Shown here in pieces: positions 1 to 64,000 of a stretch of DNA of 64,000 bases. This DNA comes from Eledone cirrhosa (lineage: Eukaryota). Below the pieces are notes generated by a model, which searched no databases, had not been told where the DNA came from, and saw only the letters and a program-made list of their open reading frames with translations. Position numbers and translations under genes: made by a program. Each line of letters opens with the position of its first letter. Position 1 is the first letter of the stretch. Location: contig OZ024740.1 in NCBI GenBank assembly GCA_964016885.1, forward strand, positions 213,342,001 through 213,406,000, read 5' to 3'.

Positions 1-547
1 CTCCTGGCCCTTACTGGCTCTCACCTTATCGGCCACAGACACAGCCAGACAGCCAGACATTAAGCAGCACCCTTAAGACGAATAATGTATTCTAAGAATA
101 GACACACACACACACAGTAAGTCCATATTGATTACATTCTACGCTTATTCTATTCTCCCGTATCACTGTGAGATTGTAACATCGTATTGATACATACATT
201 CACGCTAGCTCGAGTAGCTAGCAAATTAATGTCGGAATAATTCATGTCATAAATATTATTACTCGATGTTCAAAGTGAGTATTGTTATTATAAAATAAAC
301 GTTGTTAACTCAATCATGGCATTATCCTTTTCAACAAACTACCATACAAAGAATATCAATAATCTGCTACACCTGCATTTCTATATTTTCCTTTTCAACT
401 GAAGCACATTGGTTTATAGCATTTTTGTCTTTATTTGTGTAATTCGCAGAAAAGCACAACTTTTTCTGTCTCCCGGTTTTGTTGCATTCCAATCTGTACT
501 GGAACGAATAGAATCAACCTTCAATTACTGAAACTATAGTTATTCAG

Positions 548-665
548 AAGGTGCGTGGGTTATTGGTTATAGAATTGGATTAGCAATCGTGAGGTTGTGA
601 GTTCGATTCTCGGACCGGGTGATGCGTTATATCATTGAGCAAGATACTTTATTTCACGTTGTTCG
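548..665 (+). mobile_element. tRNA-headed SINE family A, degenerate copy
   Basis: A/B-box-like head (gagttcgattc) plus ttgagcaagatactttatttcac core shared with 12668, 39200, 47505, 47950 and 51270. Confidence 0.7.
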
Positions 666-999
666 TATTAGCAATTGGGAAGACTAATGGAAATATTGTT
701 TTGACGAAAGTCGATCGAATGTCGATAGTTATTCCCAGAGGTTTACTGACGAAAAAGGAGTGTTTGTTTTTCCGTTGTCTTATGTAATTTACCTAGAAAA
801 GAACACCTAATGACAGAAGCATCATCGTAATTCAGAGACGGATTTAATGGAGGGCAAAGGGAGAAATTGTATCGGGTTCCCTCCCCAAAAAAACTGAAGT
901 GCCTTGGGCCCCAAAAGGTCTAAATTCGGTCCTGATTATAGAAAGATCTGAGGAAGATGAAAAACATGCGATGGTCGAATACATTCACTGATAATCACT

Positions 1000-1610
1000 T
1001 TACCTTTGACGACAAAACAATGTACAGCTTGTTCAAACAGGTGTTGGGTCTTTACCAATCAACTATTGATCCTCTCTGCTCTGAAGACGGGTCCATTTTG
1101 CTTAGTGATAATTAAGTCTGAAGTGATCCTCTTTCATAACAACATCCACAATAGATGAAGGGTCAGAAGACCTTCTTCGACACAATGTTATCAAAGAAAT
1201 AGACAACAGTTCTAATATAGAATTAAAATCTATTATTACCCAGGTGGATTGGCAGTATCGGTAGAGGGTCGGGCGCCATGCTTTGCAGCATTGAGTTACG
1301 ACTCTTTATGGTCTAAGTTCAAATCCCGCTGAAATTAACTTTGCCTTTCATCCTTACGAGGTGGATAAAATAAGTACCGGTAATGCACTGGGATAATTGT
1401 TGGCCTTGTGCCAACAGTAGAAACAATTATTGCTCAGACCAATTCAGGTAAAACACCAAGAATATACGACATACCTGTTGGGGTTATTAAACATGATAAG
1501 AATGTAATGGCTGATCTTGTGACCTCGCTGATCGTCAACGAGTGGAATGTGTCACTGATTCAACAATACTGTGATTCTGTGGTAATTTTCCTGGTATTTC
1601 CTTACTGGTA
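1000..1610 (+). mobile_element. Decayed RTE (BovB-like) LINE fragment interrupted by a SINE
   Basis: Translations MYSLFKQVLG..PLCSEDGSILL and SGKTPRIYDIP..EWNV resemble the RTE linker and RT start (GKAPGxDGIP). Confidence 0.5.
1243..1431 (+). mobile_element. tRNA-headed SINE family B
   Basis: Core aactttgcctttcatcc..gataaaataagtacc (resembles the MetaSINE central domain, from memory); copies at 2140-2323(-), 3862-4647, 11710-11890(-), 46080-46225(-), 49430-49585(-), 49730-49930(-). Confidence 0.8.
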
Positions 1611-1992
1611 AAAGTTGGGAAGATATTCATCAGATTCTTACTGGATCACCTACAGACACACCTATGACCTATTATTGTCGAGGGGATCTCAATGTAGATT
1701 TAGATCGGGTAGAGGAATCACGTATACTGTATATACTCCAACATAAGTCGAAGAATTTCTGACCCCCAAATATCGATAGTAGAATGAGAATCTGGCTTAT
1801 ATACACCATCTAAAAAATGTGTTCATTAGCTGCCTTCGTTTATAAATGGTGTTTGGTTATTCGCCTATTTTTTATACTTTTTCTTTTTCTTCTTCGTCGT
1901 TGTCGTCGTGGCGGCAGAATTCTCAAACACTCCTTCCAACGGGTCCTTTCAGAAGCAACCATCTCCAACTGATCCGGCTGGATCCCCAAACG

Positions 1993-2120
1993 AGGAGAAG
2001 AAGAAGAAGAAGAAGAAGAAGAAGAAGAAGAAGAAGAAGAAGAAGAAGAAGGTAAGAAGAAAAGAAGAAAAGAAAAAAAGAAAAAAAGAAGAAAAGAAAG
2101 GAAGAAAAGAAGAAGAAAAC
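1993..2120. repeat. (GAA)n microsatellite / purine tract
   Basis: Direct observation. Confidence 0.95.
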
Positions 2121-2369
2121 TAAATTAAGTGAAAAATAAATGTTTCTACTTTTGGCACAAGGCCAGCAATTACCTAGTACATTACTGGTACTTTATTTTA
2201 TCGACCCCGTAAGGATGAAAGGCAAAGTTAACCTCGGTGGGAGTTGAACTCAGAATGGCAAGGGCCGTAACTCTATGCGTCAAAGCATGGCGTCCGACCC
2301 TCTACCGATACTGCCAATTCACCAAATAATAAACAATAAAAAGAATTCTAATGCAAGGGAGAAAACTCA

Positions 2370-3344
2370 GGCGTTTTTCCTTACTATACATATTTTACAA
2401 ATGTGAATTAAAACTTGAAATCGGGTGAAAGTAATATTTTAAAAAATTAAAAAGTGGGGGATAATGAAACACAAAAAAGTGGGCGATAGACGTATATGAC
2501 GGACAGTGTTTAAGGTGCTGTAGTGGCACAAACCTTCAACCTGGAAAAAAAAAAAGATTTGGCATGTTAGCTTATAACAATATCAAGAGTATATTCGAAT
2601 GACTGACAGTTACTTAAGTCAATTAAAAGTAGACCTGTCAACTCTCCCCGTCCGGCGAGGAGATCTTCCACCCACTTTGGGGTGGGCGAGAGATGTCTTC
2701 TCTTGTGAAAATGTGTATAGCTTTCATTGTGTAAAATCTCCCCATTTTGCCTCATTTCTCCCCGTTTTGGTGCACTTTTTTTCATGGTACTCCCGTTTGG
2801 GTTTTTAGAGGTTGAGAGGTCCGTAAAAGAGCATGAAAAGAAATAGTCTCTAATCTTCTTGAGTGTATCTCGTACAAAGGGTAAGACAATCTGGTCTCTT
2901 CCCATCAACTCTCGACAATTCAGCCGGTCCTGGAATTGAGGGGATATTCGAGAGAGAAATAAACGAGGTTAAGTTAAGGTTCTCCAGCTTAAAGATAGTT
3001 ATTAACTCAGAACTGCTGACTATATTTTTTAGCCTGTGGCGTTTGAGAAGTTTGGGGGAGTTGGGCCCCTGACTACGAACTTCTTGTCACCGTTAGCGGC
3101 TCGGCTTACCGAGGTGTCAGGTGCTTGATTGTTTCAGCGCCTTAGCCTTGATATTGTTATAATAAGCTAACAGGTTGAAGGTTTGAGCCACTACAGCACT
3201 TTAAACACTGTCCGTCATATACGCCTATCACCCACTTTTTTGTATTTCATTATCCCCCACTTTTTAATTTTTTTAAATATTACTTTCACCCGATTTCAAG
3301 TTTCAATTCACATTTGTGAAATATGTATAGTAAGGAAAAACGCC
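2370..3344. mobile_element. About 975-bp element with ~200-bp inverted terminal arms (possible Penelope-like relic)
   Basis: 2370-2587 is the diverged reverse complement of ~3147-3344; no TSD; interior minus-strand peptide IVLPFVRDTLKKIRDYF. Confidence 0.6.
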
Positions 3345-4135
3345 ACCACCCGCGGTAGTATTATGAGCATGTTTGTTTGCCCCAAAAATTTTCGTTGACG
3401 CACTTAGTGTTGAATTGATGCGTATTTCCCTCGCTTTGATCATATATTTGTGTGGATTATATTTATAAGGTTCCAAGCAATAATTTATTTGTTATAGGTG
3501 TTGATATTTTCATTCCTTGAGAAGTATTTATATTATATACTAGATATACTACATATTATGTATGTCTATATTTTCATTCTGTAAGAAATATATTATCTTT
3601 TGCTCTGGTGTTGGCTCCGTTGTTCACCCCTTCCTTTACATTTTCTTTAATATTGTAACATTAAAAGAATATATCTTTCTGAAAGAATCGCGAGCTATTT
3701 ATAATGTTGTCTTAGCATTTGTAATGTTATTTTATGTATATATTTAAAACGTATTTGTTATGTTATTCTACTGTAAATTTATTTATTAATATTTTCATCC
3801 TGAAAGAATTGTAAACGATTTGTAATGTATATTATATTATTATATTCAATAGAAAAGTAATAATTGTTTCTACTATAGGCACAAGGCCAGCAATTTGAAG
3901 GGGAGGAGAAAGTCGAGTAAATCGAACCAGTGCATTACTGGTACTTTATTTTATCGGTCTCGTAAGGATGAAAGACAAAGTTAACTTCAGTGGAATTCGA
4001 ACTCGCCGAAGTTAACTTTGCCTTTCATCCTTACGGGGTCGATAAAATAAAGTACCAGTAATGCACTGAGGTCGATTTACTCGACTATCTCCTCCCCTTC
4101 AAATTGCTGGCCTTGTGCCTATAGTAGAAACAATT

Positions 4136-4559
4136 GGCATACGTCAAAATGGCCGGTCTCAAATGTGAAACTAATTTTTGACAGTTACGTACACGTTATA
4201 AGAGTTATTTAAATTTATATATATAAAATAAAGGAGCAAATAAGAGCATGATATGAAGTCAGTCATGTGTGTGTAAACAAATGTAAAAGAATATATGTAG
4301 GGCATAGATAAGGTTTCCTAGAATTTTACACACACACACATATATACACACACACGTGTATATATTATAGTGTGTATGTGTGCATATATAAGTGTATATG
4401 TGTGTGTACTTTTACATTCGTTTACACACACACACACGTATATACACACACACATGACTGACTTCATATCATGCTCTTAAATTTAAATAACTCTTATAAC
4501 GTGTGCGTAACTGTCAAAAATTAGTTTCACTTTTGAGACCGGCCGTTTTGACGTATGCC
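4136..4559. mobile_element. Mutator-like foldback MITE with 9-bp TSD
   Basis: Long TIRs GGCATACGTCAAAA.../...TTTTGACGTATGCC; GAAACAATT duplicated at 4127-4135 and 4560-4568. Confidence 0.85.
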
Positions 4560-5569
4560 GAAACAATTATTACTTTTCTATAAAGGGACGTAACTCTATG
4601 CCCCAAAGCAGGTTGTCCGGTGTTCTACCGATTCTGCCAGTTCACCTGATATTCTTTGGTTATAGAACACTCCCTCCTTCGATTTTTCCTCGTTTCTTTT
4701 CTTTTTTTGTGCGTGTGTGTACTTATCAACTACTCCGACCTCCAAGATACTCGCAATCGACTTTTTTCTAAGAAAATGGAGGTGGGTTCCCTCTCCACCA
4801 ATTCAATTGCTCCTTCTTCGGAGTTTTCTCTACGATTTTTTTTTCCCGCGTGTTATCAACGACTATGACCTCCAAAACCAGTCGGAAACTACTAGCTTTG
4901 GGAAAAGGGGACGGAAACATCATCGGAGTTTCTCACATCTACCCTCCCCCACCCTCCTCGCGTTTGGTGGGAATTAATTAGTCTTCTTCGTATGTTATCA
5001 ACTGATCTGGAGTAAAAAGTCGATTGCTAGCATCTAGGAGGATAAATTAATTGACAGCATACGAAAAAAAAAAAAAAAAAAAAATGTTGTTCCCACAGAA
5101 ACCGAAAATAATTACCTGCTTACATACTTAATAACGTAGAAATATGGAATGTGAGTACATAGACATTATCGCACAACCTGTTTAGTGAGATGTTCAAGAA
5201 CATTTTAATTTTAACGTGAAGGAAAAAGGGCGACAACTTTGACCTTTACTGGTTACTATCATATCAACCACTGACTGGTGAGCTCGCTTAAGTTAATGTA
5301 TGTAGGGTGGAATTTCCAGAGAACTGAGTGTTTCCAAGGAGGAGATTGAAGACTGAAATAAAGTAATTTAAGATGTATGTATGTATGTATGTTTTTTTAT
5401 GTCGAAGTTAACCCAGTTTCCTGAGTTGCCTTCTCACAGAAGAATGCCCTGACAAGGGCTAGGTCCTTCACTCCCAGTGGTTTAACTGCGCGATCGGGTT
5501 TCCAGCCCGACTATTTCTATGTCTCCGCGCATAAAAAAAAAAAAAACACTTATTGACACTCATACGTAC

Positions 5570-5660
5570 GACATACACACACGCACACATACATACGCGC
5601 GCACACACCAACACTCATGCATACAAACAAACACACACGCTACTCACTCACACACACACG

Positions 5661-5740
<80 letters not shown>
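5570..5740. repeat. (CA)n microsatellite
   Basis: Direct observation. Confidence 0.95.
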
Positions 5741-5744
<4 letters not shown>

Positions 5745-5859
5745 TACCGTCATTACTGATACAAGATTATGTCAACTGTTGACTTTCGAAAGAGTTCGTA
5801 TAATTGAAGCCGTTCGTGTTACCGTTCAGTATTATTATAATTGCTTTACAGCATAGAAC

Positions 5860-6812
5860 TATGGCCCTCCACGATACAGCAACCTTGATAATGAAATCCC
5901 ACTCAGGATTAGGAAAGCAAGTGATGCTTTCGGAAAGCTAGAAAGGCGACTCTGGGGTCGGCGAGACATATGCAAGAAGACAAAGGTAAAGGTGTACAAG
6001 GCATGTGTGCTCTCTTCTCTTCTTTATGCCCGCGAGACATGGGTCACATATCGACACCACATTAAGCAATTGGAGCGTTTCCATCAGATGTGTCTCAGAC
6101 GGATCCATGGCGTTCGCTGGAGGGACCACATCAGTGATGTCGAGATTTTGGAAAGCTCTATGTGTGACAGTATAGAAGCCCTTGTGCTTAAGCAACGACT
6201 CCGTTGGAGTGGTCACCTTGCCAGGATGAAGGATTCTAGAATACCAAAACTACTCTTTTATGGAGAGTTAGTTAGAGTAAAACGACCACCACATAAACCA
6301 AAAAAAGAGGTATAAGGATTCCCTGAAAGCCTCTTTGAAAGACGCTAAGATCTGTGCTGATACATGGGAAAATGTTGCTGATGATCGTAATAAATGGAGA
6401 AAGACTGTATATGAGGGGAAAGTTGCCTTTGAGGCATCTCGAATCGCATACGAGAAAGTAAAGCGGGATGTGAGGAAGAGCATTACTGTTGCATTTCCAG
6501 ACGGCGAAGGTCCTCCTATGGTGTTGACATGCAACGTCTGTGCGAGACTCTGCCTAAGAAAAGCTGGACTCGAAAGTCATCTTCGAAGTCATAAAGTGAG
6601 ACCAGTGGTTGACTACCAGGCTGCTGTTGGAGATGCTACTCATCATGCTTGCCAAGCATGTGGTAGAGAATGTAAATCAGCAGGAGGGCTCAAACGACAT
6701 GCAAAAGTACATGAACTCCAACCACAACCGGCTATTCCCAGTGAATGTTTTGGTTGCCAAATCTGTGCAAGACATTTTAGGTGATTGGCTGGGCTAAAAA
6801 GCCACATTCGAG
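5860..6812 (+). mobile_element. RTE (BovB-like) LINE 3' fragment with three C-terminal C2H2 zinc fingers, frameshifted
   Basis: VYKACVLSSLLY..ETW, RLRWSGHLARM..RIPKLLFYGEL, CNVCARLC..GLESH, CQACGREC..GLKRH, CQICARHF..GLKSH. Confidence 0.85.
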
Positions 6813-6879
6813 CGCTGTTAATTGCTATCGTGTGTGTGTATATATATATTATTATTGTTGCTGTTGTTGTCGTTATTAT

Positions 6880-8440
6880 TTTCGGCCCTGTCTTCAGAAG
6901 CTGGATCGCTGCAATGCACAGCGGCACACGCTCGGTGGTCAAGGCTATTCCCAATGAATGTTTTGGTTGCCAAATCTGTGCAAGACATTTTAGGTGATTG
7001 GCTGGGCCACCTCTCGGAACCATTTCGGCTCTCCCGATCGGTCCGTCAAGGGTGCCCTCTCTCTTCCCAAAAATGGGCTGGGAGGAAGCTATCACTGAAA
7101 GGTCGCGTGGAGGTGGCGAATGTGTACATCGCGTCCGTCATCTACTACCGCCTGACCGCCGTGCCTTGCCCCCGTCCACGCCTCGTCAAGTTGGAACGGC
7201 TCCTCTTCAAATCCTTGTGGAGGGGACAAGTTCCGTTGGTGAGGCGGTTCATCTGCTGCCAGCACCCTCTACGCGGAGGGCTGGGCATGCCGTGGCTAAT
7301 GATGCGCAGACATGCGTTGAGGCTGCGACATCTCCAGATATTCTGCCTAAACGGTGAACAGGTGTGGTCGCCGTTTATCAGACGGGCCTTTCCGCGGCTC
7401 ATTTCTTTGACTGAGCTGCAGTGCTGGGTCAAGAAGAGACCGAGACTGGGTGACTGGCACCTGGAATGTTGCCAGGCACTCACTGCCCTCTACCAAGTGG
7501 GCAATGTGATCAGTGGAACTTCCACTCTCGAGTTCTATAGAGGATTAGTGGTGGGCAAGTGCGATGACGCACTCGGAGAAGCTTTGGGCCTCGACGAAGT
7601 CGAACTGACCAGTCTGTACCGGAGGACTTTCGAGCCGGGTACGATGGATAATTTCTAGAAATCCCTCGCTTGGCAGTGCTACCGGGGGGGGGGGGGGGGA
7701 GCACTGCCAGTTCGGGATAAACTCTACAGGCACGGAAGTGCTGTCAGACGGACTTGCCCAAGATGCGCACAGAACGACGAAACCGTTCTGCACGCACTTG
7801 TCCAATGTCCGTGCATTACTGACTTGTGGAGTTATGTCGAACAACTACTGTCGCGTGTGGAACGAATCCGTCCATAGTGAAGATCGATCCACCACCTTCC
7901 TTAAGTCAGGAAGAGCAGGAAATTTTCCTCTGTCTGGTGGCAGTTGCGAAAGAGGTTATATGGTGGACCAGATTAAAAGGACTGAAGACAGACACTTTTC
8001 TCTTAGGCCAATCCCTCATCAACTTCTTCAAGTTTCACCTGGAAAGGAGGGTGAGGGTGGAGAGAGAAGTGCTGCCCCCCAGTACATTTGCTAAAAGGTG
8101 GATGAATGTGGCGAGAATGGCCCGTGTGAATGGGCCTACTCTGACCATGCACCTATAGGCTAGCTAACTTGAGGAGAGGGGTGCTCTCCCTGGGTGCCCT
8201 AGAAGCGTAGGGTGGTTCAGGATTGGTGGGGTACCCGAGTCACCCCAGGGTCGTCCACCCCCTATTGGGGAATTTATTTTGTTATATTTATGCATAGTTT
8301 ATTTTATATTTTTATATCTTCATTGTTAAATTAAATTAGTCTTGCCATTGTGCACTTTTACTCGACCTTATTGTAAACCCCCACTGTCCCTGTCTTTGTA
8401 TTATCCCCTACATGACGGCCTTGTGGCTAATAAATGAAAT
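6880..8440 (+). mobile_element. Tx1/L1-clade LINE 3' fragment, internally deleted
   Basis: FGPVFRSWI, SVRQGCPLS, KLSLKGR, GGLG, CPRC..ETVLHALVQC zinc knuckle; ends ccttgtggctaataaa. Confidence 0.85.
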
Positions 8441-10579
8441 CGGGGGGGGGGGGGTCGATAAAATGAAGTCGATGTAATCGACTTTCCCCTCCCCAAAAAT
8501 TGTTGACCTTGTGCCTAAATGAGAAACCCTTATATAATCGATGTGGTGTGTGGTCTTAAAGCTGAATCTGATACTTGGTATCAAATGTACCGTATATACT
8601 AGAATATAATACCCCACTAGATCTACCTCTCCAACCTCGATGCATGCCCCCCCCCCCCCCCCCCCCCAGCACACACAGTAAAGTGGTCATGTAGGTGTCA
8701 TGACAAAAAGCACCCAGCACACACTGTAAAGTGGTCATGTAGGTGTCACGACAAAAAGCACTCAGTCCACACTGTAACATGGTCATATAGGAAAAGCTGC
8801 ATATAATGTCATGTGATGAAAGAAATGTTAGATAAACAGGAGAGGTGGACATCACATGATATTGAAATAGCCAATGCCCTACCTCCAGCCAATCTAAATA
8901 ACTTCAGCAGAGTAAATTCTAAGGTCACCCACAGTCTGGCCAATAGAATTTAAAGGGATAAAAGCAGTGTTGATGGTCAAAAGTATAAAGTCATGTGTAA
9001 TAGACAGCAGCGAAATGGAGAGGAATTGTAACCAGCAAACTTTAAAGTATAAAGCCTATTATAGTAGCTGAGTGAGATAAAGATGGTGACATAGATAAAC
9101 CACACTGAAGATTTGTCAGTGAGAAACATGGCTATCATTGTTGAATGATATCCCAGCTTTGTCTCCAGTTAATCAATTGAAGATTGCTTGATTTGCTTTT
9201 TAATTATAGTATTCTGACTAAATAGAATGACCAAATGAGGTTTATTTTTCACCATAGTCGCTGGAAAGAAACAATGCAGTTATTAATAAGAAGAGTTGAA
9301 ATTAATGTCATGTAAGATTTCACAGCTCTCACATCACTCCTTCATAGTTAGTCTCTGACTTTTCAGCTGACCCTTGTAAATAGAAGTAACACACTTCTCT
9401 TTTTTAGCTTCACAGAAAATGCATTGTATTCTTCGACAGTACACTTTACTCTACATTACCCCATTTCACTTGTTTCTTGGCAATAGGTATTAGATCATCT
9501 GGACATGTTACTTACCATAGTCTGTTCGTATAGAGCAGTTCTAATCCTCTTGACACCATGAAACTGGAATTAAACACAGGCTTTCAGGTGGAGGTTATAA
9601 AACACCTACTTGTTATGCTGACGTAAGATGTCGTACTTAACATACAATTCCCACTTAAAAGATATATAATTGTTATCTTACAGCTATACTAGAGTGTGAA
9701 GCAATGATGTAGAAACTCCCTTATTTGTTCAGGTTAATACATAGTTATCATTTGATGTTAATATTTGAAGACATCTGATGACCTAGTTCTTATAACCAAA
9801 TCTGTGAAGGATCTATAAAATAAATTCCAGTTGGGGAGTCAAAACCTAAAATTGTGTGATGCCTGCATCAGAATTGAATGTAGAGTATATGTGAAAGCTA
9901 GGGAGAAACGCATCAAGTAAACTCCATATGATGTATAATGCTAGTGTGTTTGAATGACAGACAAAGCATGAATGAACTGAGAGAAAAACTGAGCAGGAAT
10001 CAGATGTAGCGTATGGTTGTTGGGCAAAGAAGTGGCAAGAGTTCTAAATGAAAGAAAATCGTGGATGGGGAAAACCAAGATGGAGGGGCTGAAGTGACTC
10101 GGGTCCTCCAAGGTCAAAATACAACCCTGGGCAGAGGTGGGGAAAACTGATTGAAAAAAAAAAGGAAAGAAACAAGTCAAGTGGACATGTCTGTTCTGTG
10201 AAAGTAACTAAAATATATCTTAGTTCAATGGTTTCTAATAGGCGTTATGGTAACGGCAAGTCCTAGTATGTCAAATGAAGAGTATCTTCTAAGTGGAAGT
10301 TAAACATGGGGTGAGAAGTTGTGTTGAAATATCTCTTTTTACTGTGGCTATGGCAGGACACCACCTTCAATGGAAAGTGATGAAAGAATCCCACACCCCA
10401 CCTAAAAAAAAGGGTTTTAATAAATTAGTTTTAAACAAAACTATTAAACAGCTGAGTCCATACATAGTCACTTGACCTGCTAGAAATATCAACCACAACT
10501 ATTAAATCACAACACTGCCTTCAAGAAAAAGGACACAGCAATCTTTATGTTTAGCTTCTAAAAAGTGGCTCATCTTACT

Positions 10580-11045
10580 GAAGTATCAGGTGAGACACGT
10601 GAAGGGTGTTTGGCTACTTCAGTGTCTCAGCCGTGCTATCATTTGTGGTAGTGTTGTATTTTGGGCTACTTCAAAAATGTTCAGAGGGCAGCACTAGCAT
10701 TCTCCATTGTATCATGTAACTAAGTGAGTATGTACATCTTTCTTGTTTTTTCTAATTAATTTCTATAGATATTTGGAGGAGCTGGACAACTGACAACAAA
10801 TTTCTTATCAACTTTGGTGGGTTGCCTTACTGAGGTATCAGGTGATGCCCTTGAGGGTGCTTGGGTGTTCCAGCACCTTAGCCATGCCATCACCTGGCCT
10901 TACCAAAGTGTCAGATTATACCTGTAAGGGTGCTTTGTTGTTCCAGCGCCTTAGCCATGCCATCACCCGGCCTTACAAAGATATCAGGTGATGCCCTTGA
11001 GGGTGCTTGGGTGTTCCAGCACCTTAGCCATGCCATCACCTGCGA
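10580..11045. repeat. Imperfect ~72-bp repeats (gtatcaggtgatgcccttgagggtgcttgggtgttccagcaccttagccatgccatcacc), 3 tandem plus 1 diverged copy
   Basis: Copies near 10583, 10835, 10908, 10981. Confidence 0.8.
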
Positions 11046-11966
11046 TAATGCTACCAGTGTGTTGGCTTGCCTCAAAAAGTATTTAAAAAAAAGGTTCCAG
11101 CACCCCTTGTGGTGTCTGACCGATTGACACACATTACTAAGTGTTGACTTAATATTTTCTTTCATTTTGATTCTATATTTTCATGTGAAATATTTATGTA
11201 ATTAAGTATTAGAGATATATATGTGTATGTGTTGACTTTTGACAGCTATGGCATGTGTTTGTAATTTCAAACTATTTATATTGTCATCATATTTGTTTTG
11301 AAAAAAATGTGAACTTGACTATTATATCATTTCATTGTTATTAATATATTTCTTTTCTAAAACATTCAGAATATAATTGTGTTTATTTACTTATTTATAA
11401 CGATATTGATTTAAGGGTAAAAACAAACAACTTGTAATTTTTTAAATAACAACATATGAACAAATTAAAATATATATTTTTTAAAAAGTATGTTTTTATT
11501 AAATAATATATATATATACATAAATAACATTACAAATTGCTCAAAATTCTTTCAGAATAACATTACAAATATAATGTCGTTCATAAATACAAATATGAAC
11601 ACATATAACAAATACAATTAACCATTGCTAGGAACAAACTTAGAATTTGGTTTTTCGCTCTAACGTAGCGGATACGTAAATGCATTGGTGAGTTTTATAT
11701 TGAATAATAATTGTTTCTACTTTAGACACAAGGCCAGCAATTACCCAGTGCATTACTGGTACTTTATTTTATCGACCCCGTAAGGATGAAAGGCAAAGTC
11801 AACCTCGGCGGGATTTGAACTCAGATCGTAAAGGGAAGTAACTATGCTGGAAAGCATGGCGTCCGACCCTCTACCGATACTGCCAATCCAATAATAATAA
11901 TCAATTCGTTTGCAAGCAAACAGCCTCATTGCCCTATATGTTTTAGATGACCATGATAATCTAAAA

Positions 11967-13066
11967 CAAAGGTTCTCAACCCATTTCGGCCAAACGCCCC
12001 CTTTTGCCCCTCAAAATCACGAAACGCCCCCTTACCCTATTTTTCCATTTTTCAATATACTACTGATTTTAATATCAGTAGATTACTGGGCCAAATCAAG
12101 TTATGTTAGAATCTTTAAAAAATACTCGTACGAATTAAATATAAAAAAGTTTCAGTCCAAAACAAAAGCAAGCTATTTCAAATTATATATTTTAAAAAAA
12201 TGATGTGAATGTTCTCAAAGATTTGATCTCAGTTGAAAAAGCTTTTTTTTTTAAATTCTATATTTCACTGTTAGCTGTTGTAATATTTTGAGTGGATAGA
12301 CAATTCTACAATTTAAACTGTAAAGTCAAAATACAAAAGATGCAAAATATGAAGAAATTCTTACCTTTCTCTTGAATCACAAACTCAAGGGAAAAATAGT
12401 ACCTTGCAAAATAAAGTGCCTCGATCACAAACTAAGTTGCAATGAATGAATTGAGATACTTGGTGACAGTGAACAAATATCTGTATCCCTTATATATAGA
12501 TATACATAGATAGATACACACACACACAAACAAACTTGTGTGTGTCTGTGTGTGCCTTGTTTTTGGTACAGAAAGAATTTTGTCTCCAGTTTTTATTGCC
12601 GGGTCAAAGGCCACTGCTCTTTTCAACAACATCAAATAACAACGCCATATATATATATATAAATGAAGGCGCATGGCTTAATGGTTAGAGCATTGGGCTT
12701 GCAATCGAAAGGTTGTGAGTTCAATTCTCAGACCAGGTGATGTGTTGTTTCCTTGACCAAGACACTTTATTTCACATTGCTCCAGTTTACTCAGCTGTAG
12801 AAATGAGATGATAGAACTAGGGGTCCCTATCATTCCACTGCAAAAGTGGTCGTGGAGGTGCCACAGCAAAAAAGCACCCAGCCCACACTGTAAAGTGGAC
12901 GTGTAGGCACCACGGAAAAAAAGCACCCAGCACTCACTTTAAATGAGGTTGGTGTTAGGAAGGGCATCCAGCTGTAGAAATCAAGCCAGAATCAGTTCCT
13001 GTCCCACCCTTGCAAGCAGGGAAAAGCGGACGTAAAATGATGATGATATATATATATATGTGTATA

Positions 13067-13097
<31 letters not shown>

Positions 13098-13752
13098 CAT
13101 CATCATTTTACGTCCGCTTTTCCCTGTTTGCAAGGGTGGGACATATATATATATATATATAAGGAAAAAAGATGAAATCGAAAATGCAACTGGAGTCTTT
13201 TTTTAGAAAAATATACATATTTATTTGGTTCCTTTACCGGTTTTGCAGTTCTTCTGCTTTTCAAAAGTAGAGTTGAGATGGAGGGTCTGTGGTTTTTGTC
13301 ACATCAGATGTGAGAAAAACCACAGACCGTCAACAAACCAACAAGCATTGGTGGGAGCGCAAACACAAACGCAAAGACACACACAGACATATATACATAT
13401 ATACGACGCGCTTCTTTTACTTTTGGTCTATTAAATCCACTCACAGGGCTTTGGTCGGCCCGGGCAGTGGGACTGAACCCGGATATGTGTGGTTGGGAAA
13501 CAAGCTTCTTGTCACACAGCGCATATATATATATGTGTGTGTGTGTTATCAAATTAACAATGAAAATAAGAACAAAGTCAAGTTACTTTATAACTTTGTT
13601 TTTATTTTGTTGTTTTTATTTTTATTGTTAATTTAATACCTAATATCTGACTCTGTATCTAAAGAATTAATTCAGCGAAACACAGAACTTCTCTATGGAT
13701 TTTACAAGATTACATTGAGTTCTATCCAGAGGTAGACCAGACTGAAAAAATA

Positions 13753-13788
<36 letters not shown>

Positions 13789-14724
13789 ATAATATATCAT
13801 CATCATCGTTTAACGTCCATATTCCACGCTTGCATGGGTTTGGACGGGGGTTTTCCCACTTGAGGCAAGAGTGGTTGTCTTGCTCGCATAGGACTGTCTG
13901 GCGGGTTTTCTATGGCTGGATGCCCTTCCTAACACCAACCACATTTACAGTGTGGGTCTGGGAGGTTTTTACTACTGTGTTACCTACACGGCCACATTAC
14001 AGCGTGGACTGTGTGTTTTTTTTGTCGTGACACCTACACGACCTCATTTGTTTTGGGCTGGATGTTGTGACACCAACATAACTTTACATTGAAAGGGTGG
14101 TGTATATATATATATATAAATCTACATACATACATTTACCTATGTATATAGCTATACATTTGCATATATACATGCATTTATATTTAAGTGTGTAAGGATG
14201 TTGACATGATTTATGTTTTTTATTGGTAAGGAGAAAATTTTGACTCCAGATTTTATTACCTAGGGAGATTAAATACCACAGTTCTGGCTGAAGGCTAACC
14301 AGGTTCTCAACCTCATCAAACACCAACGCTGGCCTGTGTTAGTATATATGTGTATGTATGTATGTATGTATGTATGTATGCATGCATGTGTGTGTATATT
14401 TATGTATACACCCACACCTTTCACCACCATTGCTTCTTTTTCTTGTCGTTTCTGTTGTCAAAGTTGAAGTTGTCCTTACTTTCATTTTCTTTGATTTCTT
14501 TCGTTTTTTCTTTTATCTCCCTAGGGAATTCGTTGGCAAGCTTCTTTTATTTATTTTCTTCGTTTTCTTCATTCAAATGCAATCCCACTGGCTGTCTCAG
14601 AGACGTACAAATGTGGCTTATAAAACTTATCTAAGTAAATAGCCTCCCAGTGCCCCCCTAGCGCCCTCCAAAGCTTCAAAACGCCGCACTGGAGCTCCGA
14701 AACGCCCCCCGTTGAGAACCTTTG
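11967..14724. mobile_element. Non-autonomous hAT DNA transposon, 2758 bp
   Basis: Perfect 14-bp TIR CAAAGGTTCTCAAC/GTTGAGAACCTTTG; 8-bp TSD ATCTAAAA (11959-11966, 14725-14732); subterminal AAACGCCCCC motifs at both ends. Confidence 0.85.
12668..12810 (+). mobile_element. tRNA-headed SINE family A
   Basis: ggcgcatggcttaatggttaga A box, gagttcaattc B box, family core. Confidence 0.8.
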
Positions 14725-15082
14725 ATCTAAAACATACCATAATGAGGCTGTTTGTTTACAAACGAATAGATTATTATTATTATCATTCGATATAAAACTC
14801 ACCAATACATTTATTGCTCGGAACCTTTTCCCCTTCTTCTTTTCCCAATTCCCACTTTTCTTGCGTGCTGATCAAATTCTTAAATGAATGAAATACGTTT
14901 TATTAATAAAAAATTTATTTATGATGCTAAACATAAAGACCTACAAGGACACATCATAAAATGTAGTCCAAGATAAATTATACCTAGGGAAAAAGACGGA
15001 TGGTCACGGCTGGAACGGCTGAATATTGTTAATAAAAGACCTGCTTCAAGTGTGCACTAGAGTTAATCAACAGTAATGTAAT

Positions 15083-15442
15083 TGACGTCATTACTAATGT
15101 ATCAAAACTGGTGTTGACTTGAACAATGTTTACATTTGGTTATAAATGATGTCATTTATTTTAAACTTGTGCGACTTTTAATTGACAAAAATATATTAAC
15201 TTACATGCAAAACCTAAGAAATATTAATGAAGGTTATATTATACAGTAATGCCAACTTTGGAAGTAATTCAACCCTCCGCATTTTTTTTTTTTTTTCTGG
15301 AAAGAAAAAAACAGAAGAAACATAGAAATATTTAAAAACTATCATATGACGACATAAGACAGAAGTAATTATGATATTACGAAACTATTATTGAGTTTCT
15401 CAAAGAATGTTTCTAGCTCTGCTGATGAGCATAACACGTGAC
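15083..15442. promoter_or_regulatory. Putative YME1L1 proximal promoter motifs: CRE TGACGTCA (15083-15090) and E-box CACGTGAC (15435-15442)
   Basis: Exact consensus CpG-containing motifs within 500 bp upstream of the ATG; TSS not determinable from sequence. Confidence 0.35.
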
Positions 15443-15566
15443 AGTAACATGTTCGACCCGGTACAATCTCATTAAAATCTGTATGATCCATTTATTTTAA
15501 AAAAATAATTGTTTCATTGCTTGTGTTCGATACATTTTAACCGATACAAAGGAATTCCCAATTGAA

Positions 15567-15596
15567 ATGTTTTCTAATAATGCTATTTTACCACAG
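15567..15596 (+). CDS. YME1L1: YME1L1 coding exon 1 ([10 protein letters not shown])
   Basis: ATG, then CAG|gtaagg donor; resembles the vertebrate YME1L1 N-terminus MFS...PQ|VT; phase 0 fits exon 2. Confidence 0.8.
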
Positions 15597-17639
15597 GTAA
15601 GGATTTCATATTCTTTTGTCTTCTTCTTACGCCAAATGTTAAGTGATGAATGTTCAATGTCATATTCATTTCATCTAGAGTCAACCTTTTGTCGGATTAT
15701 CTTCGTATCTAAACATTGTTTGGTGATATTTTCTAGTAAAACCCGTCTAGTATATATTTTTTATTAAGAAATATTATTTCCACTAATTTTTAACAGTAGC
15801 CATTCTTCCAATGAATGCTAGTATTACGTAATCACTTATGAAGTATATTAAAGACATCTACATCCCAACCAAACCTTTTTAGTAAAACGTCTGAATTTTT
15901 TTTAACATTGGTTGATTTCCCCCAGATTCTTTGAAATAACGATCATTATGATTACTCCTATAATAATACAACTGGATATAGATGGCTTAGTTTAATCTGT
16001 TTATTGGATATTATCATATCACCTTGTTTGCCTTTTAATAATCAATAAGGTGTCGAGCACTACAAGATAAACAATGAACGAGCTGAATTTGCGACAAGGC
16101 TTCGATTTCTATTTGAAGTTGTTTAATTTTGCTTAACTACTAGGTTCTTTAGAAAGGTTTGAACGTTACAACTTTTCAGGCATCATCATAAAATCCCCCA
16201 GGCAGTGTGTCTATTTAAACTAAATCAGTATGACTCATTTAAATAAACTCGAGACAATAGCGCACCGACTGATGCTTCTTGTAAACAGTTCGATAGCACA
16301 TTGTTTCATCGATGCTAACTTTACCTTTCATCTACCCGAGGTCGAAACAAAATAAGTATCTACAAAATATTAAAATCGATTTACTCGATCCTACTCATGT
16401 CCTACGAAATAAAACTTGGCTTTGCTCCAGTGTAAAAGAAATCAATATGATTGTTATTAGGTCATTGGGTTTTTTGAGTAGTCGCTAATGAGTAGAAGAG
16501 ATACTTAGCACGATTACAAGTTCAATACATGTCAGGGTCATGCTGGCATTATACAAGGTTTGGTTGTGTATTTTCTGTCTCGGGGGAACCAGTCCCTTCA
16601 ACAAGATCAAATAAAAATGATTAATTGTTTTAATTACACTATTAAACATACAGTTAAAGAATGAATAGTTTTTCATGTTAGTGTGTATCGTGTCTCTTAA
16701 AATGCTAGTTCTGATGATCAAGCTGACCTATAAGTGTCCGATTCTGTCTTTTTTTCGGACTGTATATCGAGTACCATATTATCCAATATCCTCTTACTGT
16801 TTTTTTTTAATTGCGAAGAAATTTGGCTGCTATTTCTACCATGTCGAACGAACTTGTAGAGACTCTTAACTCATTGAGGACGATTCGAAGAACTCTAACC
16901 TCCAAAATATTGGTCTTATTTAATAAGAACTAAACATACGCATAATGCGCCCTGGGATGTAATATTTCCTTGATGTTTCGTTGCTATTTCTAGCATGTCG
17001 AAAGACTTTCCCGTTATTACTATTTCCGGGACCTTGCCTGTCTCTGCTGTCATTGTCTTCAGAGAAACAACTTTCTGACTTCCATTCTAGTAGTTCCAAT
17101 TACGAATGCTATGTACACTGATTATAATTATAACAATACTGTCATTTCTTAGCTACTCAGTGCCGTAATATTCACTTCACTTCCAAACGGCCATTATCAT
17201 TTACTATTGTCGTGTTAATTAGTAAAATGCAGTGGTTGTTGTTATTTTGGGGTAGTACAGGTGGTGGAGGAGGGTCTTGAAGTTACGTGCTCTCGGGTTT
17301 TCAATTCACGATCTTAAACTCGTAGGTGCGGTTCATGGGGGTCGGGCGACGCGTTGTGTTCTAGAGAAAAATATTTTATTCCATGTTGCGACAGGTAAAT
17401 AGTATCAGAAATGGAAAAGACCTATGGGAACTTTGTCTCACAATAGATTCCTTTTTTGTCTTGCAAGAACTATATTGAATTTGTTGTATGTTAACTAATG
17501 ATCTATCTCTGTTTCCAATAGAAATATTTCATACCAAAACTTTTTAAATACAGTAGATTAGCTTTTGTACTCAGAGGTAATATGTGCATATATATTTATA
17601 TATCAGCTCTGATAAGATTTATGTATGTTTAACATATGC

Positions 17640-17701
<62 letters not shown>

Positions 17702-18567
17702 CTTTGGGAAGGTCATGCTGCCAATAAAAACACATGCACCTGTTGGTTTTCACTTCAATTTATTACAAATTTCCGGTTGGTTCAATAGCCGGATGGTTGT
17801 TTGTATATTGTCAAAGCTCTTTCGTCACACATTCTGTGATCCCTTCAGTGACTGATTTGTTATTTTGTGTCTCTCCTTTTTCTGTCCTATACCTTGTTTT
17901 TGTGTGTTGTCAACAAAAACAAGATGGTGTAGGACAAGAAGGAGTGACACAAAATAACAAATCAGTCACTGAGCAGGTCACAGAATGTTTGAATAAAAAG
18001 CTTTGACAATATATAAACAATCATCCGGTTATTGAATCGATCAGAAATTTGTAATAAATTGAAGAGAAAACCAACAGTGCCATGTGTTTTTATTGGCAGC
18101 ATGACCTTCCCAAAGAATAACAATATTTGTTTCAACACACGTTTTCAGATAGGAAAACTTGCAAAATAAATTAAAAAACGAAGTATATATATATATGCAC
18201 AATTGGCATACATCTATTTAAGGTGGAGCAGATAATGTTGATAGAACTCAATGCAACGTCGTAGTAGATTCATCAAGGTAATGTTTTCAGGGCTTAAGTT
18301 TTTGTGGTTGACACCGGTTACATAAGGTATCTTTGAAGAATGTGCACAGGCTACAGTATCATTAAAATATGTGTATTTTCAACAATGAATATATATATAT
18401 GAAAAGATTCAGGACCCTGACAGCTGAGCTCCGGCCGTTTCGACACGACAGCTAGTTCGGATCTAGCTGTCAGGGTCCTGAATCTTTTCATATTACCCAC
18501 TTTACTACCCCAAGTATTGAGTACTCTGGTGGGTTATGGTCCACCTGTTTTTTTTACCACACCCTAC

Positions 18568-18633
<66 letters not shown>

Positions 18634-21600
18634 TAATAAATGAAACAAAACAAAATATAGGAAGCAAAATTAGTTATATTAGGTTTATATATATATACAC
18701 ATATGTATATAATCATTATTTAACACACACATACATATGTGATGATGATGATAATGACCATCATTATTTAACATCCATCTTTCCACATTAGTATAGGTTA
18801 CACAAGTTGTCCTGTTGTGAGGCTAGCCAGATCAGATGATCCTGTCTTGCTCATACAGAATTGTGGGCTGGGTGATTTTTATTGTCAATAAAACCACATT
18901 ACAGGGTGGACTGGGTGTGTGTGTGTATATATATATATAAATATAAATAAAAAAGTTTCTCCCTACGTTCAAAAGGATAGCTGTATGATGTCTCTGTATG
19001 AAGTACAATGCTGCATGGTAGCGAATCATGGGCAGTGACTGCAAAGGACATGCATAGACTGAAGAGAAATGAAACTACCATGCTTCATTGGATGTGCAAT
19101 GTAAATGTGAGAAAAAGGCAGAGCCTGGATGAACTGAGAGGGAAGCTGGGTTTAAGAAGAATATGAAGTGGGGTGCAAGAAAGAAGACTGCATTGGTACG
19201 GACATGTGATGCACATAAATGATGAAGAAATGCCAGCAAATACCAGTGTAAAGAAGCTGCAGCAGAGGTAGACCAAGAAAGACCTTGGCTGAAGTGGTGA
19301 GAGCTGATCTTAAATTGCTAGAAGAGATGACAAAGGAACGCATCAAATGAAGAAATGCTGTGCTGAAAACGACCTGTCCAACCCATGCGAGCGTGGAAAA
19401 ACGGACATAAAACAATAATAGTAGGTTTGACTGGGCCATATATATATATATATCATTGTTTTACATTTACTTTTCCAGGCTTGTATGGGTTGGACAGGTT
19501 TTTTGCATCACAAGATCCCTCCATTCATTGCAGTCCTTCGTCATCTGCTCTGTGACCATCAGCAGTTTGAGATCAGTTCTCACAATATCTACCTAGAATT
19601 TCTTTGATTTCCCTCTACTGCAGCTTCCTTCTACTGGGATTTCTTGGCACTTCTTCATCCAACAACCATCATCCATACACATGTCCATACCAATGTAGTT
19701 TTCTCTCCTGCACACTATATCTGATTATTTTTATATCAAGCTTTTCTTACAGCTCATCCATGGTTTGTTGTTCATCTTTATTAATATTGTACATCCATTG
19801 GAGTATGCTTGCTTTATTCCTCTCGAACCTTTGCATATCTTCTGCATTCACTGCCCATATTTTGCTATCATTCAGCATTGTACATTGGCATCATACAGCT
19901 GACCTTTTGTTTGTAGAGCGAGACCTTTTATTGTCAACAAAGGTAGTAGCTCCTTGAACTTATTCCTTCTCGTTCTTATTCTAGCTACAATGATCTCAGA
20001 GCAACCTCCTCCTCTATTAATTAGATCACCTAGTTTGCAGAAGCTACGAATCCTTCCTGTAATTGGACAAAGCTTGCTTCACTGATTCTCTTACTACCAA
20101 CTACTACACCTCTTGCTACTCTTTTTCTACATATTAAGTAAAACCACTTTCCTAATAGGATCAGGGCCCTGTCTTCTTCCCTACTAACTAAAACTTTAGT
20201 TTTTCCCAAGTTTACTCTGTTTTTTTTTAATTCTAAGTTCTGTTTCTTCTTTAGCTCTTCCACTGATTGGGCTATAAGAACCAAGTTGTCAGTATACTGT
20301 ATTTCCCATGGACAACCAGTCTTAAACTCCTGTTATGACCTGGAGAACTATAATAAACAGTTGTGGGCTGAGGACTGAGCTCTGATGAATGCCTCTGATA
20401 CTCTTATTACAAGACATTAGCAAATCTCCTGCTTTCAGTTTCTTTGCATGCTATATACCTGTTGTCTAGCTTCTCTTATAGCTACCTGGTACTGACCTTT
20501 GCTGCTCCCATCTTCCTAATATTTCCACACCTTCTCTTGGTTTTAGCAGCTCTATATAGTGTTATTCCACCACCAGGTTATCCTCTGTCTTGTTGATATT
20601 TTGCTCCAGCCACAAGCCTCATCAGTAGCTTATAGTAGATTCTCTTGTAGAAATTTCTAATTGTCTTCTGTCTCATATATATCTAACTTCTCCATCTTGG
20701 CATATGCATTTTTGTGGGCCTTTCTGAACCTATATTTAACAGAATTCCTTTAGCTTCCAAACTTTCCCCATTAAGATTTCCATGCATTTGTTGTTTCCCT
20801 TTGTGCTTATTCTGATGTCAGTCATAATTATTTTGTGTGGTGCATTTTTCTCCAGGAAGGGTCTTACATTCATAAGCAATTACCCACACTGCTTTTTAAC
20901 AGGTAAAAAAATCAATCTGCCTTGTGTGTTCACTTGATTCGTAGGTGATCAGGTGGCTGACTGGTTTCTTTATATTAGTGTTGTACCACAGAATTCTAAG
21001 AACCTTGTTCCCTCTTCATTTCTTGAGGCCCTAACCATAGCCATTGTCTACTGCCGCCTAGTCATCCTGTGGCTGTCCAACATGTCCATTGAAGTAGCCA
21101 GCTAAGATGATGAGGTCTTTGTCATCTGTAACTGAAGTTGTCTGTAGAAGTTCCTCATAGAAATAGTCCATATTCAATAAGTGTAGTATATGTGTATCAT
21201 CATCATCATCGTTTAACATCTATCTTCCATGCTCGCAGGGGTTAGACGTGTTTGTCCCATTTAGAGGCAAGTTGAGTCGGTGACCATGCCTCGCTCATAT
21301 AGGACTGTTTCTGGCTGGTTTTCTACGGCTGGATGCCCTTCCTAATGCCAACCACATTTACAGTCTGTGCTGGGTGTTTTTTGCCGTATCTCCTACATGA
21401 CCACTTTACAGTGTGGACTGGGTGCTTTTTGTTGTGACACCTACACGACCAGTTTACAGTGTGGGCTGGATGTTTTGTGGTACCAACATAATATATATAT
21501 ATCTTATGATGATGATGATATATATATATATATATTTGTGTGTATATAAATATATTATCATCACCCATTTTACGTCTATTTTTCCACGCTAGCATGGGTT

Positions 21601-24600
21601 AGATAAGTTGTCCTGTTGTAGGAAATGTTAGGTCAGGTGACCATGTCTTGCTCATACAGAACTGATTCTGGCTTGGTTTCTACAGCTGGATGCCCTTCCT
21701 AATGCCAACCTCATTTACAGTGAGTACTGGGTGCTTTTTGTTGTGACACCTACATGACCACTTTACTGTGTGGTCTAGATGCTTTTTGTTGTGACACCTA
21801 CATGACCACTATCCATATATGGATGTTAAACGCTGATGATGATGATAATGATGACATGATTTTAGAGGAAAGAAGTAAAAATTTTCCATTTATTCTCTTG
21901 TTTAAATATATATATATATATATATTAAATCATCATTATTTAAAGTCTATTTTCAATGCCTGCATAAGTTTGGTGACTAGGTCCTGCTCATACATTTTGT
22001 TTTGGTTAGGTTTCTATGGTTGGATTCCTATTCCTAACAGCAATCAATCTATTGGGAGCATGGCTTCCACAGCTGGATGTCCTTCCTAACCACAATCACT
22101 TTACAGCATGTACTGGGTGCATTTTAATGTGACTCCAGCACTGCTATTTTGGGGATTGGGGTGCAGACATTGCACTGCTTGAGGGAGAGTCATAGTGATG
22201 GCCAGAGAAAGGCATCTAGCTGTAGAAAACTGGTGCCATGATTTATTGCAATAGGTAGAGCATGGGACAGTATGCAAGTGAGATGCGAGCTCCTGGCACA
22301 TCAGATTAATCGATATAGAGTGCAGGAACATATGTGGTATATCCTCGACTGACTTTATCAGGAACTCAGGCATTTCCTCCAATTGAGTCAAAGTTTTTTG
22401 GTTTTGAGCTATAAGCTTCTTCCTTTGCCCACCCCCACAGGAAAAAAAATCTCATGGCATTAAGACAGGGTTTCTAGCTGGCCATTCATGTGGACCTTGA
22501 TGACCCAGCCCACATTATGGAAATTGGACATCAAGCTACTCACGGTCAGTGCATACAAAATGAGAGGCCCCATTTTGTATGAATATGAGGTCACTGATAT
22601 TGTTCCTAGTGGTCACAGTAGGCCAAAAGTTATATGTGATTTTTAATTGGGAGTTTCTTCCCAGCCACCCTGTATATTCCAATTACTACTGTTACTTGAA
22701 CTATTATTCATGAAAGCTGATCCCAAATCACTGAGACTCACAGATAATGGTACACGGTGAGTGGAGATATGTTGTGCTGAAATGGACCCATCCAACCCAT
22801 GCAAGCATGGAAAAACATGTGATGATGATGATGATAAATTATTGTATATAGGCTTGGGCTGAATGACATGTTTATTATATAGCAGTTCTCATCTAAAGAA
22901 TATGAGCATAATATGATTATTATAAGTATATAGGAGATAATTACATAATGTGATGCAGGTACATTGACTATTTGCAAACAAACTTCCAGAAACCTGCCAA
23001 TCACCTAATAACCTACAAATCTGGTGAGCACATAAGCCAGATTGACTTCTTACTAGTTAGGCAGCGGGACAGGTAGATAGTGTCTAATACCAAGGCATAC
23101 CCTGGGGAAGAATGTACCCCACAGCATAGGTTAGTTGTTAGTGATATCTCAGTAAGCAAGAGATGGAATGAGACATACAGGAAGGTGTGGAGAAGAAAGG
23201 TCTGGAAGCTAAAAGACCTTTCACTAAAATACAAATTTAGGAAAGCCCTTCAAGATGTATATGACGAAAAAGAAGTTGATTTAGAGACGTATGACATAGA
23301 TAATAACTGGAATTTCTTACATGACAACTTGCTACAGGCTACTGATGAAACTTGTGGCTGGAGCAGAGCCCCAACCAGACAGAGAGTGACCTGGTGGTGG
23401 AACAGCACAGTAGATAAGGCCATTAGAGACAAAAGACTAGCTTAAAAGGGTGGGAGTAGGGAAGAATATACAGCCACTAAGAGAGAAGCTAGACGTCAGG
23501 TGTACTTAGCACGCAGGGAGGCAGAGAGCAGGAGGTTTGCCAATGTTCTGCGACGGGAAGATCAGAGGCGTGCGGTGTTCCACATTGCAAGGCAGTGTGT
23601 CAATGCAAATCGGGATGTTGTTGGAGATAAATGTGTCCGGGATGATGCCGGTGTACTTAGTGTCATGAATGATCAGAAAAAGGAGGCCTGGAAATGTCAT
23701 TATGAGAGACTGATGAATGTGGAGAACGAATGGGAGAGAGAGAAATTACCCTTGGTAGATCCGACAGAGGGACCAGCTTTTGAGATTGACGAATATAGGC
23801 TCCAAGAGGCGATTAGGGAAATGAAAAATGGTAAGGCTGCTGGACCATCGGGAATAGTTGCTGAGATGCTGAAGGCATCAGAAGACGTTGGCACTAAACT
23901 GGTTGCACGCATCATCAATCAGGCTATATATGGTGATGTCATACCCAAAGACTGGTGCAGCAGTATTCTCATAAATTGCTACAAAGGTAAAGGAGATGCT
24001 CTGGAGAGGAGTAATTATAGGGGTATAAAACTGATGGATCAGGTTATGAAAGTGGCAGAAAGGATATTAGCACAACTAATTAGAGAAAGGGTCAAACTAG
24101 ATGAGATGCAGTTTGGTTTTGTGCCTGGGAAGAGTACAACAGATGCCCTCTTCTTGGTGAGACAATTGCAAGAGAGGTTCTTAGAGAAAAATAAGCCACT
24201 ATACTTAGCCTTTGTTGACCTAGAGAAGGCCTTTGATAGGGTACCCCGATCTGTCATCTGGTGGTCCCTAAGGAAGCTAGGTGTTGAGGAATGGCTTGTG
24301 AGGACAGTGCAAACTTTGTACAGAGGTACTCTCAGTAAAGTCGAGGTAGGAATGGAGTTTAGTGAGGAATTCCAGATACAAGTAGGAGTACATCAAGGTT
24401 TGGTCCTCAGCCTGTTCTTGTTCATTATAGTCCTCCAAGCCATAACAGAGGAGTTTAAGACTGGCTGTCCATGGGAACTTCTCTATGCTGACGATCTGGT
24501 TCTTATAGCAGAATCAGTCGAGGAGCTAGAAAATAAATTCTGGCTATGGAAACAGCAGTTGGAAGCAAGAGGACTGAGAGTGAACCTAACTAAGACAAAA

Positions 24601-27600
24601 GTGTTGATGAGTAGAAAAGAGGACAAAACCCTGATTCCGTCAGGGAAATGGCCATGTTCGATATGCAGAAAAGGAACTGGCATAAATTCTATAAAATGCA
24701 CACAATACAGATCCTGGGTACACAAGAGATGTAGCGGGATAGCAGGCAAACTAACAGGTAGGGAGAAATATGTATGCAGTAGATGTACAGGGAAATTAGA
24801 CAGTAGAAGTCGCATTGATAGACACATTTTTCAGATGCAGGAGGGCGCTATAGAAGTGGTGGATAGCTTCCGGTACCTAGGAGATCAGATTAGCATGGGA
24901 GGAGGGTGTTCCAAGGCCATAGTATCTAGAATAAGGACGGGTTGGAAGAAGTTTAGGGAGCTGCTTCCTCTGTTGACGAAGATGGGTTTCTCCCTGCGTA
25001 CGAAAGGCCAGTTGTATGATGCCTGTGTGAGGAGCGCGATGCTGCATGTTTGTGAGACATGGGCAGCAACTGCAGAGGATATGCGACGGCTGGAGAGAAA
25101 TGAGGCAAGCATGCTCCGTTGGATGTGCAGTGTAAATGTGCGTGAACGAGCCAGCATAAATGTGTTGAGAGAGAAACTGTGTCTGAGAGGGCTAGAATGT
25201 AGTGTACGGGAGAGGAGACTGAGGTGGTATGGACATGTGATGCGCATGGAGGATGACCGATGAGTGAAGAAGTGCCAGGAAATGGAAGACATGGTAGAGG
25301 TAGACCACGAAAAACATGGGCGGAGGTGGTGAGAACAGACCTCAGATCATTGAAGCTCACAGTGGAGATGACGAAGGACCGTGACGAGTGGAGAGATGCT
25401 GTGCTGAATAAGATCCGTCCCACCCTTGCAAGCAGGGAAAAGCGGACGTAAAATGATGATGATGATGATGATGATGATGTATCTTTACCAAAACACAGCC
25501 ACTGCATTTGCTATTAACTATTATATGTGCACTCTGAACACTGAGATGCAGTTTCACTACTGCAATCTTATTGATTCATTGAGTGAGAGGGTCATGGTTG
25601 GAGATTACTGAAATAACATCAGTGACTTTTGTAAACCCTGTACTAAGTAAACTTTGAAAAAAAATAAAAAAGAAACAGTTACAAGTGTACTCAGGTAAAA
25701 CTAAGTGAACAGTAACTATAGGAATCGTGAAAGTTTTCATAAATTAAGACACCAGAAATGTAACTGTTTGACAATTAAAATACATTAAGCTCTCTCTAAT
25801 CATGAGATATTCATTGACAACTAAGTTTTACAGGTTAACCCTTTAGTTATCAACCTAGCCAAAACTGGCTCTGGTGCTATGAAATAAAGTCACCTATCTT
25901 AAAAGTTTCCAATTTAAAATAAAATCTTCCAATATAATTTTATATAAGAACCTTACATTAAGTTACTATCTTACTAATCAAATAATCAATAAAGACCCCT
26001 TCTTTCTAGGCCCTGCTTCCATGTTTGGAATTTCTTCTCTAGTTCATCATCATCACCGTTTTACGTCCGTTCTTCCACGCTAGCATGGGTTAGACGGGTT
26101 GTCCTGTTGTGGGCAGTGTCCGGTCGGCTGACCTTGCCTTGCTCATACGGGAACTGATTCTGGCTTGATTTCTACAGCTGGATGCCCTTACTAACACCAA
26201 CCTCATTTACAGTGAGCACCATAGATTCCGCTATGAGTGTGAATCATCCGCATACAGGAGTTCCCATGGGTAGCCGGTCTTAAACTCCTCTATTATAGCC
26301 TGAAGTTCAATGATAAACAGGAGAGGGTAAAAAATGGAGCCCTGGTGGATGCCAGCCTGTACGCTAAATTCCTCTCTATAGCCATTGTTAATCCTAACTT
26401 TGCTGACTGCTCCCCTATACATGGCTTGTACAGCCTTCAGAAGCCACTCCTCTACTCCTAATTTTCTAAGAGCAACTATGTTGAAAGCTTTTTCCAGATC
26501 GACAAATGCCAGGTAGAGCAGCTTACTTTTAGCTAGGTACATTTCCTGTAACTGCTTCACCAGGAAGAGAGCATTAGTGGTGCTTTTGCCTGGCACAAAC
26601 CCAAACTGCATCTCATCTAGATTTATTCAGTCCCTAATCAACTGTGCTATAACTCTTTCAGTTGCTTTCATGACCTGGTCCATCTGCTTGATACCTCTAT
26701 AGTTTCCTCTATCTAGTGCATCTTCTTTACTCTTGTAGCAGTTGACAATGATGCTGCTATGCCAATCATTTGGTATGACGCCATCTAGTATTACTTGGTT
26801 TACAATACGTATAGTTTTGGTGTGACCTACCAACCCAGATGCTTTCAGCATCTCGGCAACTATTCCTGATGGACCGGTCTTCATTGCCTTACTTACTACA
26901 CTGCTGCTGACTTGTATGGCTGGGCCATCTATGGGGTTCACTTGGGGTAGGATCTCTTTCTCCCATGCATTCTATTCATTCAGTAATCTTTCATAATGGC
27001 TCTTCCACGCAGCTTTCTTCTCAGCACCTGTGAGGGCAAGTGCACCTTTATCATCCTGGACTCACTTCTCACCAATGATATGTAAGGGAATAAATATGGT
27101 TTTTGGATGAAAGGAATAACATTTTTCCATTAATACTCTTGTTTATATTTGCTCTGCCTTTATAACCATTCTTCCTCGCTAATATCTTTCTTCCTCGCTA
27201 ATATCTTTTCTTCTTCAAACCGTTATATAATATATAAACACATTGAGCTATTTCTTTTGTAAAAACTGGCAATTACATACTATCATTTTAATTCTCTACT
27301 TTCCTTTGAGAATTGTTAGTATAGTTCTACCTTTGCTATATATATATAGTCCACCCTTGCAAGCAGGGAAAAGCAGGCGTAAAATGATGATGATAATGAA
27401 ATGTATATATATCAGGGAAATGGCCATGCACGATATGTAGAAAAGGTGTTGGCATAAACTCTATAGAATGTAGACAATGCAGATCTTGGGTACACAAGAG
27501 GTGTAGTGGGATAGCAGGCAAACTAACAGGAAAGGAAAACTTCATATGTAGTTCAGGGAAAATTAATAGAAGTGTCAGTGATAGGCACATTTTTCAAATG

Positions 27601-30600
27601 CAGGTAGGATCTATACAGGTGGTTGATAGCTTCCGATATCTAGGTGATCAGATTAGCAAAGGAGGAGGGTGCTCTGAGGTGATAGTATCTAGAATAAGGA
27701 CAGGATGGAAGAAGTTTAGGGAGCTGCTTCCTCTGTTGACAACAAAAGATTTCTCCCTATGAACGAAAGGTTGGTTGTATGATGCCTGTGTGAGATGCAC
27801 GATGCTGCATGTGCATGGTAGTGAGACATGGGCAGCAACTGCAGAGGATATGCAACAGTGCAACAGCTGGAGAGAAATAAAGCAAGCATGCTCCGATGGA
27901 TGTGCAATGTCAATGTACGTGAACGACCAAGCATGGACGAATTGAGAGTGAAACTGTGTATAAGAAGAATAAACTGTAGTGTGCAGGAGAGAAGACTGCG
28001 TTGGTATGGCCATGTGATGCGTATGGAAGATGACCGCTGGGTGAAGAAGTGCCAAGAAATCCCGGTGGAAGGAAGACGCAGTAGAGGAAGGCCACAAAAA
28101 ACATAGGCAGAGGTGGTGAGAGCTGACCTCAGATTGCTGAAGCTCAGAGAGGAGATGACAAAGGACCATGACGAATAGAGAAATGCTGTGTTGAAGAGGA
28201 CCCATCCCACCCTAGCAAGGAAAAGCGGATATAAAATGATGATATATATATATTGTTATACTTTGGGAGGGTCATGCTGCCAATAAAAATACACGCACCT
28301 GTTGGTTTTTCACTTCAATTTATTATAAATTTCCGGATTGTTGTTTATATATTGTCAAAGCTCTTTCGTCACACATTCTGTGACCTCAGTGACTGGGTTT
28401 TTATTTTGTCTTTCCTTTGTTCTGTCCTACACCATCTTGTTTTTGTGTGTTGTGTGTTGTGTGCTTGGTTTATGCATGCATTACATTTGTGTGGGTCTGG
28501 TTTGTTTTATTAGTTTGGTTTTTGTGTGTCTGTATGTCTTTATTTTGTCCTTAATTACTAGTTCTGATGTTGCTATTCCACTCATATTTTCTGTATAATT
28601 TTGGTTGGAGTTCGTTTATGTTTGTCGCCTCTGTGATTTGCCTGAGCATTGCGTCTTTTCTCTGTGTGGATATAATTTTATCTCTGTATTCTCTAATGTG
28701 CCCCTATATCCCATTTTGGCATGTTAGTGGAGTACTGATGAGTTTTTCCATCCTGGAGTTCTCGCCAGTGTTCATTTATTCTTTCTACTATGCTATAGGC
28801 TGTCTCTCCTATGTAAGTTGTGTTCTTATTTCTACACTGTCCCTCAGTACATCTTATGCTATATACTATGTTCCTAGTTTTGCAGTTAGTTTGTGGGCTT
28901 AGTTTGCAGACTATGCATTTCCTATCAGTGCAGGGTTTTTTTGAAATGGATATGTTCTACTAATTAGGGCTTTTATGGGAATACCTGGCCTTTCAACTAT
29001 CTTGATATTTAAGTTTTGTTCGTCTAGAGCCCTTCTAAATATGTAAGTTTGCCTCTGGGGGTTGCATTGACATACATTACACTCTGGTATTTGTTGCTAT
29101 CATACTTTGAGTTGATTTTATTGGTCTTTTTCTTAATTCTTTTTATTTTACTCCAAACTTTGCTCCTAGTCGTATTTGCATCATTTTCTACGATCTGCCC
29201 ATTTGGTCCTGGCTCCTTTATATACTCTGATCTTGTCTCTGATTGTAGCCAGAGAACTGAATTTGGTTGATAAAGTGTTGTATGTGTCTCTTTGATTCTT
29301 TTAACATCTCAGCGACTATCCCTCACGGTCCAGTGGCCTTACCACTTTTCATCTCTTTGATTGCTTCTTTGACCCTATAGTCGTCAACCTCAATAGCTGG
29401 TCCCTCTGTTGGGTTTGTTGGGGTAGTTTCTCTCTCTCCCATTCATTCTCAACATTCACCAGTCTCTCATAATGACATTTCCAGGCCTCTTTTTTCTGAG
29501 CACCAGTGATGCTAAGTATACCAGCATCATTTCGGACACACTTATCTCCAACAACATCCTGATTTACACTGACACACTGCCTTGCAATGAGGAACACCTC
29601 ACATCTTTGATCCTCTCATCACAGAACATTGGCAAACCTCCTACTCTGTTTCCCTGCATGCTATGTACACTTTATGTCTATCCCCTCTTTTAGCAGCTGA
29701 TTACTGGTCTCTACTCCCCCCATTTTTCCAATCCGTCTATGCTTATCTCTTGTCTTTAATGGCTCTATCTATCGTGCTGTTCCACCACCATGTCATTCTC
29801 TGTTTGGTTGGAGCTTTACTCCAGCCATAAGTCTCTTCAGTTGCGTGCAGTAGGTTGTCGCGTAAGAATTTCCAGTTGTCTTCTATATCATATAATTCTA
29901 GTTCGTCTTCTCTCTCATTATCCACATCCCGTAGGTCTTTCCTAAACCTATATATAATAAACACATTCAGCACTACATCTTTATTGACAACACAGGTCCA
30001 CTATTATCATCATTAATGCCTATTTTTCCACACTAGCATGGGTTAGACAAGTTGTCCCACTGTGAGACAAGCCAGATCAGATGACTGTGTCTTGCTCATA
30101 CAGAACTGATTTGGGTTTGGTTTCTATGGTTGGATGCTCTTCCTAATGCCAACCACATTTACAGTGTGGATTGGATGCTCTTTGTTGTGTCACCTACACA
30201 ACCACTTTCCAGTGTGAACTGGCTGTCTTTTATCGTGACACGAAAATGACCACTTTACAGTGTGAGCTGGCTGTTTTTTTTATCGTGGCACCAAATTAAC
30301 CAATTTACAGTGTGAACTGGATGCTAGTTCATGATAATTAATTCTATGTCATCTTACAAATATGTCCTCATTTTTCACACACATCAATGCCAGACATATT
30401 CAGACTTTCTTTTCATAAGGAATATTTATAAATGAATGAAAATATAGATAAAACAATTATTTTTTTTGTTTACATGATGTACGTGAAATACTAATTATAT
30501 ATCAGTCTTTGTTGGGTTTTGTTGTTGTGTGTATGTGTGTATTTATTGTTGTGTGTTTGTTGTGTGTGTGTGTGTTGTGTTGTAGACCTCTACATTTACC

Positions 30601-33471
30601 TTGACAAGTCCATATTTTGTCAGTACTATAATTAACCCACATTATACTTACTGTGAGCCAAAGTAAACAGTTTACTTTAAACTACCAACATTTATTCTAT
30701 GTCTGCTTCTTTGTTAATTATTATCTTTTTACCCCTGACCTTCATAACAGTTTTTTTGAAAACTTGTTGATGCTTTATTATTAGCAAAGTCAAATTGAGA
30801 ACATTATTTCAACTACTACTACTACCACCTCTATTCTTCTTATTCCACTTATTCCTGGGAGTGTTGTTGGGCAGAGTCCTCAAGTACGCTTTCCAGTGGG
30901 TCCTGTCAGAAGATATCATCTCCATCTGATCCAGCTGGAACACCAAGTATAACCAGCCAAGCTCATGGATGTTATCCAACCATCTTGTAGACTACCCCTG
31001 GGTCTCTTGTCGGTTGGTTTTGCCCATAGCATCTGTCCAGTGATTCTTTGCCAAGACATTCTAACCATATGTTCATAGTATAGGAGCTGTAATCTCTCAA
31101 TTTAGAGAAGTAGCGGCTCTACCAGGAGTGACTCCAAGTTATAAATCTGTCCAGCGATTCTTTCTTGAAACATTCTAATCACATTCCCATAGTATCGGAG
31201 CTGTGATCTCTCAATTTTGAGAAGTAGTGGCTTCCGAGCTATGTACTCAATCGAGTAACGTTATTCCAAAGTCCCTTTGAAGGAACCCCATTTCAGCCTC
31301 TAGTATTTGGGACCCTATTCTTTCGATCATTACCCAAGATTCACGGAGTAATCACATTTCAGCCGCTTCTATTCATGACCGTATTCTTTCAGTCATTACC
31401 CAAGATTCGCAGAGGAATCCCATTTTGGACATGTGTATTCGTGACCATATTCTTTTGGCCATAGAGATGGAAGCAATGAGTGAAAGAGAGAGAACATAGT
31501 GATAAGACAAAGAAAGTTAAGAAAAAGTAACCAGTTGAGTTGCATTCACACTAACATCATTACCCAAGATTCATGACTGTTTACTTAAAGTTTTAAATCA
31601 TAACAAATGTATTTATTCTTGACGATTCTATCCTATATTTAGTTTTATTATATTTTGATTCATTAATTGTTAAAACTAAGTTTGGTTTTCATTGATCCTT
31701 TTATGAACTAGAAAGTTATGGATATGATCAGTTCTAAGCTTTGTTTCTATAGCATTAAAACGGCTGAGAATTAAATCACTTGGTTAGTTTGTAAATAAGA
31801 TCTGGTGTTTATTACACACAGCTTTGTAAGCTGATACCTGCAATATATTGGGTTGTATCCATAGAGGGAACAAAACACTAGCACTGTTGATATGATTCCC
31901 TGTAAACCATGGAATAATGTTGGTCCAAAACTTGAGTTTTTATTTTGAAAATATAGTATTCTCCCATGTGGTTACAATGTCTCAAGAAAGAATCACTGGA
32001 TAGATTTATAGCTCGGAGATCAGAGAGTCACTTCAGGTAGAGCCGCTACTTCTCCGAATTAAGATGGTTGCTTTGGACAGGATACACTGGAAGGAGTGTT
32101 TGAGGAATATGCCCCCACGACCATCTCAGGAATAAGTGGGTGAAGAAGTAGTAGTACCCCAAAGGACATCACTTTGATGTTGTGTCAGAGTCATGTGTTG
32201 AGGAAGGATGAAAATGAACGGGTGAGAAGTGTGATGGAAATGAGTGTGGAAAGTATTAGAGAAAGGGGAAGACCAAGAAAGATATAGTTAAAGATGATGG
32301 CAGAGGAAAGAAAAGCCAGGAGGATACATCTGATTGGAGTAGAATGGAGAAACTTTGCTCCTTCCCATCCTTATAAAAGCATCTAACCCCTACTTTAGTA
32401 AGGTTTAAGTAACCTTAAATCACTTCAGGTCATTTGTTAACAGGTAATAAGCAGAATTTTATAATCTGATGCTTTACAAATTGACTCATTATAGTATTTT
32501 GTTTTATTTTATATTTTTTAATGTATATTTTTGTTTTATTTTATATTTTTGAATGTATATTTTTGTTTTACTTCAGGTGACGGCTGCTTTGTCCCAGTTG
32601 GCTACCTTTAGTAGTAGTGTAAGGCCAGCTGTACATAGTTTCCTTGTTTCCAAATATTACAAGACTTTGGTATCAAAACGGTCCAAGTCAGAAGATAAAG
32701 CAGCAGTTCTTGACCAACCGAACAACAACAAAGCAGAACCTGTAAGAATTAAGTCAATTCTAGTTTTTGTTTATGTTTTTTATCAACTGAAAACTGATTA
32801 TTATTCACAGTTTGATTATACAGTTGCAAGGGAGAGACATATGTACATCTGTGTGTATATGTATGTGTTGTCCCTGATAGGACAGATGTGTGTATCTTTT
32901 ACTCATACTCTCTCTTTATCTTTTTTTTAATGAAAATCTATTTATTTCTTCTCTCTGGTGTTACCATCTGCACAACTTGTCTGTACAGTGTACTATCCTG
33001 TCTCCAATTGTAAAACTCATTTGCATATGGAGCAGGAGCCAACTTACCTTTAAAAAAATAGTGTTATACATATATATATCTACATATTGTATATTAACAT
33101 CATATACCTCATCTCAGTAAAAGCAAGGGGAAGTAATTGATGCATTGTTTCTCACTTGTTGGCATTTATCAAGACTACATATATCTTTACTTCTGCTGAA
33201 ATTAAAATAAGCTGGAATCTTATAGATTTTTTGCTTAATCAGCTCATATACATGAGCAAAAAAATCTATAAGATTCCAACTTATTTTAATTTCTGCAAAA
33301 GTAGGCAGATATGTTCTTGATAAACACCAACAAGTGAGAAACAATGTGTCAATTACTTCCCCTTGCTTTTACTGGGGTGTATGAAATTGGTTACAACCTT
33401 AAAAATTCATAGGAAAAGACTTTCAAATATTTTTCATAAACATTCCATATATTATTCTATATATTATACGT

Positions 33472-33508
<37 letters not shown>

Positions 33509-36500
33509 ATTTATATATATATACACTGTTACACTCTCAAATGTAATCTTGTGTTTTTTATGTTTTGGCATTGGAGATGATCATAACACTGTCTTTTGTG
33601 ATTTTGCAGGAGAAACTCTCTTTAAAAAATCATGGCTTTAAAGATATACCTGTTGATGTTACACTAGCTGACCTCACACCTGTACTAGGTTCCCTAGCTA
33701 CACATAATTGTAAACAAGTGAAAGTGAATGAACCACTCAAATGGTTAGAAACATATATTTCAGCCCAGACTTTCTTTGAGAATAAATCTGGTAAGTTTAT
33801 CCCTGTCATGAAGCTTCATAAAGTTCAGGGTTTTCTGCTCCATATCTCAGTTGGCACAATTCAGCTATAAATATTGCTTTCTCCTTTTTACTTCTGGAGG
33901 CATGTAGCCTAGTGGTTAGAGGGTTGGGTGAAGAAGAAGATTTATTTTTCTGTTACATAAAAATTCTTCAATGAAGATTTTTATTTGAGTTCCTTTATGT
34001 AAAAATTTTTTTTTTTTTTGTTGTTTTTTGTTATAAATTTGCTTTGTATTTTTTTAACATTAAAAGACTGATAAGTTTTAAAAAGTTGGTACAATGTGAT
34101 AGAAAAATATGAAGGGCAAATGATGACAAATAAAACAGAAAGTAATGTTTTACCCAGTATATTTTAACATGATATTTAAGAGCTATTACCCTCTTTTCAA
34201 ATGTGGAACTGATATAGTTCAAAAACAAAATAAGCAATCAATATGTTCTTCCTTAATTAGCTTACGTGTCTGAAATATGCATGCGTGAAGTCATTATAGT
34301 AACCCATCTGATTCATGCATTTCCAATCTATTATTTATCTGGTATTTTGATTCTTAAATTGCTTGTATTCCTTCCTGTCAACTTCATGGTGACTTTATTT
34401 GTCATCATTTGCCTTTGTACTGGCTTTTTTAAACTCATTTGTCTTTTATTACATATTTCATAATACTTTGTATTAACAATACTAGTTTATACTTTAACAT
34501 TATTTTTTAAACTTATATTTTAGGATTTCCTGAGAATCAACTTAATTTAAATAATGGAGGCCCAGCAGTTCTTAATAAACAGACATTCAACCAGTTTATT
34601 AAAAAGGAGCTGAAAGGTTTGAGAATGGTTATTTATTTTTCAATTTATAAACTTCAATACAAAGAGCCAAGAAAAATCATTAACTCTCTATCTTCATTAT
34701 TCTTACCACCACTACAGCCATCACCACTACCACTACCACCACCATCACCACTACCATCACCACAACCACTACCATCACCACCACCACTGCCATCACCACA
34801 ACCACTACCATCACCACCACCACTGCCATCACCACCACCACTGCCATCACCACAACCACTACCATCACCACTACCACAACCACTACCATCACCACTACCA
34901 CCACCACCACTGCCATCACCACAACCACTACCATCACCACCACCACTGCCATCACCACTACCATCACCACAACCACTACCATAACTGCTACCACCACCAC
35001 TACTATCATCACCACCACTACTATCATCACCACCACCACTACCATCACCACCACCACTGCCATCACCACAACCACTACCATCACCACAACCACTACCATC
35101 ACCACTACCACCACCACCACTGCCATCACCACAACCACTACCATCACCACCACCACTGCCATCACCACTACCATCACCACAACCACTACCATAACTGCTA
35201 CCACCACCACTACTATCATCACCACCACTACTATAATCACCACCACCACTACCATCACCACCACCACTACCATCACCACCACCACTACCATCACATCACC
35301 GCTACGACTACCACCACTATCACTACCATCACCACCACCATCACATCACCACTACCATAACCACTACCACTACGCTCACCACTACTATCATCACCACCAC
35401 TACCATCAACACCAGTACTACCATCACCACCACTACTACCATCACCACCAGTACTACCATCACCACCACTGCTACCATCACCACCACTGCTACCATCACC
35501 ACCACTACTACCATCACCACCACTACTACCATCACCACCACCACTACCATCACCACCACCATTACCATCACCACCACTGCTACCATCACCACCACTACTA
35601 CCATCACCACCAGTACTACCATCACCACCACTGCTACCATCACCACCACTGCTACCATCACCACCACTACTACCATCACCACCACCACTACCATCACCAC
35701 CACCATTACCATCACCACCACTGCTACCATCACCACCACTGCTACCATCACCACCACTACTACCATCACCACCACCACTACCATCACCACCACCATTACC
35801 ATCACCACCACTGCTACCATCACCACCACTACTACCATCACCACCAGTACTACCATCACCACCACTGCTACCATCACCACCACTGCTACCATCAACACCA
35901 GTACTACCATCACCACCAGTACTACCATCACCACCACTGCTACCATCACCACCACTACTACCATCAACACCAGTACTACCATCACCACCAGTACTACCAT
36001 CACCACCACTACTACCATCACCACCAGTACTACCATCACCACCACTACTACCATCACCACCAGTACTACCATCACCACCACTGCTACCATCACCACTACT
36101 ACTACCATCACCACCATTGCTACCATCGCCACCACCACTACCATCACTACCACTACTACCATCACCACCACCACCACTACTACCATCACCACCACCACTA
36201 CCATCACCACCACCATTACCATCACCACCACTGCTACCATCACCACCACTACTACCATCACCACCAGTACTACCATCACCACCACTGCTACCATCAACAC
36301 CACAACCATCACCACTTCTACTATCACCACCAGCTCCACCACTACCAACTCCACTACTATCATCACCACTACTGCTACCATCAGCCCTACTACCACCACC
36401 ACCAATGCCACTGCCACCAACACTACCACCACCACCACCACTATTCCAAGATGTATATATATGCAGTATTTTTTTATTTCTCTTTTACAGTTACATACCA

Positions 36501-39500
36501 ACCAATATATTCTTATTCCTTTCTTTACAGTTACATACCAACCAATATATTCTTATTCCTTTCTTTACAGTTACATACCAACCAACTCGTGGGTTCAAAA
36601 CACATCGTAGTGTTGGTAAAACAGGTCTTGGTAAAGGAAACTTAGGAGCCTCATCTCTAGATGACCTCCGACGATCAGTAAGATTCTTGAACTTTTTATT
36701 TTCTTTCAGTGTGTTACACAGTTGTTCAGGCTGTCTTGGGAGTTTTCCATTTGTAATTGTATGGAAAAGTGAGATTCTCTTTGTAATAAATTGATTGAAT
36801 CACACTAGCTTGGGAGGCATCACAAATGGATGAGATGATGAGGATGATGATGACGATCAGTACTGATCGTCATCATCATCACATCTGTTTTTCCACACTT
36901 GCATGGGTTGGACAGGTCCTTTTCAGTAAAGTATCTCTCCACTCCATGCGTTTCTTCATCTTCTCCTCAGTGATTTGAGGTCAGCTCTCAACACTACTGC
37001 CTAGCTCTTTCTTGGTCTACCTCTTGTGTGACTCCCTATCACTGGCATTTCATGACACTTCTTCACCCTATGTCAACTATTTTACATAGTGTGTTAGGGG
37101 CTTTTATCATAACACCTGCACTACCACTTTCCCAAGTGTACTGCATGTATTTTTAACATCACCACTATACAATGTACTAGCTAGTTCGTGAATAAAAAGA
37201 AGCAGCTAAATTTAATTTGTTAATTTTAAATTTTAAACACCAAAATGAAAACATACTAAGTCACTAGAATTGAAATATCTTTCTTTAGTATCTTTATACA
37301 ATAATCATAACTGGAAGTTGCTAACATAAAAAATATATATGAGGAATGGTTTTGGGAGTAATGTTACTCGATAGAGTGCATAGCTCGGAGATCAGAGAGT
37401 CACTCCAGGTAGAGCTGCTACTTCTCCGAATTGAGAGATCACCGCTCCGATACTATATGCATGTGGTTAGAATGTCTCGGGAAAGAATTGCTGGACATAT
37501 GTTCTGGGCAAAACCAACCGACAGGAGACCCAGGGGTAGACCCAAGATGGTTGGATAATATCCACGAGCTTGGTTGATCTTGCTTGGTGATCTAACCGGA
37601 TCAGTTGCTTCTGACAGGACCCACTGGAAGGAGAGTTTGAGGACTCTGCCTCCACGACCCTGACATGAATAAGTGGGCAAAGAAGAAGAATTTTAAATTT
37701 CAAAATAAATCATCATCATTCGTCGACTACTGTCGAGATGATGGATCTCACTCTCATGCCCCAGAATTCCCTGTCCCCCATCGCTGCCCCCAGGTCCTGT
37801 CTACTGATTCCCGTATCCCTAGAGATAACATCAGGGAGTGACAGCTTCCTACTCCTAGTCAGGCTGGAGTCAGGGTTCCAGAGCAAGAGAGCGGATATGA
37901 TTTCATTGCTGGCACGGTGACAGTGGCCAGCAAATTGAGCTCTCCGGGATTTTAGAAGGGCAGAGGCTCGAGGGAGTTTGCCATAGATTTTAGACAAGGT
38001 GGGATGTCGTTTCCAGGATAGGTTTTGCACTCTCATTAAGAGGCGGGTATATGTGCCATCCAATCTCCTCTCAAGTTGTGATGTTAGTGTCCAAGTTTCG
38101 GATCCATAAAGTAATATGGGCTTAATGGTTGCTTGGAATACAAAATAATACAAAATAAATACTAGCTCATGTGTATTGGTATCCCCATGGAAAGAGGTGA
38201 AGAGGACATCCCAACTAGTGGCAGACTATCGACAGGGACCTGAAACTTGTCGACAAAAGCTGGAATGATATTTTGATAGATGTAACAACTACTCATGGTT
38301 ATTGGTCAAGTTTGGTTGCCTCATGTGTCTTAAGATGCAGGAGCTTCTAAGTCTAAGTAATATGTTGATGTATTTAAAATGTCCATATGAAGTATTTACT
38401 GTATATACTCGAATATGCGCTGACCCCACTATTTTATGTCTGAGAAATAGGCAAAAATCCAAACCTTATTTACGTAGAATTTGAAGTTAGGGAAAATTGT
38501 TGAAATATTGATCCTGAATATAGGCCGATCCCACCCACCCCTTCTACTATCTATTTTTTGGTCACACATTCCTCGGTTTATATTTCAGTATATAGAGTAA
38601 TTATTACAGTATCTTTATATGGTAATTATAGCCATTAAAACAATAACTTCATTTATTGCAGGTTTATGAAAGACTTTTTCCAGAATCAGTTAAGTCTGCC
38701 AAAAAAACTGAACGCTTTAAATCTATTGTTGATGACTTTGATTCCAACCCAGAATTCCAAGAGAAGCTTAAAGTTGCTTTTGCAGAAGGTTATACTGCCC
38801 GAGAGAGGCGAGAACCAGATATGAAGAGTACTCTGATGAATCGTATCTTCCGTGTTTTTTTCTATTTGTTTCTTTTATGGGTGATACTTCAAGTTATTCA
38901 AGTTCTTGGAAGTGTTGGTGGAGGTTAGTCTATGGAGAGTGTTTTTTTTCTTTTTTTGTTGGTTGTTTTTTATATGCTTTCTTTAAAAATTGATGAAAGG
39001 ATAAACAAAGAAGAATTTTGTTTCTTTTATGGGTCATCATCATCATCATGTCTGTTTTTCCATGCTTGCATGGGTTCGATGGGTCCTTCTCAGATGGCAT
39101 CTCTCCACTTGTCACATTCCTTTGTCATCTCCTCTGTGAGATCAGCTCTCATATGCATATGTCATCTAAAGTCTGTCTCGAGCCCAGAGCTTCATCAGGC
39201 TGGTGCTTATCCCAGTTTCCATGGCGTTAAGTGACTGAGAGTACAATACTCCCCCCTGGACAGGACACCAGTTGCCATCACAGGGTTAAACCCCCAGTTA
39301 TTACTGATACTCAGTTTCTGCTGAGTATACTGGAGCAACATGAAATGAAGTGTCTGGCTCAAGAACACAACACTGAACCCAATCCAGGAATCAAACCCAT
39401 GACATTATGATTGTAAGTCCAACAGCCTTACCACTAGACCAAGTGCCTCCACATGGGTGTGTCACAGATATGTTTTAAACAAATTATACCTAACAGAAAC

Positions 39501-41399
39501 ACTTTATGGCATTTTGGTGACCTTCATTTTGTGTTTTCTTTAATATTTAAAGAAAGTCTTTGGTAAATAATTCTAGTTACAATAAACCAATTTCCATGAT
39601 AGAGGTTTTAGGAAATCTGACAGAGAAGCAGTGTCTGGGAGAAATCAGTAAAAAAAACCCATACTTTTGCCTCAGGGACTGTTGTTTCCTTTCTCTTTTT
39701 ATCAAACTTTACACACCCACTATTAGACTTAAATCACTCCCAATACACTCTGCAGTGTTGTAACATTGTATGTCTTTGTCAATTGTGTTAGTACCATTAG
39801 ACAACGGTCACAGCTCACTGGATCTAATCATTATAATAAAACACAAGGGTTATATGTCAGACATTTTGTGCTAACTTTGACAGGGAAATGGTTATTTGAT
39901 ATTTTCTTCCCTATCAACTGCCTATCTTTGTGTCTGTCTATTTATCTCTGTCTCAGTGGAGACTCCACCCCGTCATTCTATAGAGGGTTGGTCCGCAGCA
40001 GGTGCGACGACACTCTCGGGAAACTCTAGGCGTAGAGGAAGACGAACTGGCCAGTCTGTTCGGTAGGACATTCCGCCCGGGACCGATGGACAACTTCCAA
40101 AAGTCCCTGGCCTGGCAGTGTTACCGAGGAGCTCTACCCGTTCAAGACAAGTTCTACAGACACGGACGCCCGGACAGGGATCCCTCGGAAAAGATCTGTC
40201 CGAGATGCGTGCGAGACGAGGAAACCATCGCGCACGCATTCGTACACTGCCCGGATGTTACCGACCTGTGGAGCTACGCAGAACGGCTACTGTCGCGGGT
40301 GAGACAAATCCAGTTGACCACCGAGTCCATCATCACGATCAAACCACCACCCTCCTTCAAAAACGAAGGAGAGGCGGTTTTCCTCTGTGTAATGGCTATG
40401 GTGAAAGAGGTTAAAAGGGCTGAGGTCAGACACCTTTCTCTCCGGCGAGCAACTGATTCGTGTTTTCAAATATCATTTTGGAAGAGGTGCTGTACCCCAG
40501 CAAATTTTATAAAAGGTGGGTGAATGTGGCAAAGATGGCCCGAGTGGTTGGGCCTTCTCTCTATATAAGCCTGTAGGTTGAGGAAAAAGAGGAAGGGAGT
40601 ACTCACTCTTGGTGCTCCTGGAGATGAGGGTTGTACATTTTTTCGGAGTGTGTACAACCCCTGAGTAACACCTCCCCCCTATTGGGGATTTCAATTGTTA
40701 TTTGTTATTGTATTAATAGTTTTATTTTCATATACCTGTATGTAAACTCCCCATTTGTATTTCTCCCCTTCTTTTGTGCCCTTGTGGCTAATAAAGAAAT
40801 TTATCTATCTATTTACCTACATATCTATCTATCTATCTGTCCAGTTATCTATTTACCTACATATCTGTCAATCTATCTACTTATCTACCCACCTCTCTGT
40901 CTAACAGATACGTTTATCTTTGGACAACAACAAACCACAAATCCCAGATAGAACAGTCATTGCAATTAAGTGAATATATATCGATAATTATGGAAGAAAA
41001 TAATAGTAGTTGATGTAAATGAAACAAGACAATGGTCGTAGTGGACAGTGGTCATAGTGGACAATGGTCATAGTGACCAGAGGATGCAAGCAACGTTACA
41101 TAGAATGTTGTAATCAAGGAGAATTATTATATTAAATATTTACTGTAAGCTCTGTCATTTTTGATGAGTGCTATGTTAGTATTATAATATACTATGAAAG
41201 CATGAACGTAGGAGGAGACATGCACCCAACCCTTGCAAGCAGGAAAGAGCAGACGTAAAATGATGATAATGATAATCATGATCATCATCGTTTACCGTCC
41301 ATCTTCCACGCTAGCATGGGTTAGACGGTATATAGATGATATATATGAATATGCACATAATTGCTGGTGTTGATGTTTTTAGGTTGTGTAGGAGTGTGG

Positions 41400-41440
<41 letters not shown>

Positions 41441-44400
41441 AAATGAGAGTAAGGGATACTCTCGGGTCCCAAATAATAGGGTGTGTGTGGAATAAGCAGG
41501 GGTGGGGGTGGAAGATCGGTAATTTTTCTAGGTTGTCACTGTTGATTTTTTAAAAACCAGAGTTAGTTGTTTAGTTTACATATTGAGACCATTATTCTAG
41601 GGTAGAATGTATAATTTATATACTATTGCGAGGAATTCTATGCAGTAGTTTATTTTATTTCTATTAAAGAAATTATCTAAAAAATTTGTAGTAATTTATT
41701 TTGTTTCTGTTAACAGAGAAATTATTTTGAAAATCTTTTCCAATATTTCCATATGTTAAGCAGGTATCCGTGGTTTTGGTGTTCTCAATAGGGATCAATA
41801 TGAAGTCAATCCAGAAGATATTACTGTGACATTCGATGATGTCAAAGGTGTAAGTATATTCCTAAACTGGTTTCAGCCAGTAGGCTGCAACACTACTCTG
41901 ATAATTCAAATTATTCTAAAGGTAGATCATCTAATAATTAAAAAATATATATAAACTATTTGTTTTCTTTCATTAGAATTTAATTTTTAAAAACTCAGAA
42001 TAATACTAACGATGATGAAAGTATTAAATAAAAAAGTCAGTTTAATATTTTCTTCAGTCATGTCAAAGACATAAGGACTTTCCTGATGTTGGTGATCTAC
42101 ATGATAAACACATCCAGTACACACTATAAAGTGGTTGGTGATAGGAGGGTATCCAGATATCAAAAGGTTGGGAGGATTCTCGGTTGTGTCAAAGACATGA
42201 CAACCTCTTCTGTGCACTTAGTAGAATGTGAAACCGTACTTAAATGAGATGCCGATCCCTGGCCCGTCAGGAAGTTCAGTAGCCCCGCTTTAGTGCTGAC
42301 TTGGTCTATGTAGACCTGTCCAACTCTTGCCAGCAGGGAATGATGATGATAATCAGTGAACACTGTTTATCTGTTATTTTTTGTCAATATTAACCCTGTC
42401 ATTGCCATATTTCTAATGAAGATCTGTTGAATTTTTTAATTCATTTTGAAAATAATCAAGAATTTGGAGGGATTTAGTTATGTAATTAAACCTCTCATTA
42501 TTAAGTTGGTGTTTGGAACATAACAAATGATTTTGCATATAATTATGATGGGAGGTTTTTAGATAAATATGATATGGCATGGAAATGTAACTCCTGATGG
42601 AGTTGTAGGGGTGTCATATTGACATGGCATTTCGAGAGCATTTTTAAACCTGGCAGAGTTCTTCTCTCCAGGTCTGAATACAGTAGATTTCTTCCAGAGA
42701 AGGATAGAGAGAATGAGAACGAGATATAGAGGAAGAATCAACCCCAATACTAGACTGGTACTTTTAGATAAATATAAACACTTTAAAATAAATAGTTTAG
42801 CGTTATAGAACTAGGAGCAGTTTTGAATCAGTTTGATATGAAAAGAGTTAGAAGTAGAGACAAAAGCTGTAGTGAACATTGGATGAAATGTTTTGTTGTA
42901 CTTATATCCTTATTTCAAGTCCTACCAGGGTTGGTAAAATTAAGCAATCATCAATGTACTCTTTGGTAGCTGTCAGCTAATATTTTTTTTTAAATTAAAA
43001 ATCACCAAATCTGCTTTGCTAATTATCTCTATTATAATAATATTATATTATCTCTATTAATTTGTATTATAATGATGTCGTTATATTTTAGGTTGATGAA
43101 GCTAAACAAGAGCTGAAAGATATTGTTGAGTATTTAAAAAATCCAGAAAAGTTTACGGCTCTTGGAGCTAAGCTACCTAAAGGTAAATTATTTAAATAGT
43201 ATAATTGTTTTAATAAGAAAACATTTATTTTCTAATCTGGTCTAGATACAAGGGTTGACTGTAAAGTTCATAGGCTGACCAAGATATTCTCATGGAATGA
43301 CCAAATGAGCTTTATTTTTCAAAATAGTCCTTGGAAAGAAACAATGCAGTTATTAATAAGAAGAGTTGAAATTAATACATGCAAGATTTCACTGCTCTAG
43401 CATCATTCCTTCATAGTCAGTCTAGGAACTCTTCAGCCGACTCTTGTACATTGTCTATAATTTATAACCAATATGCTAAATCTAGAGTTAGTCCTCAGAT
43501 GAATAAAATATCTGTTTAATTGTAGGAGTTTTACTTGTTGGACCTCCTGGTATTGGAAAAACTCTATTGGCTCGTGCTGTTGCTGGTAAGTTATGAAAAA
43601 GTATTTATCAAATTATTATATTATTTAACATTTAAATCAGCTGTATCCAGCCAGAATTCTTTCCCTTTTTTGAAATCGGTCATAACCAACAGCTCACACT
43701 GACGTTAAGATATAGTTCTTAAAATAAACAATAACATCATCAAAATCTTGTAGACTCGAGATTATGTGAGATAAAGCTTTTACTGTGAAAATACAATAGT
43801 AAATATAGAGTAATATAAATGCTAAAGGGTTAAACTGTTATGAGTTTCTAAATTGCCCTCTGTCTCCGAGTTCATCTCGCCGTAACTATAAATTCGCTAA
43901 CTACTAGGTTATGTTGAGAGATTCATTCCTCACCAGGGACGGACTTTGTGTTTAGAACCATCACTCTATCTTGTCTACTGGTGGGGATAAAATCTATTTG
44001 GCTAGCATGTTCACCTGTAGATGAAGTGGTTGTCTGGTTTTTGTTATAAACATAAATATGATTGCATTGCCTAGATAGTTTCAATTTGTTTTGTTACTAA
44101 TTAAGCTTACTTCATTAAAAACAGTTATTAACTGTTACTGTTTTAGTCCCTGTTATATATTGGAACACTACCTTTAAGTGTTTTAGTAGATGTTTTTGCC
44201 TAGTACTTATTTTATTAATCTCATAAACGCTGATGATCGCTGGGTGAAGAAGTGTCAGGAAATCCCAGTGGTAGGAAGCTGCAGTAGAGTTAGAGCAAGG
44301 AAGACCTGGACAGATCAGGTGGTGAGAACCGATCTCAAATTGCTAAAACTCACAGAGGAGCTGACAGGAATACAGCTAGTAGAGAGGCGCTGTGCTGAAA

Positions 44401-47400
44401 GGGACCTGTCCAATCCGTGCAAATGTGAAAGAACGGACGTAAAAACGATGATGATAGATGTAAAAGGCAATTCAACATTGTCATATTTATAATATATCCC
44501 GACGTACCTCCTCCACCGCAGCCTCCGTTCCATACTGTAAAGTGGTAATGTAGGAGTCACGATAAAAAGCACCCAGCCCACACTAATTGTGGTCATGTAG
44601 GTGTCCCGATAAAAAACACCCAGTACACACTGTAAAGTGGTCATGTAGGTGACACGACAAAAAGCACCCAGTACACTGTAAAGTGGTCATGTAGGTGACA
44701 TGGCAAAAAGCACCCAGTACACACTGTAAAGTGGTCATGTGGGTGACATAGCAAAATGCACCTGGTATACACTGTAAAGTGGTCGTGTGGGTGACACGAC
44801 AAAAAGCACCCAGTACACACTGTAAAGTGGTCGTGTGGGTGACACGACAAAAAGCACCCAATACACACTGTAAAGTGGTTGTGTGGGTGACATGGCAAAA
44901 TGCACCCGTATACACTATAAAGTGGTCGTGTGGGTGACATGACGAAAAGCACCTGGTACACACAGTAAATGTGGTTTGCGTTAGGAAGGGCATCCACCTG
45001 AAACCAAACCAGAAACAGTTCTGTATTAGCAAAAAAGTCATTTGACCTGGCTTGTCTCACAATGAGGTAACTCATCTAACTCATGCTAGCATGGAATAGT
45101 GGATGTTAAACGGTGATGATGATGTTTATTTTTCAATCCAAAATTGCAAATTGTAATTATTTCATGTCTAAATATTCAGCTTTGATTGTTGGGCGTTTTA
45201 GACATTTTTTTTAGTTCATTTTAAAGATATTTATTTTACATTTCTGATTTAGTCTACAGTATATTTCCATTATTCTCAACAATATATTCTTACTGTTTTA
45301 ATTACTTTCAATTATATTTTTAGGAGAAGCTGGTGTCCCTTTTTTCCATGCATCTGGATCAGAGTTTGATGAAATCTTTGTTGGAACTGGTGCCAAGAGA
45401 GTTCGGCAATTATTTTGTATGTTATTTTGTTATTTTCTGTTCTTTGTTTGATATAACAATATTCTTTAAACTTACATAATTTTATTGAGGAATGTAATAT
45501 CACTGTCAATTCCTTTTTTTTGCTCAAACTACTTGTCAACTTGGCTCTATACATGATGATGTCTCTGGGATCACTGACCTAGGCTGACTCTAATCTCTGG
45601 GATCACTGACTTAGGATGACTCTAGTCTCTGGGATCACTGACTTAGGATGACTCTAGTCTCTGGGATCACTGACTTAGGATGACTCTAGTCTCTGGGATC
45701 ACTGACTTAGGATGACTCTAGTCTCTGGGATCACTGACCTAGGATGACTCTAGTCTCTGGGATCACTGACCTAGGATGATTCCAGCCTCTGGGATCACTG
45801 ACCTAAGATGACTCCAGTTTCATCAAGCAAGCACAAGACGGACACTTATCAACTACTGCTTCTGCTTATTTTACACAGTTGAATAATCCATTTGAAAAAA
45901 TAATTACTCTAGGAAATACACTGTCTCAGCCATATTTTGTATGGTCCTGTAATTCCCGATGGAGTCATAGGGGAGCCGTAGTGGCATACAGCGTTTCTAG
46001 GGCATTTTAAAGCTTGGTGAAGCCCATTGCTCTCCAGCTCTGAACACAGCAGATTTCTTCCAGAGAAGGATAGAGGAAGAATTAACCCCAGTATTAGACT
46101 GGTACTTTTTTTATCAACTTCAAAAGGATGAAAGGCAAAGTTGACCTCAACAGGATTTGAACTCAGAGAACGAATTCTGCAAAGCATTTTATCTGATGTT
46201 CTAACAACTCTACCAATTCGTTGCCATATCTCACTCATGTAGAATAATCTTTAAAAAGTTAATATGCTCTCAGTTTACATATACAAACTGGTTGTACTTC
46301 ATCTACGTACAGTTTCACTTATATTTGCACCGTTTTGTATATGATTTGTTTATGTATTGGTACTTAATGTGGAATTATTTAACATATACTCTGTGACAGA
46401 TTTGTGACATACATTTCAGTCTAAATAATTTTTTATATTAATATTCATGATAATCATATCACCTATAATATTGATCAATCAAATATATACTTATCATTCT
46501 ATTTAAGTTCTTTATTTATCACAGGCAGTTGTTATTGATATATCAATATAATTTATATGAAGTATTGTGAGGAATGTAATTAGGGTTGTTTTGGAAAAAC
46601 CAGTACAGTACAAATTAGAAGACTAGAGTTGAGTAAAGTGAGAAAAGCAAAACAAAACAACAGTTTACACTTAAATATTTCAAGGTTAGGACCCCTTTTT
46701 TCAAAAGAAAGAAATGAAGTGTGGTGTATTTCTAATTTGTATTGGACGGGCTTTTCAGAAACAATCAAAACTGACATACTGTCATTTTGGTTTGACCTCA
46801 CCATTTACAGTTGTGAGAAATGATATCAGCTATAAATTGTGAGCAGTCAACAAATGAAAATCACATACATTGCTTCAGGTACTGGCTGATTCAAAAATGG
46901 TATTAACCCTTTAGCATTTATCCAGCCAGAATTCTCTCATCTCTTTCTGTTCAAACCAGTCGTAACTGGCTGCTCATACTGATATTAACATATTCTCAAA
47001 ATAAATATCAAAATCTCGTAGATTCAATATTATGTGAGATAAAGCCTTTTCTATGAAAATACAATAGTAAATATAGAGTAATGTTAATGCTAAGGAGTTA
47101 AATGGTAAAAAGCTACTGAGTTAACTAGCTAATATAACTATACTTCATCAAAATAATCATTCTTTTGTATTTTCAAATAACTAAATTACCTTTATGAAAG
47201 TGGTTAATGATAGGAAGGGTGTCCAGCCATAAAAATCTTACCAAACAAAAAGTTGGGAGGACCCTCAGTTGTGTCAAAGACATGACAATTTCTGTGTAAA
47301 AATGATAATAAAACCTAGTTAAATGTAAACTGTTTTTTCTTTCTTTCTTTTAGCTGCTGGTAAAGTGCGGGCTCCTTGTGTTATATTTATTGATGAAATT

Positions 47401-50400
47401 GATACAGTTGGGGCCAAACGAACAAGTTCTCAAATCCATCCTTATGCTAACCAAACAATAAATCAACTTCTTTCTGAAATGGATGGGTGAGTATAATGTG
47501 TTAGTTACGTGGCCTATTGGTTAACTGTTTAACTTATGATTATAAAGTTGTCGGTTCGATTCCTGGACAATGTGGTGAGTTATTTTTAAGTGAGACAATT
47601 CATTTCATATTGCTTTTCATGAAAGGTATGGGGCTCTTCTTTTAAAACCCTCAAGAAACATCCTTTGAGATGAAACCTCGAGGAGGTCACCTCAACTTGA
47701 ATAGGTGTCAGTGGTAAATTTTATTTTATTTTTTTCAAAATGAATGCCAAGTAAATTATTTTGGGGTTTTACTCTCTTGAAGACTGTGTATTGGAACTAA
47801 AACAGTTATATCTTGGCAGCATCCTGTGAAATTAGCTGGCAAGTGGCTGAGCATTCCATGCACATATGTACCCTTAACACAATATTCAGGGTAATAAAAC
47901 ATGACATAGTTTGTGACAAGGCTGAATTTTTAAATTATTGAATTACAGGTACAACTCATTTTCACCAGCAACATGAAATAAAGTGTCTTGCTCAAGGATA
48001 CTATGCACTACTGGGAATCAAACTCACAACCTGGTAATCATGAGCTAAATACATTTACCACTAATCCATACAAGTTCACCGTTCAGTAACTAAACAAGAA
48101 CACTTCCAACTATTTCAATTGATTAAAATCTGCAGATGAAACACTAAAATAGGATTTGACACAATTTTAATTATTTTTCTGAAATCTTTAGTTATACTTT
48201 AATGGTTTCCCTTCACATCACTTACTTTTATATTTAGATGTAATATAATACTTTATAGTGTTTTATCAAAAGGCTACCAGAAGGCAAATGGGATATTAAT
48301 GGTTAAAAATGTAATAATAACAAAGATGTTAGGATGTTACCATAGTGTTGTTTAATGGTCCTTACATGTTTCAGGATATAATTCCCTCATCAAAAGAATA
48401 ATTGAGTAAACTACTTTGGCGTAGGATATAGTCACTCATAAGTTAGGCTCTGAAATAGTTTACTACATTATTCTTTTGATAAAGGGATTTTATCCTGAAA
48501 TACATAAGGACCGTTAAACAACTTCAATATTTTTGTTATCATCATATTTTTAACAATTAATGCCCCATTTACTTTGTGATAGAATTTTGATAAAACACTA
48601 TTTTCTACACTTTATACAATAAATACTTCAAGCAAACAACATCACCACTCTTAATTTATTACATATTTTCCAAAATCAAAACCACTTATTATGGCTGCTC
48701 TGAGTCAGACAACCATGCTACACACCTGTGTTCTACGAAAATATTGCTGTAAAACTTTCAATTTTTAAGAGTCTCTCATAGTTATTTGCTTATACTTTTA
48801 CAGGTTTCACCAAAATGAAGGTGTCATTGTTCTTGGTGCCACCAACAGAAGAGATAATCTAGACAAGTGAGTATTGAAACATTGCCCACCTCCACTTTTT
48901 ATTTTCAATATTTAAAAAATATTAACTCTTTTGACACCAAAATCCTCAGAAACTGCCCTCGATTCTACAATACAAAACTGTTTGTTTTAAAGTGTTTATC
49001 TAGAAACCTTCGATCATAATTGTATGCACTCAGTACACTCTGTAAAGTAGCTATCATTGGGAAGAGCTTCTAGCGATAGATGCCATAATTGGCTTATAAC
49101 TCATGCTAACGTAGAAAATGGACGTTAAACAATGATGATGATGATGATGACACAGTCATGTATCTTGCCTTGGCTAGAACTGACTCGGATCATACCAACC
49201 TATCCAACCCATAACATCATGGAAAGCAGGTGTAAAATGATGGTAACAATGGTCCCGTAACTCCCAGGGGAGTTGTAGGGGTGCGGTATTGATATACGGC
49301 ATTTCTTGGGAATTTTAAAACCTGGCAGAGCCTATCTCCTCTCCAGGTCTGAATACAGCAGATTTCTTCCAGAGAAGGATAGAAAGAATGAGAGAATTGA
49401 AGTGTGAAAGAAATATAGAAGAAGAATCAACCCTAGTACTAGACTGGTACTTATTTTATCAACCTTGAAACGGTGAAAGGCAAAGTTGACCGTGGCAGGA
49501 TTTGAACGCAGAGAGCAGAGAGACAGGATGAAAACCACAAATCATTATATCTGATGATCTAACGACTCTGCCAATTCGCCACCTTCATTAGTTGATAAAA
49601 TCAGACATTAGAAATTATTGTTAATTGCTTAACCCGTTACCATATTTCTGATAAAATTCACTGTATTTGAATTAATCAATGACAAATTTGGAGGGATTTA
49701 CTAAAATTAATTCAAGTTTTATTTTTAATTTAGGCACAAGGAAATTTATAGGAGGGGGAAAGTTGATTATATCAACCCTAGTACTTGACTGGTATTTTAT
49801 TTTATTGACCCTGTAAAGATGAAAGGCACAGTTGGCCTCGGCATTATTTGAACTTAGAATGTAGAAAGTCATAATTAGATACTGCAAAGTGTTTTATCTG
49901 ATTCTCTAATGACTCTGCCAATCTGCCATCAATTATTTCAATTATTAAGATGCTATTTGTAACATAAAAGGTTTTTATATAAAATTATGTTGTAAGACTT
50001 CAATATAAACAGGAACCTTCTAAATAGGATGGTTTTATTCCATAGAACCAGTGGTTGTGTATCTTATGTATTTGACATAATCGGGAGATCCCTTCAGTTG
50101 TGTGAAGGACATGACAGCCTCCCTAGTGTTTGGTGATTTACACATGACATAATCGAGAGATCCCTTCAGTTGTATCAAGGACATGACAGCCTCCCTAGTG
50201 TTAGGTGGCTTACATGATAAACACATCCAGTACACACTGTAAAGTGTTGGTGATTGGAAGGGCATCCAGCCATAGAAAACTTGCAAAACAGTTGTGTCAA
50301 AGACATGACAACCTATCCAGTGCTGGAGCCACAATAAAATGCACTTAGAGTATGGAAGTAAAATACGAACCCCTGCCCTGTCTGGGAGGTTAGTAGCCCC

Positions 50401-53400
50401 GCTTCAGTACTGACTTGGGCTTGCTAGCAGAGAAAGCGGACGTTAATCCTTTAGCATTTAAACCAGCCATATCCGGCTAGAATTTCTCACCTCTTTCTGT
50501 TCAACCTGGTTGTAATCGGCCACTCATACTGATGTTAAGGTATTGTTCTCAAAATAAATAATATCATCAAAACCTCTTAGATTCAATGTTATGTAAGATA
50601 AAGCCTTTACTGTGAAAATACAATAGTATATATAGAGAAATGTAAATGCTATGTGATATATGTGAGATAAAGTCTTTACCATGAAAAAACAATAGTATAT
50701 ATGGAGGAATGTAAATGCTATGTGATATATGTGAAATAAAGTCTTTACCATGAAAATACAATAGTTATATAGAGGAATGTAAATGCTAAAGGGTTAAAAC
50801 AATGATGATGATTATGATGATCCATTCTTATGTTTGTGAGATTCAGAATAAATTGAAAAGTAAGAACTTGAAGAACTTCTATTCCAGCTGTAAACAGTAG
50901 AAAATGTATTTTATTGTTTTATTTCAGAGCTTTATTACGTCCTGGAAGGTTTGATGTTGAAGTAAGAGTATTTCCACCAGACTTAAAAGGACGGAAAGAT
51001 ATCTTGAGATACTACATGTGCAAAATTAAAATGGAAAATGGTAAATATGATATATATATATATATTTATTTGTGTATGCGTGTGGTGAATATGTTATTGT
51101 AGGCCCCCTTAGGTCACTAATGACCATGGTTTTGTACCTAGGAAGTTCCCCTCCAAGGCATGGTGTGTTTTTGGAAGATCAGCAGTCACTCATGCATACC
51201 AGTCTCACTCTCCATGTCACTGATGTCCAAGGGAAAGCAATGGCTGATACAGCTTGGCACCAGTGATGCTGCAATTCATTTTTACAGCTGAGTTAACTGG
51301 AGCAATGTGAAATAAAGTGTCTTGCTCAAGAGACAACACACTGCCTAGTCCAGGATTCGAATTCACAAACTTATGCCTTCTCAATATGTTTTATATATAT
51401 AGGAGAAAGTAGTTTGCTTGAAGCATTGTGTATGGTATAGAAAAATGTGAAGTTTGAAGGCCACAGCAATGTGAAATGAACAAACAAGAAATAAAAAAAT
51501 ATTATTCCCCCTTCCCCCTCTCCTATGTCTATCACTTCCAGCAGCATCTCTTAACACATTTACCGATTCATGACCTGTCACTTGTTATATTTCTCCGAAG
51601 AAGAGATTTTATCTCGAAATATCAGGAGAGATAAATTAATAAGGTAACACATAACATCTTATTTTATCTTTTTTTCTTGTTCGTCCATTTCACATTGTCA
51701 TGGCCTTCAAACTTCACATTTAGTTGTGTGTATGTCTTTATTGAATGAATGTATACTGAGTTTATATATATTTATGCCAACAATTGTTTGCCATTAGCTA
51801 TAAAAATAATTTGAACAACTATTATATAAGTCTTTATAGGAGACACTTAAATCTCTTTACAAACTCAATCATTGTCTTCAACTACTGTATATACTTGAAT
51901 ATAAGCTGAGGAATATGTGGCCAAAAATCAATAGTAAAATTGGGGTTGGCTTATACTCTATGTACTATTGTTCAATATTGAAATAGCAAAGTGATATTAA
52001 TACAATCTTTACAATATCAAATAATTATATAAGGTTTGCTAGCTTGGTATCAATCAGTTTTTTTTTACTAATGTGATTTCTTGTCTCCATTAAATAAATA
52101 ATAACCAATACTTTTTATTTATGATTTAGATCTTGATGTTGATCTTCTGGCTAAAGGAACCACAGGTTTTACTGGTAAGTAAATCAATATAGAACTGAAA
52201 GATTTTGTTGCTTTTACAGTATTCATAAAAGGTTGAGAGTCTGTGGAGTTTTGTGTAATTCTCAGTAACCATTTCTCTTGCTTGAAGAACTTGCTTAACC
52301 CTTTAGCATTTAAACTGGCTGTATCCAGCCAGAATTCTCTCACCTCTTTCTGTTCAAACTGGCTGTAACTGGCCACTCATACGATGTTAAGGTATTGTTC
52401 TCAAAATAAATAACGTCAAAATCTCATAGATTTGATATTATGTGAGATAAAGCCTTTACCATGAAAATGCAATAGTAGATATAGAATAATGTAAATGCTG
52501 AAGGGTTAAAGACTGTAGTTCTTACAAAGAGGTGTGACGACGCGGCTTGTTTGGCTAAATATTGACATTTGTCTGGTTGGACACTATTGATTATCTCTGT
52601 AATTTTCGACCTCTTTTTCATCTATGACAAACCTTTTTAGAAGTTTTATCATATAAAAAAAACCTGTATTAAAATTATGTTGAAACCAGAATGGGCACAT
52701 GCATTGTGCTTTGTTACAAAGAACTACATATCCAATAATGTGGTGCATTTAAATCAATCTCAAGTTTTCTAAATATTTTTACATTTTCCAACTCGCCTCA
52801 AAAAATTGTGGCACCTTCGTGAACTATATGGCACAGTGCTTGCAAACAACTGGATTAATAGAATAAAACTGGGGGAAATGAGATCTTTTCTTGTTAAAAT
52901 TACTGTTACTTCTAGGTTTAAACTACTACTTTACTGCATGTACTAGGTGCATTTTTGTGTAAATGTTCTTGACACAACTGAAGGGTCCCCCAACCCTTTC
53001 ATTATCATCATCATCATCACTGTTTGACGTCCATTTTTCCACACTAGCATGGATTAGACGAGTTCTGTTGTGAGACAAGCCAGACCAGATGACCATGTCT
53101 TGTTCATACAGATCTGTCTCTGGCTTGGTTTCTACCGCCGGATGCCCTTCCTAGCGCCAACCACATTTACAGTGTGGACTGGATGCTTTTTATCGTAGTA
53201 CCAAAATGACCACTTTACAGTGTGTGCTGGATGCTTTTTGTCATGGCACCAAAACAACCACTTTTTGTACTATATATTATGGAACACTACCTGATTGTAG
53301 TTGAACTTTTGTCATATATTTTGTTTTCAACAATCTATTTAGTGTTATTGGTCAAATTGGAGTTTATAATTTTAGCAGGGATTTATATCTGATTTATTTT

Positions 53401-56400
53401 GGGTTATCTAGTTTCAAGCAGGTTTCCACCAAAATACTGGTTTCAGCTGTGATAAAGGACCCTAAAGCTTCAGCTGTGTTAATTTCATAATAGAACCACC
53501 ACTGCTAATATGACTTATAAAGTTAAACATTTATTCTCAATAAATATCTCTATATTGCTATCATAAGTTACTGTTATATATTCATAGGTGCTGATTTAGA
53601 AAATCTAGTTAACCAAGCTGCATTGAAAGCTGCTATGGATGGAGCACCAACTGTCAGTATGGAACATATGGAATATGCACGTGACAAAGTACTCATGGGT
53701 AAGCATCTATTTACATGATAGTGTGTGTGTGATTGTTTGGCAATGACCTGTAATGGTGACACCTCTGAAAACTGCAAAAGATGGAAACATAAATAGACCT
53801 GTTATTTTTCTCTAAAAAATGTTTTTCTGTTTCCACCACTACCCATCTCCTCAATCTTTCTATTTCTTCTTTAATTTCTCATTCTATCTTCTGCTGAAAG
53901 ACTAGCGTCCGAAACGTTAAGACTCTTCTACTATATCAAGCGTAAAACTAATAATATATTTCTTCATTGTACTGTGATGTTTGCTTTGTTATTTCTGTTT
54001 GCCTTTTACATATATATATATATATATGTATGTGTGTACACATATATATCATCATTATCATCACAACAAATTTCTTCTATTTTAAGGTCCAGCTAAGAAG
54101 ACTCGTATCTCAGATGAAGACGTAAACTGGTTAACAGCTTACCATGAAGCTGGTCATACAATTGTTGCATATTTCACTTCAGACGCTACACCATTGCACA
54201 AAGTCACTATAATTCCTCGCGGTATGTCTTTGGGACATGTAAGTGATTTCTTTCTTTTCTTTTCCTACCCAAAATCTTTTAAAACATTTCATTATAGCTG
54301 TTATCTTTCTGTTGTTTAGTCACGTGACCACCCATCTTTTTTTTATAGGTATAGTATAACTAGGAGCAGCTCACTGAAAACATGCCTATAAAAATAGTCT
54401 TCTTCTTGCTCAATGAGACTGGGGGGGATCATCCTAGGTCAGTGATCCCAGAGGCATCATCTTGTTTGATGAGACTGAGGTTATCTTAGGTCAGTGACCC
54501 CAGAGGCATCATCATGCCTTAATTTGTGACTTAATTTGCAAGGATGAAATGTAAAGTTCACATATCACCACAGTGAACTTTGCTTTTTATCACTTCCAGG
54601 GTTGATAAAATAAACACCAATCCAGTACTTGGGGTTGCTATAATCCTTGCTTGCTCACTCTAGGTCGATGAGACTGGGGTCATCCTAGGTCTGTGATCTC
54701 AGAAGCATCATCATGCATAGAGCCTCTCTGCTTCCTCCAAGGTAATGTCAAGTCTTTGGAGATATTTCTTGATGATATCCAGCCATCTCGTGCGGGGCCT
54801 GCCACAGAAGCACTTTCAGCCTCTAGCTGCTGCGTCAAAAGAGAGAAAGGCCCTGGTAGGATGATCTGGTGGTAGGCGGAAGACATGTCCGTACCAGCAC
54901 ATGCGGTGGATGGCCATACGTGGGCGGCTGCGGGCAGATGTGTGCACACATGCAGCTCTTTGTTACAAAAAGGGTGGTGAGATTTATTCAGTTGACATGT
55001 GCAAGAAAGGTGTTAAAGATATTCTTTCAATCCTTGTTGGGGTGAAGGATTGGATGAAGTGTTTAGCCTGGGACCTAGAAGGTCAAGTAACTGTAATGAG
55101 ACATATATCAGGTGAACCTGGTTGGAGGAATTATGTGATTACCAAGTTCAGAGGAGCAGATATTGATGTAATAAAGGTACAAGAACTCATATCATATTTC
55201 ACTCAACTCATTTTTCTCTTAGGTCCATAAAATAAAGCACCAGTAATGCATTGGGGTTGATTTAATTGACTTTCCTCTCCCACAAAATGATTGGCCATGT
55301 ACCTAAATCAGAAACTACCACACTTTTAACGTTAGTACTGTATAATCAGTGTTTTTTTGTAGAGTGAACCTGAAGTTGTTTTAGACATTAAATCTGAGAT
55401 ATAAACGTAGAAGTAATAAATAATTTCCATTTTTATCTTCATTTACAGACATCATATATTGCTGAGAAAGAAATCTTTAATAAAACAAAAGCTCAGTTAT
55501 TAGCGGAAATTGATGTTTGTATGGGTGGTCGTGTTGCTGAAGAAGTTATCTATGGTGGTGAGAAAGTTACAACAGGTAAATACTGCACTGGCATCATTTT
55601 GGCTTCAAAGTTCTATATTTTCCATATCTACTTTATTTGTCCATTAGTATATGAAGTGGTGAAGAGTACAAAACATTAGTATATGAAGTGGTGAAGAGTA
55701 CAAAACATTAGTATATGAAGTGGTGAAGAGTACAAAACATTAGTATATGAAGTGGTGAAGAGTACAAAACATTGGTACATGAAGTGGTGAAGGGTACAAA
55801 ACATTGGTACATGAAGTGGTGAAGGGTACAAAACATTAGTATATGAAGTGGTGAAGAGTACAAAACATTAGTATATGAAGTGGTGAAGAGTACAAAACAT
55901 CGATACATGAAGTGGTGAAGAGTACAAAACATTGGTACATTTATAATTTTTGGCAAGGTTATTTTTTTTGCCCTTCCTATCACCAACCACTTTACTGTGT
56001 GGATTGGGTGTATTTTATCATGTCACCTACACTAGAGAGGTTTTCTAACAAGTCTTACTATATATAAGCTATGAAATATGGTAAAATGGGGGGAGGGGGC
56101 TACTGCTTATATTTGAGGTCAATATTTTGCTGATTTTCATCAACTTCAAAATTCTATGTAAATGATGTTCTAAAATATTTTCACTTTGGAGGTGAATATT
56201 ACATCTGTTTCACCTTTGGAGGTGAATATTACATCTGTTTCACCTTTGGAGGTAAACATTACATCTGTTTCACTTTGGAGGTGAATATTACATCTGTTTC
56301 ACCTTTGGAGGTGAATATTACATCTGTTTCACCTTTGGAGGTAAACATTACATCTGTTTCACTTTGAAGGTGAATATTACATCTGTTTCACCTTTGGAGG

Positions 56401-59400
56401 TGAATATTACATCTGTTTCACCTTTGGAGGTGAATATTACATCTGTTTCACCTTTGGAGGTGAATATTACATCTGTTTCACCTTTGGAGGTGAATATTAC
56501 ACCTGTTTCACTTTGGAGGTGAATATTACACCTGTTTCACTTTGGAAGTGAATATTATACCTGTTTCACTTTGGAGGTAAACATTACACCTGTTTCACTT
56601 TGGAAGTGAATATTACACCAGTTTCACTTTGGAGGTGAATATTATACCTGTTTTACTTTCAAGGTGAATATTACACCAGTTTCACTTTGGAGGTGAATAT
56701 TACACCAGTTTTACTTTCGATATGACATTCATACTTCCGATTGCTTTTGGTATATATATTTTGAATGAATATGGTCGGAAATTGGTAAAAAACTCATTAC
56801 ATATAATTGTGTTGTGAAACACTTAAAGCATTTTAAATATCAAAATATTAAAACTTCATTAATATATTCTCCACTCAAGATAATTTTAAAACTGTGTATC
56901 AGCAAAACATGGTCATCTGACCTGGCATTGCTTACAACAGGACAACTCATCTAACCCATGTTAACATGGAAAAATGGACGTTAAACGGTGATGATGATCT
57001 AAACATTTTGATTATCTACCTCAGTTTATAAATGGGGTTTGGATTTTTACATATTTCTCAGCCATAAAATAGGAGGTCAGCTTATATTTGAGTATATATA
57101 GTATGTGTCCTCTCTACCTGCCTTATGTCAGTTTTTATTCAGAGTAACTGCTTTCTTAGATGGGTTGCCATTGATGACTTACGGAGCCCACATCTACCCT
57201 GTGAAGTCTTATTTATTGAGAGTGACGTTTCTCTGAGACAGGTTGCCTTCCCCATGGTTTACAGAACACACATCTTTATTATATTTTTATACTCAATATC
57301 ATCATCATCACCACCATTTAACGTTTATTTTTCCATTCTTGAATGGGTTAGATGGGGTGTCCATGTTATGATACAAGTCTGGCCAGTTGGCCGCGCCATA
57401 CCATGCTCAAACAGAACTGTATTTTGGGAATTGGGTGGTCCTGTTATGAAGGAGATCTGGCCAGTTGGTGCCACTGTACCTTGCATATAGCAGGACTGTG
57501 TTTTGGCTGGAATTTTTACAGTTGCTGGATGCTCTTCTTAACACCATCCACATTTACAGTGTGGGGCTGAGTGGTCCCTCTTTATGAGGCAAGTCTGGCC
57601 AATGGGCCACACTGTACCTTGCTCATGTGGAACCACATTTAGGCTGGGTTTTTCCTAACACCAACCACGTTTACAGTGTGGGGCTAGGTGCCACTGTTAT
57701 GAGACAGGTCTGGCTGTTAAATGTTAATTATATGATGCAATTTAATTAACTGATGTTTCCATCAATTTCAAGGTGCTGGGTCAGATTTTCAACAGGCTAC
57801 AGCTATTGCAGAAGCTATGGTGAAAAAATTTGGAATGTCTGAAAAGGTATAGCTTATTTTTAATTCACATATATATTATTTCATATGCAACTTGCAGTGT
57901 GGATGAAGAGTGTTGGAATGAACTCCAGTAAATATACAATGTGCATTGGGTGGTGGGTATATTGAAAATGTTGTACAAAGGGATTATTAAATAATGTAGT
58001 TATAGTTAAGTGTAATATTATTAAGTAAGATTATTAAATAATGTGGTAGTTATAGTTAAGTGTAAGATGTGTATGGAGGAAGCTACATATGAAAAGGATG
58101 TTGAGAATGGTTTGTAAATGGATGGTGTTATAACACTTTTGTTACCTAGGAGACATATTGAATGGAGAAGGTGGATGAGACTTGATGACAGTAGCTAGAA
58201 TGTGATGTGCATGGAAGAAGTTCTGGAAACTGAGTGTGCTAATGAGAAAGGGAGTGTTGCTGAACCTGAAGGGGAAGATGTATGCCGTATGTGTGAGAAA
58301 TGCTTTGATTTATGAGATTGAGGCCTGAATGATGAATGGAGAGCAGCAGAGAATGATCCAGTTGATGTGTAGAGTATCACAGAGAGAAGACAATGAATTG
58401 CAGATGATGGAAATATAGAGTGCATAGCTCGGAGATCAGAGAGTCACTTCAGGTTGAGTTGTTACTTCTCCTGAAGGGCTTTTGGTGTAATGTTACTTGA
58501 TAAAGTATGTAGCTCAGAGATCAGAGAGTCGCTTCAGGTAGAGCCACTACTTCTTTGAATGAGAGATAACAGCTCTGATACTATGGGCATGTAGTTAGAA
58601 TGTCTCAGGAAAGAATTGCTGGACAGATTTTACATGCAAAACTAACTGGCAGGAGACCCAGGGGTAGACTCTGAGCAAGATGGTTGGATAACATCCATGA
58701 GTTTGGCTGGTCTCACTTGGGTATCCAGCTGGATTAGTTGGTGATGTTGCTTCTGACAGGACTGGCTAGAAGAAGTGTTTGAGGACTCTGCCCGTTTGAG
58801 GACTCTGCCCGTTTGAGGACTCTGCCCGTTTGAGGACTCTGCCCCCACAACCCTCTCAAGAATATGTGGGCGAAGAAGAAGAAGGGAATATAGCCAATAA
58901 TGAATATTGTGAAGAGAAAGGGAATGAGATGGGTCATGTGTTGAGGAAGGATGAAAGTGACTGGGTGAAATGGAAATTAATGTGAAAGAAAGTAGAGGAA
59001 GAGGTTGGAAGATGCAGATGATAGGTTAAAATTGAGAAACTAGTCATAGTATCCACAAGGCTAACCCCTACTTTGGCAGAGAAAATGGCCTTGAAATATT
59101 GTTAGATTTGGAGAGGGTCATGTTGTCCTAATATTGCCAAAAATAATGAAATACACTCACTGATTGGTTTGGTTTTCGCTTCAGTATATTTTTATATTTC
59201 TATGAATAATTTAGCTGACAATCAATGTTTATCATTGATTGACCAACAGTTAAAAATATAAATATAAATTCTCAATGTTCTTTCATCACACATTTCTGTG
59301 ACATCTTCAGTGATTATTACTGGGGTTTCCTCCCATTGAAACAAGCCTTAAAATATCTGTGTGTCTGTCTCTTCATTTTCTTCCATATTTGATCTCACAA

Positions 59401-62400
59401 ATCCAGGCAATGATATTTGTTTAAATCTTACACCAATAGAAGCTCAACACTTATATGTGTGCAGTTTTATGTCTTACTTTAAAATAAAACGCAAGGGTTC
59501 ACGTCAGAAGAGCTTCAAAACGTCTTGTCCAACCCATGCCAGCATGAAAAAGTGGGCATAGAGCTGATAATGATGATGATGATGATATATGTGTACCCCA
59601 GCATAGCTGCAGTCTGATGATTGAGACCAGTAAAAGACTATCTATAGAGAGAGTGAGGCAGAAATAGATAGATATGTAGATATCTGACAGCTTATACACA
59701 AATTTCATTTAAGTCTGTGATCAACCCAAGGTTACAGGAAAAGGCAGTTGCCTGTGTACCATGTGATGAAATCAAACTTGGAGACACATGATTGCATGGC
59801 AAACTTCTTAACTACACTCATGCCTGTGCCCATATAACTATACAAATGTTTAAAGTACTGTGTTTGCTTTACATATATGTGTATGGAAAATGGACGTTAA
59901 ACAATGATGATGTAGAAGCACTCTGTTTATTATGTAAATCACTCTGGCCACTCTATAGCACATCGAACCTCTTTGAAGTGAGTTGATATTCATTCTTTTC
60001 ATGTTTAACCCTTTAATGTTCAAACCGGCCAGAATTCTCTACCTTTTTCTGTTGAAACTGGCTGTAACTGGTCACTCAAACTGATGTTAAGGTATTGTTC
60101 TCAAAATAAATACTTTCAAAATCTCATAGATTCGATATTATGTGAGGTAAAGCCTTTACCATGAAAATATAATAGTATATATAGAGTAATGTGAATGCTA
60201 AAGGGTTAAAATATATTTGGAATTATGTCTTTAATACTATGTAATTGTACACAATGTAAATGTGGTTGGCATTAGGAAGGGCATCCAGATGTAGAAACCG
60301 AGAAACAGTTCTGTATGGGCAAGACATGGTCACCTGACCTGGCATTGCTCACAAGAGGACAACTTGTCTAACCCATGCTAGCCTGGAAAGGTGGATGTTA
60401 AACAGTGATGATGATGTATATTCTGTTAATTTCAGATTGGTGTTTGTGTTTTTGATGATGATGTATATTCTGTTAATTACAGATTGGTGTTCGTGTTTTT
60501 GATAATAATGATGATGATGTATATTCTGTTAATTACAGATTGGTGTTCGTGTTTTTGATGATAATGATCCCTTTGACAGTGGCCTTTCTATGTTGAAAGT
60601 CAATGAATTAAGTCCTGCTATACAAGAACAGCTTGATACCGAAATTAAACGTATTTTGCAGGTGAGTATGACATAATTCAGCAATTGAACTATGGCACAG
60701 GAATTAACTTTCAGTCTTTGTTTTCTATTTTGTTTGAAACTATTGTTGTGTTCAATAGAACAATACTTTAACTCTTAACATCCTGTAACTTGTCTAACAC
60801 ATGGTGGCATAGAAATTGGACATTAAATAGTGATTATGATGATGGTTCACATAGAAAAGTTAACACACACATATTATATTATATATATATATATATATAT
60901 CATCATTGTTTTACGTCCACTTTTCCAAGATTGCATGGGTTTAACAGATCTTTTCCATGCATCCATCCCTCCGCTCATTGTGGTCCTTCATCATTGCTTC
61001 AGTAATTTGAGATTAGCTCTCATAACCTCTGCTCAGGCCTCTACTGCAGCTGCCTTCCATTGGAATTTCTTGATACTTCTTCACCCCCAAATCATTATCC
61101 ATATGCATTACATGTCCATACCAGCACAGTCTTCTCTCCTGTACACTACATCTGATTCCTCTTATAACCTTTCTTTCACCTCATCCATGCTTCATTAACA
61201 TTGCATATCCATTGCAGTATGCTCACTTCATTTCTCTCCAGCCTTTGCTTCTCCTCTACATTCATTGCCCATGTCTCACTAACATCCATCATCACAAACA
61301 GACATCTTACAGCCAGCCTTTCATTTGTAAAGAGAAACATTTTGTTATCAGCAGAGCTAATAGATCCCTAAACTTCTATCCTCTTCTTATTCTAGCTACT
61401 ATGCTCTCAGAGTAACCTCCTCCACTACTAATTGGATCATTTAGGTAGCAGAGGCTATCAACCACTTCAAAGGAGTCTTCCTATCATTTATTTAAAGTTC
61501 ATTTTCCCTGTTAGCAAGAGTTGGATATATACATCCACAAACATGATTCCCTGATTCCGTCAGGGAAATGGCCATGTTCGATATGCAGAAAAGGAACTGG
61601 CATAAATTCTATAAGATGCACACAATGTAGGTCCTGGGTAGCAGGCAAACTAACAGGTAGGGAGAAATATGTATGCAGTAGATGTACAGGGAAATTAGAC
61701 AGTAGAAGTCGCACTGATAGACACATTTTTCAAATGCGAGAGGGCGCTATAGAAGTGGTGGATAGCTTCCGGTACCTAGGAGATCAGATTAGCATGGGAG
61801 GAGGGTGTTCCGAGGCCATAGTATCTAGAATAAGGACGGGTTGGAAGAAGTTTAGGGAGCTGCTTCCTCTGTTGACGAAGAAGGGTTTCTCCCTGCGTAC
61901 GAAAGGCCGGTTGTATGATGCCTGTGTGAGGAGCGCGATGCTGCATGGTAGTGAGACATGGGCAGCTACCGCAGAAGATATGCGACGGCTGGAGAGAAAT
62001 GAGGCAAGCATGCTCCGTTGGATGTGCAGTGTAAATGTGCGTGAACGACCCAGCATAAATGTGTTGAGAGAGAAACTGTGTCTGAGAGGGATAGAATGTA
62101 GTGTACGGGAGAGGAGACTGAGGTGGTATGGACATGTGATGCGCATGGAGGATGACCGATGGGTGAAGAAGTGCCAGGAAATGCCAGTTGAAGGAAGACG
62201 TGGTAGAGGTAGACCACGAAAAACATGGGCGGAGGTGGTGAGAACAGACCTCAGATCATTGAAGCTCACGGTGGAGATGACGAGGGACCGTGACGAGTGG
62301 AGAGATGCTGTGCTGAATAAGACCCGTCCCACCCTTGCAAGCAGGGAAAAGCGGATGTAAAATGATGATGATGATGATGATGAAACACACACATATACCC

Positions 62401-62735
62401 CCTCCCTCACACCATCCATACACATACACACACTCACATACACACAAGCACACATCCACACAGGCACACATACACACAGGCACACATACACACACTATGT
62501 ATAGAAAGGAATGTGAAAATAATTTTGTATATATATATATTTTTTTTTTAATGTTATTGTGTGATTATATATATTTTGTTGCTAGGAATCTTATGACCGA
62601 GCTCGACATATCATGAAAACTCACAGTACAGAACACAAAGCTATTGCTCAAGCTCTGATGAAGTATGAAACATTAGACTCAGACGATGTCAAAGCAATTG
62701 TTGATGGTAAAGTTCCTCAGAAACTGACTTCTTGA
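15567..62735 (+). CDS. YME1L1: YME1L1, ATP-dependent zinc metalloprotease (mitochondrial i-AAA protease, FtsH family); 20 coding exons, 752 aa
   Basis: Manual splice join 15567-15596, 32577-32741, 33610-33790, 34524-34616, 36571-36677, 38662-38923, 41764-41849, 43092-43182, 43526-43585, 45324-45416, 47354-47486, 48804-48866, 50928-51040, 52130-52174, 53588-53698, 54087-54238, 55449-55575, 57773-57846, 60539-60661, 62586-62735 gives a 2259-nt open frame. Motifs: [20 protein letters not shown], one TM helix, [27 protein letters not shown] pore loop, [35 protein letters not shown]. Confidence 0.96.
17693..18126. mobile_element. Palindrome of two Penelope-like terminal repeats
   Basis: About 215-bp diverged arms; the same sequence forms the end of the GIY-YIG relic at 28250. 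Confidence 0.8.
18571..18628. repeat. (TA)n microsatellite
   Basis: Direct observation. Confidence 0.95.
18957..19420 (+). mobile_element. RTE LINE 3' fragment, diverged
   Basis: Homologous to 24990-25479. Confidence 0.85.
19453..21165 (-). mobile_element. RTE LINE, decayed and internally deleted, antisense
   Basis: Reverse complement matches the endonuclease, RT and 3' end of the 22950-25479 family. Confidence 0.85.
22255..22680 (-). mobile_element. Tc1/mariner transposase remnant
   Basis: Minus strand reads FIQNGASH...[17 protein letters not shown], similar to FQQDGAPxH...WPARSPDLTPLDFFLWG; ends ccaccctg|ta. Confidence 0.7.
22950..25479 (+). mobile_element. RTE-clade LINE, 5'-truncated (C-terminal endonuclease plus RT; stops near 23443 and 25261)
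   Basis: [16 protein letters not shown] (APE), [43 protein letters not shown]; (GAT)n tail. Confidence 0.95.
26228..27080 (-). mobile_element. RTE LINE RT fragment, antisense
   Basis: ORFs 26231-26611 and 26627-26941 with [23 protein letters not shown]. Confidence 0.9.
27412..28243 (+). mobile_element. RTE LINE 3' fragment
   Basis: Homologous to 24640-25479; (GAT)n tail. Confidence 0.9.
28250..29290 (-). mobile_element. Penelope-like retroelement 3' fragment (GIY-YIG endonuclease relic plus terminal repeat)
   Basis: Reverse complement of 28741-28920 reads [51 protein letters not shown]. Confidence 0.88.
29295..29950 (-). mobile_element. RTE LINE internal fragment, antisense
   Basis: ORFs 29349-29597 and 29743-29973 match the translation of 23240-23880. 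Confidence 0.9.
30825..31575 (-). mobile_element. Second RTE-like family, 3' fragment with internal duplications
   Basis: Shared core gagagtcactccaggtagagccgctacttctcc; other copies at 1890-1990(-), 32000-32155(+), 37345-37690(+), 58415-58885(+). Confidence 0.7.
32577..32741 (+). CDS. YME1L1: YME1L1 exon 2 ([11 protein letters not shown]...KAEP)
   Basis: cttcag| acceptor, |gtaaga donor, 165 nt; VTAALSQL resembles human VTVPLSHL. Confidence 0.85.
33115..33374. mobile_element. Foldback MITE (~115-bp inverted arms)
   Basis: CAGTAAAAGCAAGGGGAAGTAATTGA.../...TCAATTACTTCCCCTTGCTTTTACTG. Confidence 0.8.
33610..33790 (+). CDS. YME1L1: YME1L1 exon 3 (EKLSLK...[11 protein letters not shown])
   Basis: ttgcag| and |gtaagt; conserved SAQxFFENK motif. 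Confidence 0.9.
34524..34616 (+). CDS. YME1L1: YME1L1 exon 4 (GFPENQLN...KKELK)
   Basis: ttttag| and |gtttga; 93 nt, symmetric phase 1-1, open; weakly conserved region so less certain. Confidence 0.7.
34706..36443. repeat. About 1.74-kb compound (ACC/ACT/ATC)n minisatellite filling intron 4
   Basis: Direct observation; 18/21-bp higher-order units. Confidence 0.95.
36571..36677 (+). CDS. YME1L1: YME1L1 exon 5 ([11 protein letters not shown]...LRRS)
   Basis: Third of three tandem acceptors; RGFKT motif; |gtaaga donor. Confidence 0.88.
37710..38140 (-). mobile_element. Third RTE-like family, 3' end, antisense
   Basis: [19 protein letters not shown]...RAQFAGHC; tgatgatga tail. Confidence 0.85.
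38662..38923 (+). CDS. YME1L1: YME1L1 exon 6 (includes AFAEGY and the transmembrane helix)
   Basis: ttgcag| and |gttagt; [22 protein letters not shown] hydrophobic segment. Confidence 0.92.
39950..40800 (+). mobile_element. Tx1/L1-clade LINE 3' fragment in an (ATCT)n tract
   Basis: Homologous to 7510-8440 ([32 protein letters not shown]). Confidence 0.85.
41764..41849 (+). CDS. YME1L1: YME1L1 exon 7 (...[15 protein letters not shown])
   Basis: aagcag| (NAGNAG) and |gtaagt; start of the AAA domain. Confidence 0.92.
43092..43182 (+). CDS. YME1L1: YME1L1 exon 8 ([30 protein letters not shown])
   Basis: FtsH-family consensus; GT-AG. Confidence 0.96.
43249..43446. mobile_element. Tc1/mariner-type MITE, TA TSD
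   Basis: TA|CAAGGGTTGACTG...CAGCCGACTCTTG|TA; partial copy at ~9215-9377. Confidence 0.75.
43526..43585 (+). CDS. YME1L1: YME1L1 exon 9, Walker A ([20 protein letters not shown])
   Basis: P-loop; GT-AG. Confidence 0.96.
44535..45123 (+). mobile_element. Non-autonomous retroposon with RTE-type tail and internal ~40-bp tandem array (about 10 units)
   Basis: Unit aaaaagcacccagtacacactgtaaagtggtcatgtaggtgacacgac, then ttaggaagggcatcca core and gttaaacggtgatgat tail; relatives at 8670, 12840, 13800, 21195, 21560, 26045, 30005, 53005, 60255. Confidence 0.8.
45324..45416 (+). CDS. YME1L1: YME1L1 exon 10, pore loop ([31 protein letters not shown])
   Basis: FtsH-family consensus; GT-AG. Confidence 0.96.
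45562..45818. repeat. 32-bp minisatellite, 8 copies
   Basis: Unit tctctgggatcactgacttaggatgactctag at period 32. Confidence 0.95.
47354..47486 (+). CDS. YME1L1: YME1L1 exon 11, Walker B ([17 protein letters not shown]...[11 protein letters not shown])
   Basis: FtsH-family consensus; GT-AG. Confidence 0.96.
48255..48601. mobile_element. Diverged foldback MITE
   Basis: atagtgttttatcaaaa.../...ttttgataaaacactat with ~150-bp imperfect arms. Confidence 0.7.
48804..48866 (+). CDS. YME1L1: YME1L1 exon 12 ([20 protein letters not shown])
   Basis: Sensor-1 ATN motif; GT-AG. Confidence 0.95.
50928..51040 (+). CDS. YME1L1: YME1L1 exon 13, SRH/arginine fingers (ALLRPGRFD...)
   Basis: SRH motif; GT-AG. 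Confidence 0.96.
52130..52174 (+). CDS. YME1L1: YME1L1 exon 14 ([15 protein letters not shown])
   Basis: AAA lid motif; GT-AG. Confidence 0.93.
52299..52505. mobile_element. piggyBac-type MITE (TTAA TSD); also 43625-43829, 46907-47097, 50447-50793, 60009-60205
   Basis: TTAA|CCCTTTAGCATTTA...TAAATGCT(G/A)AAGGG|TTAA. Confidence 0.85.
53588..53698 (+). CDS. YME1L1: YME1L1 exon 15 ([16 protein letters not shown]...DKVLM)
   Basis: AAA lid consensus; GT-AG. Confidence 0.96.
54087..54238 (+). CDS. YME1L1: YME1L1 exon 16, zinc-binding HEAGH
   Basis: TAYHEAGH...[13 protein letters not shown] (peptidase M41); AAG acceptor, gtaagt donor. Confidence 0.96.
55449..55575 (+). CDS. YME1L1: YME1L1 exon 17 (...[12 protein letters not shown]...VTT)
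   Basis: M41 consensus; GT-AG. Confidence 0.96.
55642..55940. repeat. 32-bp minisatellite, about 9 copies
   Basis: Unit cattagtatatgaagtggtgaagagtacaaaa. Confidence 0.95.
56180..56720. repeat. 29/30-bp hairpin-forming minisatellite, about 18 copies
   Basis: Unit gtttcacctttggaggtgaatattacatct. Confidence 0.95.
57773..57846 (+). CDS. YME1L1: YME1L1 exon 18 ([25 protein letters not shown])
   Basis: Third zinc ligand Asp in SDF; FGMS motif; AAG acceptor. Confidence 0.95.
58777..58845. repeat. 17-bp tandem repeat x4 inside an RTE-like fragment
   Basis: Unit gtttgaggactctgccc. Confidence 0.9.
59095..59400 (-). mobile_element. Diverged Penelope-like terminal repeat
   Basis: Similar to 28250-28440; retains CTGAAGA..GAAA on the minus strand. 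Confidence 0.6.
60539..60661 (+). CDS. YME1L1: YME1L1 exon 19 ([10 protein letters not shown]...[18 protein letters not shown])
   Basis: Third of three tandem acceptors gives the only open frame; |gtgagt donor. Confidence 0.9.
60900..61510 (-). mobile_element. Old RTE 3' fragment, antisense
   Basis: Reverse complement similar to 24780-25479. Confidence 0.8.
61549..62383 (+). mobile_element. Young RTE LINE 3' fragment (open frame to the natural stop)
   Basis: ORF 61521-62360 is highly similar to 24630-25479; (GAT)n tail. Confidence 0.95.
62586..62735 (+). CDS. YME1L1: YME1L1 exon 20, terminal ([10 protein letters not shown]...YETLD...KLTS*)
   Basis: gctag| acceptor; SYxRA and YETL motifs; TGA stop. 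Confidence 0.95.
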   Translation, partial: ESYDRARHIMKTHSTEHKAIAQALMKYETLDSDDVKAIVDGKVPQKLTS

Positions 62736-63019
62736 CGCAAGTGCTGAACATCTAACATTATCTTAACACTGCTAAAAAAAAAAAAAAAAAGAAAAATTCT
62801 TCCAAACAGAAAAGTACTTTTTATAGCAAAACACAAAGAGTTATTAATTTGAATTCAACAATCTTGTTTTCCTCTTTTTTTTTTTACCTCCTAAAATTCT
62901 GTCTTGTATGAGACTCTTCTATAGTCTTACCAAAAGAATGATCGAAGACGTATATATATATATAAAACAATGGCTGACCAACCAAGATATAGAAAGTGGT
63001 TTCAGTTTTTAGCTACCAC

Positions 63020-63095
63020 AATAAATGTTTCTCTACAAATTTGATTTCTTAAAAAATACTCAGGAAATTTTGGGAAAACATGTTGTTTTATTAAA
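63020..63095 (+). terminator. Candidate polyadenylation signals AATAAA (63020-63025) and ATTAAA (63090-63095)
   Basis: About 285 and 355 nt after the stop codon; T-rich sequence downstream. Confidence 0.55.
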
Positions 63096-63399
63096 ATGTT
63101 TCTCTACAGTATTCTTTCTTCGTTGATCTGTATTGATTTATTTTATGCTCTCTCTCTCTTTCCTCTCTCTTTCACTATGTGTATGTATATATATATAATC
63201 ATCATCATTTAACATCTGCTCTCCCTGCTAGCAAGGGTTGGTTGGGTCATCAGGAGACCAGGTTGATACTGAAGCAGAAATACTGGCTTCGTGGATGGGC
63301 CATAAACTTGCATTTTGATTACATGCATTCCTGCACTCAACCACCAAGTGCTTGAACGGGCCGGTAGCCTGCAACTCACTTACATACGGTCCTGCACAT

Positions 63400-63680
63400 T
63401 AGGGAGGTTGTTATGGCATCAGTAATAGGGAGGTTGTCATGTCACCAGTACTAGGGAGGTTGTCATGTCACCAGTACTAGGGAGGTTGTTATGGCACCAG
63501 TACCAGGCAGGTTGTCATGTCACTAGTACTAGGGAGGTTGTCATGTCACCAGTACTAGGGAGGTTGTTATGGCACCAGTACTAGCGAGGTTGTCATGTCA
63601 CTAGTACTAGGGAGGTTGTCATGGCACCTGTACGAGGGAGGTTGTTATGGCACCAGCACTAGGGAGGTTATCATGTCTTT
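63400..63680. repeat. 26-bp minisatellite, about 10 copies
   Basis: Unit agggaggttgtcatgtcaccagtact, expanded inside a dispersed retroposon. Confidence 0.9.
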
Positions 63681-63873
63681 GATACAGCTGAAATTTTCTC
63701 TTAGTCCTTTATTTGGCAAAGTTTACAAGATTGGATGCCCTTCCTATGTACACTTTACAGAGTACACTGGGTTTGTTTCTTGTGTAAATCACCAACTTTA
63801 GGGAGGTTAGCTGAAAGTCCTTCTGACCCATTTTTGGCAGCTTTTCTATGGCTGGATTCTCTTTCTATCACCA

Positions 63874-63917
<44 letters not shown>

Positions 63918-64000
63918 ACATATATATACATATATGTGTGTGTGTATATATATATATATATGCACACATGAGGCTGAATGGTTAAAAAGTTTACTTCACA

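What the first reader, a model, noticed from the sequence alone, without database searches (positions are those of the whole stretch)
60405..60570. Exon 19 acceptor triplicated via (GAT)n microhomology between a retroposon tail and Asp codons
Seen: gatgatgtatattctgttaatt(t/a)cag|attggtgtt(t/c)gtgtttttgat occurs three times (exon starts 60436, 60483, 60539). The unit is bounded upstream by the (GAT)n tail of a retroposon ending ~60416 and downstream by the exon's GAT-GAT-AAT-GAT codons. Copies differ slightly, arguing against assembly error. Only the third AG is in frame. Acceptor 2 ends ...[21 protein letters not shown] (stop 65 nt before the last junction) and acceptor 1 ends ...[24 protein letters not shown]. 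Both keep all zinc ligands and add a TM-like tail. A weak GT at 60463 could also define an in-frame 27-nt micro-exon plus a 76-nt new intron. Inference: TE-tail-driven splice-site multiplication, possibly exon/intron birth in progress; the second such event in this gene.
Basis: partly seen in the sequence, partly recalled or inferred. Interest (0 to 1): 0.72.

Follow-up and report, generated by a model that had tools for sequence, protein, structure and literature searches.

The report
Triplicated splice acceptor in octopod YME1L
The end of an intron and the start of exon 19 of an octopod mitochondrial protease gene (YME1L) occur three times in a row, likely copied by slippage at a jumping-gene's GAT-repeat tail; the one likely messenger-RNA contig seen uses only the last copy, so this is likely a tolerated repeat of a kind already known from lancelets.

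Summary
Three acceptors (exon starts 60436, 60483, 60539; units of 47 and 56 nt) lie behind the (GAT)3 tail of a high-copy SINE-like repeat in a 20-exon octopod YME1L gene. Only the third is in frame. A DNA contig breaks exactly where copies 2 and 3 diverge, which argues against an assembly error. A 2,453-nt, likely mRNA, contig joins exon 18 to the third acceptor, with no micro-exon. All 11 full-length octopod YME1L models checked have that junction.

GAT/AAT microhomology probably set the breakpoints here, but it is not a genome-wide driver: 0 of 113 other testable tails start a duplication. In 482 sampled exons, duplicated real splice sites (1–2 independent events among 391 acceptors; 4–7 among 399 donors) are no commoner than at intronic pseudo-sites (1.0–1.7%). 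Intron birth and functional new C-termini are unsupported; minor leakage into decay-prone transcripts cannot be excluded.

This is a new instance of the amphioxus "mirage" (PMC3087553). The scan has already noted at least nine such repeats elsewhere in this genome. Low interest.

The parts
60247..60415 (+). 5'-truncated SINE-like retroposon copy; (GAT)3 tail at 60407-60415, ending 20 nt before the first acceptor's exon start
   Evidence: 87-89% identity to four other genomic copies, all ending in (GAT)n
60416..60462 (+). Copy 1 (47 nt): 20-nt intron end, AG at 60434-60435, 18 nt of exon start, GAT run; out of frame; the more diverged copy
60463..60518 (+). Copy 2 (56 nt): intron end, AG at 60481-60482, exon start, GAT/AAT run; out of frame
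60519..60538 (+). Copy 3 intron end; the acceptor used (AG 60537-60538)
   Evidence: X5 record 24 aligns 60537-60662 with no differences
60539..60661 (+). YME1L coding exon 19 (123 nt, phase 0); the GAT-GAT-AAT-GAT codons at 60557-60568 supply the downstream microhomology
57773..57846 (+). YME1L exon 18 and upstream donor; intron 18 is 2,692 nt
   Evidence: X5 depth on it equals that of the exon 19 contig
62586..62735 (+). YME1L last coding exon 20; intron 19 is 1,924 nt
36484..36585 (+). Second array of the same kind: exon 5 acceptor in three copies (exon starts 36491, 36531, 36571), 40-nt unit, no GAT tail; only the last in frame
15567..62735 (+). Host gene: 20-exon YME1L (i-AAA protease), 752 aa, 95-96% identical to Octopus models

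Best explanation
The exon 19 acceptor of YME1L is present in three tandem copies, likely made by two slippage or unequal-exchange events between the SINE's (GAT)n tail and the exon's GAT/AAT codons, and the two upstream copies are likely silent decoys removed with intron 18. Shown: the three copies, their GAT-run junctions in two different registers, and a likely mRNA contig that uses the third acceptor. Inferred: the SINE came first; the third copy wins because, between two long introns, the exon is defined from its own donor and enhancers and the nearest acceptor is taken; any leakage to copies 1 or 2 is frameshifted and would be degraded by NMD. The array is a tolerated by-product of the high rate of short tandem duplication in this genome's introns.
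For: mRNA-like contig X5 record 24 (2,453 nt, depth 52.1) aligns 60537-60662 without differences; the bin depths on exon 18 (19.6, 14.2) and exon 19 (51.6) are what that one contig predicts (19.65, 14.17, 51.64). 11 of 11 full-length octopod models keep the plain junction. Duplicated real sites are no commoner than duplicated pseudo-sites: acceptors 1-2 independent events in 391 called, donors 4-7 in 399, controls 30-37 of 3,000 and 46-50 of 3,000. Both junctions fall in GAT/AAT runs. Lancelet mirages did not disturb splicing in RT-PCR (PMC3087553, passages). Cross-exon proximity is reported for long flanking introns (PMC9225289, abstract and section 9).
Against: Contigs drop rare variants, so minor use of copies 1 or 2 is not excluded; X5 is RNA only by inference (its kind is not on record). 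A residual X5 depth of 14.3 in the bin 60436-60549 is unassigned, probably tail-like repeats, since run X4, which lacks exon 19, has 308 there. Copies 1 and 2 score as well as or better than copy 3 (10.5, 9.4, 9.4). PMC9225289 section 9 finds that the upstream 3' site stays preferred overall and that long introns only reduce the bias. The ancestral intron could not be seen, so the order of events is inferred. A second acceptor event in the same gene has a chance of only 5-17%.
Confidence: 0.78

Rival explanations
1. Leaky or regulated unproductive splicing: copies 1 and 2 take a real share of splicing and feed NMD, lowering or tuning YME1L dose.
For: Copies 2 and 3 are identical over the 20-nt intron end and the first 21 exon bases; copy 2 has a YTRAY motif at -28. 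Extra pseudo-sites are used in human CBS and 6-16, for donors (PMC1557585, passages). Duplicated acceptors tend to be rarer than the control (1-2 seen, about 4 expected), as if mildly harmful.
Against: The X5 contig runs unbroken through the junction. The acceptor deficit is not significant (P 0.10-0.25). No sign of conservation or regulation.
Confidence: 0.1
2. Compensatory repair: the SINE landed 20 nt from the acceptor and displaced its branch point; the duplication built a better 3' site from the exon's T-run plus GAT and was favoured.
For: Copy 1 has no YTRAY at -18 to -40 and an extra AG at -32; copies 2 and 3 have TTGAT at -28 and -37.
Against: Only 40% of 364 called acceptors have YTRAY there, and the enrichment comes from YTAAY (31% vs 13-15%), not YTGAY (11% vs 8-11%). 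Another acceptor with a tail 42 nt upstream (L063) has no duplication.
Confidence: 0.05
3. One reading: a new micro-exon and intron are being born, or membrane-anchored C-termini are made as functional isoforms.
For: The 27-nt micro-exon is in frame. The tails are hydrophobic: 19-residue Kyte-Doolittle maxima 2.59 and 2.45, against 2.29 for the best window of YME1L itself; only 2 of 964 off-frame exon readings (255 long enough to score) reach 2.5.
Against: The donor is weaker than all 19 real donors. The contig lacks the micro-exon. The hydrophobic run is largely the conserved T-rich and GAT codons read off frame. The tails replace the last 90 residues, conserved to E. coli FtsH, and both stops are NMD-type. 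No protein hit for the acceptor-1 peptide (weak).
Confidence: 0.05
4. Assembly artefact.
For: Run X1 may be the individual that was assembled, so it is not independent biologically; no listed contig spans all three copies.
Against: X1 record 7 ends at 60530, exactly where a 31-mer graph must branch if copies 2 and 3 both exist (first difference at 60560). The copies differ at three bases and in unit length.
Confidence: 0.02

Closest known systems
Amphioxus 'mirage' minisatellites (Adh3; globins BflGb6 and BflGb9), PMC3087553, passages read
   Same: Tandem copies spanning an intron-exon boundary; BflGb6 copies the intron 3' end plus the exon start, as here; unit size within the 10-160 bp range; normal splicing of the mRNA; proposed as raw material for intron gain.
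   Different: Octopod, not cephalochordate; three copies of unequal unit length; breakpoints in a retroposon (GAT)n tail and Asp/Asn codons, whereas that paper calls the mechanism unclear; length variation not tested here.
Human splice-junction VNTRs: F7 intron 7, CBS, 6-16, LAMIN B2, PDGF (PMC1557585, abstract and passages)
   Same: Identical pseudo-sites beside the authentic site, mostly silent.
   Different: Those are donors, where the first site wins; here acceptors, where the last site must win against the usual upstream preference.
Intron gain by tandem duplication of an AG|GT proto-splice site (PMC2891723, passages)
   Same: A short tandem duplication inside a gene creates extra splice signals.
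   Different: That model duplicates exonic AG|GY; here an existing acceptor is duplicated, the only candidate new donor is very weak, and no new intron is seen.
[quoted passage not shown]
   Same: Retroposon copies ending in a trinucleotide repeat; an octopus RTE LINE is reported to end in a microsatellite.
   Different: The passages and abstract seen concern insertion and marker families, not duplication of flanking splice sites; the clade of this SINE was not determined.

Membership tests
Mirage minisatellite | Tandem repeat whose unit spans an intron-exon boundary | tested here: met
   20 nt intron + 18 nt exon + GAT run, three copies
Mirage minisatellite | One terminal copy is the authentic boundary; the others lie in the intron and keep splice signals | tested here: met
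   Only 60539 is in frame; all three keep CAG and score 9.4-10.5
Mirage minisatellite | Regular mRNA splicing is not disturbed | tested here: met
   Main form only: one likely mRNA contig uses the third acceptor; minor forms are not measurable from contigs
Mirage minisatellite | Copy-number variation between alleles or cells | not testable with these tools
   RAD-seq run X21 had no depth on exon 19; X1 is one sample
Intron gain by tandem duplication | Duplicated AG|GT proto-splice site giving a usable donor and acceptor | tested here: not met
   The exon begins AG|AT; candidate donor at 60463 scores 2.8, below all 19 real donors
Intron gain by tandem duplication | New intron is excised from transcripts | tested here: not met
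   The contig carries exon 18's AG directly before 60539; a rare form is not excluded
   1 of 114 testable tails, the finding itself; none of the 5 other clear events nor the exon 5 array has such a tail. Upper 95% bound 2.6%, so only a large excess is excluded
RTE-mobilised SINE | 3' end shared with an RTE-clade LINE; target-site duplication | tested here: inconclusive
   3' end resembles by eye that of the LINE fragment at 61515-62383; clade not tested; no clear target-site duplication
YME1L / FtsH i-AAA protease (host gene) | AAA domain plus M41 protease with HEXXH; orthology | tested here: met
   95-96% identity to Octopus YME1L models; homologues carry PF00004 and PF01434; HEAGH at 564

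The most novel reading that the evidence does not exclude
A SINE insertion 20 nt from an essential acceptor crippled its branch point, and the SINE's own (GAT)n tail then primed duplications that rebuilt a working 3' splice site out of exon sequence, leaving upstream copies that bleed transcripts into NMD or into membrane-tailed YME1L forms: a transposon causing and repairing a splicing lesion.
Probability: 0.07. Interest if true: 0.55.

Novelty: new member of a known kind. Interest (0 to 1): 0.17.

Why it matters
On its own it matters little: one more tolerated splice-junction repeat in a genome where a few in a thousand acceptors and about one in a hundred donors have one. Two small uses remain. 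The breakpoints are unusually readable and point to microsatellite microhomology as one way mirages start, a mechanism the lancelet paper left open. And two near-identical acceptors 56 nt apart in an essential gene are a natural competition experiment on how the last of several 3' sites is chosen. Such arrays can also mislead gene predictors.

Tried and rejected
No RNA holder was listed on record; X5 was treated as RNA from its spliced contig. Run X4 (organism B) had zero depth on exon 19 and X21 (RAD-seq) none, so neither an orthologous intron nor population data was obtained; no related genomes are held. The exon 19-20 junction and exon 5 were not covered by the laid stretch, so acceptor use at exon 5 is untested. 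RNA structure masking the decoys: the region folds worse than its shuffles (z +1.35, 185 of 200 as good); rejected. A general tandem finder missed a donor duplication (L086) and was replaced by a site-centred scan. A first in-sample acceptor matrix made exon 19 look the weakest in the gene; the matrix trained on the survey put it mid-range, so that point was dropped. Ten acceptor-side and most donor-side hits of the loose scan, and most, were intronic arrays near but not across the splice site and were rejected by eye. Protein search for the acceptor-1 peptide: no hit. Literature searches: 'mirage' with minisatellite found only PMC3087553; cephalopod plus splice-boundary repeats, VNTR plus acceptor and YME1L plus NMD listed nothing relevant. 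These cover the open-access library only; supplements were not read, and the original Adh3 mirage paper was not seen. The conditional test (tail plus a second GAT run nearby) had only 2 cases, one being this locus, and says nothing.

Full report
Context. The window holds an octopod YME1L gene on the + strand. Exon 19 hits YME1L of Octopus bimaculoides at 95%, tblastn places the exons, and 20 exons from 15567 to 62735 give a 752-aa ORF with canonical splice sites, 95-96% identical to models of O. vulgaris, O. sinensis and O. bimaculoides. The genome is 3.0 Gb.

Observation. A 20-nt intron end plus the first 18 nt of exon 19 occurs three times, with exon starts at 60436, 60483 and 60539. Units are 47 and 56 nt; copy 1 differs at two bases and copy 2 at one. 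Only the third start is in frame. Upstream lies a 5'-truncated high-copy repeat (60247-60415) whose four inspected relatives all end in (GAT)n. Exon 5 has a second triplicated acceptor with a 40-nt unit and no GAT tail. In the gene, 2 of 19 acceptors and 0 of 19 donors are duplicated.

Is it real? A contig of DNA run X1 ends at 60530, with no differences from there to 60861. Copies 2 and 3 first differ at 60560, so a graph of 31-letter words (word length taken from the tool text) must break at 60530 if both copies are in the reads. That supports the duplication independently of the assembly, though X1 may be the same animal. No listed contig spans all three copies.

Which site is used? Run X5 holds a 2,453-nt contig at depth 52.1 that aligns to 60537-60662 only, without differences. 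The two bases before 60539 are the AG that also ends exon 18; a micro-exon would end in AT and could not match there. X5's depths over exon 18 and exon 19 equal what this one contig predicts (19.6, 14.2, 51.6 seen; 19.65, 14.17, 51.64 computed). I infer an mRNA joining exon 18 to the third acceptor. Limits: X5's kind is not on record, contigs drop rare forms, and 14.3 of depth in bin 60436-60549 is unassigned (likely tail-like repeats: X4 has 308 there and nothing on exon 19). All 11 full-length octopod models in the cluster have the plain junction. A search with the acceptor-1 peptide found no protein (weak).

How it arose. Both junctions fall in GAT/AAT runs. The tail and the exon share TGATGAT exactly, and the two junction runs (9 and 18 nt) differ in register. 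This fits two slippage or unequal-exchange events between tail and codons, or one event followed by re-duplication and contraction of the run. This is inference: no orthologous intron was available.

Is it a TE-driven process? In 1.48 Mb (window plus fetched loci) I found 189 tails. 114 were testable; 75 were dropped for low-complexity or short flanks. One begins a tandem duplication, and it is this locus. Random positions lie in a first copy 107 of 6,000 times (1.8%, on the first 611 kb). The upper 95% bound for the other tails is 2.6%, so a large excess is excluded and a small one is not.

How common are duplicated splice sites? Eight Pfam families gave 569 matches in the genome. I entered 497 into scripts, leaving out 72 rows of the last three families (mostly long single-exon or first-exon matches and weaker rows), and 482 had flanks. 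A trained matrix called 391 acceptors and 399 donors; paralogues were not collapsed in these totals. After review by eye: acceptors, one independent event shared by four kinesin paralogues (found by the loose scan, not at the matrix-called site) plus one old doubtful case; donors, four clear events in three genes plus three doubtful. Matched intronic pseudo-sites gave 30-37 of 3,000 (acceptor-like, last copy) and 46-50 of 3,000 (donor-like, first copy). Real sites are thus at or below background; neither the acceptor deficit (P 0.10-0.25) nor the acceptor-donor difference (P 0.18-0.37) is significant. A second duplicated acceptor in this gene has a chance of 5-17%, and any second site about 27%: mildly notable, not compelling. 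None of the five other clear events has a GAT tail, though one uses a GGT microsatellite in the same way.

Why the last copy? The copies score 10.5, 9.4 and 9.4 and no stable structure hides the first two, so local strength does not decide. Both flanking introns are long (2,692 and 1,924 nt). PMC9225289 (abstract, passages and section 9) reports that with long introns the sites closest across the exon are favoured, but for 3' sites it shows only a reduced upstream preference. The choice of copy 3 is therefore plausible but not guaranteed, and some leakage is possible. Both leaked forms would have stops more than 55 nt before the last junction (decay rule recalled) and would lose the last 90 residues, a region conserved to E. 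coli FtsH. The tails are unusually hydrophobic (2.59 and 2.45; 2 of 964 off-frame readings reach 2.5), but this follows largely from reading T-rich and GAT codons off frame. The micro-exon donor scores 2.8, below all 19 real donors. A repair reading is possible, since copy 1 lacks a branch-like motif that copies 2 and 3 gain from the exon, but TTGAT-type motifs are barely enriched before acceptors here.

Comparison. The structure meets the tested features of the amphioxus mirage: tandem copies of an intron-exon boundary, one authentic terminal copy, normal splicing (PMC3087553, passages). Human donor VNTRs behave alike (PMC1557585, abstract and passages). It fails the tests for intron gain by a duplicated proto-splice site (PMC2891723, passages). 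I found no cephalopod description in the open library, but the scan's own unchecked notes list at least nine such arrays in this genome. One of them (e1-9535941) gave me the term 'mirage', which I then checked in the paper.

Verdict. Real, and a new member of a known kind. Silent decoys made by local microhomology slippage: 0.78. Leaky or regulated NMD splicing: 0.10. Compensatory repair: 0.05. Intron birth or functional tails: 0.05. Artefact: 0.02. Interest 0.17.

Noticed in passing
window 32497-32570: A 32-nt T-rich unit is duplicated in the pyrimidine tract just before exon 2 without copying the AG.
   Followed up: partly
window 34704-36443: A 1.7-kb ACC-rich array (period 9/18) fills most of intron 4 and ends about 40 nt before the exon 5 acceptor array.
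   Followed up: no
window 34616-34624: Other octopods have models differing by two residues at the exon 4-5 junction; here the bases 6 nt past the donor are GA, not GT, so that second donor may be lost.
   Followed up: no
L085 and L086 (G000:C21, about 10,901,000 and 10,904,400): Two donors of one MCM-family gene are each duplicated (87 and 80 nt); the 87-nt copy starts in a GGT microsatellite that shares TGGCAG with the exon, a donor-side parallel of this finding.
   Followed up: partly
L121 (G000:C18, about 34,850,500): An aldehyde dehydrogenase exon end and donor repeated at least four more times in an 82-nt unit.
   Followed up: partly
L106, L108, L111, L112: Four near-identical kinesin paralogues share a duplicated candidate acceptor with units of 119-140 nt and differing copy number.
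   Followed up: partly
L397 (G000:C3, about 140,516,500): A diverged copy of a Ras-family acceptor plus about 20 nt of exon start lies 278 nt upstream: an old duplication or an exon remnant.
   Followed up: no
window 61515-62383: A 3' LINE fragment with a 281-codon open frame and a (GAT)7 tail lies in intron 19 on the gene's strand.
   Followed up: no
window 45561-45818, 55642-55937, 56179-56717: Minisatellites of 29-32 nt; the first two begin within about 150 nt downstream of exons 10 and 17.
   Followed up: no
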